NCBI GenBank assembly: GCA_965224245.1
Contig: OZ245046.1
Coordinates: forward strand, 4,576,001-4,640,000
Length of the DNA stretch: 64,000 nucleotides
Direction: 5' to 3'
Source of the DNA: Candidatus Eiseniibacteriota bacterium
Lineage (GTDB): Bacteria > Eisenbacteria > RBG-16-71-46 > CAZAMP01
In this document: positions 1 through 64,000 of the stretch, in pieces
Layout of the letters: each line of letters opens with the position of its first letter
Numbering within the stretch: the first letter of the stretch is position 1
Translations under genes and position numbers: made by a program
The notes under the pieces: generated by a model
The model's database searches: none
Told to the model about the DNA's origin: nothing
Seen by the model: only the letters and a program-made list of their open reading frames with translations

Positions 1-330
1 CTCGAGCAGCAACGCGGCCGGATTCTCGCAGCATCCCCCGATCTCGACCGCGAACGTGATCACGCCATCGGCATCCGTCGTCGACGTGTAGACGGTGGGC
101 TGCGTGCCGTCGCATCGCGCCAGGCCGGTGCACGCTCCGTCGAAGATGATGCGCCCGTCCAGGTCCGCCGCCGGCTCACCGGAGGTGTAGTCGATCCGCC
201 AGGTGAGCTCGGTTCCCGACGGCGCGACGCGTATGCACTCGGGGTGCTCGTGGATGATGTAGAAGCCCTCGGCGGCCACGAGCGGCGCGTTCGACGCGAT
301 GAGTGCGAGGAGCATGACCCAGCGTGACAT
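1..330 (-). CDS. Secreted hypothetical protein, N-terminal part (truncated by window edge; absent from the ORF track)
   Basis: Read manually: GGAGA RBS, ATG at 330, open to base 1. MSRWVMLLALIASNAPLVAAEGF... has a signal-peptide-like N-terminus and a Cys-containing mature region. Confidence 0.7.
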   Translation of the reverse strand, partial: MSRWVMLLALIASNAPLVAAEGFYIIHEHPECIRVAPSGTELTWRIDYTSGEPAADLDGRIIFDGACTGLARCDGTQPTVYTSTTDADGVITFAVEIGGCCENPAALLLE

Positions 331-442
331 GGTGTTCTCCCGTGGGTGTGGCGTGCGTCCCGTCGATCGCACGCCCGGGTTACGAGTGATCGCACGCGTG
401 GGGGCCACGGCGAATGACGAGCCCGAGTGGGGGAACGCGGAC

Positions 443-451
443 ATCATACCA
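443..451 (-). promoter_or_regulatory. Extended -10 promoter element (TGGTATGAT) for the gene starting at 330
   Basis: TGn-TAnnnT motif in the intergenic region, oriented toward the gene. Confidence 0.4.
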
Positions 452-477
452 GGACATCTTTACGACGTCGCGTCATT

Positions 478-3400
478 TCAGGCTCCATCGGGGCGCGCCA
501 CGGACTCGGCGCCCGCGCGGAGGGCGTCGTCGAAGGCATCCGCCCCGAGGCGCCCGGCGACCTCGTCCCCGAGGCGCGCGAGACGCGACTCGGACGCGGC
601 ATCGCGCGGCAACGCCATCTCGCGTCGCAGCGCGGATGCGACGCCGAGATGTCGCGCCGCCTCGAGGTCCCGGTCGCGCGCCGCCTCGACCGCGGCCAGC
701 GCTTCGTGACAGAGCGGCATCGTGTAGGCGTCGACGTCGGAGGCGATCTCCAGCGCCTCGTGAGCATCCGCGTGCGCCGCCTCGACGTCGCCCAGCTCCA
801 CGAGCGTGCTCGCCCGGATCGAGAGCGCCAGTGCGCGTCCCCATCGCGACTCGATCTGACCCCAGTAGCCGAGGCCGCGATCGATCGCCTCCAGCGCCGC
901 CCGGGGATCGCCTCGCCGGAGTCGCAGTCGCGCCATCAGCGAGAACGACCACGCCTCCCCCGACTTGTTGCCGCCGTCGCGCCAGAGCGCGAGCGCCTCG
1001 TCGATGAGCGCCTCGACGTGTTCGGGAGCGCCGCCGTCGAGCTCGACCATCGCCTGAAGCGTGCGCGTCCAGCCCAGCAACGTCCGATCCGACAGGCGCC
1101 GGAGCGTGGTCTCGGCCTCGGTCAGGAGCGAGCGAGCGGTTTCCCGGTCGCCGCGCATCGCGTGTGCCCACGCCAGGTTGCCCAGCGCGAACGATGCGCC
1201 CCGCTCGTCGCCGACCTCTCGCCGGAGCGCGAGGCTCCGCTCGTTCGCATCGATCGCCTCGCCGTGTCGGCCCCGGTAGTTCGCGATCCAGCCGAGGTTG
1301 TTCCACGCCACCGCCTGGCCGCGCCGGTCGTCCAGGCGGGCGTTCAAGGCCAGCCCGTCGGCCGCCCACCGCGCCGCGTCGCCGAGCTCGCCGAGCTCGC
1401 AGGCGACCCACGCCAGGTTGTTCAGCACGAGGGCCGACGTGGGCTCGTCTTCCAGGTCCCGCGCGATCCCGGCAGCCTCCTCCAGCACCTCCCGCGCAAA
1501 CCGGTTGCGTCCCTCGTTGTGCGCCATCGTGCCGATCGCGTTCAGCACGCGCGCCCGCGCATGCGTCGGCGCCTCGGCGCCCGGGATGCGAAGGAGCGCC
1601 TCGAGGTGCTTGCGTCCCTCGTGCATCGATCCCCTCACGACCCAGTAGCGCCACAACGCGGCACCGATCGCGAGACCGGTCTCGGCCTCCCCCGCGTCGC
1701 TCGCCCACGCCATCGCCGCCCGGACGTTCGGCATCTCCAGGCCGATCCGATCCAGCCACGTTCCCTGTGAGGGACCGGTCAGCTCCGGCGCCGCTCGCTC
1801 GGCGAGCGCGCGCACCACGCCGGCCAGACGACGCTCCGCGCCGGCGGTCTCACCGGATTCGTCCAGCAGCTCGTGCGCAAACTCCCGCATCGTCCCCAGC
1901 ATCGCGAATCGCGGCTCGGGTCCGTCCACGGTCCGGATCAAGCTGTGGTCGACGAGCGCACCCAGGACGTCCACCGGGTCGGCGTCGACGCCGGCGACCA
2001 CGTCCGCGTCGTCGATGGTGAAGCTCCCGGGGAACACCGCGAGGCGCCGGAACACGGTCTGCTCGTCGGCGTCGAGGAGTCGATGGCTCCACTCGATGGC
2101 GGCCCGGAGCGTCTGGTGGCGGGCGGGCCGATCGCGCGAGCCGCCGCGGAGCACCGAGAGGCGGTGACCGAGACGTTCGAGCAGCGCGTCGGCGGTGAAG
2201 AGTCGGAGCCGCGCCGCGGCGAGCTCGATCGCGAGGGGGATGCCGTCGAGTCGCCTGACGATCCCGACCACGGCGGCGGCGTTGCTCGCGTCCAGCTCGA
2301 AGTGCGGACGAGCCGCCTGGGCGCGATCCACGAAGAGCAATACCGACGGTGACTCCCGGAGCCGATCCGGATCCGGCGCGTCCTCTTCCCGGGGCACCGG
2401 CAGCGGCTCCAGCGGGAACGCGCGCTCGCCGTCGATCGCGAGCAGCACGCGGCTGGTCACGATCAGGTGCAGTCTCGGGCACGCGGCGAGGAGAGCCGCG
2501 AGGTCGGGCGCCCCGGACACCACCTGCTCGAGATTGTCGAGCACGAGGAGCATCCGACGACTTCCGATCTCGTCGATCAGCACCTCCAGGGTCGAACGCA
2601 CGGCGGTCGCGGTCACCGGCGTCGTGCCCCGCGCGCGCTCCAGCTCGTCGGCGATCGTGCCCAGCAGTCGGTCAGGCTCCCGCACCGCGCTCAGCGAGAC
2701 GAACACGCTCGTCTCGAAGCCGGACGCCGCGCGGCGTGCGGCCTCGACGGCCAGTCGCGTCTTGCCGGTGCCGGCGGCCCCGGTCACGGTCACCAGACGG
2801 CCCACCTCGAGCATCGCGAGCAGGCTCTCCAGTGACTCGTCGCGTCCCACGAAGCGGGTCAGGTGAGTGGGCAGCAGGCTCGTGTGGGACGACGGCTCCG
2901 ACAGCAGCGATCGCGCGAAGGCGCCGGCGCTGAACGGCCGGCGATCGGGCGACTTCTCGAGCGCGAGCATCACGGCGCGGGCGACGGCCCGGGAGATGCC
3001 GTCGCGACGCGTGTCCGGCGGGGCCGGGTCGTCGTCGAGAATGGCGCGCAGCGTCGCCGCGTCGTTGTCCCGCTCGAACGGGGAGACACCGGTGAGCATC
3101 TCGTAGGCCACGACGCCGAGCGCCCAGACGTCGGTGCGCGCATCGACGGCCTCGGCCTCGACCTGCTCGGGCGACATGTAAGCGAGCGTGCCCACGCGTG
3201 ACCCGGCCTGCGTACGCTCGCCGCCGCGTACGATCTTGGCGACACCGAAGTCGACGATTCTCGCCTCGTCCCGATCGGTGAACATGATGTTGCCGGGCTT
3301 CACGTCCCGATGGACGATCCCCGCGCGGTGAGCGGCGTCCAGCGCGTCGGCGACCTCGGTCACGACGCGGACCACCGTCGACTCGTCCATCGGACCGCCG

Positions 3401-3915
3401 GCCAGCCGCTCCCGGAGGCTCGGTCCGGCGTAGAACGCCATGACGATGAAGTCGCGTCCGTCGGGGGTGACCCCCACGTCGTAGACGGTCGCGATGCCCG
3501 GATGATCGAGCGAGGACGCCGTCCGCGCCTCGTCCAGGAACCGGCGGACCACGTCGGGCTCGGTGGAGAGATCGTCGGCCAGGACCTTGATCGCCACCGC
3601 CCGTCCCAGACGGGGATCGCGTCCCTCGTAGACCCGTCCCATGCCGCCCCGACCGACCTCACGCACCACCTCGTACGGACCGAGGTGAGTGTCCAGGTCC
3701 CGATCGGTGTCGAGGACGTCGGCCACGACCTCGCCCACCTCGCGATCCAGAATGCCGCCGGTGCTCTCGTGCGCGGACAGGAGCGCGCGGACCTGCCGGC
3801 GACAGCTCTCGTCCGGAAGGCTCGTGGCCAGCCAGGCCTCCCGCGCGCCCGGCGCGATCGTGAGTGCGCGATCGAACCAGTCGAAGACGCTCTCGGTCGA
3901 GGGATCGTCACTCAC
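478..3915 (-). CDS. Ser/Thr protein kinase fused to a STAND/COG3903-type ATPase and TPR repeats
   Basis: Kinase motifs [34 protein letters not shown]; Walker A GAAGTGKT; Walker [27 protein letters not shown]-terminal TPRs. GTG start at 3915 overlaps the sigma factor stop (GTGA). Confidence 0.9.
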
Positions 3916-4517
3916 GGGGACCCTTCCGATCCGGCGGACATCGCCACCTGGAGCCAGGCGCGCGCGCGAACCCAGTCGCGCTGCACGGTTCGTGACGACA
4001 CGTCGAGCGCGCTGGCGATCTCGTCGTCGCTCATCTCGCCGAAGTAACGGCACTCCACGACCGCCCGCAGGCGCGGATCGACGGCGTCGAGCCGGTCGAG
4101 GGCATCGCCGAGCGCGACGACCTCGTCGAGCGTGGAGGGCGCCGGCGCGGCCACGTCGGGCATCGACGTGCGGCGCAGATCGCCCCCCCGCTTCTCGGCC
4201 CGGCGACGGCGGGCGTGATCCACCAGAACCTGCCGCATGGCCCGCGCGGCCACGGCCATGAAGTGGGACCGGCTCTTCCAGTCGACCCGGGCGTTGTCGA
4301 CGAGCTTCAGGTACGCCTCGTGGACGAGCGCCGTCGGGGTGACGGTCGCCGCCGCGAGCTCCCGCCGTGCGTAGCGCGCGGCGAGACGCCGCAGCTCGTC
4401 GTAGACGGCCGGGAGCACCGCGTCGAAGGCCTGCCGGTCCCCGTCACGGGCGGCGACCAGTAGGCGCGTGACGTCGCCTAACTGATTGTGAGGAGATGAG
4501 TTCTGCGATTCGGGCAT
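3912..4517 (-). CDS. ECF sigma-70 factor, TIGR02999/ECF43-like (kinase-associated)
   Basis: DVTRLL, VYDELRRLA, TPTALVHEAYLKL, AARAMRQVLVDHARRRRAEKRGG, EIASALDVSSRTVQRDW. Confidence 0.9.
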   Translation of the reverse strand: MPESQNSSPHNQLGDVTRLLVAARDGDRQAFDAVLPAVYDELRRLAARYARRELAAATVTPTALVHEAYLKLVDNARVDWKSRSHFMAVAARAMRQVLVDHARRRRAEKRGGDLRRTSMPDVAAPAPSTLDEVVALGDALDRLDAVDPRLRAVVECRYFGEMSDDEIASALDVSSRTVQRDWVRARAWLQVAMSAGSEGSP

Positions 4518-4645
4518 TTTTCGGCGATTCCGTGTCGGCGCTGGGGCCGCGACTGCGCAGATCCCGGTCGAGGCGGCGATCGGCCAGTGCGCCGGTCGTC
4601 GGAGATGATCGTCGAAGTCTATCCCACGACGGAGGTTCTGTCGCC

Positions 4646-6331
4646 ATGCAACCCAACCGCCACCACACGCGTCCCCGGGGCGCGCGCCGACTCGCCGTCG
4701 ATGTCGCGACGGCGTTCCTGGTGCTCACGATGGGCTGCGCGTTCGGACGCGTTCAGCATCGATCCGACGCGCTGGCCCCGCTCCTCGACGGTCTGGGCGA
4801 CCACCACGTCGCCGTGACGACCGACGACGCCCTCGCCCAGCGGTTCTTCGATCAAGGTATCGCGCTGACCTACGGGTTCAACCACGCCGAGGCGCTCCGG
4901 TCGTTCCGCGAGGTGGTCCGCCGGGATCCCGGGTGTGCGATGGGCTACTGGGGCATCGCGTTCGTCCTCGGGCCGAACCTGAACCTGCCCATGGAGCCCG
5001 ACGCGGTCCCCGAGGCCTGGGAGGCGTCACGGCGTGCGCTCGAGCTCGCTCCAGGCGCCTCGGAACGCGAAAGGGGCTTCATCGAGGCGCTGGCGGCGCG
5101 CTACGCCCCAGAGCCGGCCTCGGACCGGACGGCGCTGGATCGGGCGTACGCCGACGCGATGGTGCGCCTCGCGGCCCAGCGTCCGGACGACACCGACGCG
5201 CAGTGCCTCGCCGCCGACGCGTTGATGAACCTGATGCCGTGGGACTACTGGACCGACGGCGGCGAGCCGCGAGCCGAGACCCGGGACGTGCTGGCCCGAC
5301 TGGAGCGGGTAATCGAGATGGATCCCGATCATCCCGGGGCGCTGCATCTGTACATCCACGCCGTGGAGGCGGTGCGTCCCGAGCTGGGCGTCGCCGCCGC
5401 TGACCGGCTGGGTGATCTCCTGCCGGGCGCCGGGCATCTCGTGCACATGCCGTCTCACATCTACATCCGCGTCGGCCGCTACCACGACGCCACGGTCGCG
5501 AACCAGGAAGCCGTGGCCACCGACCAGGACTACATCACCGCGTGCAATCGCCAGGGCGTCTACGCGCTGGCCTATGCGCCGCACAACTACCACTTCCTGT
5601 GGGCGACGGCCACGCTGGAGGGCCGGTACGAGGTCGCCGTCGACGCCGCGCGCGAGATGGCCGCCGGCATCGATCCCGAGATGATGCGCGCACCGGGTCT
5701 CTCGACGTTGCAGCACTACTGGATCACGCCGCTGTACGCGTACGTGCGGTTCGGTCGCTGGGACGAGATCCTCGCGACCCCCGAGCCGGACGAGGACCTC
5801 GTCTACCCGCGCGCCGTTCGTCACTACGCGCGGGGCGTCGCTCTCGCGCGGACCGGTGAACCGGCGACGGCGGCCGGTGAGCTCCGGGCGCTGCGCACGC
5901 TGGCCGAGGACCCGCGCATGGACGACGTCACGGTCTGGGACATCAACGCCGCGGGTGACCTCGTCGCGATCGCGATCGAGACGCTGGCCGGCGAGATCGA
6001 CGCCGCCGAGGGACGATCGTCCGACGCCGTCATGCACCTGCGCGTGGCCGCCGCGTTCGAGGACGAGCTGAACTACGACGAGCCGCCGCCGTGGCACCAG
6101 CCGGTCCGACAGGTCCTGGGCGACGTGCTGCTGGCGTCGGGCCGACCCGAGGACGCCGAGGCGGCGTATCTGGAGGACCTCGAGACGTTCCCGGAGAACG
6201 GCTGGTCCCTGCGCGGACTGCAGCGGAGCCTCGAGGCACAGGGGCGCGAGGAGGACGCCGCCGGCGTCGCCACACGCTTCGAGAACGCCTGGAAGTACGC
6301 GGACACCGCGATCGACGCATCCCGGTTCTGA
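4646..6331 (+). CDS. Exported TPR-repeat protein, possible lipoprotein
   Basis: GGAGG RBS, ATG at 4646, hydrophobic leader with Cys; AQRFFDQG..YGFNHAEA, HPGALHLYIH, GHLVHMPSHIY, FPENGWSL motifs of a widespread TPR family. Confidence 0.75.
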   Translation: MQPNRHHTRPRGARRLAVDVATAFLVLTMGCAFGRVQHRSDALAPLLDGLGDHHVAVTTDDALAQRFFDQGIALTYGFNHAEALRSFREVVRRDPGCAMGYWGIAFVLGPNLNLPMEPDAVPEAWEASRRALELAPGASERERGFIEALAARYAPEPASDRTALDRAYADAMVRLAAQRPDDTDAQCLAADALMNLMPWDYWTDGGEPRAETRDVLARLERVIEMDPDHPGALHLYIHAVEAVRPELGVAAADRLGDLLPGAGHLVHMPSHIYIRVGRYHDATVANQEAVATDQDYITACNRQGVYALAYAPHNYHFLWATATLEGRYEVAVDAAREMAAGIDPEMMRAPGLSTLQHYWITPLYAYVRFGRWDEILATPEPDEDLVYPRAVRHYARGVALARTGEPATAAGELRALRTLAEDPRMDDVTVWDINAAGDLVAIAIETLAGEIDAAEGRSSDAVMHLRVAAAFEDELNYDEPPPWHQPVRQVLGDVLLASGRPEDAEAAYLEDLETFPENGWSLRGLQRSLEAQGREEDAAGVATRFENAWKYADTAIDASRF

Positions 6332-6370
6332 TCCGGATCAACCCTTCGTCAAGTCGAGGAGAGACCGACC

Positions 6371-7501
6371 ATGACCACCGCACACCCCACGCCGGAGCCG
6401 ACCGCCGACACCGAGCGCGACCGCTTCGTCGAGAGACTCTTGAACTCCGCCGGCGGCGCGATGGATCTCTTCGCCGCGTACATCGGCGACCGTCTGGGGT
6501 TCTACTGCGTGCTCGCCGAGGACGGACCGGTTCGCGCCGGCGAGCTGGCCGCACGGACCGGCACCCACGAGCGCTACGTGCGCGAGTGGCTCGAACAGCA
6601 GACGATCACCGGCGTGCTCCGCGTCGACGACCCGAGCGCGGCGCCCGAGGCACGACGCTTCCACCTTCCGGCCGGACACGCCGAGGCGCTGACCGACATC
6701 GCGAGCCTCGACTACATCGCGCCGCTCGCGCAGGTCTTCGTGGGCGCGGTCTCGCCGATCGAGCAGGTCGTCAATGCGTACCGGACGGGCGACGGCGTCT
6801 CCTACGAGGCCTACGGCCGGGACATGCGCGAAGGCCAGGCGCGGATGAACCGGGCGCTCTTCCTGCAAGCGCTGGGTCGCGAGTGGCTGCCCTCGATCCC
6901 CGACGTTCACGATCGACTCTCGTCGACACCGCCCGCGCGCATCGCCGACGTCGGCTGCGGCGCCGGCTGGTCGTCGATCGGGATGGCCCGCGCCTATCCC
7001 CAGGTGCGCGTGGACGGCTTCGATCTCGACGCGCCCTCGATCGAGCTGGCCCGGCGCAACCTCGTCGGCGAGCGACGCGACGTCGTGGAGCGCGTGTCGT
7101 TCGAGTGCCGGGACGCCGCCGACGTGCCCGGCGGCTCGTACGACCTCGTGATCGCCCTCGAGTGCGTGCACGACATGACGCATCCGGTGGAGGTGCTCCG
7201 CACGATGCGTCGTCTGGCCGGAGACGGCGGCACGGTGCTGGTCGTCGACGAGCGCGTCGGCGAGACGTTCACCGAGACCGGGAACGACGTCGAGTGGATG
7301 ATGTACGGCTGGAGCATCCTTCACTGCCTTCCCGTGGGGTTGGACGGCCACGCCTGCGCAGGAACCGGGACCGTCATGCGACCCGACACGCTTCGCGGCT
7401 ACGCCCGGGACGCGGGCTTCGCCGACGTCGAGATCCTGCCGATCGAGAACTTCTTCTTCCGCGTGTACCGCCTCGTGCAGGAGGGCGGCCGGGATGCATG
7501 A
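6371..7501 (+). CDS. Class I SAM-dependent methyltransferase with N-terminal winged HTH (Rv2258c-like)
   Basis: IGDRLG, ERYVREWL, SAM motif IADVGCGAGW, ECVHDM. Confidence 0.85.
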   Translation: MTTAHPTPEPTADTERDRFVERLLNSAGGAMDLFAAYIGDRLGFYCVLAEDGPVRAGELAARTGTHERYVREWLEQQTITGVLRVDDPSAAPEARRFHLPAGHAEALTDIASLDYIAPLAQVFVGAVSPIEQVVNAYRTGDGVSYEAYGRDMREGQARMNRALFLQALGREWLPSIPDVHDRLSSTPPARIADVGCGAGWSSIGMARAYPQVRVDGFDLDAPSIELARRNLVGERRDVVERVSFECRDAADVPGGSYDLVIALECVHDMTHPVEVLRTMRRLAGDGGTVLVVDERVGETFTETGNDVEWMMYGWSILHCLPVGLDGHACAGTGTVMRPDTLRGYARDAGFADVEILPIENFFFRVYRLVQEGGRDA

Positions 7502-8516
7502 GCGATCTCTCCTCGCCCCGCGGCACGACGTCCGCGGCGCGCGTCGTCTCGACGGCGCGCGCCGGGGGCTCCGGGCCGCCGCGCTCGCCGTTCTGACGTC
7601 CGGCACGCTGGCGGCCACCGCCGAAGCGTGCCGCCTGCCTCACGAACGGCTCGGGGGTGTGGGCTCACTCGACGCCGGCGCACGGTTCTCGGTCTCCCTG
7701 GAGTCCGAGCACGTCGCGTTCTCGTCGGACGATGTCCACGGTTCGTACGAGTCGATCGCACCGTCGGTGGCCTGGCGGCCGTTCGCCATGTGGACGCTCG
7801 ACGCTCGCGTCCCCTGGATCCACGCGCGGCCCGACGGGGCCGCGGCCGTATCCGCGGTGGGGAATCCGGAGCTCGGCGCCCGCACGCGCGTCTCGCTGGG
7901 CGGGCGCGACCTGTCGGTGGGACTCCGGGTCGAGACGCCCTCGCCGGACGGTCATGCGCTCGTGGCCGACGATCACTGGGAGCTTCTGCCGCATCTCGGC
8001 ACGACGGCCAGCGCCGGCGCGCTGGCGATCACCGCCGACGTGGGCGCGCGGTTCTCGCTCGGGGGCTCCGGCCACGGCTCACACGACACGCCTGCGCCCA
8101 ATGCCGATGGCGACGGCGGGCTGGAGTGGCCGGGCTGGCCGGACCACGATCACGGCGATCACGATCACTCCCACGACCGAGCCTCGGCGCAGCCGGAGCC
8201 CGTCGGTCGCCTGGCGGCCGCCACGGACGCGGCCGGCGATCACGCGCACGAGTCGCTCGTGGTGAACCCGCACGCCGACCAGGAGCTCGTCTGTCGCCTG
8301 GGGCTGACGGCGGGGACGGCGCCGCTCGCGCCGAGCATCCACCTGGACGGCGCGATCGCGATCGGAGACGACCGCCGCCCTCACGCACTCTCGATCGGCC
8401 TGTCCTGCCGGGTCGTGCTCGGCTCCACGACCGTGGTGCCGCACGTCGCGGCGCCGGTGGCCGGGGATCGACCCGACTCCTGGCGGATCGGCATCACGCT
8501 CGTCCCGGCCCGCTGA
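7494..8516 (+). CDS. Exported hypothetical protein with His/Asp-rich insert, possible outer-membrane beta-barrel
   Basis: Signal-peptide-like leader ending ATAEA, alternating beta-strand pattern, DHDHGDHDHSHD tract; overlaps the upstream gene by 8 nt. Confidence 0.55.
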   Translation: MHERSLLAPRHDVRGARRLDGARRGLRAAALAVLTSGTLAATAEACRLPHERLGGVGSLDAGARFSVSLESEHVAFSSDDVHGSYESIAPSVAWRPFAMWTLDARVPWIHARPDGAAAVSAVGNPELGARTRVSLGGRDLSVGLRVETPSPDGHALVADDHWELLPHLGTTASAGALAITADVGARFSLGGSGHGSHDTPAPNADGDGGLEWPGWPDHDHGDHDHSHDRASAQPEPVGRLAAATDAAGDHAHESLVVNPHADQELVCRLGLTAGTAPLAPSIHLDGAIAIGDDRRPHALSIGLSCRVVLGSTTVVPHVAAPVAGDRPDSWRIGITLVPAR

Positions 8517-8530
8517 GCGAGTCGACGCTC

Positions 8531-8569
8531 CGGGGCCGGGGCGGGGCACTCGCCTCCCGCCCCGCCCCG
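8531..8569. terminator. GC-rich hairpin between convergent genes
   Basis: CGGGGCCGGGGCGGGG...CCCGCCCCGCCCCG inverted repeat; no U-tract. Confidence 0.35.
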
Positions 8570-8576
8570 ACCGTGC

Positions 8577-9437
8577 TCACCCCGCCGACGGGTTCTCGAT
8601 TCCGACCCCGACGAGGTTGCCGTACTCGGTCCAGCTGCCGTCGTAGTTCTTGACGTTCTCGAGCCCGATGAGGTGCTTGAGCGCGAACCACGTGTGGCTG
8701 GACCGTTCGCCGATCCGGCAGTACGCGATCGTGGGCCTGGCCGGATCGACGCCCTGCCCCTCCAGGTAGATCGCGCGCAGCTCGTCGGCCGACTTGAACG
8801 TGCCGTCGTCGGCCACCGCGGTGGCCCACGGGACGTTCCGGGCGCCGGGCACGTGGCCGGCTCGCTGGGCGGTCTCGCTCATGCCGGGCGGGGCGATCAC
8901 CTTGCCGGTGAACTCGTCCACGCTCCGCACGTCGACCAGGTTCACGCCGCCCTTCGACGCCTCGATCACCTCGGGCACGAACGCGCGCAGGGCCAGGTTC
9001 GGCTCGCTGGCCGTGTACGTCGTCGGCGTCGGGGTGACGGGATCGGTCGTGAGCTGCTTGTCGTCCTCGGCCAGCCACTTCACGCGGCCGCCGTTCATCA
9101 GGCGCACGTCGGCGTGGCCGTACAGCTCGAACAGCCAGAGCGCGTAGGCCGCGAACCAGTTGTTGTTGTCGCCGTACAGGACGACGGTATCGTCGTTGGA
9201 AATCCCCGAGCGCGCGCACAGCGCCTCGAACTCGGACTTCGAGAGGATGTCCCGGCGCACCTGATCCTGAAGCTGCGTCTCCCAGTTGAAGCCCACCGCG
9301 CCGGGGATGTGGCCGGCGTCGTAGGCCTTCGTGTCCACGTCGACCTCGACCAGCTTCACCTTCGGATCGTTCAGATGCTCGTTGACCCAGTCGGTCGTCA
9401 CCAGCTTCCGGGGGTTCGCGTACTCTGCCATCGTCAT
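8577..9437 (-). CDS. Tandem-domain rhodanese / thiosulfate sulfurtransferase (CysA3/SseA-like)
   Basis: YDAGHIPGA, active-site YCRIGERSSH, NYDGSWTEYGN. Confidence 0.92.
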   Translation of the reverse strand: MTMAEYANPRKLVTTDWVNEHLNDPKVKLVEVDVDTKAYDAGHIPGAVGFNWETQLQDQVRRDILSKSEFEALCARSGISNDDTVVLYGDNNNWFAAYALWLFELYGHADVRLMNGGRVKWLAEDDKQLTTDPVTPTPTTYTASEPNLALRAFVPEVIEASKGGVNLVDVRSVDEFTGKVIAPPGMSETAQRAGHVPGARNVPWATAVADDGTFKSADELRAIYLEGQGVDPARPTIAYCRIGERSSHTWFALKHLIGLENVKNYDGSWTEYGNLVGVGIENPSAG

Positions 9438-9519
9438 CCGCTCCTGGGCTTGGGGTGTGGATCACCCGGATCCGACCGCCCGGGGCGCCGTCGGATCGAT
9501 GATCACTCCGCTCCGAAAA

Positions 9520-10488
9520 CTAGACTGTGGTTCCGTCGGTGAGGTCCGGCAGGTGCTTGGCCATGTTCGCGGTGTACTTGAAGATGTTGTCCGCGAAGAT
9601 CATCACCCCGCAGCCCGGACCTCCGTCTCGTGCTATGACGTGCCTGGCCCCCTCGAAGACCAGGCCACTACACGGACCGGCACAGAGTCCTTCCTGCTGC
9701 GTGAGCTCCAGCGCACGCTCGTACGCCAGGTGATGATCGATCTCGAGGATCTCGTCGATCAGCGACGGATCGTACAGCTTGCACGAATCCAGCTGCGCGA
9801 CGTTGCGAATGCCGGGCACGTCATGCCCTTCAGTCGGCTGAACGGCGATGATCTTGACGTCGGGCTTCTTGCTCTTCAGGAAGCGCCCGAGCCCGGTGAC
9901 GGTCCCGCAGGTCCCGAGCGATACGAAGACGTGCGTGACCTCCCCGTCGGTCTGACGCCAGATCTCGGGGCCGGTCGTGCGGACGTGCGCGTCCACGTTG
10001 CGCTCGTTCTCGTACTGGTTCGGCATCACGAACTCGTTCGGGCGCGCCTTGGCGTGCGTCCTGGCCAGGTTGATCGAGCCGTCTCCCAGGCCCGGTGCAG
10101 GACACAGATCGTCGCGCACGACGTCCAGCTCGGCCCCGGCGATCCGCAAGAGGAGCTTCTTCTCCATGGGGATGCCGTTGGGCACGACGCACCGGATGTG
10201 TGACCCCAGGAGCCGGGTCAGAATGGCCAGGCTGAATCCGGTGTTGCCGGACGTCGGCTCCACGATGCCGCGGGTGGCGTCGATCATGCCCGCGTCGCGG
10301 AGCTGTCGCAGCATCTCCCACGCCGCGCGGTCCTTGACCGATCCCAGCGGGTTGTACCACTCGAGCTTGGCGTAGAGCGTGAAGTCGGGAGAGGGGACGA
10401 GGTGGTTCAGGCGAACCGCTGGAGACGGATTCTCCTCGTCGGGTAGGAGCTCGAGGACGCTGTCGTAAACACGCTTCCGGTGGTCCAT
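9520..10488 (-). CDS. PLP-dependent cysteine synthase family protein (CysM/CysK-like)
   Basis: KLEWYNPLGSVKDR (PLP lysine), EPTSGNTG, NQYEN, SLGTCGT; start placed at MDHRKR. Confidence 0.88.
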   Translation of the reverse strand: MDHRKRVYDSVLELLPDEENPSPAVRLNHLVPSPDFTLYAKLEWYNPLGSVKDRAAWEMLRQLRDAGMIDATRGIVEPTSGNTGFSLAILTRLLGSHIRCVVPNGIPMEKKLLLRIAGAELDVVRDDLCPAPGLGDGSINLARTHAKARPNEFVMPNQYENERNVDAHVRTTGPEIWRQTDGEVTHVFVSLGTCGTVTGLGRFLKSKKPDVKIIAVQPTEGHDVPGIRNVAQLDSCKLYDPSLIDEILEIDHHLAYERALELTQQEGLCAGPCSGLVFEGARHVIARDGGPGCGVMIFADNIFKYTANMAKHLPDLTDGTTV

Positions 10489-10663
10489 CGCGTCGCCGCC
10501 GAATCCCCGCATGGAGGCGGGATCTCACGCCGCTTCCCGGCTTGCATCTGCTCGTTCGTGAATCTACACATACACCACTAGGATGCCTCACCGGCGGGGT
10601 TCGCCGCAACCCGACCTCCGGCAACCACACCGATCTCGAATGCCCCGCGGGTCTCGGCGAACG

Positions 10664-11938
10664 TCACCGTCGCCGATACGCGCTCCCCGTCTGGCGATTG
10701 CTGACGGCCATCAGGGCATAGGCCGCCACGGACACGCCGGCGCTCCCGTCGCTGACGTGGCGCTCGGCGACCTCGAGCAGGGTTCCGGTCTCGTCCCAGC
10801 GACCGAGGCCCGCGAGGCCGTACACGCCGGCCGACGTGGATCCGGACCCGTCCACGCGTTCGGCCATCGTGTCGAACGCCGGTCCCCGGCCACCGAACAC
10901 GACGTCCCGGAACGTGCTCGCGTAACGCGCCATCACGTCGGCATCGTCGAAGGAAGCGACACCCTCGAGACTCATCTCGATCAGGACGCGCATGACGTAC
11001 TGCGCGTAGTTGATCTTCTGCCATCCCTCGTCGGTGCCGGCGACCTGATGGGTCCATCGGTAGGCGTCCGGATGCGTCGGGTTGGGCTCGGCGTGCGCCG
11101 CCAGCTCGGACGCGATCTCCTGGGCCCTCGTTCCGTAGAACGGGTCACCGGTGCACGCGTGGAGGTAGTGAGCGAGTCGGAGCTGGTTGCCGCGCGGGTG
11201 GGTGAAGCGCTTGTAGAACCCATCCGTCCACGCCGCCAGCCGATCTCCTCCCTCACGTGAGGTCCACTTGGCCAGGAAGTGATCCTCGAGGTAGTCGACC
11301 CAGAAGTCGGCCGCCTCGGCGTACGTGGGATCGATGTCGCGGTTCACGTGGAATGCGTAGGCCACGAGGGCGACGTTCCCGTGCGTCATCGCCTCGTCGA
11401 GGGGGATCGTGTCCTTTCCGTAGAACGTCTCGGAGGCAGGATCGGCGAGCCAGAGCCAGTTCAGGAAGCCGTCCTCGGTACCGTCGAGCCAGGCATCCGC
11501 CAGGTCGGCGCGATACAGCGTCGAGAGCTCGAGCACGCGATCGAGGTACGCGAGGTCGCCGGTCGCACGGAGCGCCGCCAGGAGAGCCGCGACGTAGTCG
11601 CCGACGTATCGACCGAGGAGGTACAGATCGCCCGAGCCGGCCCGCGCGCGCGCGGTGCCCGCGCTCCGCTCGAGCGCGGCGTTCAGCCGCCCCACCCAGA
11701 GCGTCTCGTCGGCCGAGAGCATGTCGGGATCGAACCGGGGATCCCCATAGAGAGACAGGACGCCCACCGCGTCGGGATCGTCGCCGGTGTCGTCGGCCAC
11801 GGTGTCGTCGGGGTTCGCGTCGGCGGGATCGTGCGCGGCCGACGTTTCACCCGGGTCGAGCGCGCGTTCGGGTCCACAAGCGCTCACGAGGAACACGAGA
11901 GACGAGAAGATGAGCGGGATCCAGTCCGGTCGCGGCAC
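10664..11938 (-). CDS. Hypothetical lipoprotein, aromatic-rich and helical
   Basis: Lipobox VSAC, acidic linker, GAGGA RBS, coding-like codon pattern. Confidence 0.65.
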   Translation of the reverse strand: MPRPDWIPLIFSSLVFLVSACGPERALDPGETSAAHDPADANPDDTVADDTGDDPDAVGVLSLYGDPRFDPDMLSADETLWVGRLNAALERSAGTARARAGSGDLYLLGRYVGDYVAALLAALRATGDLAYLDRVLELSTLYRADLADAWLDGTEDGFLNWLWLADPASETFYGKDTIPLDEAMTHGNVALVAYAFHVNRDIDPTYAEAADFWVDYLEDHFLAKWTSREGGDRLAAWTDGFYKRFTHPRGNQLRLAHYLHACTGDPFYGTRAQEIASELAAHAEPNPTHPDAYRWTHQVAGTDEGWQKINYAQYVMRVLIEMSLEGVASFDDADVMARYASTFRDVVFGGRGPAFDTMAERVDGSGSTSAGVYGLAGLGRWDETGTLLEVAERHVSDGSAGVSVAAYALMAVSNRQTGSAYRRR

Positions 11939-12045
11939 GGCTCATCCTCGGCTCGGGGCGCGGCACGGCGAACGCGTCGGGTCGGAGGCGAGAAGCTAGC
12001 AAGATGCCGACCGCGCTCGCCGGCTGACGTCGACCGGGACCCGCC

Positions 12046-12276
12046 TCAGACGCGCTCCCACTTCGACGACTCGGAGAGCTTGGCCCGTGCGGCGTCCCGC
12101 GCAAAGTAGCGGATGAGCCCGCAGTCGCCGCACGCGACCAGGTCGAACTTCTCCGCCGACCACATGCTGCCGAGCCCCGGCAGGTAGTTCGGTGCGTAGC
12201 CACCCCCCGCGCTGACCGGCTTGACGGTCCTGTACTGTCGCGAGCTCTCGCAGTTCGGGCACGGAGACACCTTCAC
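12046..12276 (-). CDS. Small zinc-ribbon protein
   Basis: GAGGAGG RBS, GTG at 12276; CPNC...CGDC. Confidence 0.7.
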   Translation of the reverse strand: MKVSPCPNCESSRQYRTVKPVSAGGGYAPNYLPGLGSMWSAEKFDLVACGDCGLIRYFARDAARAKLSESSKWERV

Positions 12277-12316
12277 GTTCCCTCCTCTGCTCGACGCGCG
12301 CACGCGTCGCCGCGGC

Positions 12317-13528
12317 TCACTCCGGACCGGAGTGGCTCATGTCCGCTTCGACGTACGACCGGATGCCCTCGGCCAGCGCGGTCACGGCCCGTTCGGCCGC
12401 CTCGAGCTTCAGGTGCCTCGGGCGTCCGTCGGAGTCGAAGTCGAACAAGAAGTCCTTTCTGATCTCGACGGCCAGCGAGCTGGGGCGCCACGACGCGTAC
12501 CGGTAGTGGTCGACGAGCTCGTGCCAGTGATGGTCGAGGTAGGCATGGACGCGATCGTACGCCGCGCGGGCCCGCTCGAAGTAGTCGTGTAGCCCGGCCG
12601 GGGCGTGACGGTAACGGTGCAGGTACTCGCGGAACGTCGCGGTCTCGCTGGCCCGCATGTTGGTGTCGCGAAGCGTGGTCCAGACGAGGTTGTAGGCGGC
12701 GATCTCGTCGTATGCGAGCGTGTGCGACTCCTCGAAGTGCCGCTGCAGATAGTCGAAGAAGAACCACACCTGGCTGCGCACCTCGACGCTTCCGTCGGGC
12801 AAGAGATAGGGGAAGTTCACCGCCACCGGAATCTGGCGTCGCTCCATGGCCAGCGCCACGCGATGCACCAGGATCCGGCTGCACATGAACTCACCGAGGA
12901 TGCTCGGGAACAGCGGATCGAACGCGCCGGTCTTCATGCGTCCCTTCATCTGATAGGACTCCGGGCGCGTGATCAGGCTCACCGGCGGTCGCTGGGTGCC
13001 GCTCACGTTGTGTGGGTCGTACGTGTGAACGGCGATCTTCAGCGAGCGGTGCACGAGCGTGCGCTCCATGCGATCGGAGATCGAGTCGTAGTACCTCGCG
13101 AACAGCTCCGCCTTCTGACCGTAGGTGAGCGTGTCGAAGGGGGGATTGATCGCGAACCGCCCCAGGTGGTCGGCGTCGCGGCGCGACGTTCCGGGGAATC
13201 GGTTGAAGTCGAGGAGCGCGCGCGCGATCGCGACGCGATGCACGCCGCTCAGCTGGAGCTCCTCCGCCAGCCGACGGGCGATCCAGAACGACCCCCAGTC
13301 GCGCTCCTGGCGGAACACGAGCTCCAGCTCGCGACGCGCGGCGGCATCCAGCGCACGGACGAATCGCTCGGGGATGATCCAGCCGTCGTGAATGGCATCG
13401 ACGGCGACGAGGCGATCGTAGTCGGCCACCGTGTCGACCGGGGTGGCCACGAACTCGCAGCAGTGCTCGGTATCTTCGAATGAGAGATCGGGATGGTCGT
13501 CGATCTCGCGGGCGGGTGTCAGCGCCAT
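12317..13528 (-). CDS. N-formylglutamate amidohydrolase-like Zn hydrolase
   Basis: DAIHDG, ERDWG, RALLDFNR, AVHTY, VNFPY, LAVEIRKD. Confidence 0.7.
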   Translation of the reverse strand: MALTPAREIDDHPDLSFEDTEHCCEFVATPVDTVADYDRLVAVDAIHDGWIIPERFVRALDAAARRELELVFRQERDWGSFWIARRLAEELQLSGVHRVAIARALLDFNRFPGTSRRDADHLGRFAINPPFDTLTYGQKAELFARYYDSISDRMERTLVHRSLKIAVHTYDPHNVSGTQRPPVSLITRPESYQMKGRMKTGAFDPLFPSILGEFMCSRILVHRVALAMERRQIPVAVNFPYLLPDGSVEVRSQVWFFFDYLQRHFEESHTLAYDEIAAYNLVWTTLRDTNMRASETATFREYLHRYRHAPAGLHDYFERARAAYDRVHAYLDHHWHELVDHYRYASWRPSSLAVEIRKDFLFDFDSDGRPRHLKLEAAERAVTALAEGIRSYVEADMSHSGPE

Positions 13529-13565
13529 GTGTCGGTTGCTCCGGGGTTTCGGGGGACGGCTGACG

Positions 13566-13574
13566 AGTCTAGCA
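13566..13574 (-). promoter_or_regulatory. Extended -10 element TGCTAGACT
   Basis: Identical 9-mer also lies upstream of the genes starting at 22977 and 38332. Confidence 0.5.
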
Positions 13575-13840
13575 CGGCGTTCATTCGTTTCCGACGTCCC
13601 GGACGTCTCTCGATGGTGCTAATCACTTGGCGTCGTGCTGGTTGAGGGAACCGTGTCCGGTGGCGGGAGCGGTGGCCGATCGGCGAGCGGGGGAGCCCCG
13701 ACCCTCGCGTGAGCCACGATGCCCGCCGGCGAGCTCGCCCCCCAGGCCTCCGTGCCGCCGGTCGTTTGACGGGGCCAGGCCATCGTGAGAGCGTCCCGGG
13801 CAGGCTTCCACGACCGCACTCTCGACCCTCGGAGGACCCG

Positions 13841-15664
13841 ATGCCTGACGGCGACCCCCTCCACGATCGGCAGGACACCCGCTCGACCGATCGGAAGCCC
13901 GGCGATCCGACCACGTGGACCCGGCGGCAGATCCTGGCCGCGCTCTCGGCGCTGGGTCTCGGATCGACGGGGCTGGCCCGCGCGATCGCGGCCGCCGAAG
14001 CGACCGACATCGCCGTCACCGACGAGATGATCGCCGGCACCGGCTGGCTGACCGGCCTCGACCTCGACGCGAGTGAGCGAACGCTGATGCAGGGGCAGCT
14101 CGGTGAGCTCGTGGGAGGCTTCGACGCCATCCGTGGGCTCGACATCGACAATGCGGTGAGCCCGGCCGTCGAGTTCACCCCCCTCGCCGGCGGCGTCGCG
14201 ACACCGCAGCCGGTCAGCGATCGCGACGACGGCGCCGCCCCGATCGAGCGCCGGGCCGGCGAGCGCCCGGCGAGCGACGACGACCTGGCCTTCCTGCCCC
14301 TCACCGAGCTGTCCGCCCTCATCCGGACCGGTGCGCTCACGTCCCGGGAGCTCACCGAGGTCTATCTGACGCGACTCGATCGCCACGACCCCACGCTGCG
14401 CTGCGTCATCTCCCGGACCGACGACCTCGCGCGCGAGCAAGCGGCCCGCGCCGACGACGAGATTCGCCGGGGTCGCTACCGCGGACCGCTCCACGGAATC
14501 CCGTGGGGCTGCAAGGACATCATCTCGGTTCCGGGATACCCGACGACGTGGGGAGCGATGCCCTATCGGGATCAGCGCCGTCCCGAGACGGCCACCGTCG
14601 TGGATCGACTCCAGAACGCCGGCGCCGTGCTCGTGGCCAAGACGTCGGTCGGCGCGCTCGCCTGGGGCGACGTGTGGTTCGACGCCACGACCAAGAATCC
14701 CTGGAAGACCGACCAGGGCTCGTCCGGATCCTCGGCGGGCTCGGCTTCGGCGACGGCGGCCGGGCTGATGGGCTTCGCACTGGGAACCGAGACCTGGGGC
14801 AGCATCGTGTCGCCGTCCACGGTGTGCGGCGTCACCGGGCTGCGTCCCACGTTCGGGCGCGTGAGCCGGTACGGCGCGATGGCGCTGTCCTGGAGCATGG
14901 ACAAGATCGGCGCCATCGCACGCTCGGCCGAGGACTGCGGGCTCGTCTTCGACGCGATACGCGGGCCGGACGGACACGACACGACCGTGATCGAGCAGCC
15001 GTTCTTCTGGCCCTACACCGACGACGTCCGCACGCTCCGTATCGGCGTCGTGCGCTCGCTGTTCGACGCCGATCGCGGCGCGGCAATTCCCGACGAGACC
15101 GGGAACGCCGACGCGCTACGCGCCGAGGCACGTGAGTGGGCCGATCACGATCGGCGGACGCTCTCCACGCTCGAGCGAATGGGCATGACCCTCGTCGACG
15201 TGGAGCTCCCGGACGGACTCCCCATCGACGCCCTCAGCGTCATCCTGACCTGCGAGTCGTCCGCGGCCTTCGACGCGTTGACTCGCTCGGGCCGCGACGA
15301 CGAGCTCGTGAGCCAGGAGGAGTTCGCCTGGCCGAACTTCTTCCGGATCGGTCAGATGATCCCGGCCGTGGAGTACATCCGCGCCAACCGGGTCCGGACG
15401 ATGCTGATGCGCCGGATGGCCGAGCTCATGGCGTCGATCGACGTGTTCGTCGCGCCGTCCTGGGAGGGAAACCACCTCCTGGTCACGAACCTGACCGGTC
15501 ACCCGTCGGTCACCGTTCCCAACGGGTTCCGCTCCGGCGACGGCACACCCACCAGCATCACGTTCACGGGCCGGCTCTTCGGGGAGACGTCGCTTCTGGC
15601 GGTCGCGCACGCGTATCAGGACGCCACCGACTTTCATCTGAAGCGCCCGCCGATCGACGGCTGA
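13841..15664 (+). CDS. Amidase-signature family amidase, probable Tat substrate
   Basis: TRRQIL twin-arginine leader; GPLHGIPWGCKD, GSSGSSAGS, GTETWGSIVSPS; GGAGGA RBS before ATG 13841. Confidence 0.88.
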   Translation: MPDGDPLHDRQDTRSTDRKPGDPTTWTRRQILAALSALGLGSTGLARAIAAAEATDIAVTDEMIAGTGWLTGLDLDASERTLMQGQLGELVGGFDAIRGLDIDNAVSPAVEFTPLAGGVATPQPVSDRDDGAAPIERRAGERPASDDDLAFLPLTELSALIRTGALTSRELTEVYLTRLDRHDPTLRCVISRTDDLAREQAARADDEIRRGRYRGPLHGIPWGCKDIISVPGYPTTWGAMPYRDQRRPETATVVDRLQNAGAVLVAKTSVGALAWGDVWFDATTKNPWKTDQGSSGSSAGSASATAAGLMGFALGTETWGSIVSPSTVCGVTGLRPTFGRVSRYGAMALSWSMDKIGAIARSAEDCGLVFDAIRGPDGHDTTVIEQPFFWPYTDDVRTLRIGVVRSLFDADRGAAIPDETGNADALRAEAREWADHDRRTLSTLERMGMTLVDVELPDGLPIDALSVILTCESSAAFDALTRSGRDDELVSQEEFAWPNFFRIGQMIPAVEYIRANRVRTMLMRRMAELMASIDVFVAPSWEGNHLLVTNLTGHPSVTVPNGFRSGDGTPTSITFTGRLFGETSLLAVAHAYQDATDFHLKRPPIDG

Positions 15665-15697
15665 GCCGCGCTCGCGAGCCGAGAAGCGAATGACGGG

Positions 15698-17398
15698 TCA
15701 CTCGCGGCGGGCGACGTCGTTGAGCGACCAGTCGTATCCGCGATGCGAGACGGCATCCACCGTCGTGGCCAGCGCCTCCTGCAGCGCGTCGTCGCCGTAC
15801 GCCGCGAGCCAGCGCACGACGCCCCGCTCACGGCCGTACACGTCGGCACCGGCCTCGTCGCCCAGACGCGCGAGCACCCCGGTCCACCCGGAAGCCGGCG
15901 CGAGGGGCGGGGGCACGTCGAAGTCCTCCCGGAACCACGCGAAGATCCTGGAGATCTCGACCTCCCCCCGATCGTCCGACAGCGTCACCTGGGACGGATT
16001 CCGGATGAAGTCGGTCGCGGCCCGGTTCAGCTCCTCGTCGAGCGTCGCGGCGTGATAGGCGTGCGATCGGAGGGCGGGACACCCGACCGACGCGCAGACG
16101 ATCGCGAAGTGGATGCGCGGATCAACGAACTCGGGCCGCAGGATCGTGTGCTCGATCGCATCGAGCGTGATCGGACCGCGCACCGAGTCGAACGTGATCG
16201 TGTCCCAGCGCCCGGGGATCATCAGGATCGAGTTCGTCGGGATGAACAGACGCAGGAACGGGAACACGTTCATGTACCAGCGGGCCCCGATCGGATGGTG
16301 ATCGACGATCAGCTTCAGGGTGAACGCGTTGTACGCGTTGATCCAGTAGGCTTCGCGCTGGGCCGAGGTCCAGCCGGCCTCGTCCTCCACCGAGCCGTCG
16401 GCCAGCTCGGCGAGGGTGGCGGCGAACCGGCTCGACGGTGATGCGAGCTCCCGCGCGAGGGCGGCGTAGTCCACCCAGCCGTCGGTCACGTGCACCGAGA
16501 GGACCTCGTCGAACGCGCGGTACTCGTGATCCACGCCCCACGCGCGCGGCGCCGATAGGCTCGCCGCGGCGATCGCGCCGGCGAGGAGGATCCCGCTCAC
16601 GAGCCGGCGCGCGGGGTCGGCGTCGAGCCAGCGCCGGAGATACGCGCGACCGTAGTACCGCGCCACGAGCTCGCGCGGGGGCCGACCCATCCGCTCCTCC
16701 ACCATCAGGCGCGCGTTCGTGACCGCCGCCCGCCAGAAGCCCAGTCGCCGGAACCTGACGGCCGACGTGCGCGCCGGAGACCGCAGCACGTGAATGCGAC
16801 CCCGCCGGCGGACCCGGCGGACGAGATCGACGTCCTCGAACAACGGCTCGTCGCGAAACCCGCCCAGCTCGTGAAACAGACCCGTCGGCATGGACAGCCC
16901 CTGATCGCCCATCGGCGCCGGTCGCACGCGATCGCGGACGTTCGCCAGACGCGACAGCACGCGACAACCCAGGTGCTTCGACGCGAAGGAGAACGAGAAG
17001 GTGCAGATGCGCGACGGATCCGTCTCGAGGGCTCGTGCCAGCTCGTCGAACGCCGCGGCGCTCAGCACGGTGTCGGCGTGGAGAAACAGCACGTGCGATC
17101 CGCGGGCGAGAGCGGCACCGGCGTTCATCTGGGACGCCCGCCCCAGGGGCGCGGTCAGCGTCCGCACCCCCGGCACGCGGCGCCGCCGCGGCCGCCGGGC
17201 CGTGCGCGCGCCGCTCGTCGCCGCACCGGACGCCGAGTGAGTGCGCGGGGCCACCGCGGGATCGTCCGGCTCGCACGAGTGCGCCGGTGCGACGATCAGG
17301 ATCTCGAGCAGGGCCGGATGCGCGATCGGAATGCCCGCCGGCACGATCGGGTCCGGATCGCGAACGGGAACGACGACCGACAGCCGGACCGATCTCAC
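15698..17398 (-). CDS. TIGR04283-like GT2 glycosyltransferase fused to a DUF547 domain
   Basis: LSVVVP, GRASQMNAGA, LFLHADT, GDQGL, LFEDVDL, then a hydrophobic segment, then AYWINAYNA, LDAIEHTILR, DPRIHFAIVCASVGCP, SRIFAWFREDF, YDWSLN. Confidence 0.8.
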   Translation of the reverse strand: MRSVRLSVVVPVRDPDPIVPAGIPIAHPALLEILIVAPAHSCEPDDPAVAPRTHSASGAATSGARTARRPRRRRVPGVRTLTAPLGRASQMNAGAALARGSHVLFLHADTVLSAAAFDELARALETDPSRICTFSFSFASKHLGCRVLSRLANVRDRVRPAPMGDQGLSMPTGLFHELGGFRDEPLFEDVDLVRRVRRRGRIHVLRSPARTSAVRFRRLGFWRAAVTNARLMVEERMGRPPRELVARYYGRAYLRRWLDADPARRLVSGILLAGAIAAASLSAPRAWGVDHEYRAFDEVLSVHVTDGWVDYAALARELASPSSRFAATLAELADGSVEDEAGWTSAQREAYWINAYNAFTLKLIVDHHPIGARWYMNVFPFLRLFIPTNSILMIPGRWDTITFDSVRGPITLDAIEHTILRPEFVDPRIHFAIVCASVGCPALRSHAYHAATLDEELNRAATDFIRNPSQVTLSDDRGEVEISRIFAWFREDFDVPPPLAPASGWTGVLARLGDEAGADVYGRERGVVRWLAAYGDDALQEALATTVDAVSHRGYDWSLNDVARRE

Positions 17399-19155
17399 GG
17401 TAGCAGTCGGACCGATCGCTCGTACGTATGGGGTCCCACGCGCGCACGAACCACGTAGGCGCCGGGCGCCACGCCGTGTCCGTGGGCGTTTCGTCCGTTC
17501 CAGTCGATCGTGACGCGATCGCCCCGCGCGACGCCGAATAGGCGCCGGATGCGGCGGCCGTCGATCGCGAACACGTCCACCACCACCGTGCCGGATCCGT
17601 CCGGCGCGTTCTCGATCGAGAACGTGATCGGGGTTCCTGCCCGTATCGAGGTCGGATTGGGGTACAGCGAGAGCTCGGGCCCGATCGTCACGGTGGTCTG
17701 TGGATCACCTGCCGAGACGGCGGTGTCCTCGGTCAGGTATACGAACACCGAGTCGGCGAGCTCATCGAGGGTCGAGATATCGAGGTCCCCATCACCATCG
17801 AGATCATGAGCCCACGTGTATGTCCCCGACTCGGGAAGCGAGAGCGTGTCGAAGAGGCTGAGATTTCCGATGCCGTCGTTCAGGAAGATGTTCACCGATG
17901 CGCCGCTGAAGTTGGATGATGTCGCGTCGACGTCGCCGTCCCCGTCCAGGTCGGCGGCGTAGACGCCCAGCGGAAACCCGCCCGTGGTGTAGTTGCGGCG
18001 GATGAGGAACTGGCCAGCGCCGTTGTTCGGGAGAAGCACCAGGCGCCCCGGCGACGAGTACGACGTGACGGAGACCAGGTCGAAGTCCCCGTCCCCATCG
18101 AAGTCGTTCCCGTTCAGACACCACGGTCCCACGCCGATCGTGTACGTACCGCCCGAGACGAAGATGCCGAGGCCGTTGTTCAGAAGCACGCTGAGGTTGC
18201 CGGAGTCCTGGTTGGCGACGCCGATGTCGAGCTGACCGTCGAGGTTGAAGTCGCCGGTGCGAATCGCGAACGGTCCGTTGCCCACGTTCGCGTTGGGAAC
18301 ACCCGGCGCGAACGTGCCGTCGCCCTCGTTGAAGAACAGGTAGATCCGGTCGGAGCCGTACGACGTCGTGCAGAGATCGATGTCGTTGTCGCCGTCGAAG
18401 TCGCCACCGTGGATCTGCCGGCAGGTCACGCCGGCGGGATAGGTGGTCGCGGGCGAGAACGTGCCGTCGCTCTCGTTCAGCAGCACCGACATCGTGCTCG
18501 ACGCGATGTCCGCGGTCGCCAGGTCCTGATCGCCGTCGTTGTCGAAGTCCTCGCCGAAGATCGACGACGGAACCGAGCCCACCGCGTACTCGGCGTGGAC
18601 CGGAAACTCGCCGGTGCCGGCGGCGTTCAGGAGCACCGAGACGTCGTTCGAGTCCTCGTTCGGCAGCGCGAGATCGGGCATCCCGTCGCCGTCTAGGTCG
18701 CCACCGTGGATGAAGTACGGGCGGTCGGCGGTGCCGAACGCCAGCCGGGTGTCCCAGGTCGGCTCGGCGACCGGACCGCTGGCGATCGTGAACGCGACGT
18801 AGTGACCGCCGAAGAGCGGGTCGGCGACCGGTCCCTCGATGTCGTCGCGGAGGTTCACGAACACGAGCTCGCCGGGCAGAAACGCGACCGACCCGTTCGT
18901 GAACGTGAGCGTGTTGCCGGCGACGCCGACGGTCCCGTCGTGGAGGCCGGACATGTAGCCCGCGACGCGGACGGCGGTCGGATCGGGCACCGCGGGCGGG
19001 GCGTCGAACACGACCTCGATCGTCGCGAGGTCGGCGTCGACCGCGAGTGCGTATGCCGACGGTGTCGTGTCGACGACCTCGATCGCCTCCGCGGTGGGGA
19101 CGGTGGCCAGGCCCGAGACCAGCGCGTAGCACACCACGTTCGAACGGACGGTCAT
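17395..19155 (-). CDS. Secreted FG-GAP/VCBS repeat protein with N-terminal Ig-like domain and C-terminal FlgD/T9SS-like domain
   Basis: Seven D(F/L)DGDGDxD-type repeats; C-terminal YPNP...VDVFAIDGRRIRRL...WNGRN..G..VAPGAYVVR; GAGGAG RBS. Confidence 0.85.
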   Translation of the reverse strand: MTVRSNVVCYALVSGLATVPTAEAIEVVDTTPSAYALAVDADLATIEVVFDAPPAVPDPTAVRVAGYMSGLHDGTVGVAGNTLTFTNGSVAFLPGELVFVNLRDDIEGPVADPLFGGHYVAFTIASGPVAEPTWDTRLAFGTADRPYFIHGGDLDGDGMPDLALPNEDSNDVSVLLNAAGTGEFPVHAEYAVGSVPSSIFGEDFDNDGDQDLATADIASSTMSVLLNESDGTFSPATTYPAGVTCRQIHGGDFDGDNDIDLCTTSYGSDRIYLFFNEGDGTFAPGVPNANVGNGPFAIRTGDFNLDGQLDIGVANQDSGNLSVLLNNGLGIFVSGGTYTIGVGPWCLNGNDFDGDGDFDLVSVTSYSSPGRLVLLPNNGAGQFLIRRNYTTGGFPLGVYAADLDGDGDVDATSSNFSGASVNIFLNDGIGNLSLFDTLSLPESGTYTWAHDLDGDGDLDISTLDELADSVFVYLTEDTAVSAGDPQTTVTIGPELSLYPNPTSIRAGTPITFSIENAPDGSGTVVVDVFAIDGRRIRRLFGVARGDRVTIDWNGRNAHGHGVAPGAYVVRARVGPHTYERSVRLLP

Positions 19156-19195
19156 CGCATGCTCTCCTCTTCGTCGGCGCGGTCCCGGCCGAGGA

Positions 19196-19204
19196 AGTGT
19201 AGCA
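19196..19204 (-). promoter_or_regulatory. Extended -10 element TGCTACACT for the FG-GAP gene
   Basis: TGn-TAnnnT about 40 nt upstream of the start codon. Confidence 0.45.
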
Positions 19205-19232
19205 CTGTCGCGTAGGGGTGATCCGTTGTACA

Positions 19233-19424
19233 CAACATGTTGCAAACAAGCAACTTGCAGAATGGGGCAACTGGAATCGCTGTTTTGGCTAAAATCCTTC
19301 CCTGAAATGACCCCTCCGCGCTAGACTGTTCGCACAACAGCGCCCGACCCGGTCGATCGGTCGCGTTTCGGCACGGGTCCGGACAGCTCGGTTTTGGCAT
19401 AAAACGAGGCATTGCAACATGTTG
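19233..19424. repeat. 13-bp inverted repeat pair CAACATGTTGCAA (19233-19245) / TTGCAACATGTTG (19412-19424)
   Basis: Exact reverse complements. Each contains the palindrome CAACATGTTG, and the second overlaps the ATG at 19419. Confidence 0.75.
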
Positions 19425-20225
19425 ACGCGCGCGCTGGTAGCATCAGGGCTCGCCGTCGGCCTCCTGGCCGGCGCCTCCGAGGCCTCCGTCTATACGTGGG
19501 ACTACTCGTCATCCGGCCCGGGCGGGATCGATCTGTCCGGAACCCTCGACTACAACCCGGCCGCCGGTGTCATCCGGTCTGTGCAAGCATCCTACGACGC
19601 CGACGCCGAGGTGCTGTCGTGGTACGCGAACATGGGTCAATCGGTGCTGACCGGAGGCCTCGTGACGGACGGCTTCGCGCTGGCGATCAACGGCGGCTTC
19701 GCCCCCACCGGCAACCCGGGCGAGATGGCCCTCCTGTTCTTCGACGGATCCGGCGGCGGCGCCACCGTCACCGCGTACGGCTACAACGGCGAGAGCGTGC
19801 TCTCCAGCCACTACGACGGCTCGCCGGAGTCGGGCATTCAAGAGCCGGATCGCATCGCATCCTCACTCCTCGACGGCAGCTGGGTCCTGGACTCGGTGAA
19901 CCGGCTCGAGGGCGACGGCACGCGGACGCTGGGCTTCACGCTCGACGTGTCCGGGATCAACGCGCACGCGCCGGCCTATCCGGGCGACGATCCGTACACG
20001 GGCGCGCGATTCGGCGCGGAGATCGGATTCTGGTTCCACACGCTCGCCGGCACGTCGACGTCGTACACCGATGGCTACCTCGACCCGAGCTCGTCGGCCG
20101 CGCGGCACGGCTGGTTCGACTCGACGAGCCAGGCCACGGGTGGAGACCCGGTGCCCGAGCCGGCCACGATCGCGCTCCTGGGCCTCGGTCTCGCGGGGAC
20201 GGCCATCAGCCGCCGGCGCCGCTAG
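19419..20225 (+). CDS. PEP-CTERM sorting domain protein
   Basis: Signal peptide ending ASEA; C-terminal VPEPATIALLGLGLAGTAISRRRR. Confidence 0.92.
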   Translation: MLTRALVASGLAVGLLAGASEASVYTWDYSSSGPGGIDLSGTLDYNPAAGVIRSVQASYDADAEVLSWYANMGQSVLTGGLVTDGFALAINGGFAPTGNPGEMALLFFDGSGGGATVTAYGYNGESVLSSHYDGSPESGIQEPDRIASSLLDGSWVLDSVNRLEGDGTRTLGFTLDVSGINAHAPAYPGDDPYTGARFGAEIGFWFHTLAGTSTSYTDGYLDPSSSAARHGWFDSTSQATGGDPVPEPATIALLGLGLAGTAISRRRR

Positions 20226-20457
20226 AGCCCGCCTCCAGCGCCTCTCGAGACCGTCCCCCCCCGCACCGGGGCCGGCGGTCTCGTCGTTTCGGGGGCCGAC
20301 TCATTCCGAGATGCATGGACGGTCCCTCGCCGGGGTCCCGGCCGCTCGTGTACCATCCGTGCGACACGCCGGTACCGGCCTCCCTCGCCCCACCGACGTG
20401 ACACGAAGGTCCCACGCCCGCGCCACACGCGCGCGACACGCGACCGAGGAGGATCCG

Positions 20458-21684
20458 ATGACGCTGACCCACGACCCGCACCTCGAGGCGTTCAAATCGG
20501 AGCTCGGGTCCTACCTGAAGCGCCTGCGACTCACGTGGGGCGGCACGCAGGACGCCGCGGCGGCGGGCGCCGGGGTCAGCCAGGGCGAGATCTCGCGCAT
20601 CGAGCGCGGTGACGTGGCCCCGAACCTCACCACGATCGGACGCCTCCTGAACGCGTACGCCGACGGCAATCCCGCGGTCTACTCGGTCTACTTCCAGCAG
20701 ACGATGGCGCTCCTGCACGAGTCGGTCGAGCAGGCCCGGGACTGGACGTGCCCGCGAGACGTCACCACCGAGGCCGAGGCCCGTGAACGAGCCACCGAGG
20801 AGCTCCACGGAGGCAACATCGTCGAGGCACTTCCCTACATCGTGATGGTCAAGATGCACGCCGACGGGCGCCCGCTGCACTCGGCGAACGCCGATCTCCT
20901 GTTCGGCGTCCACATGAGCGATCTCGGCATCTACGAGATGGCCACCCGCTACCTCGACAGCGGCCTGAAGACGCTGACCGACGCCTCGCTCACCGGCGAC
21001 GAGGCCGCGCCCGGTCGCATGCTCCGGCACATGCTGCTCGCGAACAAGGCCGACCTCCAGCGCAAGCGCGGCCTGCTCGACGAGTCCGAGGCGCTGTCGC
21101 GGTTCGTGCTCGGCGACGACTGCGACGAGACGATCCGGCTCTTCGTGCTGAGCGTGCTGGGCCGGATCGAGACCCAGCGCGGCCGGCCCGAGGTCGCGGT
21201 CGACCTCCTGCGCGAGGCGGTCGACGGCCATGCCCGGTGGGGCGACGAGGCCCGCTCGATGGCCGACTGGATCCGCATCTTCCTGGCCGAGGCCCTGAGC
21301 TTGACTCCGGACGGAGGCGACGAGGCACGCGAGCTCCTCGACGAGGTCATCGCCCACTCGGGCCCCGAGCGTGACGGCCGCGACCCGGAGAACTACGCCT
21401 GGGCCAATTTGATTCTCGCCGCGCACTTCGACGACGCCGGCGCGCTGGCCGCCAGCAAGCGCGCGGCCAACCACGAGCGTCTCGGCGAGGTGATCGAGAT
21501 CATCGGCGAGATCGAGGAGTCGGGGGGCCAGGAGCTGCCGCTGCGGGTGGCGCTCTTCCGCTGGCGCGCGATGCGTGCGGTGTTCTGGTCGCTGGTGTGG
21601 ATCCTGATCGGCCTCGCCACGTGGGCCGGTGACGCCGCCGCCAAAGGTCTCGTCAAGATCTACGGCGATGGACTGCGGTACTAG
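20458..21684 (+). CDS. XRE-family HTH regulator with TPR-like helical region and C-terminal hydrophobic tail
   Basis: GAGGAGG RBS; LGSYLKRLR..TQ..A...GVSQGEISRIERG..PNLTTI HTH; helical repeats; tail MRAVFWSLVWILIGLATWAGDAAAKGLVKIYGDGLRY. Confidence 0.8.
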   Translation: MTLTHDPHLEAFKSELGSYLKRLRLTWGGTQDAAAAGAGVSQGEISRIERGDVAPNLTTIGRLLNAYADGNPAVYSVYFQQTMALLHESVEQARDWTCPRDVTTEAEARERATEELHGGNIVEALPYIVMVKMHADGRPLHSANADLLFGVHMSDLGIYEMATRYLDSGLKTLTDASLTGDEAAPGRMLRHMLLANKADLQRKRGLLDESEALSRFVLGDDCDETIRLFVLSVLGRIETQRGRPEVAVDLLREAVDGHARWGDEARSMADWIRIFLAEALSLTPDGGDEARELLDEVIAHSGPERDGRDPENYAWANLILAAHFDDAGALAASKRAANHERLGEVIEIIGEIEESGGQELPLRVALFRWRAMRAVFWSLVWILIGLATWAGDAAAKGLVKIYGDGLRY

Positions 21685-22903
21685 CCGCCGCGCGCTGGCG
21701 ATCGGTGTCGCCGGTCTCGCGCTCCTCGCGCCGGCATCCCCGGCCGATCCGCTGGTGTCGCTCGTGGAGACGGTGCCCGTGGAGACCCCGCTCGGGTTCG
21801 ACGACGTGCCCGACGCCTACGAGGTGTGGCCGGAGATGATCGGCGGCGCCGAGCGACGCATCGACTGGGCGGCGTTCTACGTCTCGGGCGAGACCGGCTC
21901 GCGGCTGGACGTCGTGCTGGACGCGCTGGCCGACGCCGCCGGTCGAGGCGTCGTGGTGCGCGTGATGTCCGAGCGTGGCTTCTTCGACACCTACCCCGAC
22001 GTGCTCGAGTCCCTCGACGCCGTCCCCGGAATCGACGTGCGGCTCATCGACTTCCGCGCGGTCGCGGGCGGTGTGATGCACGCGAAGTACTTCATCGTGG
22101 ACGCGGACGAGGCGTACGTGGGGAGCCAGAACTTCGACTGGCGCGCCATCCAGCACATCGTCGAGATGGGCGTGCGCGTGCGGGTGCCCGAGTACGCCGG
22201 GGCGCTGGGTGCGGTGTACGAGATGGACTGGGCGCGAGCCGAGCCCATCGGTGACGACGAGGAGCGCGCATCGAGCCCGATCGCGGCCCGCCCGGTCGAG
22301 TGGCCGCTGCACTGGGAGACCGACGCCGGCGATCCGGTCACGTTCCGTCCGGCGTTCAGCCCGGAGGGTCACCTCCCGGACGAGGCCACCTGGGATCTCC
22401 CCGAGCTCGTCCGCATCATCGACGGCGCTCGCGGGCGCGTGCACGCGACGATGCTCACGTACAACCCCGCGTCGCGCGACGGCACCTACTTTCCCGACCT
22501 CGACGACGCACTCCGCCGCGCGGCCGTCCGCGGCGTCACCGTGCGCCTCCTGGTGGCCGACTGGGGCAAGCGCGCGTGGACCATCCCGTACCTGAAGAGC
22601 CTGCAGCACGTGCCCAACCTCGAGGTTCGCATGGTCACGATACCCGAAGCCTCGACGGGCTTCGTGCCCTACGCGCGCGTGATTCACTCGAAGTACCTGA
22701 CCGCCGACGGCGAGCGGCTGTGGCTCGGCACGAGCAACTGGGAACGCGGCTACTTTCATGAGAGCCGAAACGTCGGCATCGTGGCCACACATCGCGCGCT
22801 CGCCGATCGCCTCGACCGGAGCTTCCTCCAGCTCTGGGACAGCGCGTACGCCTACCCCGTCGATCCCGCCGTCGAGTACGAGCCTCCAAAAATCCGCGAG
22901 TAG
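21668..22903 (+). CDS. Exported phospholipase D superfamily protein, PLD3/vaccinia K4-like
   Basis: Signal peptide; two HKD motifs HAKYFIVD..GSQNFDWR and HSKYLTAD..GTSNW; SLVETVP. Confidence 0.88.
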   Translation: MDCGTSRRALAIGVAGLALLAPASPADPLVSLVETVPVETPLGFDDVPDAYEVWPEMIGGAERRIDWAAFYVSGETGSRLDVVLDALADAAGRGVVVRVMSERGFFDTYPDVLESLDAVPGIDVRLIDFRAVAGGVMHAKYFIVDADEAYVGSQNFDWRAIQHIVEMGVRVRVPEYAGALGAVYEMDWARAEPIGDDEERASSPIAARPVEWPLHWETDAGDPVTFRPAFSPEGHLPDEATWDLPELVRIIDGARGRVHATMLTYNPASRDGTYFPDLDDALRRAAVRGVTVRLLVADWGKRAWTIPYLKSLQHVPNLEVRMVTIPEASTGFVPYARVIHSKYLTADGERLWLGTSNWERGYFHESRNVGIVATHRALADRLDRSFLQLWDSAYAYPVDPAVEYEPPKIRE

Positions 22904-22928
22904 CCGCGTTTCGTAAAATGAGACGAGG

Positions 22929-22937
22929 TGCTAGACT
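22929..22937 (+). promoter_or_regulatory. Extended -10 element TGCTAGACT upstream of the radical SAM operon
   Basis: Recurrent 9-mer about 40 nt before ATG 22977. Confidence 0.5.
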
Positions 22938-22976
22938 CTCTTCCTCGCCCGGAAAGACGTCGAAAAGGCACCGAGC

Positions 22977-24728
22977 ATGCTGGATCTCATGTCGCTCCGC
23001 GACGCGTCCTCGTTCGACCCCGACCCGTCCGCCGACACGCGTCTCGCGCTCGTTCACCAGGGCTTTCGAAGCGCGTTGATCCATCACGGCCAGGATCGCG
23101 TCCTCGGCTTCTACCCCCGGCTTCCGTCGCTCGGCCTGCTGAACCTCGCACACGCCTTGCGCGCCGACGCGCGCGACGGGCGCGTACCCGCTCGGCTCGA
23201 GTTTCGCTACTTCGAGGAGGAGGACTTCGACGGCGACGACGACCTCGCGCGCGCCGTGGAGGAGTGGCTGGCGGCCACTCCGAGACGCGCCCTCCTGGTG
23301 AGCACCTACACGAAGTCCGCCGAACGCGTGGAGAGGTTCCTCCGGCTGATCGACTTCCGCCGCGTGCTGGTCGTCGTCGGCGGGGCACATGCCACGCTCG
23401 CACCGGAGATGGACGGCGCGCACATTTCGGTCCGAGGCGAGGGACTGACCCCGATGCGCCACATCCTGACCCAGGTGCTCGGCCCCGGATTCGGTGCTGG
23501 AGACGACGCGCGGGGCATCTGCTATCGCGTGGGCGACCAGACGACTCTGTCGCCACCCGCGTTCGACACGTCGATCGCGACCGCCGAGCCTCCTGCGTTC
23601 GCCTACGACCTTCTCGGACGCGACGCGGGTCACGACCCCGCGCGGTTCCACACGCACTGGACCCGCGCAATCGGCGAGCGGCCCCAGATCTACATCTGCA
23701 CCCAGAGCTGTCGCGCCCGGTGCACGTTCTGCGCGACGTACGTGATTCACGGCCACACGGTGGCTCGTCCGGTCGAGCGGATCGCCGAGGATCTCGACAC
23801 CCTGGTCGGCGAGCTCGGTCACGATTGCATCGAATTCCACGACGACGATCTCCTGCAGCACGACGAGTTCGACGCGCTGATGGCGCTGCTCGAGGAGATC
23901 GGCATTCCGTGGTTCTGCTACGGGCGCGTGGACCTGATCACACGCGACGTCGCCCTACGCATGCGCCGCGCCGGATGCCGCCGCATCTTCCTCGGCTGCG
24001 AGGCCATGCGTCAGGACACGCTGGACTACTACCGAAAGGGCACCACGGTCGAGATGAACCGCGCCGCGGTCTCCCACCTCGACACCGCCGGCATCGGCGT
24101 CATCTCGGGGTTCATCATCGGCGCACCGCACGACACGACCGAGTCCATCCTCGACGAGATCGATCGCTTTCTCGATCTTCCCCTGTTCGCCGTTCACGTG
24201 AGCGTGCTGAACCCCGACATCTCGACCGTCGAGTTTCATCGCGCGCGGCGCCGTCAGCCCGAGGACTTCGCGCGTCTGGGCGACCGGCCGGGAAGGGTCC
24301 GGCGGGTCACGCCCAACGTGGAGGCGTTCGGCACCGGAAACCCGTTCGGGTTCCCCAGCGTGTGCGCGTCCGTCACCAAGGCCGAGCTCAACGCACTCCA
24401 GGATCTGGCCACGGTGCAGTTCTATCTGCGCGAGCACGTGTGGCGCCGGCTGTGGCGCGAGCTGCCGCCGGTGGCGCGACCCACGCTCGTGGATCACTAC
24501 CGGTGGGTGCTCGAGTCGGCGGATCAGCTCCTCGAGGCGCCGCCGTCGGCGGCCGTCTCGAGCCGCGTGGCCGCCTGCCTTGCGCACGCTCGCGGCGGGG
24601 ACTGGCTGCCGGACCGGGTCACGAGGCCTGCCGGGGTGACGACCGGCTCCGTGGCGATGCCGATGGGCGCCCGGTCACACCGGTCCGCCGCGTTCCGGGG
24701 CTCCGAACGACGGGGGCTCCGCGCATGA
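22977..24728 (+). CDS. B12-binding-domain radical SAM protein
   Basis: PSLGLLNLA and VVVGGAHAT (cobalamin-binding-domain-like); CxxxCxxC = CRARCTFC; FHDDD, AGCRRIFLGCE, FIIGAPHDT. Confidence 0.85.
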   Translation: MLDLMSLRDASSFDPDPSADTRLALVHQGFRSALIHHGQDRVLGFYPRLPSLGLLNLAHALRADARDGRVPARLEFRYFEEEDFDGDDDLARAVEEWLAATPRRALLVSTYTKSAERVERFLRLIDFRRVLVVVGGAHATLAPEMDGAHISVRGEGLTPMRHILTQVLGPGFGAGDDARGICYRVGDQTTLSPPAFDTSIATAEPPAFAYDLLGRDAGHDPARFHTHWTRAIGERPQIYICTQSCRARCTFCATYVIHGHTVARPVERIAEDLDTLVGELGHDCIEFHDDDLLQHDEFDALMALLEEIGIPWFCYGRVDLITRDVALRMRRAGCRRIFLGCEAMRQDTLDYYRKGTTVEMNRAAVSHLDTAGIGVISGFIIGAPHDTTESILDEIDRFLDLPLFAVHVSVLNPDISTVEFHRARRRQPEDFARLGDRPGRVRRVTPNVEAFGTGNPFGFPSVCASVTKAELNALQDLATVQFYLREHVWRRLWRELPPVARPTLVDHYRWVLESADQLLEAPPSAAVSSRVAACLAHARGGDWLPDRVTRPAGVTTGSVAMPMGARSHRSAAFRGSERRGLRA

Positions 24729-25216
24729 TCCTGACCGGTCCGGAGATCGTCCGCGAACGCGCGGCGGGTCGCATCCGAATATCCCCGTTCGACCCGGCGC
24801 ACGTGAATCCCAACAGCTACAACTACCGCCTCGCCCCGGCGCTGAGGCGGGTGCGATCGGCGGACGACGCCGGCGAGCCGATCGACATCCCCGGGACTGG
24901 GCTCGTGCTGGAGGCGCGCACGCTGTACCTCGGATCCACCGTGGAGACGCTGGGCAGCGAGCGCTACGTGACGTCGCTGATCGGACGCAGCTCGCTGGGA
25001 CGCCTCGGGTTGTTCCTGCAGATCTCGGCGAACATCGGACACCTCGGTGCGGCCCACAAGTGGACGCTCGAGCTCCGCGCGTGCCGGCCGATCCTGGTGT
25101 ACCCGAACATGATCATCGGCCAGGTGACCTTCTGGGAGATCGCCGGCGACCCGATGTCGTACGAGGGCTACTACGGTCGCTTCGATCATCCGACGCCGTG
25201 GAGGGGCCGCACGTGA
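24725..25216 (+). CDS. dCTP deaminase/dUTPase-fold protein, copy A
   Basis: MILTG, PNSYNYRL, GRSSLGRLGL, TLEL, YPNMIIGQVTF; ATGA overlap with the radical SAM gene. Confidence 0.85.
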   Translation: MILTGPEIVRERAAGRIRISPFDPAHVNPNSYNYRLAPALRRVRSADDAGEPIDIPGTGLVLEARTLYLGSTVETLGSERYVTSLIGRSSLGRLGLFLQISANIGHLGAAHKWTLELRACRPILVYPNMIIGQVTFWEIAGDPMSYEGYYGRFDHPTPWRGRT

Positions 25217-25761
25217 TTCTGACCGGTCACGAGATCGAGCGCTGCGTCGCACGGGGTGACATCGTGCTGGACCCGTTCGACCCGGCGCAGATCAATCCCA
25301 ACAGCTACGACCTGCGGCTCGGCCCGACGCTGCTCACCTATCGCGACGAGGTTCTGGATCCTCGCCGGGAGAACGCAACCGACCAGCACGACATTCCTCC
25401 GCAGGGGACCGTGCTGCGAGCCGGCGGCTTTTATCTCGGGGCGTCGGTCGAGCGCATCGGCAGCCGACGCATGGCACCGATCATCCACGCGAAGTCCGGC
25501 ATTGCACGGCTGGGGCTGTTCGTTCACGTGACCGCCGACCTCGTGGACATCGGGTCGATCGGCAACGTCACGTTCCAGCTCCACCCGACGATCGACGTCA
25601 CCGTGTATCCCGGAATGCTGCTGGGGCAGGTCTCGTTCTGGGCCGCGAAAGGCGAGGTGAGGTTGTACGAGGGCAAGTATCAGGGATCGGTGGGACCGCA
25701 GGCGTCGAAGAGCCACCTCCCGGCCGCGAGGTCCACGTCAGGAAGATGCCATGAGCGGTGA
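25213..25761 (+). CDS. dCTP deaminase/dUTPase-fold protein, copy B
   Basis: (M)ILTG, PNSYDLRL, AKSGIARLGLFVHVTA, VDIG, TFQL, YPGMLLGQVSF, KYQG; GTGA overlap. Confidence 0.85.
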   Translation: MILTGHEIERCVARGDIVLDPFDPAQINPNSYDLRLGPTLLTYRDEVLDPRRENATDQHDIPPQGTVLRAGGFYLGASVERIGSRRMAPIIHAKSGIARLGLFVHVTADLVDIGSIGNVTFQLHPTIDVTVYPGMLLGQVSFWAAKGEVRLYEGKYQGSVGPQASKSHLPAARSTSGRCHER

Positions 25762-26494
25762 CGCCGATCGAGATCGCCTGTTCGAAAGCCAGCTCCACCG
25801 CGAGGCGGACTTCGAGTTCGACGAGTCGGTGTCGAGCGTGTTCGATGACATGGTCGTGCGCAGCGTGCCGGATTACGCGCGCATCCAGGAGCTCATCGCG
25901 TCCATCGCGACGGACTTCCTCGGGACCGGATCGGTGGTGGTGGATCTCGGGTGTTCGACCGGACGCACGCTTCGGGCGATCGCAGCACGCGCGATCGAGC
26001 CGACGGTACGGCTCGTCGGCATCGATTCCTCACTTCCGATGCTCGATCGCGCGCGGGCCAACGTGCGGCACGAGCACCCTCACGACGCTCGCTTCGAGTT
26101 CCGTCACGATACGATCAGGGCCGACATGGCGCTCCCGCACGCATCGGTGGTCGTGTTGTGTCTGGTGCTGCAGTTCGTGCGTCCGCCCGAGAGGCTGGGC
26201 GTCGTACGACGGATCCGCGAGGCGCTCTCGTCCGAAGGGTGTCTTCTCCTGTACGAGAAGACCATACATCCCGACCCGCACGTCAACCGGCTGTTCATCG
26301 ATCGGTATCACGAGTTCAAGCGCAGCCAGGGATACACCGATCTCGAGGTCGCGCAGAAGCGTATCGCGCTGGAGAACGTCCTCGTGCCGTACCGGCACGA
26401 GGAGAACGTCGCGCTGCTGGAGGCGGGCGGGTTCTCTCGCGTGGACACGTTCTCGCAGTGGCTCAACTTCGTCGGCTACCTCGCGCGGCCGTGA
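25751..26494 (+). CDS. cmoA: Carboxy-S-adenosyl-L-methionine synthase-like
   Basis: FEFDESVSSVFDDMVVRSVPDY, DLGCSTG, LVLQF, EK, FKRSQGYTDLEVAQKRIALENV (CmoA signature incl. the QKR arginine). Confidence 0.82.
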   Translation: MSGDADRDRLFESQLHREADFEFDESVSSVFDDMVVRSVPDYARIQELIASIATDFLGTGSVVVDLGCSTGRTLRAIAARAIEPTVRLVGIDSSLPMLDRARANVRHEHPHDARFEFRHDTIRADMALPHASVVVLCLVLQFVRPPERLGVVRRIREALSSEGCLLLYEKTIHPDPHVNRLFIDRYHEFKRSQGYTDLEVAQKRIALENVLVPYRHEENVALLEAGGFSRVDTFSQWLNFVGYLARP

Positions 26495-26510
26495 CTCCAC
26501 GGAGGACGCC

Positions 26511-28220
26511 GTGATCGTCGCGGGCATCAACTCGGGGCTCGATGGGGCGCTCGCGCCGGTCCGCGGGGGATCCGCGGCGCTGATCGCCGACGGCGAGATC
26601 CTGGGTGCGGTGGCCGAGGAGCGCATCAGCCGCGAGAAGTGGGCCGGCGGATTCTCGGCCGCCCTTCCCGCGCTCCTCGACGACCACGGGCTCTCGCTCA
26701 CCGACGTGGACGCATTCTATCTGAGCTTCTACGGGAACCCCCCGAGCCCGCGCGACGAGCTCATACGGCTTCACCTCGACGAGCTCGGACTCGGTCGCAC
26801 ACCCGAGAAGCTGGTCACGCTGACGAGTCACCATCGATCCCACGCCGCGCTCGCGTTCTTCCTGTCGCCGTTCGACGAGGCCGCGATCCTGACCGCAGAC
26901 AACGAAGGTACACTCCTTTCGACCGGAGGCGACTTGCATCCCCCCGCGGCGCTTCACTGCGAGCGCAACGGATACTACTGGGCACGGGGCAATCAGATCA
27001 CGCTCCTCTCGCGTGACTTCTCCGACCCCTGGCACCCGGGCTTCGGCAAGATGTACAACAAGTTCACCGAGTACGTCGGCTTCGGCGACTATCACAACGC
27101 CGGCAAGACGATGGGGCTCTCCGGATACGCCGAGGTGCCCGACGCATTCGCCGGGCTCGAGCTGTGGGAGGAGCTACCGAGTGGTGCGCTCGCGTCCCGC
27201 GTCGACGACACCAATGACTGCGAATCCGACCTCCGGGAGTTCTTCGGCCGGCACGGCATCGACATTCCGCCTCCGGGCCGGGGCGACGACTACATGGATC
27301 CCCGTTACTGCCAGATGACCGCGTTCGTCCAGGATCAGCTGTGTCGGTGGGCGGCGCGCCGGTGCGGGCGTCTTCTCGACCAGTGCGGTGCACGAGCGCT
27401 CTGCGTCTCGGGCGGCGTCGGCCTGAACTCCGTGATGAACTCGCACCTCGAGCGAACGCTGGGCGTCCCGGTGTTCGTACCCCCGTTTCCGAGCGACCAG
27501 GGACAGGCGCTGGGCAACGCGATCCACGGGTTCGTCCGCGAGTCGGGTTGGGATCGAAACCCGACGCTCTCACCGCGACGCTTCGGGGACTACTTTTATC
27601 TGGGACCCTCGCACGACGCCGAGTCGATCGCCGCCGCCGCCGAGGACGCTCGCGGCGCGGCCACGCGACCCGACACCGATCGGCTGCTGGAGATCGTGGC
27701 CGATCTCCTCGACGGTGGTGCGGTCGTCGGTTGGTTCCAGGGTCGAAGCGAGTACGGCGCGCGTGCGCTCGGCAATCGAAGCGTGCTGGCCGATCCGCGG
27801 CCGGCCGGGATGCGTGATCGCGTGAACGACCTGAAGGGGCGCGAGCGATTTCGTCCGCTGGCGCCGTCCGTACTCGACCACGCGACCGCCGAGTGGTTCG
27901 AGGGGACCGACTCGCTCCTGTTACCGGGCATGCTGGGCGTGGTACGCGTACGACCCTTCGCGCGGGAACGGGTGGCCGCGATCACGCACGTGGACGGGAC
28001 AGCGCGCGTCCAGACCGTGAGCCGACGCACCAACCCACGTTACTTCGATCTGATCTCCGCCTTTCACCGGCGCACGGGCGTTCCGCTCGTGCTGAACACG
28101 TCCTTCAACGCGGCCGGCGATCCGATCGTGGAGACACCGTCCCAGGCCGTCGCGGCCTATGAGAAAATGCACCTCGACGCGCTCGTGCTCGACGACTGGC
28201 TGATCGTGCGTGCGACGTGA
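26511..28220 (+). CDS. NodU/CmcH/TobZ-family carbamoyltransferase
   Basis: EERISREK, HHRSHA, GKTMGLSGY, SGGVGLN, SDQGQALG, WFQGRSEYGARALGNRS, RPLAPS, HVDGTARVQ, LNTSFN; GGAGG RBS. Confidence 0.92.
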   Translation: MIVAGINSGLDGALAPVRGGSAALIADGEILGAVAEERISREKWAGGFSAALPALLDDHGLSLTDVDAFYLSFYGNPPSPRDELIRLHLDELGLGRTPEKLVTLTSHHRSHAALAFFLSPFDEAAILTADNEGTLLSTGGDLHPPAALHCERNGYYWARGNQITLLSRDFSDPWHPGFGKMYNKFTEYVGFGDYHNAGKTMGLSGYAEVPDAFAGLELWEELPSGALASRVDDTNDCESDLREFFGRHGIDIPPPGRGDDYMDPRYCQMTAFVQDQLCRWAARRCGRLLDQCGARALCVSGGVGLNSVMNSHLERTLGVPVFVPPFPSDQGQALGNAIHGFVRESGWDRNPTLSPRRFGDYFYLGPSHDAESIAAAAEDARGAATRPDTDRLLEIVADLLDGGAVVGWFQGRSEYGARALGNRSVLADPRPAGMRDRVNDLKGRERFRPLAPSVLDHATAEWFEGTDSLLLPGMLGVVRVRPFARERVAAITHVDGTARVQTVSRRTNPRYFDLISAFHRRTGVPLVLNTSFNAAGDPIVETPSQAVAAYEKMHLDALVLDDWLIVRAT

Positions 28221-28271
28221 GCGTGGCATGACGGCGCGCCACCGCAGAGGCCGCGCCGGGAGCAGACGACG

Positions 28272-30494
28272 ATGAGCTCTGACGACCGAACCCGGACCCG
28301 GCTCGACGAGGACCTCGTTCCCGAGTACCTCGATGCCGAGCATCTCGGGCGTGAGCCCGTGCTCGACGCTCTGCTCGGTGCGGTCCGGCGAGGGGGCGAG
28401 ACGATCTTCGTGATCGGACCGCCTGGATGCGGACGCCGACTCCTCGTGCTGGAGGCGGTCCGGCACCTCGACGCCGAGGACGACCACCGGTCCGTCTGGC
28501 TGTCCGGGACGACGGCGCCCGACGGACAGCTCGCCGTCCTGGCCGCGCGTGTGGGACTCGTCTCACGATCGGCACCGCACGCCACCAAGGTGCTCGTCGG
28601 ACGGGAGACGTTCCGGCGGTTGGCACCGGCGATCGCCGTCGTCGTGGGTGGCGCGCGCGAGACGTTGGCGGCCCTGGAGTCGGCGTGCGGCGAGGCCGCG
28701 GCCGTGGTCGGTGTCTGTGACCATGCAGACGGCGACCGGCTCATCGCGATCCCGCCGCTCTCGATGGATCGAGTCCGCGCGGTCGTAAAGACGGTGGCCG
28801 GGCGGGATCCCTCTTCCGTCCCGGACCTCGGCGGGCTCGATGCACTCGTCCACGCGATCGGGGGACACCTCGGTACCGCCGACATCGTGGGTCGCCTGGT
28901 GACTCACGCCGCGTCCGAGCAGGACGAGCCGTATCGCGGCGTGGCCGCGACGCTCGGGCTCCGCTGCGATGGGTCGTCGAACGCCCCGAGACACGCGCCC
29001 GATTCCGGGTCCGCCACGACGCTCGCCTCCGCCTTGCGCGTCGCGCGGGACGTCCTGTCGGAGGATGCGCGCACGACGCTCGACATCGTCGTGTGGCTGG
29101 CCGACGCCGGCATCGGCACCGAGTTCCTGGCAGCGCTCCTGTCCTGGGACACCGCGCGCGTGAGCCATGCCCTGGCAGAGTGCGAGCGGCTCGGACTCTG
29201 GGAAAGACCCGACATCGGTGGGGGCGACCGCCGCCGTGGGCGGGTGCCGCCGTCGGTACGGGTGACGCTCCGTTCATTGATCGGCGAGCCCGATCCCGGT
29301 CGTCTGGCAGAGGTTGGAGGCAGGGCGTTCGACTGGACGCGCGAGCACCGGCGTCGATCGGAGAGCTTCACGCGGGTCGAGCGCGAGCTCGCACACGTCG
29401 AGGCCCTCGCAGGACTCGCGGCGAGTGCGTCCCCGGCTCGCGCGATCGAGCTGTCGTGGCTCCTCGGCGCCGCGGAGTATCAGCGCGGGTGCTACGAGAC
29501 TGCCCGCGAGATCCTCCGGGCGGTGGCCGATCGAGCACACCACGATCGGCACGTTCGAGGCGAGATGCTGACCGACCTCGCGGCAAGCCAGGCACGGCTC
29601 GGCGCGATGACCGATGCGATCGCCACCGACCTCGACGCGCTCGCGTTGCGGCGCGAGGTGCTCGGGGACGCGCATCCGGACGTCGGTCGCACCATGCACG
29701 CGATCGGACTGAGCCACGCGGAGCTGGGGCGCTCCACCGAAGCGCTCGCGTGGCTGGGTGAGGCAGAGGCGAGGCTCCGGGCGGCGGGCGAGGAGGCTCG
29801 CACCGATCTCGCAATGTGCCTCAGCGATCTCGGCGTGACACATGCCGACCGGGGCGACTTCGCGGAGGCCGCGCGCCGACACCGCGAGGCGCTGAGGCTG
29901 GTGCCCGCCTCGGCCGACTCCGCGTCAGACCTGATCCGGACACGACTCCTGGCCAGCGCCGGTGGAACACACATCCGGGCGGGCGAGACCGCACGCGGCG
30001 AGAGGCTTCTCGTGCGGGCGCTGGCTCTCCTCGCCGAGCGACTCGGCGCGCCATCGGTGGAGCACGCGCGTCTCCTGGTCTCGCAGGCCGAGATCCTCCG
30101 CGCGACCGGCCGCGCGACGCGCGCCGTGCGGACCGCCCGCGCGGCCGTGATCGAGCTCGGCGCCGCGCTGTCGCCGGCGCACCTTCTGGTGACCGGTGCC
30201 CGGATCCAGCTCGCGCGCGCGCTACTCGCGGCCGACCGCGCGCACGAGGCGATCGAGATGGCCGATGCCGCTTACACGACGCGGAGGCGCCTGCTGGGCC
30301 TCGAGCACCCCGACACCGTCGATGCCGGCCAGGTCCTGGCGGAAGTGCTCTGCGCGTCCGGAGACGCACCCCGCGCGCGCGACGTCGTGACGCCGCTTCT
30401 TCCGCTGGTTGCGAACCGGGCGCAGCGTGAGGTGCTCGCGCGATTCGCCGATCCGTCCGAGAGATCGCATCGGCCCCGGGGCGGTTCCACGTGA
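28272..30494 (+). CDS. Degenerate NB-ARC/P-loop protein with kinesin-light-chain-type TPRs
   Basis: GPPGCGRR P-loop variant; winged-helix-like segment; TPRs RREVLGDAHPD and RRLLGLEHPDT. Confidence 0.7.
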   Translation: MSSDDRTRTRLDEDLVPEYLDAEHLGREPVLDALLGAVRRGGETIFVIGPPGCGRRLLVLEAVRHLDAEDDHRSVWLSGTTAPDGQLAVLAARVGLVSRSAPHATKVLVGRETFRRLAPAIAVVVGGARETLAALESACGEAAAVVGVCDHADGDRLIAIPPLSMDRVRAVVKTVAGRDPSSVPDLGGLDALVHAIGGHLGTADIVGRLVTHAASEQDEPYRGVAATLGLRCDGSSNAPRHAPDSGSATTLASALRVARDVLSEDARTTLDIVVWLADAGIGTEFLAALLSWDTARVSHALAECERLGLWERPDIGGGDRRRGRVPPSVRVTLRSLIGEPDPGRLAEVGGRAFDWTREHRRRSESFTRVERELAHVEALAGLAASASPARAIELSWLLGAAEYQRGCYETAREILRAVADRAHHDRHVRGEMLTDLAASQARLGAMTDAIATDLDALALRREVLGDAHPDVGRTMHAIGLSHAELGRSTEALAWLGEAEARLRAAGEEARTDLAMCLSDLGVTHADRGDFAEAARRHREALRLVPASADSASDLIRTRLLASAGGTHIRAGETARGERLLVRALALLAERLGAPSVEHARLLVSQAEILRATGRATRAVRTARAAVIELGAALSPAHLLVTGARIQLARALLAADRAHEAIEMADAAYTTRRRLLGLEHPDTVDAGQVLAEVLCASGDAPRARDVVTPLLPLVANRAQREVLARFADPSERSHRPRGGST

Positions 30495-32785
30495 CGCGCC
30501 GCAACGCACAGAGCCGTCCCGCGGGAGAGACGCAACGTCTGACGATCGTGGCGGTCGACTCGGAAGCCGACGAGGCGTGCCTCCTGACGAACCTCCCGGC
30601 GCTCGGTCGCCGGCTCGCGACCGCGGTGGTGCCCGCACGGCCCGACGACCCATGGGCACGGCGGCTCGCAGACTGGGCCCGGCGCCGGGGCATCCCGGTG
30701 GACGTCATCCCCGCCTCGACGCTGGCCGACGGGATGCCGGCGCGGGATCGCGCACCCGAGGTACGATCATCCGACCTCTTGATCGCCGACCCGGGGATCG
30801 AGCCGCCGGCGGTGGCGCTGGCCGCCGCACTGTCACGGCGGCGCGTCGTCGCGCGCGACGCGCTGAATGCGACCCCCGCGGACACCGTGCGGTCGGTGCT
30901 CGTGATCGAGGATCGAACGCCGGGGACGATCTGGCACACGCTTCCCGTGATCGAGGCATGCCGTGCGGCCGGAGCCAGCGTCGGCGTGATTCCGGTGACC
31001 GATGCTGTTCTGGCGCGGTTCGTGATCGCGAAGTGCCTCCTTTTCGATCGGGTCGTCCGGGGCCGATTCGCGCTGTCCTCGGGGGTCTACGGCGGAACGG
31101 ACTCCGGCGCGCTACACCGGCCGGCCGGTCTCGCCGGTCCGGACGACGCCGACACGGCCGATCTCGTCGGCGCGCGTCACGCCGTTCTCGTCGTGAACGG
31201 CCACTCCAACGAGTTCGACGTGGGGCTGGGCGACGATCAGCTGATCTGTGCCCGGGAGAGCACGCCCGAGGTCGACCGCACCGCGAGCACGCGCGTCCTC
31301 GCCTGCTTTCACGACGGCGTGTGTCACCGGCAGTCGTTCATCGGCCTGGACGGCCTCTCGACCGAGAGGCTCTTCTCGGCGTCCGACGTGCACTCCGATG
31401 TCCTGATCTCGACCGGGTGCAACGCGTCACGCGTGGTTCCCGGCCCCTCCGACCCCGCGGTCGCATTCTGTCACCAGGCGCTCGCGGGCGAGCAGACCGC
31501 CGTGGTCGCCAGCATCGGCGTGCTCGCCGCCTCGCTGGAGCTCGACTTCCTGTTCGTGGCGCTTCTGGCCGACGGATACACGCTGGGTGACGCCGTCTCC
31601 CGCGTCAACGACGAGCGTCGCGATCGCTTCGGTCAGCTCCGGGCGACGCCCGAGGCGTCCGACGCGTTCGTACTCTTCGGGAGCCCGGATCTCGAGGTGG
31701 AGCTCCCGTTGGTCCGCGTCGAGCCACGGTGGGTCGATGGCTGCGCGACGCTCTCGCTCGACGACATGCCGGTTCACGACCCTACGGGCGTGGTCGTGCG
31801 CATGCGCACGCCTCCGTACGACGAGACACCGATCGTGCTGGTCGACGCGCCGGAGTCGATCTGGGTTCGGGGGGTGTGGACAAACGGTAACGGCGGTGGA
31901 GCACTGTACCTGTGGGTCTCCGGGTCCGATCGCGCCGGGGCCTCGCTGGCGGTGCGGCTGGCCGACCGCTCCCCCTGGGAAGCCCATGCCACGGCCCTCG
32001 CCCGCGCCACGACGCAGCACGCATTCTGGTCGCTCTTTCTCGACCAGGTGCTCGAGCGCCGGCGGGCTGGGAGCGGAGACGTCGACGGGATCGCCGAGAT
32101 CGTCATGGGTCTCTCCCGAGTGCTCCGGAGCTTGACGTCGGGGGCGATCGCCCTCGATCCGCCACGCGGACTCGTCACCCCGATCGCGCCGGTGAGCCGC
32201 GCGGCGGAGACGTCGTGGGAGCAGCTGACGTCACTGACCGCCACGCTGCTCGATCAGCTTTTCGAGCACGCCTACTCGCAAGGTGTGGTCAGCTCGGGCG
32301 CGTGGACGCCGTACTTCCGGCGCGGATCGCGGCCGATCGCGTCCGAGCCGTGCGCGTGCGGCTCCGGCACGCGGACCGGGCACGGATACGAGAGCGTCAC
32401 CCGTGACGGCGTCGTGCGTGCCACGTACGAGTGCGATGCCTGCGGCAAGGTCGCCGACACGGACGGGCGAGGTCTCCTCTCGCTCGTCGAGTGGTCGGGC
32501 GTCGCCACGCGCGGCTCGATCTTCCGCTGCGAAGGTCGCGTCCGGGCGCCGGCGACCGAGGCGGTGCTGTTCGCGGCCATTCCGCTGATCGCCGGAGAGC
32601 GCGGCCACCGGCACGCGGCGTGGGGAAAGCTCGCGTCGTCCACGGTGCCGGCGGGGCGCGAGGCGCGGGTAACGTTCACGCTAGAGATCTCCGACGACAT
32701 GCCCGTCGGTCTGCACAACTTCGCGGTTGTCGCGATCGTGAACGTGGCGCCCTACGTTCTTCGACACTGGCTGGAGATCCGATGA
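30491..32785 (+). CDS. Hypothetical protein with clan CD (C25/caspase-like) peptidase signature and C-terminal Cys motifs
   Basis: VLVVNGHS (His238), VLISTGCN (Cys310), TLGDAV...FVLFGSP; CACG...CDACG; GTGA overlap. Confidence 0.6.
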   Translation: MTRRNAQSRPAGETQRLTIVAVDSEADEACLLTNLPALGRRLATAVVPARPDDPWARRLADWARRRGIPVDVIPASTLADGMPARDRAPEVRSSDLLIADPGIEPPAVALAAALSRRRVVARDALNATPADTVRSVLVIEDRTPGTIWHTLPVIEACRAAGASVGVIPVTDAVLARFVIAKCLLFDRVVRGRFALSSGVYGGTDSGALHRPAGLAGPDDADTADLVGARHAVLVVNGHSNEFDVGLGDDQLICARESTPEVDRTASTRVLACFHDGVCHRQSFIGLDGLSTERLFSASDVHSDVLISTGCNASRVVPGPSDPAVAFCHQALAGEQTAVVASIGVLAASLELDFLFVALLADGYTLGDAVSRVNDERRDRFGQLRATPEASDAFVLFGSPDLEVELPLVRVEPRWVDGCATLSLDDMPVHDPTGVVVRMRTPPYDETPIVLVDAPESIWVRGVWTNGNGGGALYLWVSGSDRAGASLAVRLADRSPWEAHATALARATTQHAFWSLFLDQVLERRRAGSGDVDGIAEIVMGLSRVLRSLTSGAIALDPPRGLVTPIAPVSRAAETSWEQLTSLTATLLDQLFEHAYSQGVVSSGAWTPYFRRGSRPIASEPCACGSGTRTGHGYESVTRDGVVRATYECDACGKVADTDGRGLLSLVEWSGVATRGSIFRCEGRVRAPATEAVLFAAIPLIAGERGHRHAAWGKLASSTVPAGREARVTFTLEISDDMPVGLHNFAVVAIVNVAPYVLRHWLEIR

Positions 32786-33960
32786 AGAGCGGGCGCGACC
32801 GGGCTCGCGGCGGGCTCACCGGCATCATCAGGGGCCGGATCACGCGCCTTCACCGCCTCGGTCGGCGCCTCGCGTTCGCCGACGTCGACGATCAGGGACA
32901 GCTCACCTCTCTCGTTCTCGAAGGCGACTTCCCCGACGTGCGCCGCGGCGATCTCGTCACGGCGGCCGGCGAGTGGACGCGGTCCCGCGAGCTTCGGGTC
33001 GCCCGGATCGACGTCCACGGCCGGATCACGGATCTCCGGCGGCCATCGGCCCCGGCGGCCCGTCTGCTCGACCCGCGGCGGCTGGAGGCGCTACGGATTC
33101 GCTCGGCGGCGATTGCCGCCCTGCACCGTTTCTTTCATGAGACGGACTTCGTTCCCGTCGACTCGCCGACGATCGTGTCCGACTGGGTGCGCGGCCAGAC
33201 GGGCGCGTTCAACCTGGACTTCTACGACGAGGACGCGTTCCTGAAGATCAGCAACATGCCCTACCACCAGGTGCTCCTGACCGGCGGCTTCTCGCGCATC
33301 TACGAGATCGGCAAGCTCTTTCGACGCGAGCATCCCAGCTCGATCCACCGACTGGCGGAGTTCACGATCCTGGACGTCAGCTGGACCGGAGCACGTCTGG
33401 ACGATCTGATGACGTTCTTCGAGGGGGTCGTGCGCGCGACCATCGACGCGCTCTCGCCTCGGCGGATGACACTCGTCGAGGACATCCGCTTCGACCGGGT
33501 GACGGTACGCGAGCTGCTCGACGCAGCCAGCATCGAGCGGACGACGGGCGCCCAGCTCCCGGCGCCGGTCCGGCGCCACCTCGAGCGGACCCACTCGAGC
33601 TTCGTGTGGGTGACCGGATTTCCGGCGAGAACACGACCGTTCTACGTCCGCGCATCGTCGTACGACCGGGACGGGGCCGACGCGACCTGCGCGGACTGCC
33701 AGCTCTGGTTTCGGGGTCGGACCTTTCTCGCGGCCGGGGGCGAGGTCGAGTCGGACCGGGCGGTGCTGGAGGCACGCATCCGGGACGAGGGCAAGGACCC
33801 GAGACCCTACGCGTTTCTGCTGGACGCGGTCGAGCTCGGGCTCCACGACGCCGTCGGGATCGGGATGGGCGTCGAGCGGTTCCTGGCCAACGTCTTGACC
33901 CCGTCCACCGTCGCCGATTTCACGCTGTGTCCTCGCTATCGCGGCCACGTCACGCCGTGA
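32782..33960 (+). CDS. Class IIb (Asp/Asn/Lys) aminoacyl-tRNA synthetase-like protein
   Basis: OB-fold-like N-terminus (IRGRI..HRLGRRLAFADV.D); motif 1 RS...HRFF..DFVPVDSPTI; motif 2 YEIGKLFRRE..EFT; motif 3 GIGMGVERF; ATGA overlap. Confidence 0.82.
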   Translation: MKSGRDRARGGLTGIIRGRITRLHRLGRRLAFADVDDQGQLTSLVLEGDFPDVRRGDLVTAAGEWTRSRELRVARIDVHGRITDLRRPSAPAARLLDPRRLEALRIRSAAIAALHRFFHETDFVPVDSPTIVSDWVRGQTGAFNLDFYDEDAFLKISNMPYHQVLLTGGFSRIYEIGKLFRREHPSSIHRLAEFTILDVSWTGARLDDLMTFFEGVVRATIDALSPRRMTLVEDIRFDRVTVRELLDAASIERTTGAQLPAPVRRHLERTHSSFVWVTGFPARTRPFYVRASSYDRDGADATCADCQLWFRGRTFLAAGGEVESDRAVLEARIRDEGKDPRPYAFLLDAVELGLHDAVGIGMGVERFLANVLTPSTVADFTLCPRYRGHVTP

Positions 33961-33980
33961 CCTTCGAAGGAGTCAGACCG

Positions 33981-34757
33981 ATGAGCGCCCACCGCCCGCT
34001 TCACCAGTCGCCCCTCGATGGCGACGAGTGGCGTCGCATCGCCGCCAACTACGACCAGGAGCGTGACGCGCACTCGCTGCCCGCTGCGCTGGTGGACGAC
34101 CTGGTGGTCGATCTGGCCGGTGTGGATCGATCGTCCGTGGTGCTCGATCACGGTGCGGGCACGGGTACTCTCGCCGCACGGCTGGCTCCCCACGCCGGTC
34201 GCGTGCTGTGCTACGAGCCGGGCCCCGAGATGCGGCGCCGGCTGGAGACGCGGGCCGAGACGCTGGAGAGCGTGAGCGTGGTCTCCGATCCGAGCACGCT
34301 GGCGGACGAATCGGTCGACGTCGTGCTGAGCGTGAACGTCCTCGATCACGTACCCGACGTCGCACCCGTGCTCGCGCTCTTTCGGCGCGTCTCGAGACCG
34401 ACTGGTCGCGTACTGGTCGTGCTGCCGCACCCGCTCAAGGATCTCGGTCACTGGGTACGCCGGCGCGACGACGGCGGTGAGTGGGTATACGACCACTACC
34501 TGCTTCAGGACTACCTCCGCGAGGGGCTGTGCGCGAAGAGCCGGGAGGACCGACACGGGAATCGCGTCGTGACCGACTTCGTGAGTCACCACCGGAGGCT
34601 CTCGACGTACCACCGATGGCTTCGCGACGCGGGCTTCTCGATCGATGACCTGCTGGAGCCCGAGCCGCCCGCGTCGCTCGCGCGATCACACCCGATCCTG
34701 TACCAGCAGTGCTCGCGGATTCCGTACTTCGTCGTGCTCGCGTGCTCGCCCGGGTGA
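33981..34757 (+). CDS. Class I SAM-dependent methyltransferase-fold protein
   Basis: VLDHGAGTG, DVVLSVNVLDHV, HHRRLSTY...AGFSI..LLEP; AAGGAG RBS. Confidence 0.85.
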   Translation: MSAHRPLHQSPLDGDEWRRIAANYDQERDAHSLPAALVDDLVVDLAGVDRSSVVLDHGAGTGTLAARLAPHAGRVLCYEPGPEMRRRLETRAETLESVSVVSDPSTLADESVDVVLSVNVLDHVPDVAPVLALFRRVSRPTGRVLVVLPHPLKDLGHWVRRRDDGGEWVYDHYLLQDYLREGLCAKSREDRHGNRVVTDFVSHHRRLSTYHRWLRDAGFSIDDLLEPEPPASLARSHPILYQQCSRIPYFVVLACSPG

Positions 34758-34835
34758 CGCGGGCGGTGGGATGCGCGAGCGTGGATGCTCGCCGGGCATT
34801 CGGCGGGGCCGCAGCGGACCCGCCACGCCGGCCTC

Positions 34836-35507
34836 TCAGCTCGGGGACGGGATCCGCGTGCCCTCGAACACCCACTCGGCGCTGACGTAGGGGCGACCGG
34901 TGTCGATCTCGCCACCGTGCACCTCGTGGATCAGGCGTAGCGGCACGAAGTACGGCCGCGTCTCGTGGAGAACGCTCTGGCGCGTCATGAAGTGATGCGT
35001 GACGCCGTCCTCCATCGGATCGTCACAGATCCACGTGAGGTGGTCGATCCGCTGGCCCTTCCCCATCAACGACGACTCGGTGGAGATGAACGTGCAGAAG
35101 TACAGCCCGCCGGCCCGGACGACGCGTGCCGCCTCGCGGATGGCGTCGCGGACACCGTCGAGCTCGGCGTGCGAGATCACCGCACGGCAGACCACCGCGT
35201 CGAAGACGGCGTCGTCGTATGGGAGGTGCCGCATGTCGGCCAGCGCCAGCACGGGCGAGAGCCCCGCCCGTCGCGCGCGCTCCCCGGTCACGCGCGTCCC
35301 GGTGGGCGAGAGGTCGACCCCGTGGACCTCGTAGCCCAGCCTCGCGAGGTAGATCGCGTGACGGCCGGCGCCGAACCCGACGTCGAGAATCGTCCGAACA
35401 TCCTCGCGCGCGGCGAGCGTCTCGGTCGCGAACCGGACGACGTCCTCCGCCGGATCTTCCAGGCAGTTCACGGGATCTTCGAAGAGCGCGTCCCAGTCCA
35501 TCGGCAT
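34836..35507 (-). CDS. Class I SAM-dependent methyltransferase
   Basis: ILDVGFGAGRH, GVDLS, ADMRHLPY, FDAVVC. Confidence 0.87.
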   Translation of the reverse strand: MPMDWDALFEDPVNCLEDPAEDVVRFATETLAAREDVRTILDVGFGAGRHAIYLARLGYEVHGVDLSPTGTRVTGERARRAGLSPVLALADMRHLPYDDAVFDAVVCRAVISHAELDGVRDAIREAARVVRAGGLYFCTFISTESSLMGKGQRIDHLTWICDDPMEDGVTHHFMTRQSVLHETRPYFVPLRLIHEVHGGEIDTGRPYVSAEWVFEGTRIPSPS

Positions 35508-35520
35508 CTCTCCCTCGCCG

Positions 35521-35529
35521 ATGGTATCA
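35521..35529 (-). promoter_or_regulatory. Extended -10 element TGATACCAT
   Basis: TGn-TAnnnT just upstream of the ATG at 35507. Confidence 0.35.
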
Positions 35530-35630
35530 CGGGGTCGGCACGGTGACCCGGAGCCCCCTCGGGGCCTTCGCCGATCGCGTATCGGAACCAGTCGCGGGGC
35601 GCCGATGGGGCGGATGCGCGTCCGGACCCG

Positions 35631-36362
35631 CTAGCCGTCCACCTCGTCGTCCGGACGCTCGGCGAACTCCTGCCGATCCTCGTGCCGGCCGGGCGCCGGC
35701 TCCGCCGGCAGATCGACGTCGCAGCTCGCGAGGCCCATCCGGTACTGCTCGGCCATCTCGTCGATCGCGTCGGCGACGGCGCCGCGGAACAGGGCGGAGA
35801 GGGGAGCGTCCTCCGACCCCGGCTCGGAGACTCCCAGTCCCTTGCCGGCGACGCGACCGGCCTGGAACACCTCCCCGTCCAGCGTCAGGAGCTCGAAGAT
35901 CATCTCGACCCGGACCGAGAGCTTGTCCTCACACGTGTCGCAGCTTCCACCGGGAATCAGGTGTCCACTCAGATCGGCGGGGAAGACGGCCACGATCAGG
36001 TCCGGCGACGGAAGCTCCTCTGCGGCCTGTCGGGGCCAGATGTCCGGTGCGCGGTGCGGCGTTCGAACCTCGCCGGTGTATCGGGGCTCGTCGATGGTCT
36101 GCACGCCACGGAACGCGCGGCCGGTCGCGCGGACGAGCTCTGCGCGCAGATACTCTCCGACCTCGAGCTCGGTCGCGGCGCCGCCGTCGCGGGTGATGGT
36201 GGCCTTCGCGGCGTCCAGCTCCGGGCTGACGTACAGCGCGGCCCAGTGGGGATGGGTGCCACCGGTCCGCGTCATCGCGGCCGCATCCGGGGACGGGTTC
36301 TGACTGCAACCCACGGCCAGCAGTCCGGCCGAGAGAACGACGACCTTCAGGATCTTCACCAT
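35631..36362 (-). CDS. Hypothetical lipoprotein
   Basis: MVKILKVVVLSAGLLAVGC lipobox; GGAG RBS; CDTC motif. Confidence 0.7.
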   Translation of the reverse strand: MVKILKVVVLSAGLLAVGCSQNPSPDAAAMTRTGGTHPHWAALYVSPELDAAKATITRDGGAATELEVGEYLRAELVRATGRAFRGVQTIDEPRYTGEVRTPHRAPDIWPRQAAEELPSPDLIVAVFPADLSGHLIPGGSCDTCEDKLSVRVEMIFELLTLDGEVFQAGRVAGKGLGVSEPGSEDAPLSALFRGAVADAIDEMAEQYRMGLASCDVDLPAEPAPGRHEDRQEFAERPDDEVDG

Positions 36363-36466
36363 CGCACACTCCGGGTTGGATGCCTCTCTGTGGTTCTCGA
36401 TCGTCACCGGAGCCGACGATCTGTAGAGCGCGGCCGAAACACGCCGTTGGCGACATATATCGATGA

Positions 36467-36475
36467 TGCTATGAT
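36467..36475 (+). promoter_or_regulatory. Extended -10 element TGCTATGAT with no downstream CDS
   Basis: Near-consensus TGn-TATGAT in an AT-richer patch. Confidence 0.5.
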
Positions 36476-36480
36476 CCTCG

Positions 36481-36574
36481 GGTTCCGTGACCCGAGTCAC
36501 GGATCTCGCAAGCTACCCGAAGGCGGCCGTTTCGCGGCGGCCGCAAGGACCCAGCGACGGCGCTGGGTCTTTTT
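36481..36574 (+). ncRNA. Candidate small RNA (about 94 nt)
   Basis: Follows an extended -10; hairpin TCCGTGAC-CCGA-GTCACGGA; second GC hairpin; ends in an intrinsic terminator. Confidence 0.45.
36547..36574 (+). terminator. Rho-independent terminator
   Basis: GGACCCAGCG-ACGG-CGCTGGGTCT followed by a T-run on the + strand only. Confidence 0.75.
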
Positions 36575-36602
36575 GCGGGTGCCGGGAGATGGGCGTCACG
36601 GG

Positions 36603-36736
36603 GAGGGCGTGGGGGAATCGGGCGAGCTCGAGACTTCCCTGACGAACTGAGCACGAAGCAGCCACGGCGATGCCAGGAACACCGATCGGCCCCGGAGGTT
36701 CGACTCGCGCCGAACCGCGATCCCCCCACGCACCTC
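36603..36736. other. Long imperfect fold-back structure (possible structured RNA)
   Basis: GCGTGGGGGA (36607-36616) pairs with TCCCCCCACGC (36721-36731); inner ATCG/CGAT, GGCGAG/CTCGC and CTTCC/GGAGG pairings. Confidence 0.35.
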
Positions 36737-36759
36737 GGAGCTCGGGCCGCGCGGTGCGC

Positions 36760-38109
36760 TCACGCGGCGTCGTCGCGAATGCCCAGCCCCAGGACGAGCT
36801 TGCGCACGGCGACGCAGAAGGAGCGGACGTCGTGATCCGATCGGAACGCCTGATCGAGGTGAACCGCACAGCAGGCGTCCGCCTGCGTGAGCACATCGCC
36901 CAGATGCGCGTTGGTTCTCAGATCCTGCACGAACGTGTCGATCGCGTCCGGGTCGAGAGAGCGCCGGAGCGCCGGAAGATCCAGCACCAGCTCCGCGGTG
37001 CTGGTGAGTCTGAAGATCTCGGTGACCAGCGGCTCCACCGTTCCCGCGAAGAACCCGGCCTGAAACGACAGCGTCGTCTCCGACACCATCCATCCCGCCG
37101 GCAGCGTCCGACTCGGCTCGCGCCCCAGCCGCGTCAGCCGCTGCGCGCGGCGCTTGGCGTCGGGCGAGCACGCGTCGGTCAGGTGCGCGAAGAAGCGATC
37201 CTCGTCGTGCCGGCGTCCCGAGATCGATAGCGCGTACGCGTGGCCGTCCGCCTCCCCGTCCGCGTCGTCGACGTCGTGAGAGTCGCCGGGGATGTCCTCG
37301 CGCCGCAGGTACTCGTAGATCCGCTCGATCGGATCCTCGTCGCCGTCGAGCTCGTCCTCGAGCGCCCGGAAGAAGTCGGGAAACTCCTCCTCTTCGATGG
37401 GCATCGGGACGTTCGACCGCCAGTGCGCATCGCGCCACGGGTCGTCCAGCTCGTCCAGGTCGTCGCCGCCTTCGTCGATGTCGACCGGCAGCCGCCGTGT
37501 CGGCGGCACGCGGGGAATCATCAGCTGATAGCCCTGCCACACGAAGTGCGCCACCTCGATGGGCTCGAACCGGATCATGCCCTCGGACGACTCGCGCAGG
37601 TAGTCGAAGAACGCCACGAGATCGTCACCGATCCGATCCACGGCCAGCACGAGCCGGAAGCGACCCTGCTCGAGGTTCTGGGCCAGTCGAAGCCGGAACG
37701 CGCGACCGTCGAAGCGCTCGCGATCGGTGTCCGGCAGGGATTCGTGGACGATCTCCTCCAGCGGCCGGCCATGCAGGAGCAGCAGACGCTGCTCGAACTC
37801 GTCGAAGGGCACGTCCCGCCGGAGATGTGCCGCCAGCTCCAGGAGGCGCGATACGCACACCTCGCGGATCTCGGGGGTGGGCGCGTACCGGGCGATGGCC
37901 AGCACGATGTCGCCGCGCGCGTCGATCCCCACCAGATCCACGACGCGCGAGCCCTCCAGCTGGAAGTCCTGGATGGCGACCTGAACACCCGGGATCAGCT
38001 CGGTCAGCTGTCCGATCGGGATGACCGGAGCCCCCTCGCCGTCTCGGGGCACGCTCTCGCCGATGAGGGCCCACGACCCCGAGCTTCCGCGACGTATCGC
38101 GATGTACAT
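36760..38109 (-). CDS. Hypothetical protein with degenerate PD-(D/E)xK (NucS-like) fold and acidic linker
   Basis: VDLVGIDARGDIVLAIARY..IREV; NLEQGRFRLVLAVD; GAGG RBS before ATG 38109. Confidence 0.6.
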   Translation of the reverse strand: MYIAIRRGSSGSWALIGESVPRDGEGAPVIPIGQLTELIPGVQVAIQDFQLEGSRVVDLVGIDARGDIVLAIARYAPTPEIREVCVSRLLELAAHLRRDVPFDEFEQRLLLLHGRPLEEIVHESLPDTDRERFDGRAFRLRLAQNLEQGRFRLVLAVDRIGDDLVAFFDYLRESSEGMIRFEPIEVAHFVWQGYQLMIPRVPPTRRLPVDIDEGGDDLDELDDPWRDAHWRSNVPMPIEEEEFPDFFRALEDELDGDEDPIERIYEYLRREDIPGDSHDVDDADGEADGHAYALSISGRRHDEDRFFAHLTDACSPDAKRRAQRLTRLGREPSRTLPAGWMVSETTLSFQAGFFAGTVEPLVTEIFRLTSTAELVLDLPALRRSLDPDAIDTFVQDLRTNAHLGDVLTQADACCAVHLDQAFRSDHDVRSFCVAVRKLVLGLGIRDDAA

Positions 38110-38261
38110 GTGCCCGCTACCTCGTCCTGGGTGTGGCTCGCGTGGAGCGCTCGTGGGGCGGTGCCCCGGCCGTCGCCTAGCGTTATCGGGCTCGCGGATC
38201 CAGACCTGAACCGGCCGGCGAGCCACCGCGACCCCGGCGCTTTTCACACGTCGAGTGCGCC

Positions 38262-38270
38262 TGCTAGACT
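38262..38270 (+). promoter_or_regulatory. Extended -10 element TGCTAGACT, with TTCACA -35 candidate
   Basis: Recurrent 9-mer upstream of ATG 38332. Confidence 0.5.
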
Positions 38271-38331
38271 CGCGCGCGCACGGTTCACCCGGCCGTTCTC
38301 GGCCGATCACAACACCGCAACGGGACCCCGC

Positions 38332-39123
38332 ATGGCCTCCGACCATCCAGAGACGCTCCGCGTCGAGACGGACGGCGCAATTCGTCGTGTCACGCTGGCC
38401 AGGCCCGACGTCCACAACGCGTTCGACGACACGGTCATCGCCGAGCTGCAATCCACGTTCGAATCCCTCGCCCGCGATGCCGAGGCACGGGCCGTGGTGC
38501 TGACCGGCGACGGGAAGTCGTTCTGCGCCGGCGCCGACCTGAACTGGATGAAGCGCGTGGCCGGCTACGACGACGAGGAGAACCTCGCGGACGCACGGCG
38601 GCTGGCCCGCATGCTCGCCACCGTCGACGCGTGTCCGATGCCAGTGATCGCTCGCGTCAACGGTGTCGCCCTCGGGGGTGGATCGGGCCTCGTGGCGTGC
38701 TGCGACATCGCGGTGGCGTCCGAGCGCGCGCGTTTCGCGTTCAGCGAGGTGAAGCTCGGGATCATCCCCGCGACGATCTCGCCGTTCGTCTACGCGAAGA
38801 TCGGCGCGCGCGGCGCGCGGCGCTACTTCCTCACCGGCGAGCGCTTCGATGCGACGACCGCCCGCGACATCGGCCTCGTGAACGAGGTCGTGGCGCCCGA
38901 GGCGCTCGACGACGCGGTGAAGACGATCGTGGACGAGATCCTCACCGCGGGGCCCGGCGCGGTCAGCGCGGCCAAGTCACTCGTCCTCGAACTGGCCACG
39001 CGACGGCTCCCGGAGGTGAACGAGTTCACCGCCCGCCTGATCGCCGACGTCCGGTCGCGCCCCGAGGCCCGCGAGGGCATGAGCGCGTTTCTGGAGAAGC
39101 GCCCACCGGGCTGGGTCGAGTAG
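38332..39123 (+). CDS. Enoyl-CoA hydratase/isomerase (methylglutaconyl-CoA hydratase-like)
   Basis: RPDVHNAFD, FCAGADLNWM, GGGSGLVACCD, FSEVKLGIIPATISP, AFLEKRPP. Confidence 0.92.
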   Translation: MASDHPETLRVETDGAIRRVTLARPDVHNAFDDTVIAELQSTFESLARDAEARAVVLTGDGKSFCAGADLNWMKRVAGYDDEENLADARRLARMLATVDACPMPVIARVNGVALGGGSGLVACCDIAVASERARFAFSEVKLGIIPATISPFVYAKIGARGARRYFLTGERFDATTARDIGLVNEVVAPEALDDAVKTIVDEILTAGPGAVSAAKSLVLELATRRLPEVNEFTARLIADVRSRPEAREGMSAFLEKRPPGWVE

Positions 39124-39257
39124 ACCCCCGGCACGGACCGAATCTGATCGGGGCGGCAAGAAACCTGTCGCGCCCCGCCCGCACCGCCCCGCCGGAGGCG
39201 CCTGGACCCCACCCGCCGCCCTCAGGCTTGGTACGTCGATTGCTTGATTCGGCCGCC

Positions 39258-40994
39258 ATGCCGTCATACCGAATGACATATCTCGTGGACGAGCTGCGGC
39301 TACTCGGTGGGGCGGCGAACACGTTCGAGCAGGCCCGCCGCCTGGGCGAACGCGGGCACACCGTCCGCGTCCTGGGCCGGACCGCCCCTCCGAGCTGGCT
39401 TCCGCGCGGCGTGGACTTCCGTCGCGTCGCGACGTTCTCGCCGGAGGTGGTCCCCGAATCGGACTTCGTGATCGGCACCGACTGGACGACGGTCCCTCCC
39501 GCGCTCGGGTGCGGGCGCGGCCTGCCCGTCCACTACTGCCGGGACGCGATCGTGTCGCCCGACTCACCGAACGCACCCGGCCCCGCCGACGTCCTGGGGT
39601 TTCGCATCGCCACGTCGCGGCACGACCAGCTCGTCCTCCAGAGGCGCTTCGAGGGCCGCTGCTGGTACGTGCACGAGGCGGTGGACCTGGCGCGGTTCCG
39701 TGATGCCGGAGTGGTCGGTCCCAGCGCGTCCGAGGAGGGGGACGCCCCGTTCCGGATCCTCATCGTCGGTGAGAGCGGCGATCCGAGCGCCGGGGTGTCG
39801 CACGCCCTGGATGCGGTCGCTGCGCTGCGCCGGCGCGGGCACCGCATCGTCGTCACGCGGCTGGCCGGCGGCTCGCCGCAGGCCGACGAGCTCGCCACCG
39901 GTCTCGTCGACGAGTGGCGATCCGCCGTGACGCCCGATCGGTTGCCATCGATTTACCGAGATGCCGACGTCTTTCTGGGGGTATCGCTGGACGCCACCGC
40001 GAGCGCCTTTCTGCCGGGCCTGGAGGCCATGGCCGCGGGCGTTCCGGTCGTGCTCACCGACATCCCCTGTCACCACGGGTACGCCTCCGGATCGGACTTC
40101 GCGTCGTTCGTCCCCGCGGCCGATGCCGAGGCGCTGGCGGACGCCGTCGAGCGCCTCGCGACCGATCCCGATCACCGGCGACGCCAAGCACTGGCAGGGC
40201 AGCTCGTCGCCGGTCGTTACTCGTGGGAGTCGCATCTCGATCATCTGGAGGCCGTGCTCGACGAGATCCACGAGCGCTATCGCCTCCCCTTCTCCCTCGC
40301 GACCGGCGCCACGCCCCACGCCTCCTCGGCGGTCCGATCGGAGGAGGAGCTCCTGTGCGAGCACCGGTACGCGTTCGCCACCCAGTTCGCGGGGGACCGT
40401 CGCGTACTGGACGTCGGATGCGGTCGCGGCGACGGCGCCGCCTGCCTGGCCCGATCCGGCGCGCGATCCGTGCTCGCCGTGGACGCGTCGGAGATCGCGA
40501 TCGCCTACGCCCGCCGCACGCACGAGGACGCGAAGGTCACGTTCTCGGTCCAGCATCCGACCGCGCTCGACCTCGACGACGCGTCGATGGACCTGGTGCT
40601 CGCGTTCGACCTGATGGACGACGTCCACGACGCCGACGCGTTCGTCGAGGAGGCGGCCCGCGTGCTCACCGATCGAGGCGCGCTCCTGGTGTCGATCCCG
40701 AACGTACCGGGTCCCGATCGTGACCACGGCTCGCCGTCGCTCGACGCCGAGCGGGACCATCCGATGGCGCGAACGCGCGCGCTTCTCGAGCGCCGGTTCG
40801 GACACGTCGTCGTCTATGGACAGGCGGTCGTCTCCGACGAGCTCGTGATCCGGCCCGAGTCCGTCGACGGATCGTCCGACGTGGCCTATCTCTACGTGGC
40901 CACGCAGCTCCAGCGGCAGCCGGCCGACGACGGGACGCTCGCCCGCGAGACCGGCGACGTCGGAGAGTCCGGCGGACACCGGCGGGCCGCCTGA
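39258..40994 (+). CDS. GT4 glycosyltransferase fused to a class I SAM methyltransferase
   Basis: GGAANT..A..L..RGH, LPGLEAMAAGVPVVLTD, YSWE; then EHRYAFA..RVLDVGCGRGDG. Confidence 0.82.
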   Translation: MPSYRMTYLVDELRLLGGAANTFEQARRLGERGHTVRVLGRTAPPSWLPRGVDFRRVATFSPEVVPESDFVIGTDWTTVPPALGCGRGLPVHYCRDAIVSPDSPNAPGPADVLGFRIATSRHDQLVLQRRFEGRCWYVHEAVDLARFRDAGVVGPSASEEGDAPFRILIVGESGDPSAGVSHALDAVAALRRRGHRIVVTRLAGGSPQADELATGLVDEWRSAVTPDRLPSIYRDADVFLGVSLDATASAFLPGLEAMAAGVPVVLTDIPCHHGYASGSDFASFVPAADAEALADAVERLATDPDHRRRQALAGQLVAGRYSWESHLDHLEAVLDEIHERYRLPFSLATGATPHASSAVRSEEELLCEHRYAFATQFAGDRRVLDVGCGRGDGAACLARSGARSVLAVDASEIAIAYARRTHEDAKVTFSVQHPTALDLDDASMDLVLAFDLMDDVHDADAFVEEAARVLTDRGALLVSIPNVPGPDRDHGSPSLDAERDHPMARTRALLERRFGHVVVYGQAVVSDELVIRPESVDGSSDVAYLYVATQLQRQPADDGTLARETGDVGESGGHRRAA

Positions 40995-41000
40995 GCGACG

Positions 41001-41510
41001 TCAGGTCCGGGGCCCGAGCACGATCGTGTGCGGTCCCACGTCGAGCACGACGTTCGCACCCCGCTCCTCGGCGAGGCTCAGGAACGACAGCTGCGCCGTG
41101 CGGCCGAAGCGTGCGGGGAACGCGCCCTCGCGCACGCGGCAATACACGACGTCGTTCCCGCCGATGGACACCGTCTCCGGATCCAGGGGCTCCCGGCGCG
41201 TGTCGTTGAGGACGAGCTGGACGTGCTGCACGCGTCCGTCGTCGTCTCGCTCGATCTCGAGGCCGATCACGACGAACGGTGTGTCGGCCACCTCGAGGAC
41301 GTTCTCCTCACCCGCGCACCGGGACAGGAACCGCCCGTCGGGCAGCGGCTCGAGGTTCCGGAAGAACACCGCCAGCATGCGGGCGTGCGTGATCGGATCC
41401 CCGGCATGGCGGAGCGTTCCCGTCTCGTCGAGCTGATACGTGTAGCGACGGGGCGTGTCGCGACGGCCGGCGGAGGAACGCGTCCGGGATCGCCGGTCAT
41501 CCGCCGGCAT
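41001..41510 (-). CDS. DUF1285-like hypothetical protein
   Basis: G...HAGDPITH, EVADTPFVV, LND, YCRVR...ARF. Confidence 0.65.
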   Translation of the reverse strand: MPADDRRSRTRSSAGRRDTPRRYTYQLDETGTLRHAGDPITHARMLAVFFRNLEPLPDGRFLSRCAGEENVLEVADTPFVVIGLEIERDDDGRVQHVQLVLNDTRREPLDPETVSIGGNDVVYCRVREGAFPARFGRTAQLSFLSLAEERGANVVLDVGPHTIVLGPRT

Positions 41511-42999
41511 GATCGAGGGGCGACGTACGGGGCGCGGCTCCCACGCGAAGCGGATCGACGAGGTCGACGAACCGACCCAGACCCACCGGCGGCACGGCGG
41601 CGTCGAACGCGTCGTTCAGGACCTCGATGAACGCGTTCGCGATCACGGCCTGACCGAAGCTCGTGGGATGGACACCGTCGAGGCTGAACGCGCCGCCGAA
41701 CACGAACGTGCCGTCCAGCGTCACGCCGCCCCATCCGTAGCGTCCGGCGAAGAGGTCGGCGAACACCTGATCGAGCCGCACGAGCGGCAGGTCGCGATCG
41801 ACCGCGAGCGCGGTGATCGCGGCGTTGTACGCGTCCACGGTCGCCTCGAGGCTCCCCAGCTCGGCCGCGGTCAGCGTCAGCGACGCGGGCAGAGGACGGC
41901 CGTGTCCGGGATAGCGATCGTCGAGACGCTCGCGCGCGGTGACGGGGTCGACCCCCTCGTCGGCGGCGATGCGCGCGATCAGCGCGGCGTCGGAGATGCC
42001 GTGGCCGTGCCGGATCCACGGGAGCGCGGTGGCCGGAACCACGTCGCCGTCGTCGAGGAGCATGCCCCCGGGCTGGTCGGGGCTCGCGCGCGACCCCTCC
42101 TCGCCGAGGAGCGCGAGCGGCGGGGGCGTGGTGAACTCCGGGAGATCCCGGAGGTGCGGAATGGTGGCCAGGATCACCCGGCTCCCGATCGAGTCGGCCA
42201 CCACCGACACGATCTCGCCCAGGTACCCGGCGAACGTGTCGGCGTCGTACGCGACCACGTCGGTACCGCGCGACGCGGCGTCGAGGATCTCGGCGAAGCC
42301 GAGCCAGATGCTCGTGAGCTGTGGCGTGTTCCTGGCCGCCTGCTCCAGCACGGTGGACGTGTCGATCGTGGTCACCGCGGGCCGGAGCACGGTCTCGAAG
42401 AAGAGGTTCGGTCGGCCGGACTTCGCGGTGAAGCAGGTGAGGGAATCGACGGCGAAGAGCACGTCGTAGGCATGTGCCCCGGGAATCCCGAGGTTGCGGA
42501 ACTCGCGACGATCCCGCTCGAGCTCGAGCGTCTGATGGATCACGAGCCGGCTCTCGTCGATCAGATCGGGATCGACCCACGGCGTGCGCTCCAGCGTCAG
42601 CGGCGAGTAGTCCACGACGCGCAGCACCCCCTCCGGCCGGAGCGGGTAGCTCGTCGTGATGCCGGGGTTCCGGACGTAGGCCTGGGTCACGTCGGACGCC
42701 CCGCCGAGCGGGATGGCGAACTGGCGGGCCAGGATCGACGGGAACGCATCCTCCTGCTGCCGCTTGGCCAGCGCCCCGGACTGGACCCCCGCGGTGAAGC
42801 CGTCGCCGATGGCCACGAAGTCCTTGACGAAGGCCACCGCGGGCTCGGGGCGCGAAACGCCTTCGATGCCGGTGTCGCACCCGGGAGTCGCGGCGGTGGC
42901 GACCAGCGCACACGCGACGCCCGCGACGTTCCGGACACCCGTCAGGCGCGTGCGCCCGGTGACGCCGCGCGACGTCGCCGCGCGATCGGCGCGCCTCAC
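41497..42999 (-). CDS. SGNH/GDSL-hydrolase-like lipoprotein
   Basis: Leader ending PGC; block I AIGDGFTAG; NLGIPGA; block V FSLDGVHP; GTGA overlap with the upstream gene (start uncertain). Confidence 0.75.
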   Translation of the reverse strand: MRRADRAATSRGVTGRTRLTGVRNVAGVACALVATAATPGCDTGIEGVSRPEPAVAFVKDFVAIGDGFTAGVQSGALAKRQQEDAFPSILARQFAIPLGGASDVTQAYVRNPGITTSYPLRPEGVLRVVDYSPLTLERTPWVDPDLIDESRLVIHQTLELERDRREFRNLGIPGAHAYDVLFAVDSLTCFTAKSGRPNLFFETVLRPAVTTIDTSTVLEQAARNTPQLTSIWLGFAEILDAASRGTDVVAYDADTFAGYLGEIVSVVADSIGSRVILATIPHLRDLPEFTTPPPLALLGEEGSRASPDQPGGMLLDDGDVVPATALPWIRHGHGISDAALIARIAADEGVDPVTARERLDDRYPGHGRPLPASLTLTAAELGSLEATVDAYNAAITALAVDRDLPLVRLDQVFADLFAGRYGWGGVTLDGTFVFGGAFSLDGVHPTSFGQAVIANAFIEVLNDAFDAAVPPVGLGRFVDLVDPLRVGAAPRTSPLDHAGG

Positions 43000-44348
43000 C
43001 GGGAGTACCCCAGGCTGACGCCGAACTGCCAGGCCCGGCGGCCGTACTCGGCGGTGAAGGCGTCGGGATTGTCGGTTGCGTCGGCGTGCTCGGACACCAC
43101 CAGCATCTCGACGAGATCGAAGCGCCACCCGTCCACGTGGTAGCCGAAGCCGAACGCCCAGCGGTGTCGCGCCGCGTCCGGCAGGATCGGCCCCACCGCG
43201 GACTCGGGGATCGACGCCGACTCGTATCCGTAGCCGAAGCGGAGGTCCAGCTTGTCACTGGCGAAGAACTCGGCCCCGGCCCGAGCGGCGACCGCATCGT
43301 CGTACTCGGACACGATCACCTGCGAGAGATCGGCATCCTCCAGCGTGAGCACGGTTCGATCGAACGCCGACCAGCGCGCCCATGCCACGTCGACCGCGGC
43401 GCGCCACGACTCGCCGAGCGATCGCGCGATGCCCAGCGTGAACGTCGAGGGAACCTCCACGTCGACCGACGCGGATTGCCTCGGGGGCACGAGATCGGCG
43501 AGATCGGGGTTCGCGTCCTCGTCGTCGGTGGGGATGAAGGTGAACGTCGCGTCACCGTCCACGGTCGACGTGAGCTGGTGCCGGTAGACGAGCCCCAGTC
43601 GCCAGCCGTCGCGCCCGAGAAGCGCTCCGGCGCTGAACGTGGCCGAGGTCGCGGGATCCGCGTCGAACGTCATCGTGGCCAGGTCGAAGACGTCGGCCTG
43701 TCCCCCGACGTGACGCACACCAGGAACGCGGCGTTCGAAGAGGACGTCGGTCCGGACGAGATCCACGCCGACGCCGATCGCCAACGTCTCGGAGACCTCG
43801 AGCGACGCGGCCGGCGTCAGCGCCAGCGACGCGATCTCGGCCCGCGTGACCAGGTAGCGTCCCGGAAAGAGATCGTCGCGCCGCCACTCGGTCAGGAGCC
43901 CGAACGGCGAGTGGATGCCGATCCCCGCGACGAGCGTGCTCGTCAAGCGGCGGACGACGTACGCGTGGGGAGCCGACGAGAACGGGGAGGCGGCCCGCAC
44001 GGTGATCCCGTAGCCGGGGTAGGGCGCGCGCCCGGAGAGCTCGAGCTTGGCCCGCTCGGCGCCGAGGCCGCCGAGCACGCCCCACTCGGAGACCGCCCGG
44101 AGGCCCGCGGGGTTGGCGACCACGGCTGACGCATCGTCGGCGATCGCGGTGACGGCGTTTGCGGTGGACCTCGAGCGGGCGTCCGTGTCGCCGGTCAGGA
44201 TCCCGGTCGCGTGGGCGTCCGTGGTGATCGTCGCGGCGAGGATGCTCGCAGCCACGGCGAGCCGTATTCGGGCGAACGGGGCTGACGGGACGCCCCGGGT
44301 GGGGATGCCCGCTCGGTTGCACGTCGTCACGATCGGCTTCGTGATCAT
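42996..44348 (-). CDS. FadL/OmpP1/TodX outer-membrane transport protein
   Basis: ADDASAVVANPAGL, SPFGL.TEW, WARWSAF, LRFGYGYE, ILPD, C-terminal aromatic strand. Confidence 0.85.
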   Translation of the reverse strand: MITKPIVTTCNRAGIPTRGVPSAPFARIRLAVAASILAATITTDAHATGILTGDTDARSRSTANAVTAIADDASAVVANPAGLRAVSEWGVLGGLGAERAKLELSGRAPYPGYGITVRAASPFSSAPHAYVVRRLTSTLVAGIGIHSPFGLLTEWRRDDLFPGRYLVTRAEIASLALTPAASLEVSETLAIGVGVDLVRTDVLFERRVPGVRHVGGQADVFDLATMTFDADPATSATFSAGALLGRDGWRLGLVYRHQLTSTVDGDATFTFIPTDDEDANPDLADLVPPRQSASVDVEVPSTFTLGIARSLGESWRAAVDVAWARWSAFDRTVLTLEDADLSQVIVSEYDDAVAARAGAEFFASDKLDLRFGYGYESASIPESAVGPILPDAARHRWAFGFGYHVDGWRFDLVEMLVVSEHADATDNPDAFTAEYGRRAWQFGVSLGYSR

Positions 44349-44562
44349 CTCGGGGTCGATCGAGTCACGGGTGGCGCCTCGCTGGCGTGTCGGTCTGGTG
44401 ATCGGGAGCCGGGAGTATCCCAGATCGATCGGGCGTCCGAAAGCCCGAGCACCCGCACGAGGCGGTGGTGCCGCCGGCCGCACCAGAGAGGGCCGCCTCG
44501 GGGCTCCCGATCGACGCCTCGACCCCGGGCCCGCGGCGCCTCGGGACATGCCGCCGGGGAAT

Positions 44563-46359
44563 CTACTCCTCGGCGTACACCTCGTCGATCCGCGCCCGGT
44601 AACGCTCCTCGATGACCCGCCGCTTCATCTTCATCGACGGGGTCAGAGAGCCGTCGGCGATCGTGAGCTCCTCGGGCAACAGGATGAACCTCTTGATCGT
44701 CTCGAATCGCGCGAGGCCCTCGTTGGCCCGGGTCACCTCGACGTCGAACAGCGAGCGGACCTCCCGCGATTCGAGGAGCGCCTCGTGTGTCGAGGCCTCG
44801 ATCCCCCGCTCGCGGGCGAACGTCTCCAGGGCCGGGAAGTCCGGCAGGATGATCGCCGACACGAACCGGCGCTGATCCCCGACGAGCATGGCATCGGCGA
44901 TGTAGCGGCTCTTGCGGAGCTTGTTCTCGATGGGCTGGGGCGCGACGAACTTGCCGCCCGACGTCTTGATGAGGTCCTTCTTGCGATCGGTGATGAAGAG
45001 ATAGCCGTCCTCGTCCAGCCGGCCGATGTCGCCGGTCTGGAGCCATCCGTCCCCGGCGTACAGATCGACGGTCTCCTGCGGCTTGTTGTAGTACCCCGGC
45101 GTCGTGGTCGGTCCCTTCACCAGGATCTCGCCGTCCTCGGCGATCCGGATCTGGACCTCCGGAAACGCCCGGCCCACCGATCCCAGGCGCACGTGGCCGG
45201 GGCAGTTGGCCGACACCACCGGCGACGTCTCGGTGAGGCCGTAGCCCTCGTACACCGGAATGCCCACCGCGTTGAAGAACGTGATCAGATCGGACCGCAA
45301 CGGCGCGCTCCCCGACACGAAGAAGCGCACCTTGCCCCCGATGCGTCCTTTCAGCTTGGCGAAGACGAGCTTCGAGGCGATCCTGTACTTCGTTCGGAGC
45401 GGGCCCGACACCTCGCGTCCCTCGAGCTCGGCGGCGGCGAACTCGATGCCGACACCCTGAGCCCAGCGGAAGAGCTTCTGACGGATCGGGGGCGCCGCGT
45501 CGATCGCCTCCATGATCCGGGCGTAGAACTTCTCGAAGAAGCGCGGGACGCCGAGGAGGATCGTCGGTCGCAGCTCGGCCGCGTCCGCGGCCACGGTCTC
45601 CACCGCCTCCGCGTACGCGATGCCGCACCCCGCGCCGTACATCGTGTAGTAGCCGGCCATCCGCTCGAACACGTGGCTCAGCGGCAGGAACGACAGGTAG
45701 AGATCGGTGTGCGTGATCGGGAAGCGCTCGAGCGCGCCGCGCACGTTGGCCATCAGGTTCGCGTGCGTCAACATGACGCCCTTGGGCTCGCCGGTGGTTC
45801 CCGACGTGTAGATGATCGTGGCCACGTCGTCGGGCTCGCTGGGCACGACCGTGTCGAGCGCGTCCACACCGCGCGCCTTCAGCGACTGGGTTCCCTGGGT
45901 GATGATCTCGTCGATGCCGCGCACCTGCGGGCTCCGTGCCTCGACTCGATCGAACGTGATGATCGCTCCGATGTCCTTCAGGAGCGGGCCGGTCGTCAGG
46001 AGCTTCGCGACCTGCTCGTCGTCGGACGCGAAGACCCACTTCGCGCCGCTGTCGCGCAGGATCGCCGCGACCTGGTTGGCCGGCAGCGTCGGGTACACGG
46101 GTACCGACAGTGCGCCGCGCGTGATCGCCGCCATGTCGGCCACCGCCCAGTGATAGCGGTTGGCCGAGAGGATCCCGATGCGGTCGCCGGGCTCGAGTCC
46201 CAGCCCCGCGAGACCCTCGCCCAGCCCGGCCACGTCCTCGGCGAAGCTCCGGGACGAGATCCGAACCCAGCGGCCCTCGCGCTTCTCGACGAACGCATCG
46301 TCACGAGGCACGACCGAGATCGCATGCTTGAACAGCTCACCGAGCGTCGTGGCATCCAT
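44563..46359 (-). CDS. fadD: Long-chain fatty acid-CoA ligase
   Basis: YTSGTTGEPKGVMLTH, FLPLSHVFER, YEGYGLTE, WLQTGDIG, DRKKDLIKTSGGK. Confidence 0.92.
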   Translation of the reverse strand: MDATTLGELFKHAISVVPRDDAFVEKREGRWVRISSRSFAEDVAGLGEGLAGLGLEPGDRIGILSANRYHWAVADMAAITRGALSVPVYPTLPANQVAAILRDSGAKWVFASDDEQVAKLLTTGPLLKDIGAIITFDRVEARSPQVRGIDEIITQGTQSLKARGVDALDTVVPSEPDDVATIIYTSGTTGEPKGVMLTHANLMANVRGALERFPITHTDLYLSFLPLSHVFERMAGYYTMYGAGCGIAYAEAVETVAADAAELRPTILLGVPRFFEKFYARIMEAIDAAPPIRQKLFRWAQGVGIEFAAAELEGREVSGPLRTKYRIASKLVFAKLKGRIGGKVRFFVSGSAPLRSDLITFFNAVGIPVYEGYGLTETSPVVSANCPGHVRLGSVGRAFPEVQIRIAEDGEILVKGPTTTPGYYNKPQETVDLYAGDGWLQTGDIGRLDEDGYLFITDRKKDLIKTSGGKFVAPQPIENKLRKSRYIADAMLVGDQRRFVSAIILPDFPALETFARERGIEASTHEALLESREVRSLFDVEVTRANEGLARFETIKRFILLPEELTIADGSLTPSMKMKRRVIEERYRARIDEVYAEE

Positions 46360-46542
46360 GGCGAACCTCTGGGGTGGAGCCCGTAACCGGCGCGTGCTCA
46401 ACCAGTTCCCGAAACTGATAGCAGGGCGGTCGAGGCGGCGCAACCGGGTTCTCGCACAAAGCGCCACCGGTGGGACCGGCGCCCTCCGGGGCCGGGATGC
46501 GCGTCCGACCGAGCTCCCCGGACGCCCGGCGATCCGGCGCGG

Positions 46543-47739
46543 TCAGAGCGCGCGCCGCGGTGCGACGACCACGTTGGCCAGGAGAAGCCCCGTCACCAGC
46601 GCGACCGCGACGAGCGTCATCCGGAACGCGAACTCCACGCCCGAGACCACGTCCTCGGACAGCAGCATCGAGATGCTTCGAAAGCCGAGGCTCCCCGGCA
46701 CGAGGAGCATGATGCCGGGCACGAGCGGCACGCTCACCGGCCGGTGGGCGACGCGGGCGATCACGTTGCTGGCGAGTCCGACGACGAGCGCTCCCAGGAA
46801 GGTGCCCAGCTCGGGCCCGAGCAGCCGCGCGCCCGCGCGCGCACCCAGGAAGGCCAGCGTCCCCGACACCGCGATCCAGGCGACGTCGGACGGGTGTGCC
46901 CGAAAGAGAGCCGTGAACGCGAACGGCGCCACCGCCAGCGCGAGCCATTGCGTCCACGCGGGCAGCGCGTGCACGTGCTCCGCGAGCGGTGCGTTCAGGA
47001 ACGTCCCTCCTACCCGCGTGCCCAGCGCGACGCCGAACGCGATCAACACGAACATCAGGACCGACGCCGCCAGGCGCGCGGTGCCCGAGACGAGATGCCC
47101 GGTGGCCAGCTCGATCATCGAGATCGTCAGCGTCAGCCCCGGGATCAGCACGATGAGCCCGGCCATCACGGTGATGATCATGGACGCGTCGAAGATCGAG
47201 GCCGACGCCGACGCGACGATCGCGGCCAGAAAGGCCGCGGTCGGCTCGAAGAGCCGCGCCACGACCGTGGCCCTCCGGGCGAGTAGCGCCAGGAGGCCCG
47301 TCACCAGACCGATCGCCGTGCCGCCGAGAATCTCCGCGATCCCGCCGTCGAAGAAGCGCGCGGCCGTCGCCGACGCCAGCGTGAAGCCCAGCAGCGTCGG
47401 AACCGACCCGTAGCGATCGCCCGACGTCAGGATCGCGTCCAGCCGGCGCTGGGCCTCGGCCACGTCGACCTCGCGGCGGACGATGGCGCCGATGACGTCG
47501 TCGAGGCTCCGGAGGCGCTCCAGGTTCACCTGCCCCGGATGCGCGCGCAGGAGCTGCGTCTCCTCGCCGTCCCCCTCGCCGAACGACGCGAAGATCGCGG
47601 TCGGCGTCACGAAGAACTGCCCGGGACACTCGAGCGCGTCGGCCACCAGCGTGAGCGCGTCCTCGAGCTGGTGCGTCGGCGTGCCGTAGCGATGGAGCGC
47701 GCGTCCCAGTGACAGGGTCAAGCGAATCGAGGCGTTCAC
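46543..47739 (-). CDS. ThrE-family threonine/serine exporter
   Basis: LGRALHRYG, LIPGLTLT..ELATGHLVSG..R, PGIMLLVPG; about 10 TM helices. Confidence 0.88.
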   Translation of the reverse strand: MNASIRLTLSLGRALHRYGTPTHQLEDALTLVADALECPGQFFVTPTAIFASFGEGDGEETQLLRAHPGQVNLERLRSLDDVIGAIVRREVDVAEAQRRLDAILTSGDRYGSVPTLLGFTLASATAARFFDGGIAEILGGTAIGLVTGLLALLARRATVVARLFEPTAAFLAAIVASASASIFDASMIITVMAGLIVLIPGLTLTISMIELATGHLVSGTARLAASVLMFVLIAFGVALGTRVGGTFLNAPLAEHVHALPAWTQWLALAVAPFAFTALFRAHPSDVAWIAVSGTLAFLGARAGARLLGPELGTFLGALVVGLASNVIARVAHRPVSVPLVPGIMLLVPGSLGFRSISMLLSEDVVSGVEFAFRMTLVAVALVTGLLLANVVVAPRRAL

Positions 47740-48121
47740 GTCGAGGTTCCTCCAGTCGGTCGCGGGCGTCGCGCGGCCGCGGTCGCCGTTGGTCGCGGGC
47801 GGGTGGTTGCGCTGGCCGCGTGGTCCGGGTCCACCGGCAATCTAACGGCTCGGGACCCGCGTGGATACCGCGAGCGGGGAGCTCGGGCGTCGTCGCCGCC
47901 AGAGGTGCACCCGCCCACCGGGCGATCCGCCAAGACGCTTCCGCCACGACACATCGAGCGTCGTCGCACGGCCCCCGGCGACACGCTCAACGAGGGGAAC
48001 CCGCGCGGTTTTGCCCGCGTAGAACGGGTTTGACCCCGTGCCCCCAAGCCGGTCATCGTCTCCGATGCGTCCACCAACCGACCCCGGGCTCCGCGCTCGC
48101 GGTGAACGTCGAGGACCACGC

Positions 48122-49144
48122 ATGAGATCGATCCGGCACCCGCTCCCACGCCCTGGCTCGTACACGCGGCCGTCCCTCGGGAGCAGCCCCGGCCGCCGCC
48201 TCGGGCTCGCCGTCGCCGCGTTCGCGGTGACGACCACATTCGCCGCCTCGGGCCAGGCCCGGGACGCCTCCGACGACGACGAGGCGGACGGCGGCGAGGG
48301 TCGCGCCAAGATCTACCGCTCGTACCGCGGCCTTCGCACGTATGCCGCCGAGGACACCATCCCGCTCCTGTACGTCTACGGCGACGAGGTCGAGGTGGAG
48401 GCCCAGCGGATGTCGCTGGACGAGATCCTGGCCACGTGCATCGAGGCCGAGAGGAACAAGTACGCCAGCGTCGAGGACATCCAGTTCACGACCACCGAGA
48501 AGGCCGTCCTGTACTACGGGAGCGAGCCCACGCCGGAGACCCGCCACGACGTGGTCGAGGAGGTCTCGCGCGTCTACGCGAAGCAGCCCGACCGCCTCCA
48601 GACGGTGCGGCTCGATTCTCGCGAGTTCACCGTCGAGCCCGGCGACGACGGCAGGATGACGCGGAAGCCCAAGGACGAGAAGAAGGACGACGGCCCGACG
48701 GTACAGGTGCGGGCCACTCGCGAGGATCTGAGCGACCTGCCCCTGTTCTTCGAGGACATGTCCGAGTACGTCTTCGACATCGTGGACCGGCGCGATCTCG
48801 AGACGCGCGTGCTGTATCGCATCTCGTTCACGCCCCGCTCGGAGTTCGAGCCGCTGCCCGCCGGGGAGTTCTGGATCGACACCGCCGACTTCCAGATCGT
48901 GCACGCCGACCTGACCTGGGAGGACAACGTCCCGTTCCCGATTCTCCTGAAGGGGATCGACCACTTCTCGATCGAGAAGAAGCGCGTGGGGGATGTGTGG
49001 GTGTACGACCGGATCTCCGGCCGGATCCGCATCCGCAAGATCCCGTTCGTGGACGTGCCGCAGGTCCTGGAGGTCGTCGTCACGTTCTCCGACTACGTCC
49101 TCAACCAGGGGCTCTCCGACGATGTCTTCGCTCTCGACGAGTAG
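48122..49144 (+). CDS. Exported hypothetical protein resembling the N-terminal half of DUF5686 proteins
   Basis: Signal-like leader; EVEVEA..LDEIL; YRISFTPR..GEFWIDTADFQI; FSDY.LNQG. Confidence 0.6.
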   Translation: MRSIRHPLPRPGSYTRPSLGSSPGRRLGLAVAAFAVTTTFAASGQARDASDDDEADGGEGRAKIYRSYRGLRTYAAEDTIPLLYVYGDEVEVEAQRMSLDEILATCIEAERNKYASVEDIQFTTTEKAVLYYGSEPTPETRHDVVEEVSRVYAKQPDRLQTVRLDSREFTVEPGDDGRMTRKPKDEKKDDGPTVQVRATREDLSDLPLFFEDMSEYVFDIVDRRDLETRVLYRISFTPRSEFEPLPAGEFWIDTADFQIVHADLTWEDNVPFPILLKGIDHFSIEKKRVGDVWVYDRISGRIRIRKIPFVDVPQVLEVVVTFSDYVLNQGLSDDVFALDE

Positions 49145-49181
49145 CCTGCACGGGCGTCCGCGCGGCGTGCACGGGCGAGGC

Positions 49182-50612
49182 ATGCTCGCGGCCGCGATCG
49201 CGAGCCTCGCGTGTCTCGCCGCCCAGGGTAGGGCGGCCCACGCGGCCGAGGGGATCGCCGCCGGGTCGACGACGGTCGAGGAGGCCGGATCCGCCGACGC
49301 GACCGCAGCCGATCCGGACTCCGCGTATGCCGACATCCTCCGATCCTTCCGGCGGCGAACCGACGAGTCGATGAGCCCCGAGGCGCTTCGCTTCGACACC
49401 GTGGCCCGCGACTCCGCCATCACGGCGTTCGATGATTCCGTGTCGGCGCGCGGGCTGGCCTCCCGCCTGTCGGACCTCCGCGACGACGAGATCGTGTACC
49501 GCCGCCGGCTCCGCGGCGGGTTCGAGTTCGGGGGCACCGACGTGTCGCTCGCGCACACGAAGGTGGACGGGCCGAGCTTCCGGTTCCCCCTCGAGGCGTG
49601 GACGGCGTTCGACCGCGTCTACCTGGAGGCACGCGCGAGCGTGGGCTACGCCTTCGGGTCGAAGCGCGGGCGCCACCGGGCGGAGATCCAGGCCGACACC
49701 AATCCGGTCACGATCGGCGTGCAGCACCGGCGCCTCGCCGAGCGCTTCGGATGGACCGAGGTCCACGGCGCGACCTTCGCCTCACTCCTCGGGGTGGACG
49801 AGCAGCGCTATCTCGAGCGGCGGGGCTGGGGCGTGTTCGTGGAGCCTCACGTCAACGGTCGCATCGACGCACGCCTCACGTACGACGACGAGGATCAGGT
49901 GAGTCTCCGGGCTCACGACACGTTCACGATCGCCGGCGACGCGGACGTCTACGAGGGCGATCTCTACCGGGCCAACCCGATGATCACCGAGGGACGCTCG
50001 CACCGGCTCGGGCTCCGGGTCGATCTCCGACGCGATCGCGTCCTGGGCGTGTGGGGACGTCTCGAGCTGGAGACGGCCGGCCGCGGCCTCGGCGGCGATC
50101 TGGACTTCGATCGCGTGTTCGGGCGCATGAGCTACCGGCCCGTCCTGCCGTGGCGCGACGAGATCGAGCTGACCGCCACCGCACAGATGACGGCCGGTCC
50201 CGGCGAGATTCCGGTGCAGGCGCTGGCCACCGTCGCGGGACGCTCGGGCGTTCGCGGCGTGGACCAGTCGAACATGATCGGCACCCACGGACTCCACCTG
50301 CGCGTCGAGTATCACATCGTGCGCGATCTCCTCCGCCGCGCGCGGGTGCCGTTTCTCGGAGAGCGCCGGATCCAGTTCGTCCCGTTCGCCGACGTCGGCG
50401 CCGCCTGGACCCCGGACGACGTGCGAACTCTGGGCGACGCGACGCTGCCCGCCTCGAACGACTGGAAGTGGGGCGTGGGTCTCGGCCTCCGCCGCGCCGT
50501 GGGGCTTGGAGAGGTCCTGAGCCACATCCGGCTGGACGTCGCGTGGCGGCTCGATCGTGCGGGGGCGGGGCCGGTGACGTACGTCGTGCTGGAGTCTCAG
50601 CCGTTCCGGTGA
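49182..50612 (+). CDS. Outer-membrane beta-barrel protein (Omp85/DUF5686-like C-terminus)
   Basis: Signal peptide; GRSGVRG, FADVGAAW, GVGLGLR, RLDVAWRL. Confidence 0.7.
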   Translation: MLAAAIASLACLAAQGRAAHAAEGIAAGSTTVEEAGSADATAADPDSAYADILRSFRRRTDESMSPEALRFDTVARDSAITAFDDSVSARGLASRLSDLRDDEIVYRRRLRGGFEFGGTDVSLAHTKVDGPSFRFPLEAWTAFDRVYLEARASVGYAFGSKRGRHRAEIQADTNPVTIGVQHRRLAERFGWTEVHGATFASLLGVDEQRYLERRGWGVFVEPHVNGRIDARLTYDDEDQVSLRAHDTFTIAGDADVYEGDLYRANPMITEGRSHRLGLRVDLRRDRVLGVWGRLELETAGRGLGGDLDFDRVFGRMSYRPVLPWRDEIELTATAQMTAGPGEIPVQALATVAGRSGVRGVDQSNMIGTHGLHLRVEYHIVRDLLRRARVPFLGERRIQFVPFADVGAAWTPDDVRTLGDATLPASNDWKWGVGLGLRRAVGLGEVLSHIRLDVAWRLDRAGAGPVTYVVLESQPFR

Positions 50613-50751
50613 GCCCTCGCTCCCGACCGGATCGGTCGACCTCCGAAAACGCTTCCCCGCGAAGACTTAGCGGCTTCGTCACGGGGTGCGCAGGTCGCCC
50701 GTCGTCGCGAGGGTTGCTCGACACGACCGCAACTTCCTATCCTCATCCGCC

Positions 50752-53232
50752 ATGAGTGCCGCCGATACAGACGTCCGCGCGCCGCGACGCACGCACGTCG
50801 TCCGCTCTCTTCTCCTGGTCCTGGTGACGATCGCGACCTACATGATCGACCTCGGTCCCACGGGACCCATCGGCGGACCCCTCACATACGGCTTCGCGTT
50901 CGACGACGTCCACCTGATCGCGACCAACCAGCGGCTCGACGCGCCCGGCGGCGCGCTCGACGGCTTCACCGGCGACTACTACGCGTCGAGCACCACCGAT
51001 CCCTCCGGACAGGCGCGCGCACTCGGCTACTACCGCCCGATCGCGGTGCTCTCGAACTGGCTCGACACACAGATCTGGCACCGGGACCCTCGCGGCTATC
51101 ACGCGACGAACCTCCTTCTGCACGTTCTCGTCGTGCTCGCGTTCTACGCGTTTCTCTCCACCGCGCTTCCGGACGCACGCATCGCGATCGGGGCGGCGCT
51201 TCTCTTTGCCGTGCATCCCGTTCATCCCGAGTCGGTCACGTTCATCTCCGGACGCGTGGACGTGCTCGCCGCACTCTTCGGCGTGGCCGGGCTGTGGGCG
51301 GTCGCGCGCTCCTCCCGCACCGATGGATCGGCGTCGAGGCGCTACACCATCGCGGCGCTCGTCCTGATGCTCCTCGCACTGTGGTCGAAGGAGATGGCGA
51401 TCACGTTCCCGGCCGCGATCTTCCTGTGCGAGGGGCTCCTGGCTCCCGACCCGGTCCGCTGCTGGAAGCGCGCGTTCCGCCGGACGCTGCCGTTCGTGGG
51501 CGTCGTGACCGTGTATCTCGTGCTGCGCGTGATCGTCCTCGGCCGGCTGTCCTCCGCCGAGGGTGTCACCGACGAGACGACGGCGCTCCTCCCGCGCGTG
51601 GGAACCGTGCTGGCCACGTATCTCGGGTATCTCGTGTGGCCCCCGTTTCGCTTCAACGTCGAGCCGCCGGTCACGATCGCGTCGGAACTCTCGGCGCTCG
51701 CGTTGCTGGGACTCACCGTGCCGATCGCGCTGGCGGTCGTGTCGGCGATTCCGCGCATGCGGCGGCGCGAGCCGGCGCTGGCGTTCGCGATCCTGTGGAC
51801 GCTGGCCGCGCTGGTCCCGGTGAGTCAGGTACTTCCGGTGGAGACACTGGTCGGCGAGCGATACCTCTACATCCCGTCGCTCGGCGCCTCGCTGGCGATC
51901 GCGCTCGTCTTCGCATGGATCGGCCGTCGCGCCGGGGGTCGCGTCGGGTTCGCCGTTCTCGTCGGCGCGCTGACCGTGGCGTACGCCGCCGGCACGATCG
52001 TCCGGAATCCGTCGTGGCGGGACAACCTGACGTTCTGGGAAGCCAAGGCCGCGCTGGATCCCGACTCGTCGGAGGCCTGGAGCGCGCTCGGCATCGAGCG
52101 CAACGTCACCGGTGACATCGCCGGCGCCGCCGAGGCCTACGCCAGGGCGCTGGACGAGAACCCGGGCCACCTCGAGGCGCTGAACAACTACGCGTTGCTG
52201 CTGCTCGATCGCGGACGCGTCGACGACGCCACGCGTCTCTCGATGCGCGCGGTACAGCTGAGCCCCACCTACCCCGAGGCCCTGAACACGCTGGCCACCT
52301 GCTTCCATACGATGGGTCGCTACGGCGAGGCCGTGGGCCAGTACAAGCGCGCGCTCCGCATGCGACCGGACTTCCGCCAGGCCTGGGTGAATCTCGGAAA
52401 CACGTACTTCACCGCGGGCGTGCCCGACTCGGCGCTACGTGCCTACGGTGAGGCCATCCGCCTGGAGCCCGATCGAGAGCTGCACCTTCAGTACGCGCGG
52501 AGCCTCGCGCTCACGCGCGGAGCCGAGGCCGGCATCCGTCATCTCGTGGATGCCGGCGTGTGCCGGCCGGGGTCGGTCGACGCGCTGCTCCTCGAGAGCA
52601 ACCTCCTCCGGATGACCGGACACGCCGGGGAGGCAGTGACGAGGCTCGAGCGGGCCACGACGCTCGACCCGACGTCCGTGGTGGCCTGGGTCGAGCTGGG
52701 GCAGCTGCGTGCGACGTCGGGCGATCGCGCCGCGGCGCGAGAGGCGTTCCTGCGGGCACGCTCGCTCGACCCCTCGCAGTCGGTCGTGCACAACAACCTC
52801 GGCGTGCTCGCCGAGGAGGACGGCGACCCGGCGGCCGCGGTCGCGCATTATCGCGACGCGCGGGTCCACGCCCCCCAGGACCCCGAGGTGCTCCGAAACC
52901 TCGGCGGTGCGCTCGTGGCGGTCTCCCGTCCCGCCGAGGCGATCGAGCCGCTCGACACGTCGATCACGATCTTCGGACGCGATCCGCTCGCACGTTACTA
53001 CCGCGCCGGCGCACGCGAGGCGCTCGGAGACACCGCCGGCGCGCTGACGGACTACGAGGTCGCGACGACCCTCAATCCGGGGTTCGCGGATGCCTTTCAT
53101 GACGCCGGGCGCCTGTTCTTCGAGATGGGCCGAGCGGACGAGGGGCGGCGCGCCTTCGAGCAGTTTCTGCGGACGAGCCGGCCGGACGACCCACGCCGGC
53201 CGGCCGTGGAGGCGGCGCTCGCCGGGAGCTGA
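50752..53232 (+). CDS. TMTC-like GT-C membrane glycosyltransferase with C-terminal TPR array
   Basis: FAFDD, YYRPI, YHATNLLLH, LFAVHPVHPESV..ISGR, SKE, ERYLYIP, RNPSWRD, multiple TPRs. Confidence 0.88.
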   Translation: MSAADTDVRAPRRTHVVRSLLLVLVTIATYMIDLGPTGPIGGPLTYGFAFDDVHLIATNQRLDAPGGALDGFTGDYYASSTTDPSGQARALGYYRPIAVLSNWLDTQIWHRDPRGYHATNLLLHVLVVLAFYAFLSTALPDARIAIGAALLFAVHPVHPESVTFISGRVDVLAALFGVAGLWAVARSSRTDGSASRRYTIAALVLMLLALWSKEMAITFPAAIFLCEGLLAPDPVRCWKRAFRRTLPFVGVVTVYLVLRVIVLGRLSSAEGVTDETTALLPRVGTVLATYLGYLVWPPFRFNVEPPVTIASELSALALLGLTVPIALAVVSAIPRMRRREPALAFAILWTLAALVPVSQVLPVETLVGERYLYIPSLGASLAIALVFAWIGRRAGGRVGFAVLVGALTVAYAAGTIVRNPSWRDNLTFWEAKAALDPDSSEAWSALGIERNVTGDIAGAAEAYARALDENPGHLEALNNYALLLLDRGRVDDATRLSMRAVQLSPTYPEALNTLATCFHTMGRYGEAVGQYKRALRMRPDFRQAWVNLGNTYFTAGVPDSALRAYGEAIRLEPDRELHLQYARSLALTRGAEAGIRHLVDAGVCRPGSVDALLLESNLLRMTGHAGEAVTRLERATTLDPTSVVAWVELGQLRATSGDRAAAREAFLRARSLDPSQSVVHNNLGVLAEEDGDPAAAVAHYRDARVHAPQDPEVLRNLGGALVAVSRPAEAIEPLDTSITIFGRDPLARYYRAGAREALGDTAGALTDYEVATTLNPGFADAFHDAGRLFFEMGRADEGRRAFEQFLRTSRPDDPRRPAVEAALAGS

Positions 53233-53233
53233 C

Positions 53234-53749
53234 CTACCAGTCTCCGGCGTAGGCACCCGAGAACCCACCCCCGTGCGCGGCCGCGTAGTCGTATCGCAGC
53301 CCGGCCAGCTGGCGGAGGTGCAACGCGTCGTGCTGCCACCACGACAGGAGCAGATCGCCGGCCGACATGTCCCCCAGGCGGGGATGCGTGTGCACGGTGC
53401 TCCAGTCGGGCGCATCGAGACCGTCCAGCCACGCGATCGACGACGCCCGCTCCTCGGCGAAGTCGCGAAGCACGCCGGGGAGGCTCTGAGCGGCGTAGTC
53501 GTGCGCGATCACCCATCCCTCGGGATCGATCGGCGGCCACGGCTCGCCGTTCCGGTGGAGCGTGATGTCGAGCCTCACGCGAAAGTCGCGCCGCTCTTCG
53601 TCGAGGAGATGGCACGCCACCTCCAGCAGGGACCAGCGCGCGGGTGTCGGCTTCCATTCGGCTTCGGCCGGGGGAACGTCGGCGAGGAGCACACCGATCG
53701 CCCGCTCGCTGGCGTGCATCTGGCGCGTGACGACGGCGAGATCGATCAT
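53234..53749 (-). CDS. DinB family protein
   Basis: WSLLEVACHLLDEE, HDALHLRQL; ATGA overlap. Confidence 0.85.
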   Translation of the reverse strand: MIDLAVVTRQMHASERAIGVLLADVPPAEAEWKPTPARWSLLEVACHLLDEERRDFRVRLDITLHRNGEPWPPIDPEGWVIAHDYAAQSLPGVLRDFAEERASSIAWLDGLDAPDWSTVHTHPRLGDMSAGDLLLSWWQHDALHLRQLAGLRYDYAAAHGGGFSGAYAGDW

Positions 53750-54570
53750 CGACACGTGAGGGTCACCTCCATCCGATCGGAGCCGCGCAGGATCTCGATC
53801 GGGAGCACGTCTCCCCCCTCGAGCCCGGAGAGAAGATCCTTCACGACCTCGACGTCGGTCGCGGGCTGGCCCGCCAGCGTCAGGATGACGTCGCCGCGCA
53901 ACAAGACGCCGGAGGCCTCCTGGTCGTCTCCGAGATCCGACACCACGACGCCGCTGTCAACGCCGAGCGCGGCCGACAGCTCCCGATCGATGTCCTGGCA
54001 CCAGATGCCGCATCCGACACCGGTCACGTCGGCGAGCGGGTCGCGATCGGGGCGGGTCAGGATGTCACGCTCTCCGGCCTCGCGCATCACGGCCTCCGAG
54101 ACGAAGATCGGCGCGCGCGATCCCAGCGCCAGCGCGATGGCGTCGGAGGGTCGCGCCTCCACGCTGACGGTGTCGTCGACGCCGGTGCCGAAGTCGACCC
54201 GGGCGAAGAACATGTTGTCCTGGAGCGCGGTCACGATCACGCGCTCGACGCGCACGCCGAGCCGCGCAATCGACTCGGTCATGAACTCGTGGGTGAGCGG
54301 TCGCGGCGGCTCCTCGCCCGCGATGCGGCGGCGGATCGCGTCGGCCTCGGCGTAGCCGATCCAGATCGGCAGGGACCGCTCGTCGCCGTCGGTCTCGGTC
54401 AGGAGAATGAACGGCGACGCGCCGCCGGGCTCGATGTAGACGCCGGTGACCTCGACCGGGTGCACGTCCTCGACGGAGGCGTCGGGCGATCGAACCGCGG
54501 TCGTCACGAGCCTGGTGCCGACGATCCAGATCAACAGGAACGTGAAGGCGATGAAGAAGATCGTACGCAC
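53746..54570 (-). CDS. Membrane-anchored bifunctional nuclease (DUF151) - PDZ fusion
   Basis: N-terminal TM helix; RSLPIWIG.AEA.AI, PPRPLTHE, ARPSDAIALAL; C-terminal GVVVS..LLRGDVIL..G..ILRG PDZ pattern. Confidence 0.82.
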   Translation of the reverse strand: MRTIFFIAFTFLLIWIVGTRLVTTAVRSPDASVEDVHPVEVTGVYIEPGGASPFILLTETDGDERSLPIWIGYAEADAIRRRIAGEEPPRPLTHEFMTESIARLGVRVERVIVTALQDNMFFARVDFGTGVDDTVSVEARPSDAIALALGSRAPIFVSEAVMREAGERDILTRPDRDPLADVTGVGCGIWCQDIDRELSAALGVDSGVVVSDLGDDQEASGVLLRGDVILTLAGQPATDVEVVKDLLSGLEGGDVLPIEILRGSDRMEVTLTCR

Positions 54571-54643
54571 GCGTCAAACTCCCGTCGCGCGCTCTGCGTA
54601 CCGTCGCGGCCGCGCGCGGCGTGCGCGCGTGCTCGGCGACCGC

Positions 54644-54652
54644 AGTGTACCA
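54644..54652 (-). promoter_or_regulatory. Extended -10 element TGGTACACT
   Basis: TGn-TAnnnT upstream of the DUF151-PDZ gene. Confidence 0.4.
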
Positions 54653-54671
54653 GACTCCGGGAGCGACCACG

Positions 54672-56375
54672 TCACCGGCGCAGTGCCGTCAGCCGTCGTG
54701 CGAGGAACGACGACCCGGCTCCCGCGTTCACCACGTCGCGCGCGGCGTCGGTCAGGTCGGCCGGCGGCCCGGCCAGGTCGATCACGTGGACACGATCGGG
54801 TGCCGCGCGCGCGATCTCGTACAGCACCGAGAACGCCTCGGGAGCCGTCGCTTCGAGCGGGGGGTACACGAGCACCTCCAGATCCGGACGGCGATACGCG
54901 AAGCGCACGGCCGACGCGACCGTGGACTGGACGCCGAAGCCCCGGCGTCGCGGGTCCCCGAGCACGCGCACGTCGTCGCCGAGCGCATCGAACAGCACCA
55001 GCGTCGCGTTCGGCACCGGATCGGGCGCGAGATCGGTGCGGAGCGTGTGAAGGTGCTCGTCCAGCCGTTCGGCCTTCGGCAGGCTCACCCAGCCCCCGCT
55101 CTCGAGCCGTCCCATCGACTTCGCGACCACCAGACCCATGCCGAGCACGACGATCAGCACGAACACGGCGGCGCGACCCGGCGAGACGGTGAGGGACACC
55201 GGCGTGCGCGCGACGAGTCGGCTCGGGGCGCGCCCCGGGAAGAGCGCACTCGCCACCGTCCACACGACGCCGGCCGCGCCGAGACCGACGTAGTTCGTAT
55301 GGAACCGGCTGGGCGCCAGGAGTGCCGGCGAGACCGACACGATCAGCCACACGACGCCGAACCGCGCCAGCGTGGACCACTCGTGTGCGCTCCGGTCGCC
55401 GCCGGACGTCCGGCCCGACCGCAGCGCGGTCCACGTCAGCGCGGCGAGCGCGGCGTAGCCGGCCACCGCGATCGTCCGCCGGAGCGCCGGCACGTCGGCG
55501 AGCTCGCGGACGCCGGCCAGTGACCACACCGCGTAGACCGGCCATCGCGTGACGGTGTGGAGGCCCGGCGTCAGGCGATACAGCTCGGCGCCGGCCCCGG
55601 ACTCGAAGCGGGCGATCGAGAGCTGAACGATCGCGAACGGGATCGCCACCAGGACGTAGGGCCAGATCGACCTCGCCGCGGTCGCGGCCCGCGCGGCGAG
55701 CCCGTCGCCGGGGCCACGGCCCGCGTCGGTGGGGAATGCCGGCGACAGATGCCACGACACGAGGAACGCGAGCGCCACCGAGACGATCGCGGTCTCCTTG
55801 GTCCCGAGCGCGAGCACCAGCGCCAGCGCCGCCAGGAGCCGCCGCCGAACGCCCCGGCGACCGCCGCCGCCGGACGGGCGGAAACCGGCCGCGTGAAGGT
55901 CCAGGAACGCGAGCGACCAGAGCGTGCTGCCGACGTCCGACACGCCGCTGGCCCAGACCATCGACGGGAAGAGAAAGTCGCGTGAGACATACAGGCAGCC
56001 CGCGGCCCACGCCGCCCGGGCGTCGAGACCGACCCGGCGTCCGAGGTCCGCGATCAGGACCCCCGACACGGCCACCGCCAGCGTCAGCAGGATGTGATAG
56101 GCGAGCGGATGGCCACCCAGGCCGCGCAGCAGGACGCCGAAGAAGAGCGGATCGGATAGCGGCCGGTAGTGATGATCCATGACGCCTTCGCCGCCGAGAT
56201 ACCCCACCCACGTGGAGACGTCCGCGTCGAGCATGGCGTCCAGAAACAGATAGTCGTCTTCGGCGAAGGGGGCTCGCCACGACAGGAGCCAGGTGACGAT
56301 CGCGACGGCCAGGATCGTCCACACCGCGACCGCCCGCGAACGCGCTGGCTCTGTCCCGGCACTCGAACGAATCAT
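54672..56375 (-). CDS. Polytopic GT-C-like membrane glycosyltransferase
   Basis: FAEDDYLF, HHYRPL, LAYH, GTKETA; many TM helices; GAGG RBS. Confidence 0.7.
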   Translation of the reverse strand: MIRSSAGTEPARSRAVAVWTILAVAIVTWLLSWRAPFAEDDYLFLDAMLDADVSTWVGYLGGEGVMDHHYRPLSDPLFFGVLLRGLGGHPLAYHILLTLAVAVSGVLIADLGRRVGLDARAAWAAGCLYVSRDFLFPSMVWASGVSDVGSTLWSLAFLDLHAAGFRPSGGGGRRGVRRRLLAALALVLALGTKETAIVSVALAFLVSWHLSPAFPTDAGRGPGDGLAARAATAARSIWPYVLVAIPFAIVQLSIARFESGAGAELYRLTPGLHTVTRWPVYAVWSLAGVRELADVPALRRTIAVAGYAALAALTWTALRSGRTSGGDRSAHEWSTLARFGVVWLIVSVSPALLAPSRFHTNYVGLGAAGVVWTVASALFPGRAPSRLVARTPVSLTVSPGRAAVFVLIVVLGMGLVVAKSMGRLESGGWVSLPKAERLDEHLHTLRTDLAPDPVPNATLVLFDALGDDVRVLGDPRRRGFGVQSTVASAVRFAYRRPDLEVLVYPPLEATAPEAFSVLYEIARAAPDRVHVIDLAGPPADLTDAARDVVNAGAGSSFLARRLTALRR

Positions 56376-56422
56376 GGCACCTCGGCGGAAAGGGCGCATT
56401 GTAGCTGCCCCGCGCGCCGTTC

Positions 56423-56431
56423 TGCTACGCT
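56423..56431 (+). promoter_or_regulatory. Extended -10 element TGCTACGCT, 6 nt before the ATG (possible leaderless mRNA)
   Basis: Spacing places the transcription start at about ATG 56438; no SD sequence. Confidence 0.4.
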
Positions 56432-56437
56432 GGTGGC

Positions 56438-57409
56438 ATGTCACGCGAACGCCATCCGTCCGCCGCCGGCCGGTCGTCCGGCAACGCCCCCCGGGCCCGC
56501 GGTGCCGGCGTCCGCACCACACGCGCGCCCGTCATCCGGACGTTCGCGGGTGCCGCGCTCGCGGGCCTGATGTCGACGCTCGTGCCCGGCCTCGCCTGGG
56601 CGCCGCCGATCGAGCCGGCGCCGGTTCGGGCCGTTTCCGACAGCATCTCCAGCGTCGAACGGCGGCCGGCCGGCTCGACGGCGGGCTATCGACACGAGAT
56701 CCGGACCGATCCCGCGATCGTCGCCGACGTGTCCAAGGCCCGCCTGAAGTCCGACGAGGAGACGCTCCGTCGCCGGTGGCTGGAGCTCTCGATCGCCGCA
56801 CGCGGCGCCGACGAGATCCAGCTGGAGTCCTTCGCGGATCGGGTGCTCGAGCGCTACTTCCCGAACACGACGTTCTACCGGCTCCGCGCGGTGGTCGGCG
56901 ACCAGACCCGCACCGCCGTCGCCTGCGAGAGTCTGGGCCGGCTCCTCGTCCTGCCGCACGAGATCAACTTCCTGTGCATCCTGGAGGGGCGCACGGTCAG
57001 CCGCCACAACGTCCGGCCACTCTCCGAGGCCATCGCGCGCATGCTCGATCCCGACGGCTCCACCTCCCAGAAGGTGATCGACTACAGCGTCGCCCGCGAT
57101 CGACGCGACCCGTCGCTCGCGACCGTCACCCTCGACACGTGGTCCTATCGCAGCGGATTCCGCATGCGATGGACGATCGGCGTTCGGGAGCCGTACTTTC
57201 ACTCGCTCGAGGAGAACCTTCTGAGCGTCCGGCCGGGTCTGCTGGAGGACATCACGCCCGAGCAGCTCCTGGATCTGCAGGACGACGAGTTCGAGGGGGC
57301 CCTGGGCCGAGAGAAGTACATCGGATTCTGGCGCAACCCCAGCGAGCGGGAGGAGATGCGCGCTCACCGTGAGGTCTGGCTGGCCGCGCGGCGCGAGTCC
57401 CGCGAGTAG
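56438..57409 (+). CDS. Exported hypothetical protein
   Basis: Long leader ending GLAWA; coding-like codon pattern. Confidence 0.6.
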   Translation: MSRERHPSAAGRSSGNAPRARGAGVRTTRAPVIRTFAGAALAGLMSTLVPGLAWAPPIEPAPVRAVSDSISSVERRPAGSTAGYRHEIRTDPAIVADVSKARLKSDEETLRRRWLELSIAARGADEIQLESFADRVLERYFPNTTFYRLRAVVGDQTRTAVACESLGRLLVLPHEINFLCILEGRTVSRHNVRPLSEAIARMLDPDGSTSQKVIDYSVARDRRDPSLATVTLDTWSYRSGFRMRWTIGVREPYFHSLEENLLSVRPGLLEDITPEQLLDLQDDEFEGALGREKYIGFWRNPSEREEMRAHREVWLAARRESRE

Positions 57410-57538
57410 CCGCCCGGCGCCCCCGCGCGACGTTTTCCGGTCGGAAGGGTGCGCACGCCGACGTCCCCGCGTACAATCCCGCGCGATCGGAAACCGCTCC
57501 AACGTGCCCCCACGGGCCTACTCACACACGAGGCTCAC

Positions 57539-58153
57539 ATGATCGGAAAAGTCATCCCGGTACTGATCGCGCTGGTGCTCATCTACGCCGTCTGGTCGCT
57601 GCCGGCGTGGGATCAGGGCGCCGAAATCGTTCCCCCCGACACGAAGCCGGACATCGAACAGATCGCAGACGCGCACGACCACGACCACGACGGCACGGCG
57701 CCGCTGGCCATCGATGCGACCGGGCTCCCCCTGGATGCGCGGCTAGAGGCCGAGCTGACCCGGGCCCTCTCCAGCCTGGACGACCCGACCTCCAAGGCGC
57801 TCTTCACCGAGGCGTTCAAGCTCACGTTCACAACCGACCGTGGTGCCCGGAACTTCGCGGCGGCTCGCGCTCGATTCGAGGAAGTCCTCCAGGCTCACCC
57901 GGACCACGCCCCGTGCTATCGCGGACTGGCCTATGCGGAGTTCAACACGACCCTCAGCTTCCCGAACACGATCGCCCTCTACGAGCGCGCCGTCGAGCTG
58001 GACGCCGACTACGGCGAGGCTCACTACGCGCTCGCGTTCATGCTCGGCAGCATCGATGCGGATCGCGGACGCATGCACTTCGACCGTGCGATGTCGCTGG
58101 GCGTGCCGGATGCTCAGGACCTGAGGGGGCAGTACTACTCCGGAGACCAGTAG
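57539..58153 (+). CDS. Membrane-anchored TPR protein
   Basis: GAGG RBS; N-terminal TM; HDHDHD; TPR motifs YERAVELDADYGEAHYALA. Confidence 0.75.
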   Translation: MIGKVIPVLIALVLIYAVWSLPAWDQGAEIVPPDTKPDIEQIADAHDHDHDGTAPLAIDATGLPLDARLEAELTRALSSLDDPTSKALFTEAFKLTFTTDRGARNFAAARARFEEVLQAHPDHAPCYRGLAYAEFNTTLSFPNTIALYERAVELDADYGEAHYALAFMLGSIDADRGRMHFDRAMSLGVPDAQDLRGQYYSGDQ

Positions 58154-58154
58154 C

Positions 58155-60536
58155 GTGATCGGTTCGGGTCGCATCATCCAGCTCTGGCTGGTCGCCGTCC
58201 TCGTCGGTACGCTGCTGTTCCTCCCGTCGGGGCTGGTCGGCCAGTTCGGCTACGACCTGGCCGTTCTCCTGGCCGTGGTCCTGGCGATCGCGCTTCCGAT
58301 CATCACGGCGGTCCGCGTCTCGGAGATCCGTCGCGGGGGTGTCGCGCGACGGCGGTCCTCGATCGACTACGTGCTCGGCACGTTCATGCAGGTCGTCCTG
58401 GCCGGATCGTCGATCCTGGCGGTGCCGCTGATCGTGCTCGTGGCCCGCGGCTTCTGGGTACCACACTGCGACTTCGCCGGTGGGCTGGTCTGGCTGCTGC
58501 TGATCCCCGGCGTGAGCGTCACGTACATCAGCGCAATGTCGGTGTTCTTCTCGCTCGCGACCGGTCGCGTGAGCACGGCCTTGATCGTCACGTACGGCTT
58601 CATGCTCCTGACCGCCGCCATCGCCGTGCGCCACCTCGTGGCCGACCCCCCGACGTTCGTGTTCAACGGCATCGTGGGCTACGTGCCCGGCCCCATCTAC
58701 GACGAGCAGGTGTCGGTGACGGGACCGCTCCTGTGGGCGCGACTGGGAACGGTGGCCTGGGCGCTGCTCTTTCTGTCGCTGTCGGCATCGCTGTGCGACT
58801 CGCGCCGTCATCGGCTCGATCTGCTCCAGTTCCCCGAGCTCGACTACTCCGCGGACTCGCTCCTGCCGCGATCGCTGACGCTGTCGATGATCCTGGTGCT
58901 GGTGGCGCTCCACGTCAGCCGCGAGACCAACGGCACCTCGCCGACTGCCGGGTCGATCCAGGCCGCGCTCGGAGGACGCGTCGAGACCGAGCACTTCGTG
59001 ATCTACTACGATCCGAACGCGAACGACGCGGACGAAGTGGCGCTGATGGCCGAGGATCATGAGTTCCGGCTCGCGCAGCTCATGGACGAGCTGGGCTGGG
59101 AGACGTTTCTGGGCGTGACGCCGCTCGAATCGTACGTGTACCCGACACCGGAGGCGAAGAAGCGCTACATCGGCGCGCGCAACACGTCGTTCGCCGATCC
59201 GTTCGATCGCGCGATGCACCTCAATCAGCGACCCTTCCCCCACCCGGTCCTGAAGCACGAGCTGGTGCACGTGGTCTCGGCGAGCTTCGCGGGACCACTC
59301 GGGTTCAACCCGAGAATCGGCCTCCACGAGGGGCTCGCGGTGGCCCTGGACTGGGAAGAGGAGACCTTGACCCCCGACGAGTGGTCCGCCGTCATGCGCC
59401 ACGAGGGGCTCCTGCCCCCGATCGGAGCCGTCACGTCGCTTCGGTTCTGGACCGTGGCCGCGAGCCGCGCGTACCTCTCGGCCGGCTCGTTCATGCGCTT
59501 TCTCCTGAACGAGCACGGCGCGCTCGCGGTGCAGCGGTTCTTCCGGGACAACGACTACGTGACGCACTTCGGCGCGCCGCTGGACGAGCTGGCGGAGGCC
59601 TGGTACGCGCACCTGGACCGCGTGACCGTCACCGAGGCCAGCCGCGCCTACGCCGCCGATCGGCTCCGTCGCCGGGCGATCTTCGAGCGGACCTGCCCGC
59701 GCCAGGCGGCCGAGCACCTCGACGATGCCTGGGCCGACTTCCGCGCCGGACGTGACGACGACGCCCTCTCGGGGTTCGAGCAGGTCCTGCGCTGGGCGCC
59801 CGACGACGCGGGGGCCACGCTGGGGAAGCTGCGGTCGCTGGAACGACACGCCCCGGATCAGGCTCTTCTGGCCTTCGCCGATTCGCTGGCCTCGTGCGAC
59901 GACTGCCCCGGTCGCATCGTGGACGCGGCGCTGATGGCGCTGGGCGATCGCGCCTGGCGGGACGAGAACACCGTCACCGCTCGCGACCGTTTCGCGTCGG
60001 TGCTCGCCCGCCGGACGACGCCCGACTACGTCCGATCGGCGGCGGTGAAGCTACCGGTGTTGAACGAATCGGCGTACCGGCGGGTGCTCGTCGAGGACCC
60101 CGGTCTCGTGGAGACCGGTGCGCTCCTCGGACGCCTGGCCGACGAGGGCCCCGCGATGGGTCTGGCCAACTACCTGCTCGGACGGCGGCTCTTCCAGGAG
60201 GAGGCGTGGGCCGGCGCCGCGTTCCACCTCCAGCGAGCCCGGGACGAAGGGCTGCCGGACGACACGATCCTCGTGGAGTGCCTGCGCCTCCTCGGCGAGG
60301 CGCACTACCGGGCGTCTAACGTGGTCGATGCCGAGACCGTGTTCGCCGTGCTCGTCGAGCGGGCGTCGAACGCGGCCGCTCGCGACCGGGCGACGGGATG
60401 GGTCGAGCGATGCCGGTGGCGGCGAACGGGCGACCTCCATCATTCGCCGCCGACGCCGCCGGCCGGCGCGCGCGACGAGGATGAGCCCGCGACGGTGGCC
60501 GAGGGTTCGGAGACGGCGCCTAGCGAGGCACCGTGA
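58155..60536 (+). CDS. Polytopic membrane protein with HExxH gluzincin (peptidase MA-like) domain and TPRs
   Basis: About 7 TM segments; ETEHFVIYY; LKHELVH...GLHEGLA; AY..AGSF.RFL; C-terminal TPR-like helices. Confidence 0.75.
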   Translation: MIGSGRIIQLWLVAVLVGTLLFLPSGLVGQFGYDLAVLLAVVLAIALPIITAVRVSEIRRGGVARRRSSIDYVLGTFMQVVLAGSSILAVPLIVLVARGFWVPHCDFAGGLVWLLLIPGVSVTYISAMSVFFSLATGRVSTALIVTYGFMLLTAAIAVRHLVADPPTFVFNGIVGYVPGPIYDEQVSVTGPLLWARLGTVAWALLFLSLSASLCDSRRHRLDLLQFPELDYSADSLLPRSLTLSMILVLVALHVSRETNGTSPTAGSIQAALGGRVETEHFVIYYDPNANDADEVALMAEDHEFRLAQLMDELGWETFLGVTPLESYVYPTPEAKKRYIGARNTSFADPFDRAMHLNQRPFPHPVLKHELVHVVSASFAGPLGFNPRIGLHEGLAVALDWEEETLTPDEWSAVMRHEGLLPPIGAVTSLRFWTVAASRAYLSAGSFMRFLLNEHGALAVQRFFRDNDYVTHFGAPLDELAEAWYAHLDRVTVTEASRAYAADRLRRRAIFERTCPRQAAEHLDDAWADFRAGRDDDALSGFEQVLRWAPDDAGATLGKLRSLERHAPDQALLAFADSLASCDDCPGRIVDAALMALGDRAWRDENTVTARDRFASVLARRTTPDYVRSAAVKLPVLNESAYRRVLVEDPGLVETGALLGRLADEGPAMGLANYLLGRRLFQEEAWAGAAFHLQRARDEGLPDDTILVECLRLLGEAHYRASNVVDAETVFAVLVERASNAAARDRATGWVERCRWRRTGDLHHSPPTPPAGARDEDEPATVAEGSETAPSEAP

Positions 60537-62431
60537 CCCACCGATCCGGCCTCCATCCCCTCCGCCGCGCCCCGGCTCTCACGGCCGCTCTGGTCGGATG
60601 CGGTCTTCTCGCCGCGACGGCCGGCCGCGCCGCCGACAGCCAGCCGGCGGCGCCTCGCGCCGGCGACGTGGCGTCGCTCGGTGCCGGATACAAGGGGTGG
60701 GAGGTCGCGAGCCTCTCGATCGAGGGCGTGGACGACGCGCTCGTATCGGGCCTGAAGGACGGCCTCGCCTTCGAGGGTCGCGTGCGGTGGTTCCGGCGCC
60801 GGCGTCCCCCGCTCTCCCCGTCGCTCATCCGCGACGACATGGATCGCATCCAGCTGTTCATGGCGCGTCACGGCCATCCGTTCGCGGAGGTGACGCCCGG
60901 GTTCCACGAGCGCGACGGGGCGCGACGGGTCGACCTGACGTTCCGGGTCGACCCCGGGCCCGAGGTGACGGTCAGCGAGGTGGTGTTCGACGGCGTGCCC
61001 GACGCCCTCGCGGCCGACGTACGCGACGCGAACACCCTCCACGCCGGCATGCCGTTCGAGGACGCGGCCACCGCGGCCACCGCCGCCCGGCTCGCAGAGC
61101 TCCTCCGGAGCCGTGGCTACGCCGACGTCGGCGTCGACCCGGCGCTGGAGCGCACCGCGCCGTACGAGATCCGGCTGCGCTATCGCGTCGCCCCCGGACC
61201 GCGCTACACGATCACCGGCGTCGACGTACGTGGCGCCCCGGACGATCTCACCACGCTCTCGCACCGCGTCATCGGCATCCGGCCAGGCACGCTGTACTCG
61301 CCGAAGCTCCTGGCCGATGCCTCGGATCGCCTGCAGCGGCTCGGTCTCTTCCGCCGCGTGCGCCTCCGCACGGTGGCGCACGTCGATTCGAGCGGCGGTA
61401 GCCGCGGCCGTGGCGCGACCGGGACGCTCGACGTCATCGCCGAGCTGACCACGCGCGAGTATCGCACCTGGAAGGTCGCGCTCGGATACGTGACCGACGA
61501 GGGTCCTCGTGCCCGCGCGAGCTGGCAGCACCGGAACCTCCTCGGCGGGGGGCGCGCGTTCGCGATCACCGGCGGATACTCGTCGATCGAGCAGTCGATC
61601 GCCGCGTCCGTGCGACGGCCGGCGGCGTTCGGCCCTCGCACGAGCACGCGTGCGCGCATCGCATACCGCCGTGAGGACGAGGAGAGCTTCCGCGCGATCA
61701 CCGAGGAGCTGGAGGTCGGCCTGACCTACCAGCACAGCGCGATCACCGAGCTGGATCTCCGCGCACTGGCGTCACGCGTGGATCTGGACGCGCTGTCCGA
61801 GGAGATCGACTACGGGGGAACACCGGGCGTGCTGTCGGTGTTGTCCGCGAGTGCCCTGCGCAACACGGTGGGTGATCGCCTCTCGCCGAGCTCGGGCACC
61901 CGGCTGGGGATCACGGTCGACTGGACGCTTCCGGGTGCGCTGTCGGACAACCACTTCCTTCGCGTGGACGCGCTCGCGGTGGGGTACCTCGCCCTCGGCG
62001 AGTCGACGGTCCTGGTCGGTCGCGCCCGGAGCGGCCAGGCGTTTCTGCTCGGCGATGCGTCGTCGTTGATCCCGAGCTGGCGCTTCTTCGCCGGTGGTGC
62101 GCGCTCGATGCGCGGCTTCCGGCGGAACCGACTGGGGCCGCTCGACGCCGACAACGCGCCGCTCGGAGGCGAGGCCCTGGTGGAGCTGGGGGCCGAGGTG
62201 CGACGCACGCTGATCGGCCGGTTCGACGTCGCGGCGTTCATCGACGCGGGACAGGTGTTCTCGCCGCGCGACACGCAGACGCTGGGGGAGCTCGAGGCCG
62301 CCGTCGGTCCCGCACTGATCGTGCGCACGCCCATCGGCCCCGCGCGCCTGGACGTCGGCTTTCGACTCACCGACGTGGTGCCCGATCAGCCCGAGTCGGC
62401 CATTCACGTGTCCATCGGTCATCCGTTCTAG
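60533..62431 (+). CDS. tamA: TamA/BamA-family Omp85 protein
   Basis: POTRA-like repeats; HRNLLGGG; RFFAGGARSMRGF; FIDAGQV; TPIGPARLD; SIGHPF C-terminus. Confidence 0.85.
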   Translation: MTHRSGLHPLRRAPALTAALVGCGLLAATAGRAADSQPAAPRAGDVASLGAGYKGWEVASLSIEGVDDALVSGLKDGLAFEGRVRWFRRRRPPLSPSLIRDDMDRIQLFMARHGHPFAEVTPGFHERDGARRVDLTFRVDPGPEVTVSEVVFDGVPDALAADVRDANTLHAGMPFEDAATAATAARLAELLRSRGYADVGVDPALERTAPYEIRLRYRVAPGPRYTITGVDVRGAPDDLTTLSHRVIGIRPGTLYSPKLLADASDRLQRLGLFRRVRLRTVAHVDSSGGSRGRGATGTLDVIAELTTREYRTWKVALGYVTDEGPRARASWQHRNLLGGGRAFAITGGYSSIEQSIAASVRRPAAFGPRTSTRARIAYRREDEESFRAITEELEVGLTYQHSAITELDLRALASRVDLDALSEEIDYGGTPGVLSVLSASALRNTVGDRLSPSSGTRLGITVDWTLPGALSDNHFLRVDALAVGYLALGESTVLVGRARSGQAFLLGDASSLIPSWRFFAGGARSMRGFRRNRLGPLDADNAPLGGEALVELGAEVRRTLIGRFDVAAFIDAGQVFSPRDTQTLGELEAAVGPALIVRTPIGPARLDVGFRLTDVVPDQPESAIHVSIGHPF

Positions 62432-62442
62432 GAAACACCGCC

Positions 62443-64000
62443 ATGACGAACGAGCCCGCCAGCGCACCGCCCGATCCTCCGGGGCCACCGGCGTCCCCGT
62501 CGACGTCACCGCCGCGACGGCGTCGCTGGATCCGGCGGATCGCGGGAACGATCGGGCTGCTGCTCGCGTTCGTGGTGCTGATGGTGCTGGTGTTCACGCT
62601 CGTTCCGGCTCCCAGGGAGCATCTGCTGCGAACGGCGCTCGCTCGCGTCGGCTCGGACTTGCCGGGACGGCTCGTCATCTCGCAGACCGAGTGGCCCGCG
62701 CTGGGCCGCATCTCGGTAGCCGGCCTGGTGTGGACCGAGGCGGGCGACACGCTGGCCGCCGCCGACTCGATCCAGGTCGCCGTGTCGCTCGGCGCCCTGG
62801 CGCGACGGGACGCCATCGTCGAGCGGCTGATGATGCGCGGCCTCACGCTGGACGTTCCCGCCATCCAGGGCCGGTTCGAGACGCCGCGCATCCGGGACAT
62901 CCCCGACGAGGTCCGCAACGCGCCGGAGGTTCCGTTCTTCAGATCGGGCTCGATCGCGGGGCTACCGTCGGTGGCCGTGCGCGGCATCGACCTCGACGTC
63001 AGACGCGTGCGTGCGTCCGAGAGCATGGTCGTGACCGACGCGCGCGCGATCGGACACGTGACCGCGCTGGCCGGCGTGGCGGCGAGTGCGACGCTCGGGC
63101 CGCTTCGCCTGCGCCTTCCCGCCGAAGACGCCGCGATCGAGGACGTGCGTCTCGACATCGACATCGCGACCGGCACCATCAGCGGCAGCGGACACGGGTT
63201 CGTGACGTCGACCTGGCCGTTCCGCTTCGACGCTACCACCAACACGAGCGGGCACGTCACGCTGCTGCTCTACGAGGACGGAGGCGAACCACCTCCGGCG
63301 GGCTTCGGCGTCCGCCTCGACGGCACACTCGGGGTCGCCGACGACCGGCTCGAAACGGCGTCGTTCACGACGACGATCGTAACGCCGGCACCGGACCGGA
63401 TGGCGCGAGACCCCCGCATCGCGCTGCCCCCCGCGCTGGGAGACGTGGGATCGGTCGCGATCTCGATCACCACCGAGATCGATCTCCGGAACGGGCTGCG
63501 TGCCGACGCCACGGGACGTTTCACCCCCAACGCCTGGCTCGAGGCCGGCGACTTCGTGGTGTCGCGGCGCCCGAACGGCGACCTCGACGCGTCGCTGGAC
63601 GTCACGCTCGACCAGCTGCATCTCGCGCTCTCGCATCGCGCGGTCGCCGGGGCCGATCCCGTGTCGACCCTGGACGCCCGCGTGCGCGGACTCGGGTTCC
63701 TCGACGCTCTCCTCTCGTCCGACGTCCTCTCCGGAAAAGAGCGGCCCGACTCGATCGACGTCGCCACCCACCTGTCGGTGACGGGACCTCCGACCGATCC
63801 GGAGGTCTCGCTCCGCACACGGCTGGCCGGACGCCACGCCGGGGTCGTCCTGGACTCGGCCGCCGTGCGGGTGGACCGGCGCCGCGGAGCGGACTGGTGG
63901 TCGCTCGCGCTCGTGGCCGATGCCATGGGTCTCAGAGCCGACGTCCTCGCGGACGTCGCGCCCCCGGCGGCGCTGATGGCGAGCGTCTCGGGGTCCGGCT
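62443..64000 (+). CDS. TamB/AsmA-like protein, N-terminal part (truncated by window edge; absent from the ORF track)
   Basis: ATG 62443 just after the tamA-like gene; RRRRWIRR followed by a TM anchor and beta-rich sequence; frame open to the window end. Confidence 0.7.
   Translation, partial: MTNEPASAPPDPPGPPASPSTSPPRRRRWIRRIAGTIGLLLAFVVLMVLVFTLVPAPREHLLRTALARVGSDLPGRLVISQTEWPALGRISVAGLVWTEAGDTLAAADSIQVAVSLGALARRDAIVERLMMRGLTLDVPAIQGRFETPRIRDIPDEVRNAPEVPFFRSGSIAGLPSVAVRGIDLDVRRVRASESMVVTDARAIGHVTALAGVAASATLGPLRLRLPAEDAAIEDVRLDIDIATGTISGSGHGFVTSTWPFRFDATTNTSGHVTLLLYEDGGEPPPAGFGVRLDGTLGVADDRLETASFTTTIVTPAPDRMARDPRIALPPALGDVGSVAISITTEIDLRNGLRADATGRFTPNAWLEAGDFVVSRRPNGDLDASLDVTLDQLHLALSHRAVAGADPVSTLDARVRGLGFLDALLSSDVLSGKERPDSIDVATHLSVTGPPTDPEVSLRTRLAGRHAGVVLDSAAVRVDRRRGADWWSLALVADAMGLRADVLADVAPPAALMASVSGSG

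What the first reader, a model, noticed from the sequence alone, without database searches (positions are those of the whole stretch)
22977..34757. Unrecognised 9-gene nucleoside/aminoacyl-modification operon (B12-rSAM, Dcd x2, CmoA, carbamoyltransferase, NB-ARC-TPR, clan-CD protease, aaRS paralog, methyltransferase)
Seen: nine co-oriented genes behind one TGCTAGACT promoter element. Four junctions are ATGA/GTGA overlaps (24725, 25213, 30491, 32782), one is an 11-nt overlap, and the rest are gaps of 16-51 nt. Known: albomycin biosynthesis combines a carbamoyltransferase, radical SAM enzymes, a methyltransferase and SerRS paralogs on a cytosine nucleoside; carboxymethyl-cytidylate microcin C variants use a CmoA-like MccS; agrocin 84 uses aaRS-like proteins; phage NodU-type enzymes carbamoylate 5-hydroxymethylcytosine. 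Inference: the operon builds a multiply modified pyrimidine nucleotide or aminoacyl-nucleoside (deaminated, carboxymethylated, carbamoylated, methylated, amino-acid-ligated), either an aaRS-inhibiting antibiotic or an RNA/DNA base modification, with a TPR/protease module for control or maturation. I do not recognise this gene set as a described pathway. No MccB/ThiF enzyme, precursor peptide, NRPS or exporter is visible.
Basis: partly seen in the sequence, partly recalled or inferred. Interest (0 to 1): 0.88.

Follow-up and report, generated by a model that had tools for sequence, protein, structure and literature searches.

The report
Nucleotide-antibiotic-like operon with split deaminase pair
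This is a real nine-gene operon whose conserved heart, a tRNA-synthetase look-alike beside two complementary half-disabled dCTP-deaminase copies, recurs in unrelated microbes next to exporters and spare tRNA synthetases, so it most likely makes an undescribed amino-acid-linked pyrimidine nucleotide antibiotic.

Summary
There are nine co-oriented genes with four 4-nt start/stop overlaps, one 11-nt overlap and gaps of 16-51 nt. All nine domain calls were reproduced.

Co-conservation splits the operon in three.
- Core: the AspRS-like paralog g8 with Dcd1 (g2) and Dcd2 (g3). It recurs in Bacillota, Pseudomonadota, Bacteroidota and Actinomycetota.
- Alternative tailoring sets: CmoA with the g9-type methyltransferase, or the carbamoyltransferase. 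The window has both.
- Not co-conserved: the degenerate STAND-TPR protein g6 and the gingipain-like g7.

In 12 of 12 Dcd pairs one copy keeps the catalytic Glu but lacks the motif-III Asp, and the other does the reverse. The Glu-to-Gln type has about 1,470 detected relatives. Related loci carry MFS exporters, extra AspRS, SerRS, HisRS or ProRS-like genes, and MccF-like S66 and HIT proteins.

Best reading, about 0.5: a gene cluster for a decorated aminoacyl-pyrimidine nucleotide, analogous to cytidylate-type microcin C but without MccB or a precursor peptide. No product or activity is shown. Six literature searches for such a cluster found no description.

The parts
22929..22937 (+). TGCTAGACT, an extended -10-like element 48 nt upstream of g1
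   Evidence: The sequence is present and occurs a second time at 38262. The consensus scan called no promoter in 19000-36000. Function was not tested.
22977..24728 (+). g1: B12-binding-type radical SAM enzyme, 583 aa. An accessory gene specific to this window.
   Evidence: Radical_SAM 59.5 bits. B12-binding 29.6 bits against a cutoff of 32.1. Best NCBIfam match is the PhpK family of P-methyltransferases, 75.6 bits, far below cutoff. It is not orthologous to the radical SAM protein of L005 and L060.
24725..25216 (+). g2: Dcd1, a dCTP-deaminase-fold protein. It keeps motif II (GRSSLGR) and the catalytic Glu (TLE). The motif-III Asp is replaced (NIGH).
   Evidence: PF22769 98 bits. TIGR02274 45.9 bits against a cutoff of 92.8. 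Aligned to the M. tuberculosis Dcd structures 2qlp and 2qxx. The motif pattern holds in 11 of 11 Dcd1 orthologs. The Dcd1 group has 97/93 support.
25213..25761 (+). g3: Dcd2, a dCTP-deaminase-fold protein. It keeps the motif-III Asp (LVDIG) and the C-terminal KYQGS lid. The catalytic Glu is replaced by Gln (TFQL).
   Evidence: PF22769 126 bits. TIGR02274 94.7 bits against a cutoff of 92.8. Aligned to 2qxx. Gln is present in 11 of 11 orthologs and in 114 of the 120 best database relatives.
25751..26494 (+). g4: CmoA-like carboxy-SAM synthase
   Evidence: TIGR00740 216.8 bits, above the cutoff of 193.3. Orthologs lie beside a g9-type methyltransferase in L005, L009, L027 and L030.
26511..28220 (+). 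g5: carbamoyltransferase of the NodU/CmcH/TobZ type
   Evidence: Carbam_trans_C 211 bits and Carbam_trans_N 91 bits. Orthologs of 33-35% identity lie next to the aaRS paralog in L007, L008, L028, L029 and L031.
28272..30494 (+). g6: TPR protein with a degenerate STAND-like N-terminal P-loop (GPPGCGRR). Not co-conserved with the core.
   Evidence: TPR_12 89 bits, TPR_10 55 bits, AAA_16 21.9 bits (below cutoff). tblastn found no match in any related locus. It shows no similarity to the STAND-TPR proteins beside the Streptomyces Dcd-pair cluster.
30491..32785 (+). g7: cytoplasmic gingipain-like (clan CD, C25-like) multidomain protein with a Cys4 zinc ribbon. Not co-conserved with the core.
   Evidence: No Pfam or NCBIfam hit. 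HMMER listed 103 proteins, the query's own entry among them, so 102 distant relatives. G237, H238, C310, C621, C623 and C651 are invariant and C648 nearly so. AlphaFold pLDDT 88. Foldseek best hits are RgpB and Kgp. The Atlas neighbour cluster is named 'C25 family cysteine peptidase'. Absent from all related loci.
32782..33960 (+). g8: class IIb aaRS paralog (AspRS/AsnRS-like) with full OB-fold plus catalytic-core architecture and a changed amino-acid pocket. It is the signature gene of the conserved core.
   Evidence: tRNA-synt_2 146 bits. Best NCBIfam match is AspRS NF003483, 134.6 bits against a cutoff of 353. The family shares about 36-46% identity. The model matches 1b8a AspRS at TM 0.77 and AsnRS at 0.80. 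Motif changes are shown.
33981..34757 (+). g9: class I SAM-type methyltransferase (family MT-A). Inferred to be the carboxymethyl transferase that uses the CmoA product.
   Evidence: Methyltransf_11 55 bits. Orthologs of 32-42% identity occur in L005, L009 and L027, plus a terminal fragment in L030, always with CmoA. It did not match CmoB in NCBIfam.

Best explanation
The operon is a horizontally acquired biosynthetic gene cluster for a small, decorated aminoacyl-pyrimidine nucleotide or nucleoside. The product is most likely an aminoacyl-adenylate mimic that poisons an aminoacyl-tRNA synthetase.

Shown: the conserved core is the class IIb aaRS paralog g8 plus the Dcd1/Dcd2 pair.

Inferred mechanism:
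1. Dcd1 and Dcd2 work on (d)CTP. Dcd2 keeps the dUTPase-type Asp and carries Gln in place of Glu. It would bind the cytosine nucleotide without deaminating it and act at the alpha-phosphate, as a diphosphatase or nucleotidyl transferase. Dcd1 keeps Glu and has lost the Asp. It would supply a deaminase-type site or serve as the obligate partner subunit.
2. g8 keeps the ATP-binding motifs 2 and 3 but has lost the aspartate-recognition residues. It would activate an amino acid and join it to the nucleotide.
3. CmoA makes carboxy-SAM, and g9 transfers the carboxymethyl group to the base. g5 carbamoylates the molecule and g1 C-methylates it.

g6 and g7 are a lineage-specific insertion. They may regulate, give immunity or process the product, but they are not part of the conserved pathway.
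For: Core linkage.
- The g8 family lies beside Dcd-like genes in 11 of 14 loci that hold a clear g8 relative: L005-L009, L025-L028, L030 and L032. The three misses, L029, L031 and L033, are contigs that end close by.
- These loci come from four bacterial phyla.
- g7 and Dcd2 were each found in 1 of 206 genomes of the window's own phylum, namely the window's genome itself.

Complementary loss in the Dcd pair.
- It holds in 12 of 12 pairs. The 3 single-copy Dcd genes keep both residues.
- Dcd1 and Dcd2 form separate groups with 97/93 and 97/95 support.

Export.
- An MFS_3 gene lies directly upstream of the core in the minimal locus L006.
- An MFS_1 gene lies in L008.

Full-length aaRS genes inside or beside the clusters.
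- AspRS in L005, 438 bits against a cutoff of 353.
- AspRS in L009. It is a second copy in that genome.
- SerRS in L007. It is a second copy in that genome.
- HisRS in L027, 341 bits against a cutoff of 287.
- A plasmid-borne ProRS-like gene in L042.

Microcin C-type accessory functions next to Dcd pairs.
- An S66 peptidase in L042 and L060, and a HIT protein in L042.
- A PLP decarboxylase plus a methyltransferase in L060.
- Passages of the review PMC8323819 give the microcin C counterparts. MccF is an S66 peptidase. MccH is a HIT phosphoramidase. MccD and MccE1 are a SAM-dependent transferase and a decarboxylase.
- According to those passages, the cxSAM synthase MccS, a carboxymethyltransferase domain and the carbamoyltransferase homolog MccY occur only in cytidylate-type clusters, whose payload inhibits AspRS.

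State of g8.
- The motif 2 Arg/Glu and the motif 3 Arg are kept.
- QSPQ..K has become ISNM..H.
- The residue at the place of the AspRS side-chain Arg varies. It is R in L005, L006 and L009; V in the window, L008 and L029; M in L007; T in L025; and I in L027.
- The R type sits next to AspRS in 2 of its 3 loci.
Against: - No product, activity or expression was observed. Every enzymatic step is inferred from homology and gene neighbourhood.
- The window's own cluster has no exporter, no extra aaRS, and no S66 or HIT gene. The genome shows no duplicated class IIa or IIb synthetase.
- In the genome holding L005, the cluster-linked AspRS may be the only AspRS. No bacterial-type AspRS scored above cutoff in that 2.2-Mb genome.
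- The aaRS neighbours could supply aminoacyl-tRNA rather than give resistance.
- g8 keeps a complete anticodon-binding OB fold, which fits a tRNA-directed role.
- Some Dcd-pair loci, L043 and L061, hold only kinases, NUDIX proteins and phosphatases. They look like nucleotide-pool enzymes, not antibiotic clusters.
- L007 and L029 paralogs have lost the motif 3 Arg.
- The PADLOC library used dates from 2023, so a newer defence family would be missed.
Confidence: 0.5

Rival explanations
1. Nucleic-acid hypermodification. The operon builds a modified pyrimidine at the free-nucleotide level or on a polymer, and the base ends up in DNA or tRNA. It would be carboxymethylated, carbamoylated, methylated and aminoacylated. 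The PLD-like nuclease upstream could act as a restriction partner.
For: - Every tailoring enzyme has a tRNA-modification homolog. This list is recalled knowledge, not from a call: CmoA/CmoB for cmo5U, the TsaC/TsaD relatives of NodU-type enzymes, MiaB-type radical SAM enzymes, and GluQRS.
- g8 keeps the OB anticodon-binding fold.
- Some Dcd-pair loci combine small P-loop kinase-like proteins, deaminases, methyltransferases and glycosyltransferases. This recalls the dCTPase-kinase-glucosyltransferase logic of phage T4 (recalled).
- A PLD protein similar to DrmC lies directly upstream.
Against: - MFS exporters, S66, HIT and APH-like genes and duplicated aaRS genes in related loci fit a secreted toxin better.
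- tblastn of the phage record collection gave no match at E 1e-20.
- The only 4 hits in viral contigs were canonical Asp+Glu Dcd proteins.
- The PLD gene and the HTH gene are not conserved in any related locus.
- No DNA transferase, polymerase or tRNA-guanine-transglycosylase-like gene was seen in the operon.
Confidence: 0.15
2. Anti-phage or conflict system. The Dcd pair depletes or converts dCTP, or makes a nucleotide signal or chain terminator, on infection. The TPR-STAND protein g6 would be the sensor and the clan CD protease g7 the effector.
For: - STAND-TPR proteins combined with caspase-like proteases are typical of conflict systems (recalled).
- XRE-type HTH regulators and STAND-TPR proteins also flank the Streptomyces Dcd-pair cluster L042.
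- The distribution is patchy and plasmid-borne.
- A PLD nuclease-like gene lies upstream.
Against: - No PADLOC model matched g1-g8. g4 was not in the batch, and g9 gave only a generic methyltransferase hit.
- g6 and g7 are absent from every related locus. The conserved part is therefore the biosynthetic one.
- The g6 Walker A lysine is replaced (GPPGCGRR).
- Exporters, glycosyltransferases, tailoring enzymes and extra aaRS genes are not features of depletion systems.
Confidence: 0.12
3. Ordinary metabolism or a chance mosaic. The Dcd pair is only a heteromeric variant of the housekeeping dCTP deaminase/dUTPase. g8 is a spare or drug-resistant AspRS, and the remaining genes are unrelated neighbours.
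For: - The genome has no other clear Dcd. Its only other hit to the family is partial.
- Dcd2 scores just above the NCBIfam Dcd cutoff, 94.7 against 92.8.
Against: - The pair was found in 1 of 206 genomes of the phylum and in 4 of 401 sampled genomes of an archaeal phylum. That is far too rare for housekeeping.
- No subunit combination restores a site with motif II, the Asp and the Glu together.
- g8 lacks the QSPQ..K aspartate-binding residues and scores 134.6 bits against the AspRS cutoff of 353.
- The linkage recurs across four phyla.
Confidence: 0.05

Closest known systems
Cytidylate-type microcin C-like clusters (mccABC with MccS, the C-terminal carboxymethyltransferase domain of MccB, and MccY). 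I read passages of the review PMC8323819.
   Same: - A carboxy-SAM synthase homolog, a methyltransferase and a carbamoyltransferase homolog are grouped around a cytosine nucleotide.
- The target class is an aaRS, AspRS in the microcin case.
- S66, HIT and decarboxylase-type accessory genes recur in related Dcd-pair loci.
   Different: - No ThiF/MccB enzyme lies in the window, and no precursor peptide gene was seen.
- The core is instead a class IIb aaRS paralog plus a split dUTPase-fold pair.
- g9 is a separate protein and did not match CmoB.
- I could not compare sequences with MccS, MccY or MccB because none was available to the tools.
Albomycin biosynthesis: a seryl-thionucleoside SerRS inhibitor.
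   Same: - A cytosine nucleoside carries carbamoyl and methyl groups.
- Radical SAM enzymes, aaRS paralogs and a resistant SerRS copy are in the cluster.
- The L007-type cluster has a carbamoyltransferase, a methyltransferase and a second SerRS.
   Different: - No siderophore NRPS and no thioheptose enzymes were seen here.
- The paralog is AspRS-like, not SerRS-like.
- Dcd-fold proteins are not part of the albomycin pathway as I recall it.
Bifunctional dCTP deaminase:dUTPase of M. tuberculosis and M. jannaschii (PDB 2qlp, 2qxx, 4a6a, 1ogh)
   Same: They are the best solved relatives of both g2 and g3. The fold is the same, and Dcd2 has the same C-terminal lid.
   Different: Those enzymes carry motif II, the motif-III Asp and the catalytic Glu in a single chain. 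Here the Asp and the Glu are split between two obligately paired paralogs.
Non-canonical class II aaRS paralogs: AsnA, EpmA/GenX, and amino-acid:carrier-protein ligases (recalled)
   Same: A class II catalytic core is reused for amino-acid activation outside translation. g8 gives weak NCBIfam matches to AsnA (66 bits) and EpmA (51 bits).
   Different: Those paralogs lack the OB domain as I recall. g8 keeps the whole two-domain AspRS/AsnRS architecture and scores below every curated cutoff.
Gingipains RgpB and Kgp (clan CD, family C25)
   Same: They are the best structural matches to g7. g7 has an invariant His238 and Cys310 after beta strands.
   Different: - g7 has no Pfam C25 hit and no signal peptide is evident.
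- It has extra helical and zinc-ribbon domains.
- TM-scores are low (0.23 / 0.37) because only part of the protein aligns.

Membership tests
dCTP deaminase (Dcd, TIGR02274 / PF22769) | DCD/dUTPase fold recognised by the family profile | tested here: met
   PF22769 scores 98 bits for g2 and 126 bits for g3.
dCTP deaminase (Dcd, TIGR02274 / PF22769) | Equivalog score above the NCBIfam cutoff of 92.8 bits | tested here: inconclusive
   g2 scores 45.9 bits, below the cutoff. g3 scores 94.7 bits, just above it.
dCTP deaminase (Dcd, TIGR02274 / PF22769) | The catalytic Glu and the motif-III Asp together in one chain. Their roles are recalled from the E. coli, M. tuberculosis and M. jannaschii literature. 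| tested here: not met
   g2 has the Glu but His at the Asp column. g3 has the Asp but Gln at the Glu column. The same holds in 11 pairs, and a twelfth pair is split in another way.
Aspartyl-tRNA synthetase (class IIb aaRS) | OB anticodon-binding domain plus a class II catalytic core with the motif 2 and motif 3 arginines | tested here: met
   The AlphaFold model has a five-strand N-terminal barrel and a catalytic core. Foldseek gives TM 0.77-0.81 to AspRS and AsnRS. FRRE and GxGxGxER are present.
Aspartyl-tRNA synthetase (class IIb aaRS) | Aspartate-recognition residues (the QSPQ..K motif and the side-chain Arg; roles recalled) and a score above the curated cutoff | tested here: not met
   The motif reads ISNM..H in place of QSPQ..K. 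The window protein has Val at the Arg position. The best AspRS model scores 134.6 bits against a cutoff of 353.
Aspartyl-tRNA synthetase (class IIb aaRS) | Charges tRNA(Asp) | not testable with these tools
   This needs an aminoacylation assay.
CmoA carboxy-SAM synthase | Score above the curated equivalog cutoff | tested here: met
   TIGR00740 scores 216.8 bits against a cutoff of 193.3. The narrower model NF011995 scores 147.8 bits against 285 and is not met.
CmoA carboxy-SAM synthase | Works with a CmoB-type carboxymethyl transferase | tested here: not met
   g9 gave no CmoB hit, only a weak CmoM match at E 0.003. The role of g9 rests on co-occurrence with CmoA in L005, L009, L027 and L030.
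NodU/CmcH/TobZ carbamoyltransferase | Both the Carbam_trans_N and Carbam_trans_C domains above cutoff | tested here: met
   The domains score 90.7 and 211.2 bits. The NodU equivalog itself is not met: 142.6 bits against a cutoff of 1000.
B12-binding radical SAM methyltransferase | Radical SAM core with CxxxCxxC, plus an N-terminal cobalamin-binding domain | tested here: inconclusive
   Radical_SAM scores 59.5 bits and CRARCTFC is present. The B12-binding domain scores 29.6 bits, below the cutoff of 32.1.
Microcin C-like (mcc) gene cluster | MccB ThiF-like nucleotidyltransferase and an MccA precursor peptide ending in Asn | tested here: not met
   No PF00899 hit falls in the window: the genome's three hits are all elsewhere. 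I did not search systematically for a short precursor ORF.
Microcin C-like (mcc) gene cluster | Cytidylate-type decoration kit: cxSAM synthase, carboxymethyltransferase, carbamoyltransferase homolog | tested here: inconclusive
   The same families are present as g4, g9 and g5, and the review describes such a kit. No direct sequence comparison with MccS, MccY or MccB was possible.
Clan CD cysteine peptidase (C25, gingipain-like) | Caspase-like alpha/beta fold with a conserved His-Cys dyad | tested here: met
   Foldseek best hits are 1cvr, 4ief and 6i9a, E 2e-7 to 1e-5. G237, H238 and C310 are invariant in 36 sequences. There is no Pfam PF01364 hit, so this is a distant relationship at most.
STAND NTPase (NB-ARC/AAA_16) with TPR sensor | Intact Walker A (GxxxxGK[ST]) and an NTPase domain above cutoff | tested here: not met
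   AAA_16 scores 21.9 bits against a cutoff of 32.6. Walker A reads GPPGCGRR, with Lys replaced by Arg. The TPR_12 and TPR_10 repeats are clear.
Known anti-phage defence systems (PADLOC 2.0.0) | Match to any defence-system protein model | tested here: not met
   None for g1, g2, g3, g5, g6, g7 or g8. g4 was not in the batch. g9 gave only a generic methyltransferase hit, and the upstream PLD gene matched DrmC models.

The most novel reading that the evidence does not exclude
The split Dcd1/Dcd2 pair is a previously unrecognised nucleotide-activating module, with about 1,470 detected relatives across bacteria and DPANN archaea. Together with a dedicated class IIb aaRS paralog it forms a peptide-independent, MccB-independent route to aminoacyl-pyrimidine-nucleotide antibiotics. 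On this reading the dUTPase-fold enzyme works as a nucleotidyl transferase rather than a hydrolase. The amino-acid moiety, and hence the target synthetase (Asp, Ser, His or Pro), is swapped between clusters, each of which carries the matching resistant synthetase.
Probability: 0.3. Interest if true: 0.88.

Novelty: new variant of a known kind. Interest (0 to 1): 0.77.

Why it matters
If the reading is right, three things follow.
- It adds a new biosynthetic logic for aminoacyl-tRNA-synthetase inhibitors, a validated antibiotic target class. The core enzymes (an aaRS paralog and a complementary pair of dUTPase-fold proteins) have not been linked to natural products in the literature I could search.
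- It flags about 1,470 proteins now annotated 'dCTP deaminase' that lack the catalytic glutamate and are probably mis-annotated.
- The minimal four-gene form (exporter, paralog, Dcd1, Dcd2) gives a small system that can be tested directly.

Even if the antibiotic reading fails, the strict complementary loss of two catalytic residues in an always-paired enzyme family is an enzymological puzzle worth solving.

Tried and rejected
- g7 context. The word-based search found only g7 itself. There was no match in the 205 other genomes of the phylum, none in 401 sampled Actinomycetota with the A2 profile, and none in plasmids. Whether g6-like genes usually accompany g7 relatives is therefore unknown.
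- g8 against plasmids: no match at E 1e-25.
- Earlier findings of this scan: three look-ups returned nothing.
- Literature. Searches returned 0 papers. One search returned 3 and one search returned 1; I saw only the listings, and none is relevant by title or abstract. One search led to the review PMC8323819, of which I read passages only. Its Fig. 6 and its supplement, which list the mcc-like clusters, were not visible to me and could hold Dcd-containing examples.
- Expression: no RNA holder listed.
- Complex prediction was not used. A Dcd1-Dcd2 pass would be expected from likeness to solved homotrimers and would not move my odds.
- g8 as a resistant AspRS: rejected because the aspartate-binding residues are lost.
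- g1 as a conserved cluster member: rejected.
- g6 as an ortholog of the Streptomyces STAND-TPR neighbours: rejected.
- The single dcd genes on Paenibacillus and Aneurinibacillus megaplasmids are canonical Dcd proteins in unrelated contexts. I used them only as outgroups.
- No comparison with antiSMASH, MIBiG or an EFI-GNT style neighbourhood census was available.

Full report
**1. Observation**

The window has about 70% G+C. It is positions 4576001-4640000 of a 6.45-Mb contig in a 6.9-Mb genome.

| Gene | Coordinates |
|---|---|
| g1 | 22977-24728 |
| g2 | 24725-25216 |
| g3 | 25213-25761 |
| g4 | 25751-26494 |
| g5 | 26511-28220 |
| g6 | 28272-30494 |
| g7 | 30491-32785 |
| g8 | 32782-33960 |
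| g9 | 33981-34757 |

- The junctions are ATGA or GTGA overlaps at 24725, 25213, 30491 and 32782. There is one 11-nt overlap, and gaps of 16, 51 and 20 nt.
- All nine genes have GC3 of 0.83-0.90. None looks compositionally foreign.
- TGCTAGACT lies at 22929 and again at 38262.
- The sigma-70 consensus scan found no promoter-like site in 19000-36000. The promoter is unproven.

**2. Domain content**

- g1 is a radical SAM enzyme with a sub-threshold B12-binding domain.
- g2 and g3 are DCD-fold proteins.
- g4 scores above the CmoA equivalog cutoff, 216.8 against 193.3.
- g5 is a two-domain NodU-type carbamoyltransferase.
- g6 is a TPR protein with a weak AAA_16 match.
- g8 is a class II D/K/N synthetase core, 146 bits. 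It is far below the AspRS cutoff, 134.6 against 353.
- g9 is a class I methyltransferase.

g7 has no family hit.
- A profile-free HMMER scan listed 103 proteins, the query's own entry among them, so 102 distant relatives.
- An alignment of 36 sequences shows invariant G237, H238, C310, C621, C623 and C651, with C648 nearly invariant. That is a Cys4 ribbon.
- The AlphaFold model (pLDDT 88) matches gingipains R and K best.
- The nearest Atlas clusters include one named 'C25 family cysteine peptidase'.

So 'clan CD protease' is supported as a distant structural relationship.

**3. What is conserved**

g8 defines a small family of about 36-46% identity. Scans with an alignment of it retrieved 5 loci from species genomes (L005-L009) and 9 from metagenomes (L025-L033). 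tblastn with all window proteins gave the following.
- Dcd-like genes lie next to the paralog in 11 of these 14 loci. In the other three (L029, L031, L033) the contig ends nearby.
- Both Dcd1 and Dcd2 orthologs are present in L005, L006, L007, L008, L027, L028 and L030.
- L025 and L026 have one Dcd gene only.
- CmoA always comes with a g9-type methyltransferase, which I call MT-A. This holds in L005, L009, L027 and L030.
- The carbamoyltransferase comes with a different methyltransferase family, MT-B, in L007, L008 and L029.
- The window is a hybrid: it carries CmoA, MT-A and the carbamoyltransferase.
- g6, g7 and the upstream HTH-TPR and PLD genes match nothing in any related locus.
- g1 resembles the L005 radical SAM protein only over the 155-aa core, at 28% identity. 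That L005 protein has a true ortholog in an archaeal locus, 43.6% over 535 aa.

The named hosts are a Bacillota MAG, a Xanthobacteraceae MAG, a Chitinophagales MAG, Varibaculum timonense and a Pseudonocardiaceae MAG. Within the window's own phylum, g7 and Dcd2 were each found in 1 of 206 genomes, the window's own. The cluster is therefore rare, mobile and modular.

**4. The Dcd pair**

I aligned 27 Dcd-like proteins (earlier subset).

| Type | Motif II | Motif-III Asp column | Glu column | Count |
|---|---|---|---|---|
| Dcd1 | GRSSxGR kept | His, Gln or Asn | Glu kept (TLE) | 11 of 11 |
| Dcd2 | changed to [KR]S[GS]xAR | Asp kept (LID[IL]G) | Gln | 11 of 11 |
| L046 protein a | kept | Asp kept | Met | 1 pair |
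| L046 protein b | lost | His | Glu kept | (same pair) |
| Single-copy (L025, L048, L049) | kept | Asp kept | Glu kept | 3 of 3 |

- In 4 of the 11 Dcd1 proteins an Asp sits two columns earlier than the motif-III column.
- Dcd2 also keeps the C-terminal KYQGS lid.
- The roles of these residues are recalled from work on E. coli, M. tuberculosis and M. jannaschii enzymes. Those are also the best solved relatives.
- Motif II and motif III come from different subunits in dUTPase-fold trimers (recalled). On that basis no combination of Dcd1 and Dcd2 rebuilds a canonical site (inference).
- Dcd1 and Dcd2 form separate well-supported groups, 97/93 and 97/95. Inside each group the CmoA-type loci (window, L005, L027) and the carbamoyl-type loci (L007, L008) cluster in parallel.

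**5. The pair is far more widespread than the paralog**

- A database search with g3 gave 1,472 proteins at E <= 1e-3, out of 1,566 candidates scored.
- Of the best 120, which share 54-69% identity with g3, 114 carry Gln at the Glu position. The other 6 did not fit my regular expression. One of them, which I printed, also reads TLQM.
- Sources name them 'dCTP deaminase' in Burkholderia lata, Streptomyces mirabilis, Arthrobacter polaris, Paractinoplanes maris, Litoreibacter, Cytophagales, and Woesearchaeota and Nanobdellota archaea.
- tblastn found 18 plasmid records. Fourteen of them have more than one matching place (13 with two, 1 with three).
- The phage records gave no match.
- A scan of viral contigs gave 4 relatives, all canonical Asp+Glu proteins.
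- In a sample of 401 genomes of a DPANN archaeal phylum, 4 had a match.

**6. Neighbours of Dcd pairs**

The annotation is as deposited, plus my Pfam scans.

| Locus | Source | Genes around the pair |
|---|---|---|
| L042 | Streptomyces plasmid | HTH, two STAND-TPR proteins, XRE regulator; Erm-like methyltransferase, phosphoesterase, TauD, Dcd1, Dcd2, PIG-L, WbqC, GT4, a ProRS-like protein (class IIa core, editing and anticodon domains), MurG-like, HIT, SDR, two radical SAM proteins, S66 peptidase |
| L044, L045, L047 | Streptomyces, Nocardiopsis, Nonomuraea plasmids | small P-loop protein, Dcd1, Dcd2; a cytidine deaminase in L044 and an unannotated 153-aa protein at that position in L047 (none in L045); orthologous methyltransferase, sugar enzymes, glycosyltransferase; APH-like and GNAT genes nearby in L047 |
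| L043 | Rhizobium etli plasmid | Dcd1, Dcd2, methyltransferase, Zn-deaminase-domain protein, NUDIX, metallophosphoesterase |
| L046 | Streptomyces plasmid | MurA-like, metallophosphoesterase, the variant pair |
| L060 | DPANN archaeon | PLP decarboxylase, radical SAM, S66 peptidase, methyltransferase, Dcd1, Dcd2 |
| L061 | DPANN archaeon | NDK-HD, phosphodiesterase, NUDIX, Dcd1, Dcd2, histidine phosphatase, HD |

**7. Neighbours in the paralog-type loci**

- L006 is the minimal form: MFS_3 exporter, paralog, Dcd1, Dcd2.
- L008 adds an ATP-grasp ligase, an MFS_1 transporter and MT-B.
- L005 has a full-length archaeal-type AspRS directly downstream, 438 bits against a cutoff of 353. An M20 amidohydrolase lies upstream.
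- L007 has a SerRS, 481 bits, directly downstream. That genome holds a second SerRS elsewhere.
- L027 has a HisRS, 341 bits against a cutoff of 287, inside the cluster.
- L009 is a decayed cluster. The paralog is frameshifted and fused by deletion to the middle of Dcd2.
  - It lies next to a bacterial-type AspRS that is the second copy in its genome.
  - That genome, G207, is flagged unpublished, so these L009 claims rest on restricted data.
- In the genome of L005 no bacterial-type AspRS scored above cutoff. The linked AspRS may be the only one there.

By a rough estimate of my own, a given handful of flanking genes should include one of a genome's roughly twenty synthetase genes only a few percent of the time. 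This is not a computed statistic. Four of nine distinct paralog-type clusters do include one.

**8. The paralog itself**

- The model keeps the whole AspRS/AsnRS architecture, OB barrel plus class II core (pLDDT 81.6). Foldseek gives TM 0.77 to 1b8a and 0.80 to AsnRS.
- The motif 2 Arg and Glu and the motif 3 Arg are present in the window protein and in the 17-member alignment.
- L007 and L029 have lost the motif 3 Arg.
- The aspartate-binding signature QSPQ..K of the true AspRS in L005 reads IS[NHT]M..H in the paralogs.
- The position of the AspRS side-chain Arg (GAQREHR) varies:
  - R in L005, L006 and L009;
  - V in the window, L008 and L029;
  - M in L007;
  - T in L025;
  - I in L027.
- R-type paralogs sit beside AspRS in two of three loci. 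The M-type sits beside SerRS and the I-type beside HisRS.

With one or two examples each, this is a lead and not a result.

**9. Interpretation**

Passages of the review PMC8323819 state the following.
- Cytidylate-type microcin C-like clusters, and only those, encode the cxSAM synthase MccS. They also encode a carboxymethyltransferase domain and, in some cases, the carbamoyltransferase homolog MccY.
- The released payload inhibits AspRS.
- MccF (an S66 peptidase) and MccH (a HIT protein) give immunity.
- MccD and MccE1 (a decarboxylase) add an aminopropyl group.

The same functional classes recur around Dcd pairs and the paralog. The defining MccB/ThiF enzyme is absent from the window, and I saw no precursor peptide.

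I therefore read the family as a different, peptide-independent route to an aminoacyl-pyrimidine nucleotide.
- The dUTPase-fold pair handles (d)CTP.
- The paralog supplies the amino acid.
- The tailoring genes decorate the base.

This is inference from start to finish. The window's own cluster lacks an exporter, a spare synthetase and an S66 or HIT gene, and the genome shows no duplicated class IIa or IIb synthetase. Loci such as L043 and L061 look more like nucleotide-pool operons.

**10. Rivals**

- DNA or tRNA hypermodification fits the enzyme families and the retained OB fold. It does not explain the exporters, the immunity-type genes and the spare synthetases, and the Gln-type protein was not found in phage collections.
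- A defence system fits g6, g7, the upstream PLD gene (DrmC-like) and the HTH gene. But those are exactly the parts that are not conserved, and PADLOC matched none of g1-g3 and g5-g8; g4 was not in the batch.
- Housekeeping Dcd is excluded by rarity and by the active-site pattern.

**11. Verdict**

The finding is real, and its core is co-conserved. No paper returned by the six cluster searches describes it.
- Antibiotic-cluster reading: about 0.5.
- Hypermodification: 0.15.
- Defence: 0.12.
- Ordinary metabolism or chance mosaic: 0.05.
- The remainder is unassigned.

Novelty: a new variant of a known kind, aaRS-inhibitor-type nucleotide clusters, built on an apparently new enzymatic core. Interest: 0.77.

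Noticed in passing
window 20071-21684 and 21629-22903 (+): An XRE-type HTH protein with TPR repeats and a two-domain PLD-like protein (best PADLOC matches DrmC) lie directly upstream of the operon, co-oriented and overlapping each other by 56 nt. Neither has a match in any related locus.
   Followed up: partly
window 19419-20225 (+), 17395-19320 (-), 15698-17704 (-): A PEP-CTERM-tailed protein, an FG-GAP repeat protein and a glycosyltransferase-DUF547 protein lie upstream. This points to a Gram-negative-type envelope in a 70% G+C organism from a small phylum with 206 species genomes.
   Followed up: no
L009 9700-10800: A decayed copy of the cluster. The aaRS paralog is frameshifted, and its GGERE region is fused by deletion to the middle of Dcd2. 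Dcd1 is missing, while CmoA, MT-A and a second AspRS copy remain. The genome is flagged unpublished.
   Followed up: partly
L046 10001-11073 (Streptomyces sp. NBC_01562 plasmid): A Dcd pair split in a different way. One member keeps motif II and the Asp but has Met at the Glu position. The other keeps the Glu but has lost both motif II and the Asp. It lies next to MurA-like and metallophosphoesterase genes.
   Followed up: partly
L060 (G850:C9:23500-40000) and L061 (G972:C10:7800-24400): DPANN archaeal genomes of about 1 Mb carry the same Dcd1/Dcd2 pair at 57-60% identity to g3. One locus also has an S66 peptidase, a PLP decarboxylase and a radical SAM ortholog of the Bacillota locus L005. The other has NDK-HD, NUDIX and phosphatase genes.
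   Followed up: partly
G000 whole genome: The genome has no other clear DCD-family gene besides g2 and g3. The only other hit is a partial match at C1:2000949-2001206, possibly a dUTPase.
   Followed up: no
window 37240-39123 (+): An enoyl-CoA hydratase domain fills only the last 250 residues of a 627-aa ORF. The first 370 or so residues have no Pfam match. The second TGCTAGACT copy, at 38262, lies inside this ORF.
   Followed up: no
window 34836-35507 (-) and 35631-36500 (-): A convergent class I methyltransferase and a 289-aa protein without any family match lie directly downstream of g9. Apart from weak partial similarity of the methyltransferase to methyltransferases in L027 and L008 (31-33% over 73-86 aa), neither has a counterpart in the related loci.
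   Followed up: partly
L007 3697-4119, 5120-7030 and 13628-15334: A C39 peptidase domain ORF, a 636-aa protein without family match and a papain-like C1 peptidase flank the Chitinophagales cluster. They may hint at a peptide component there.
   Followed up: no
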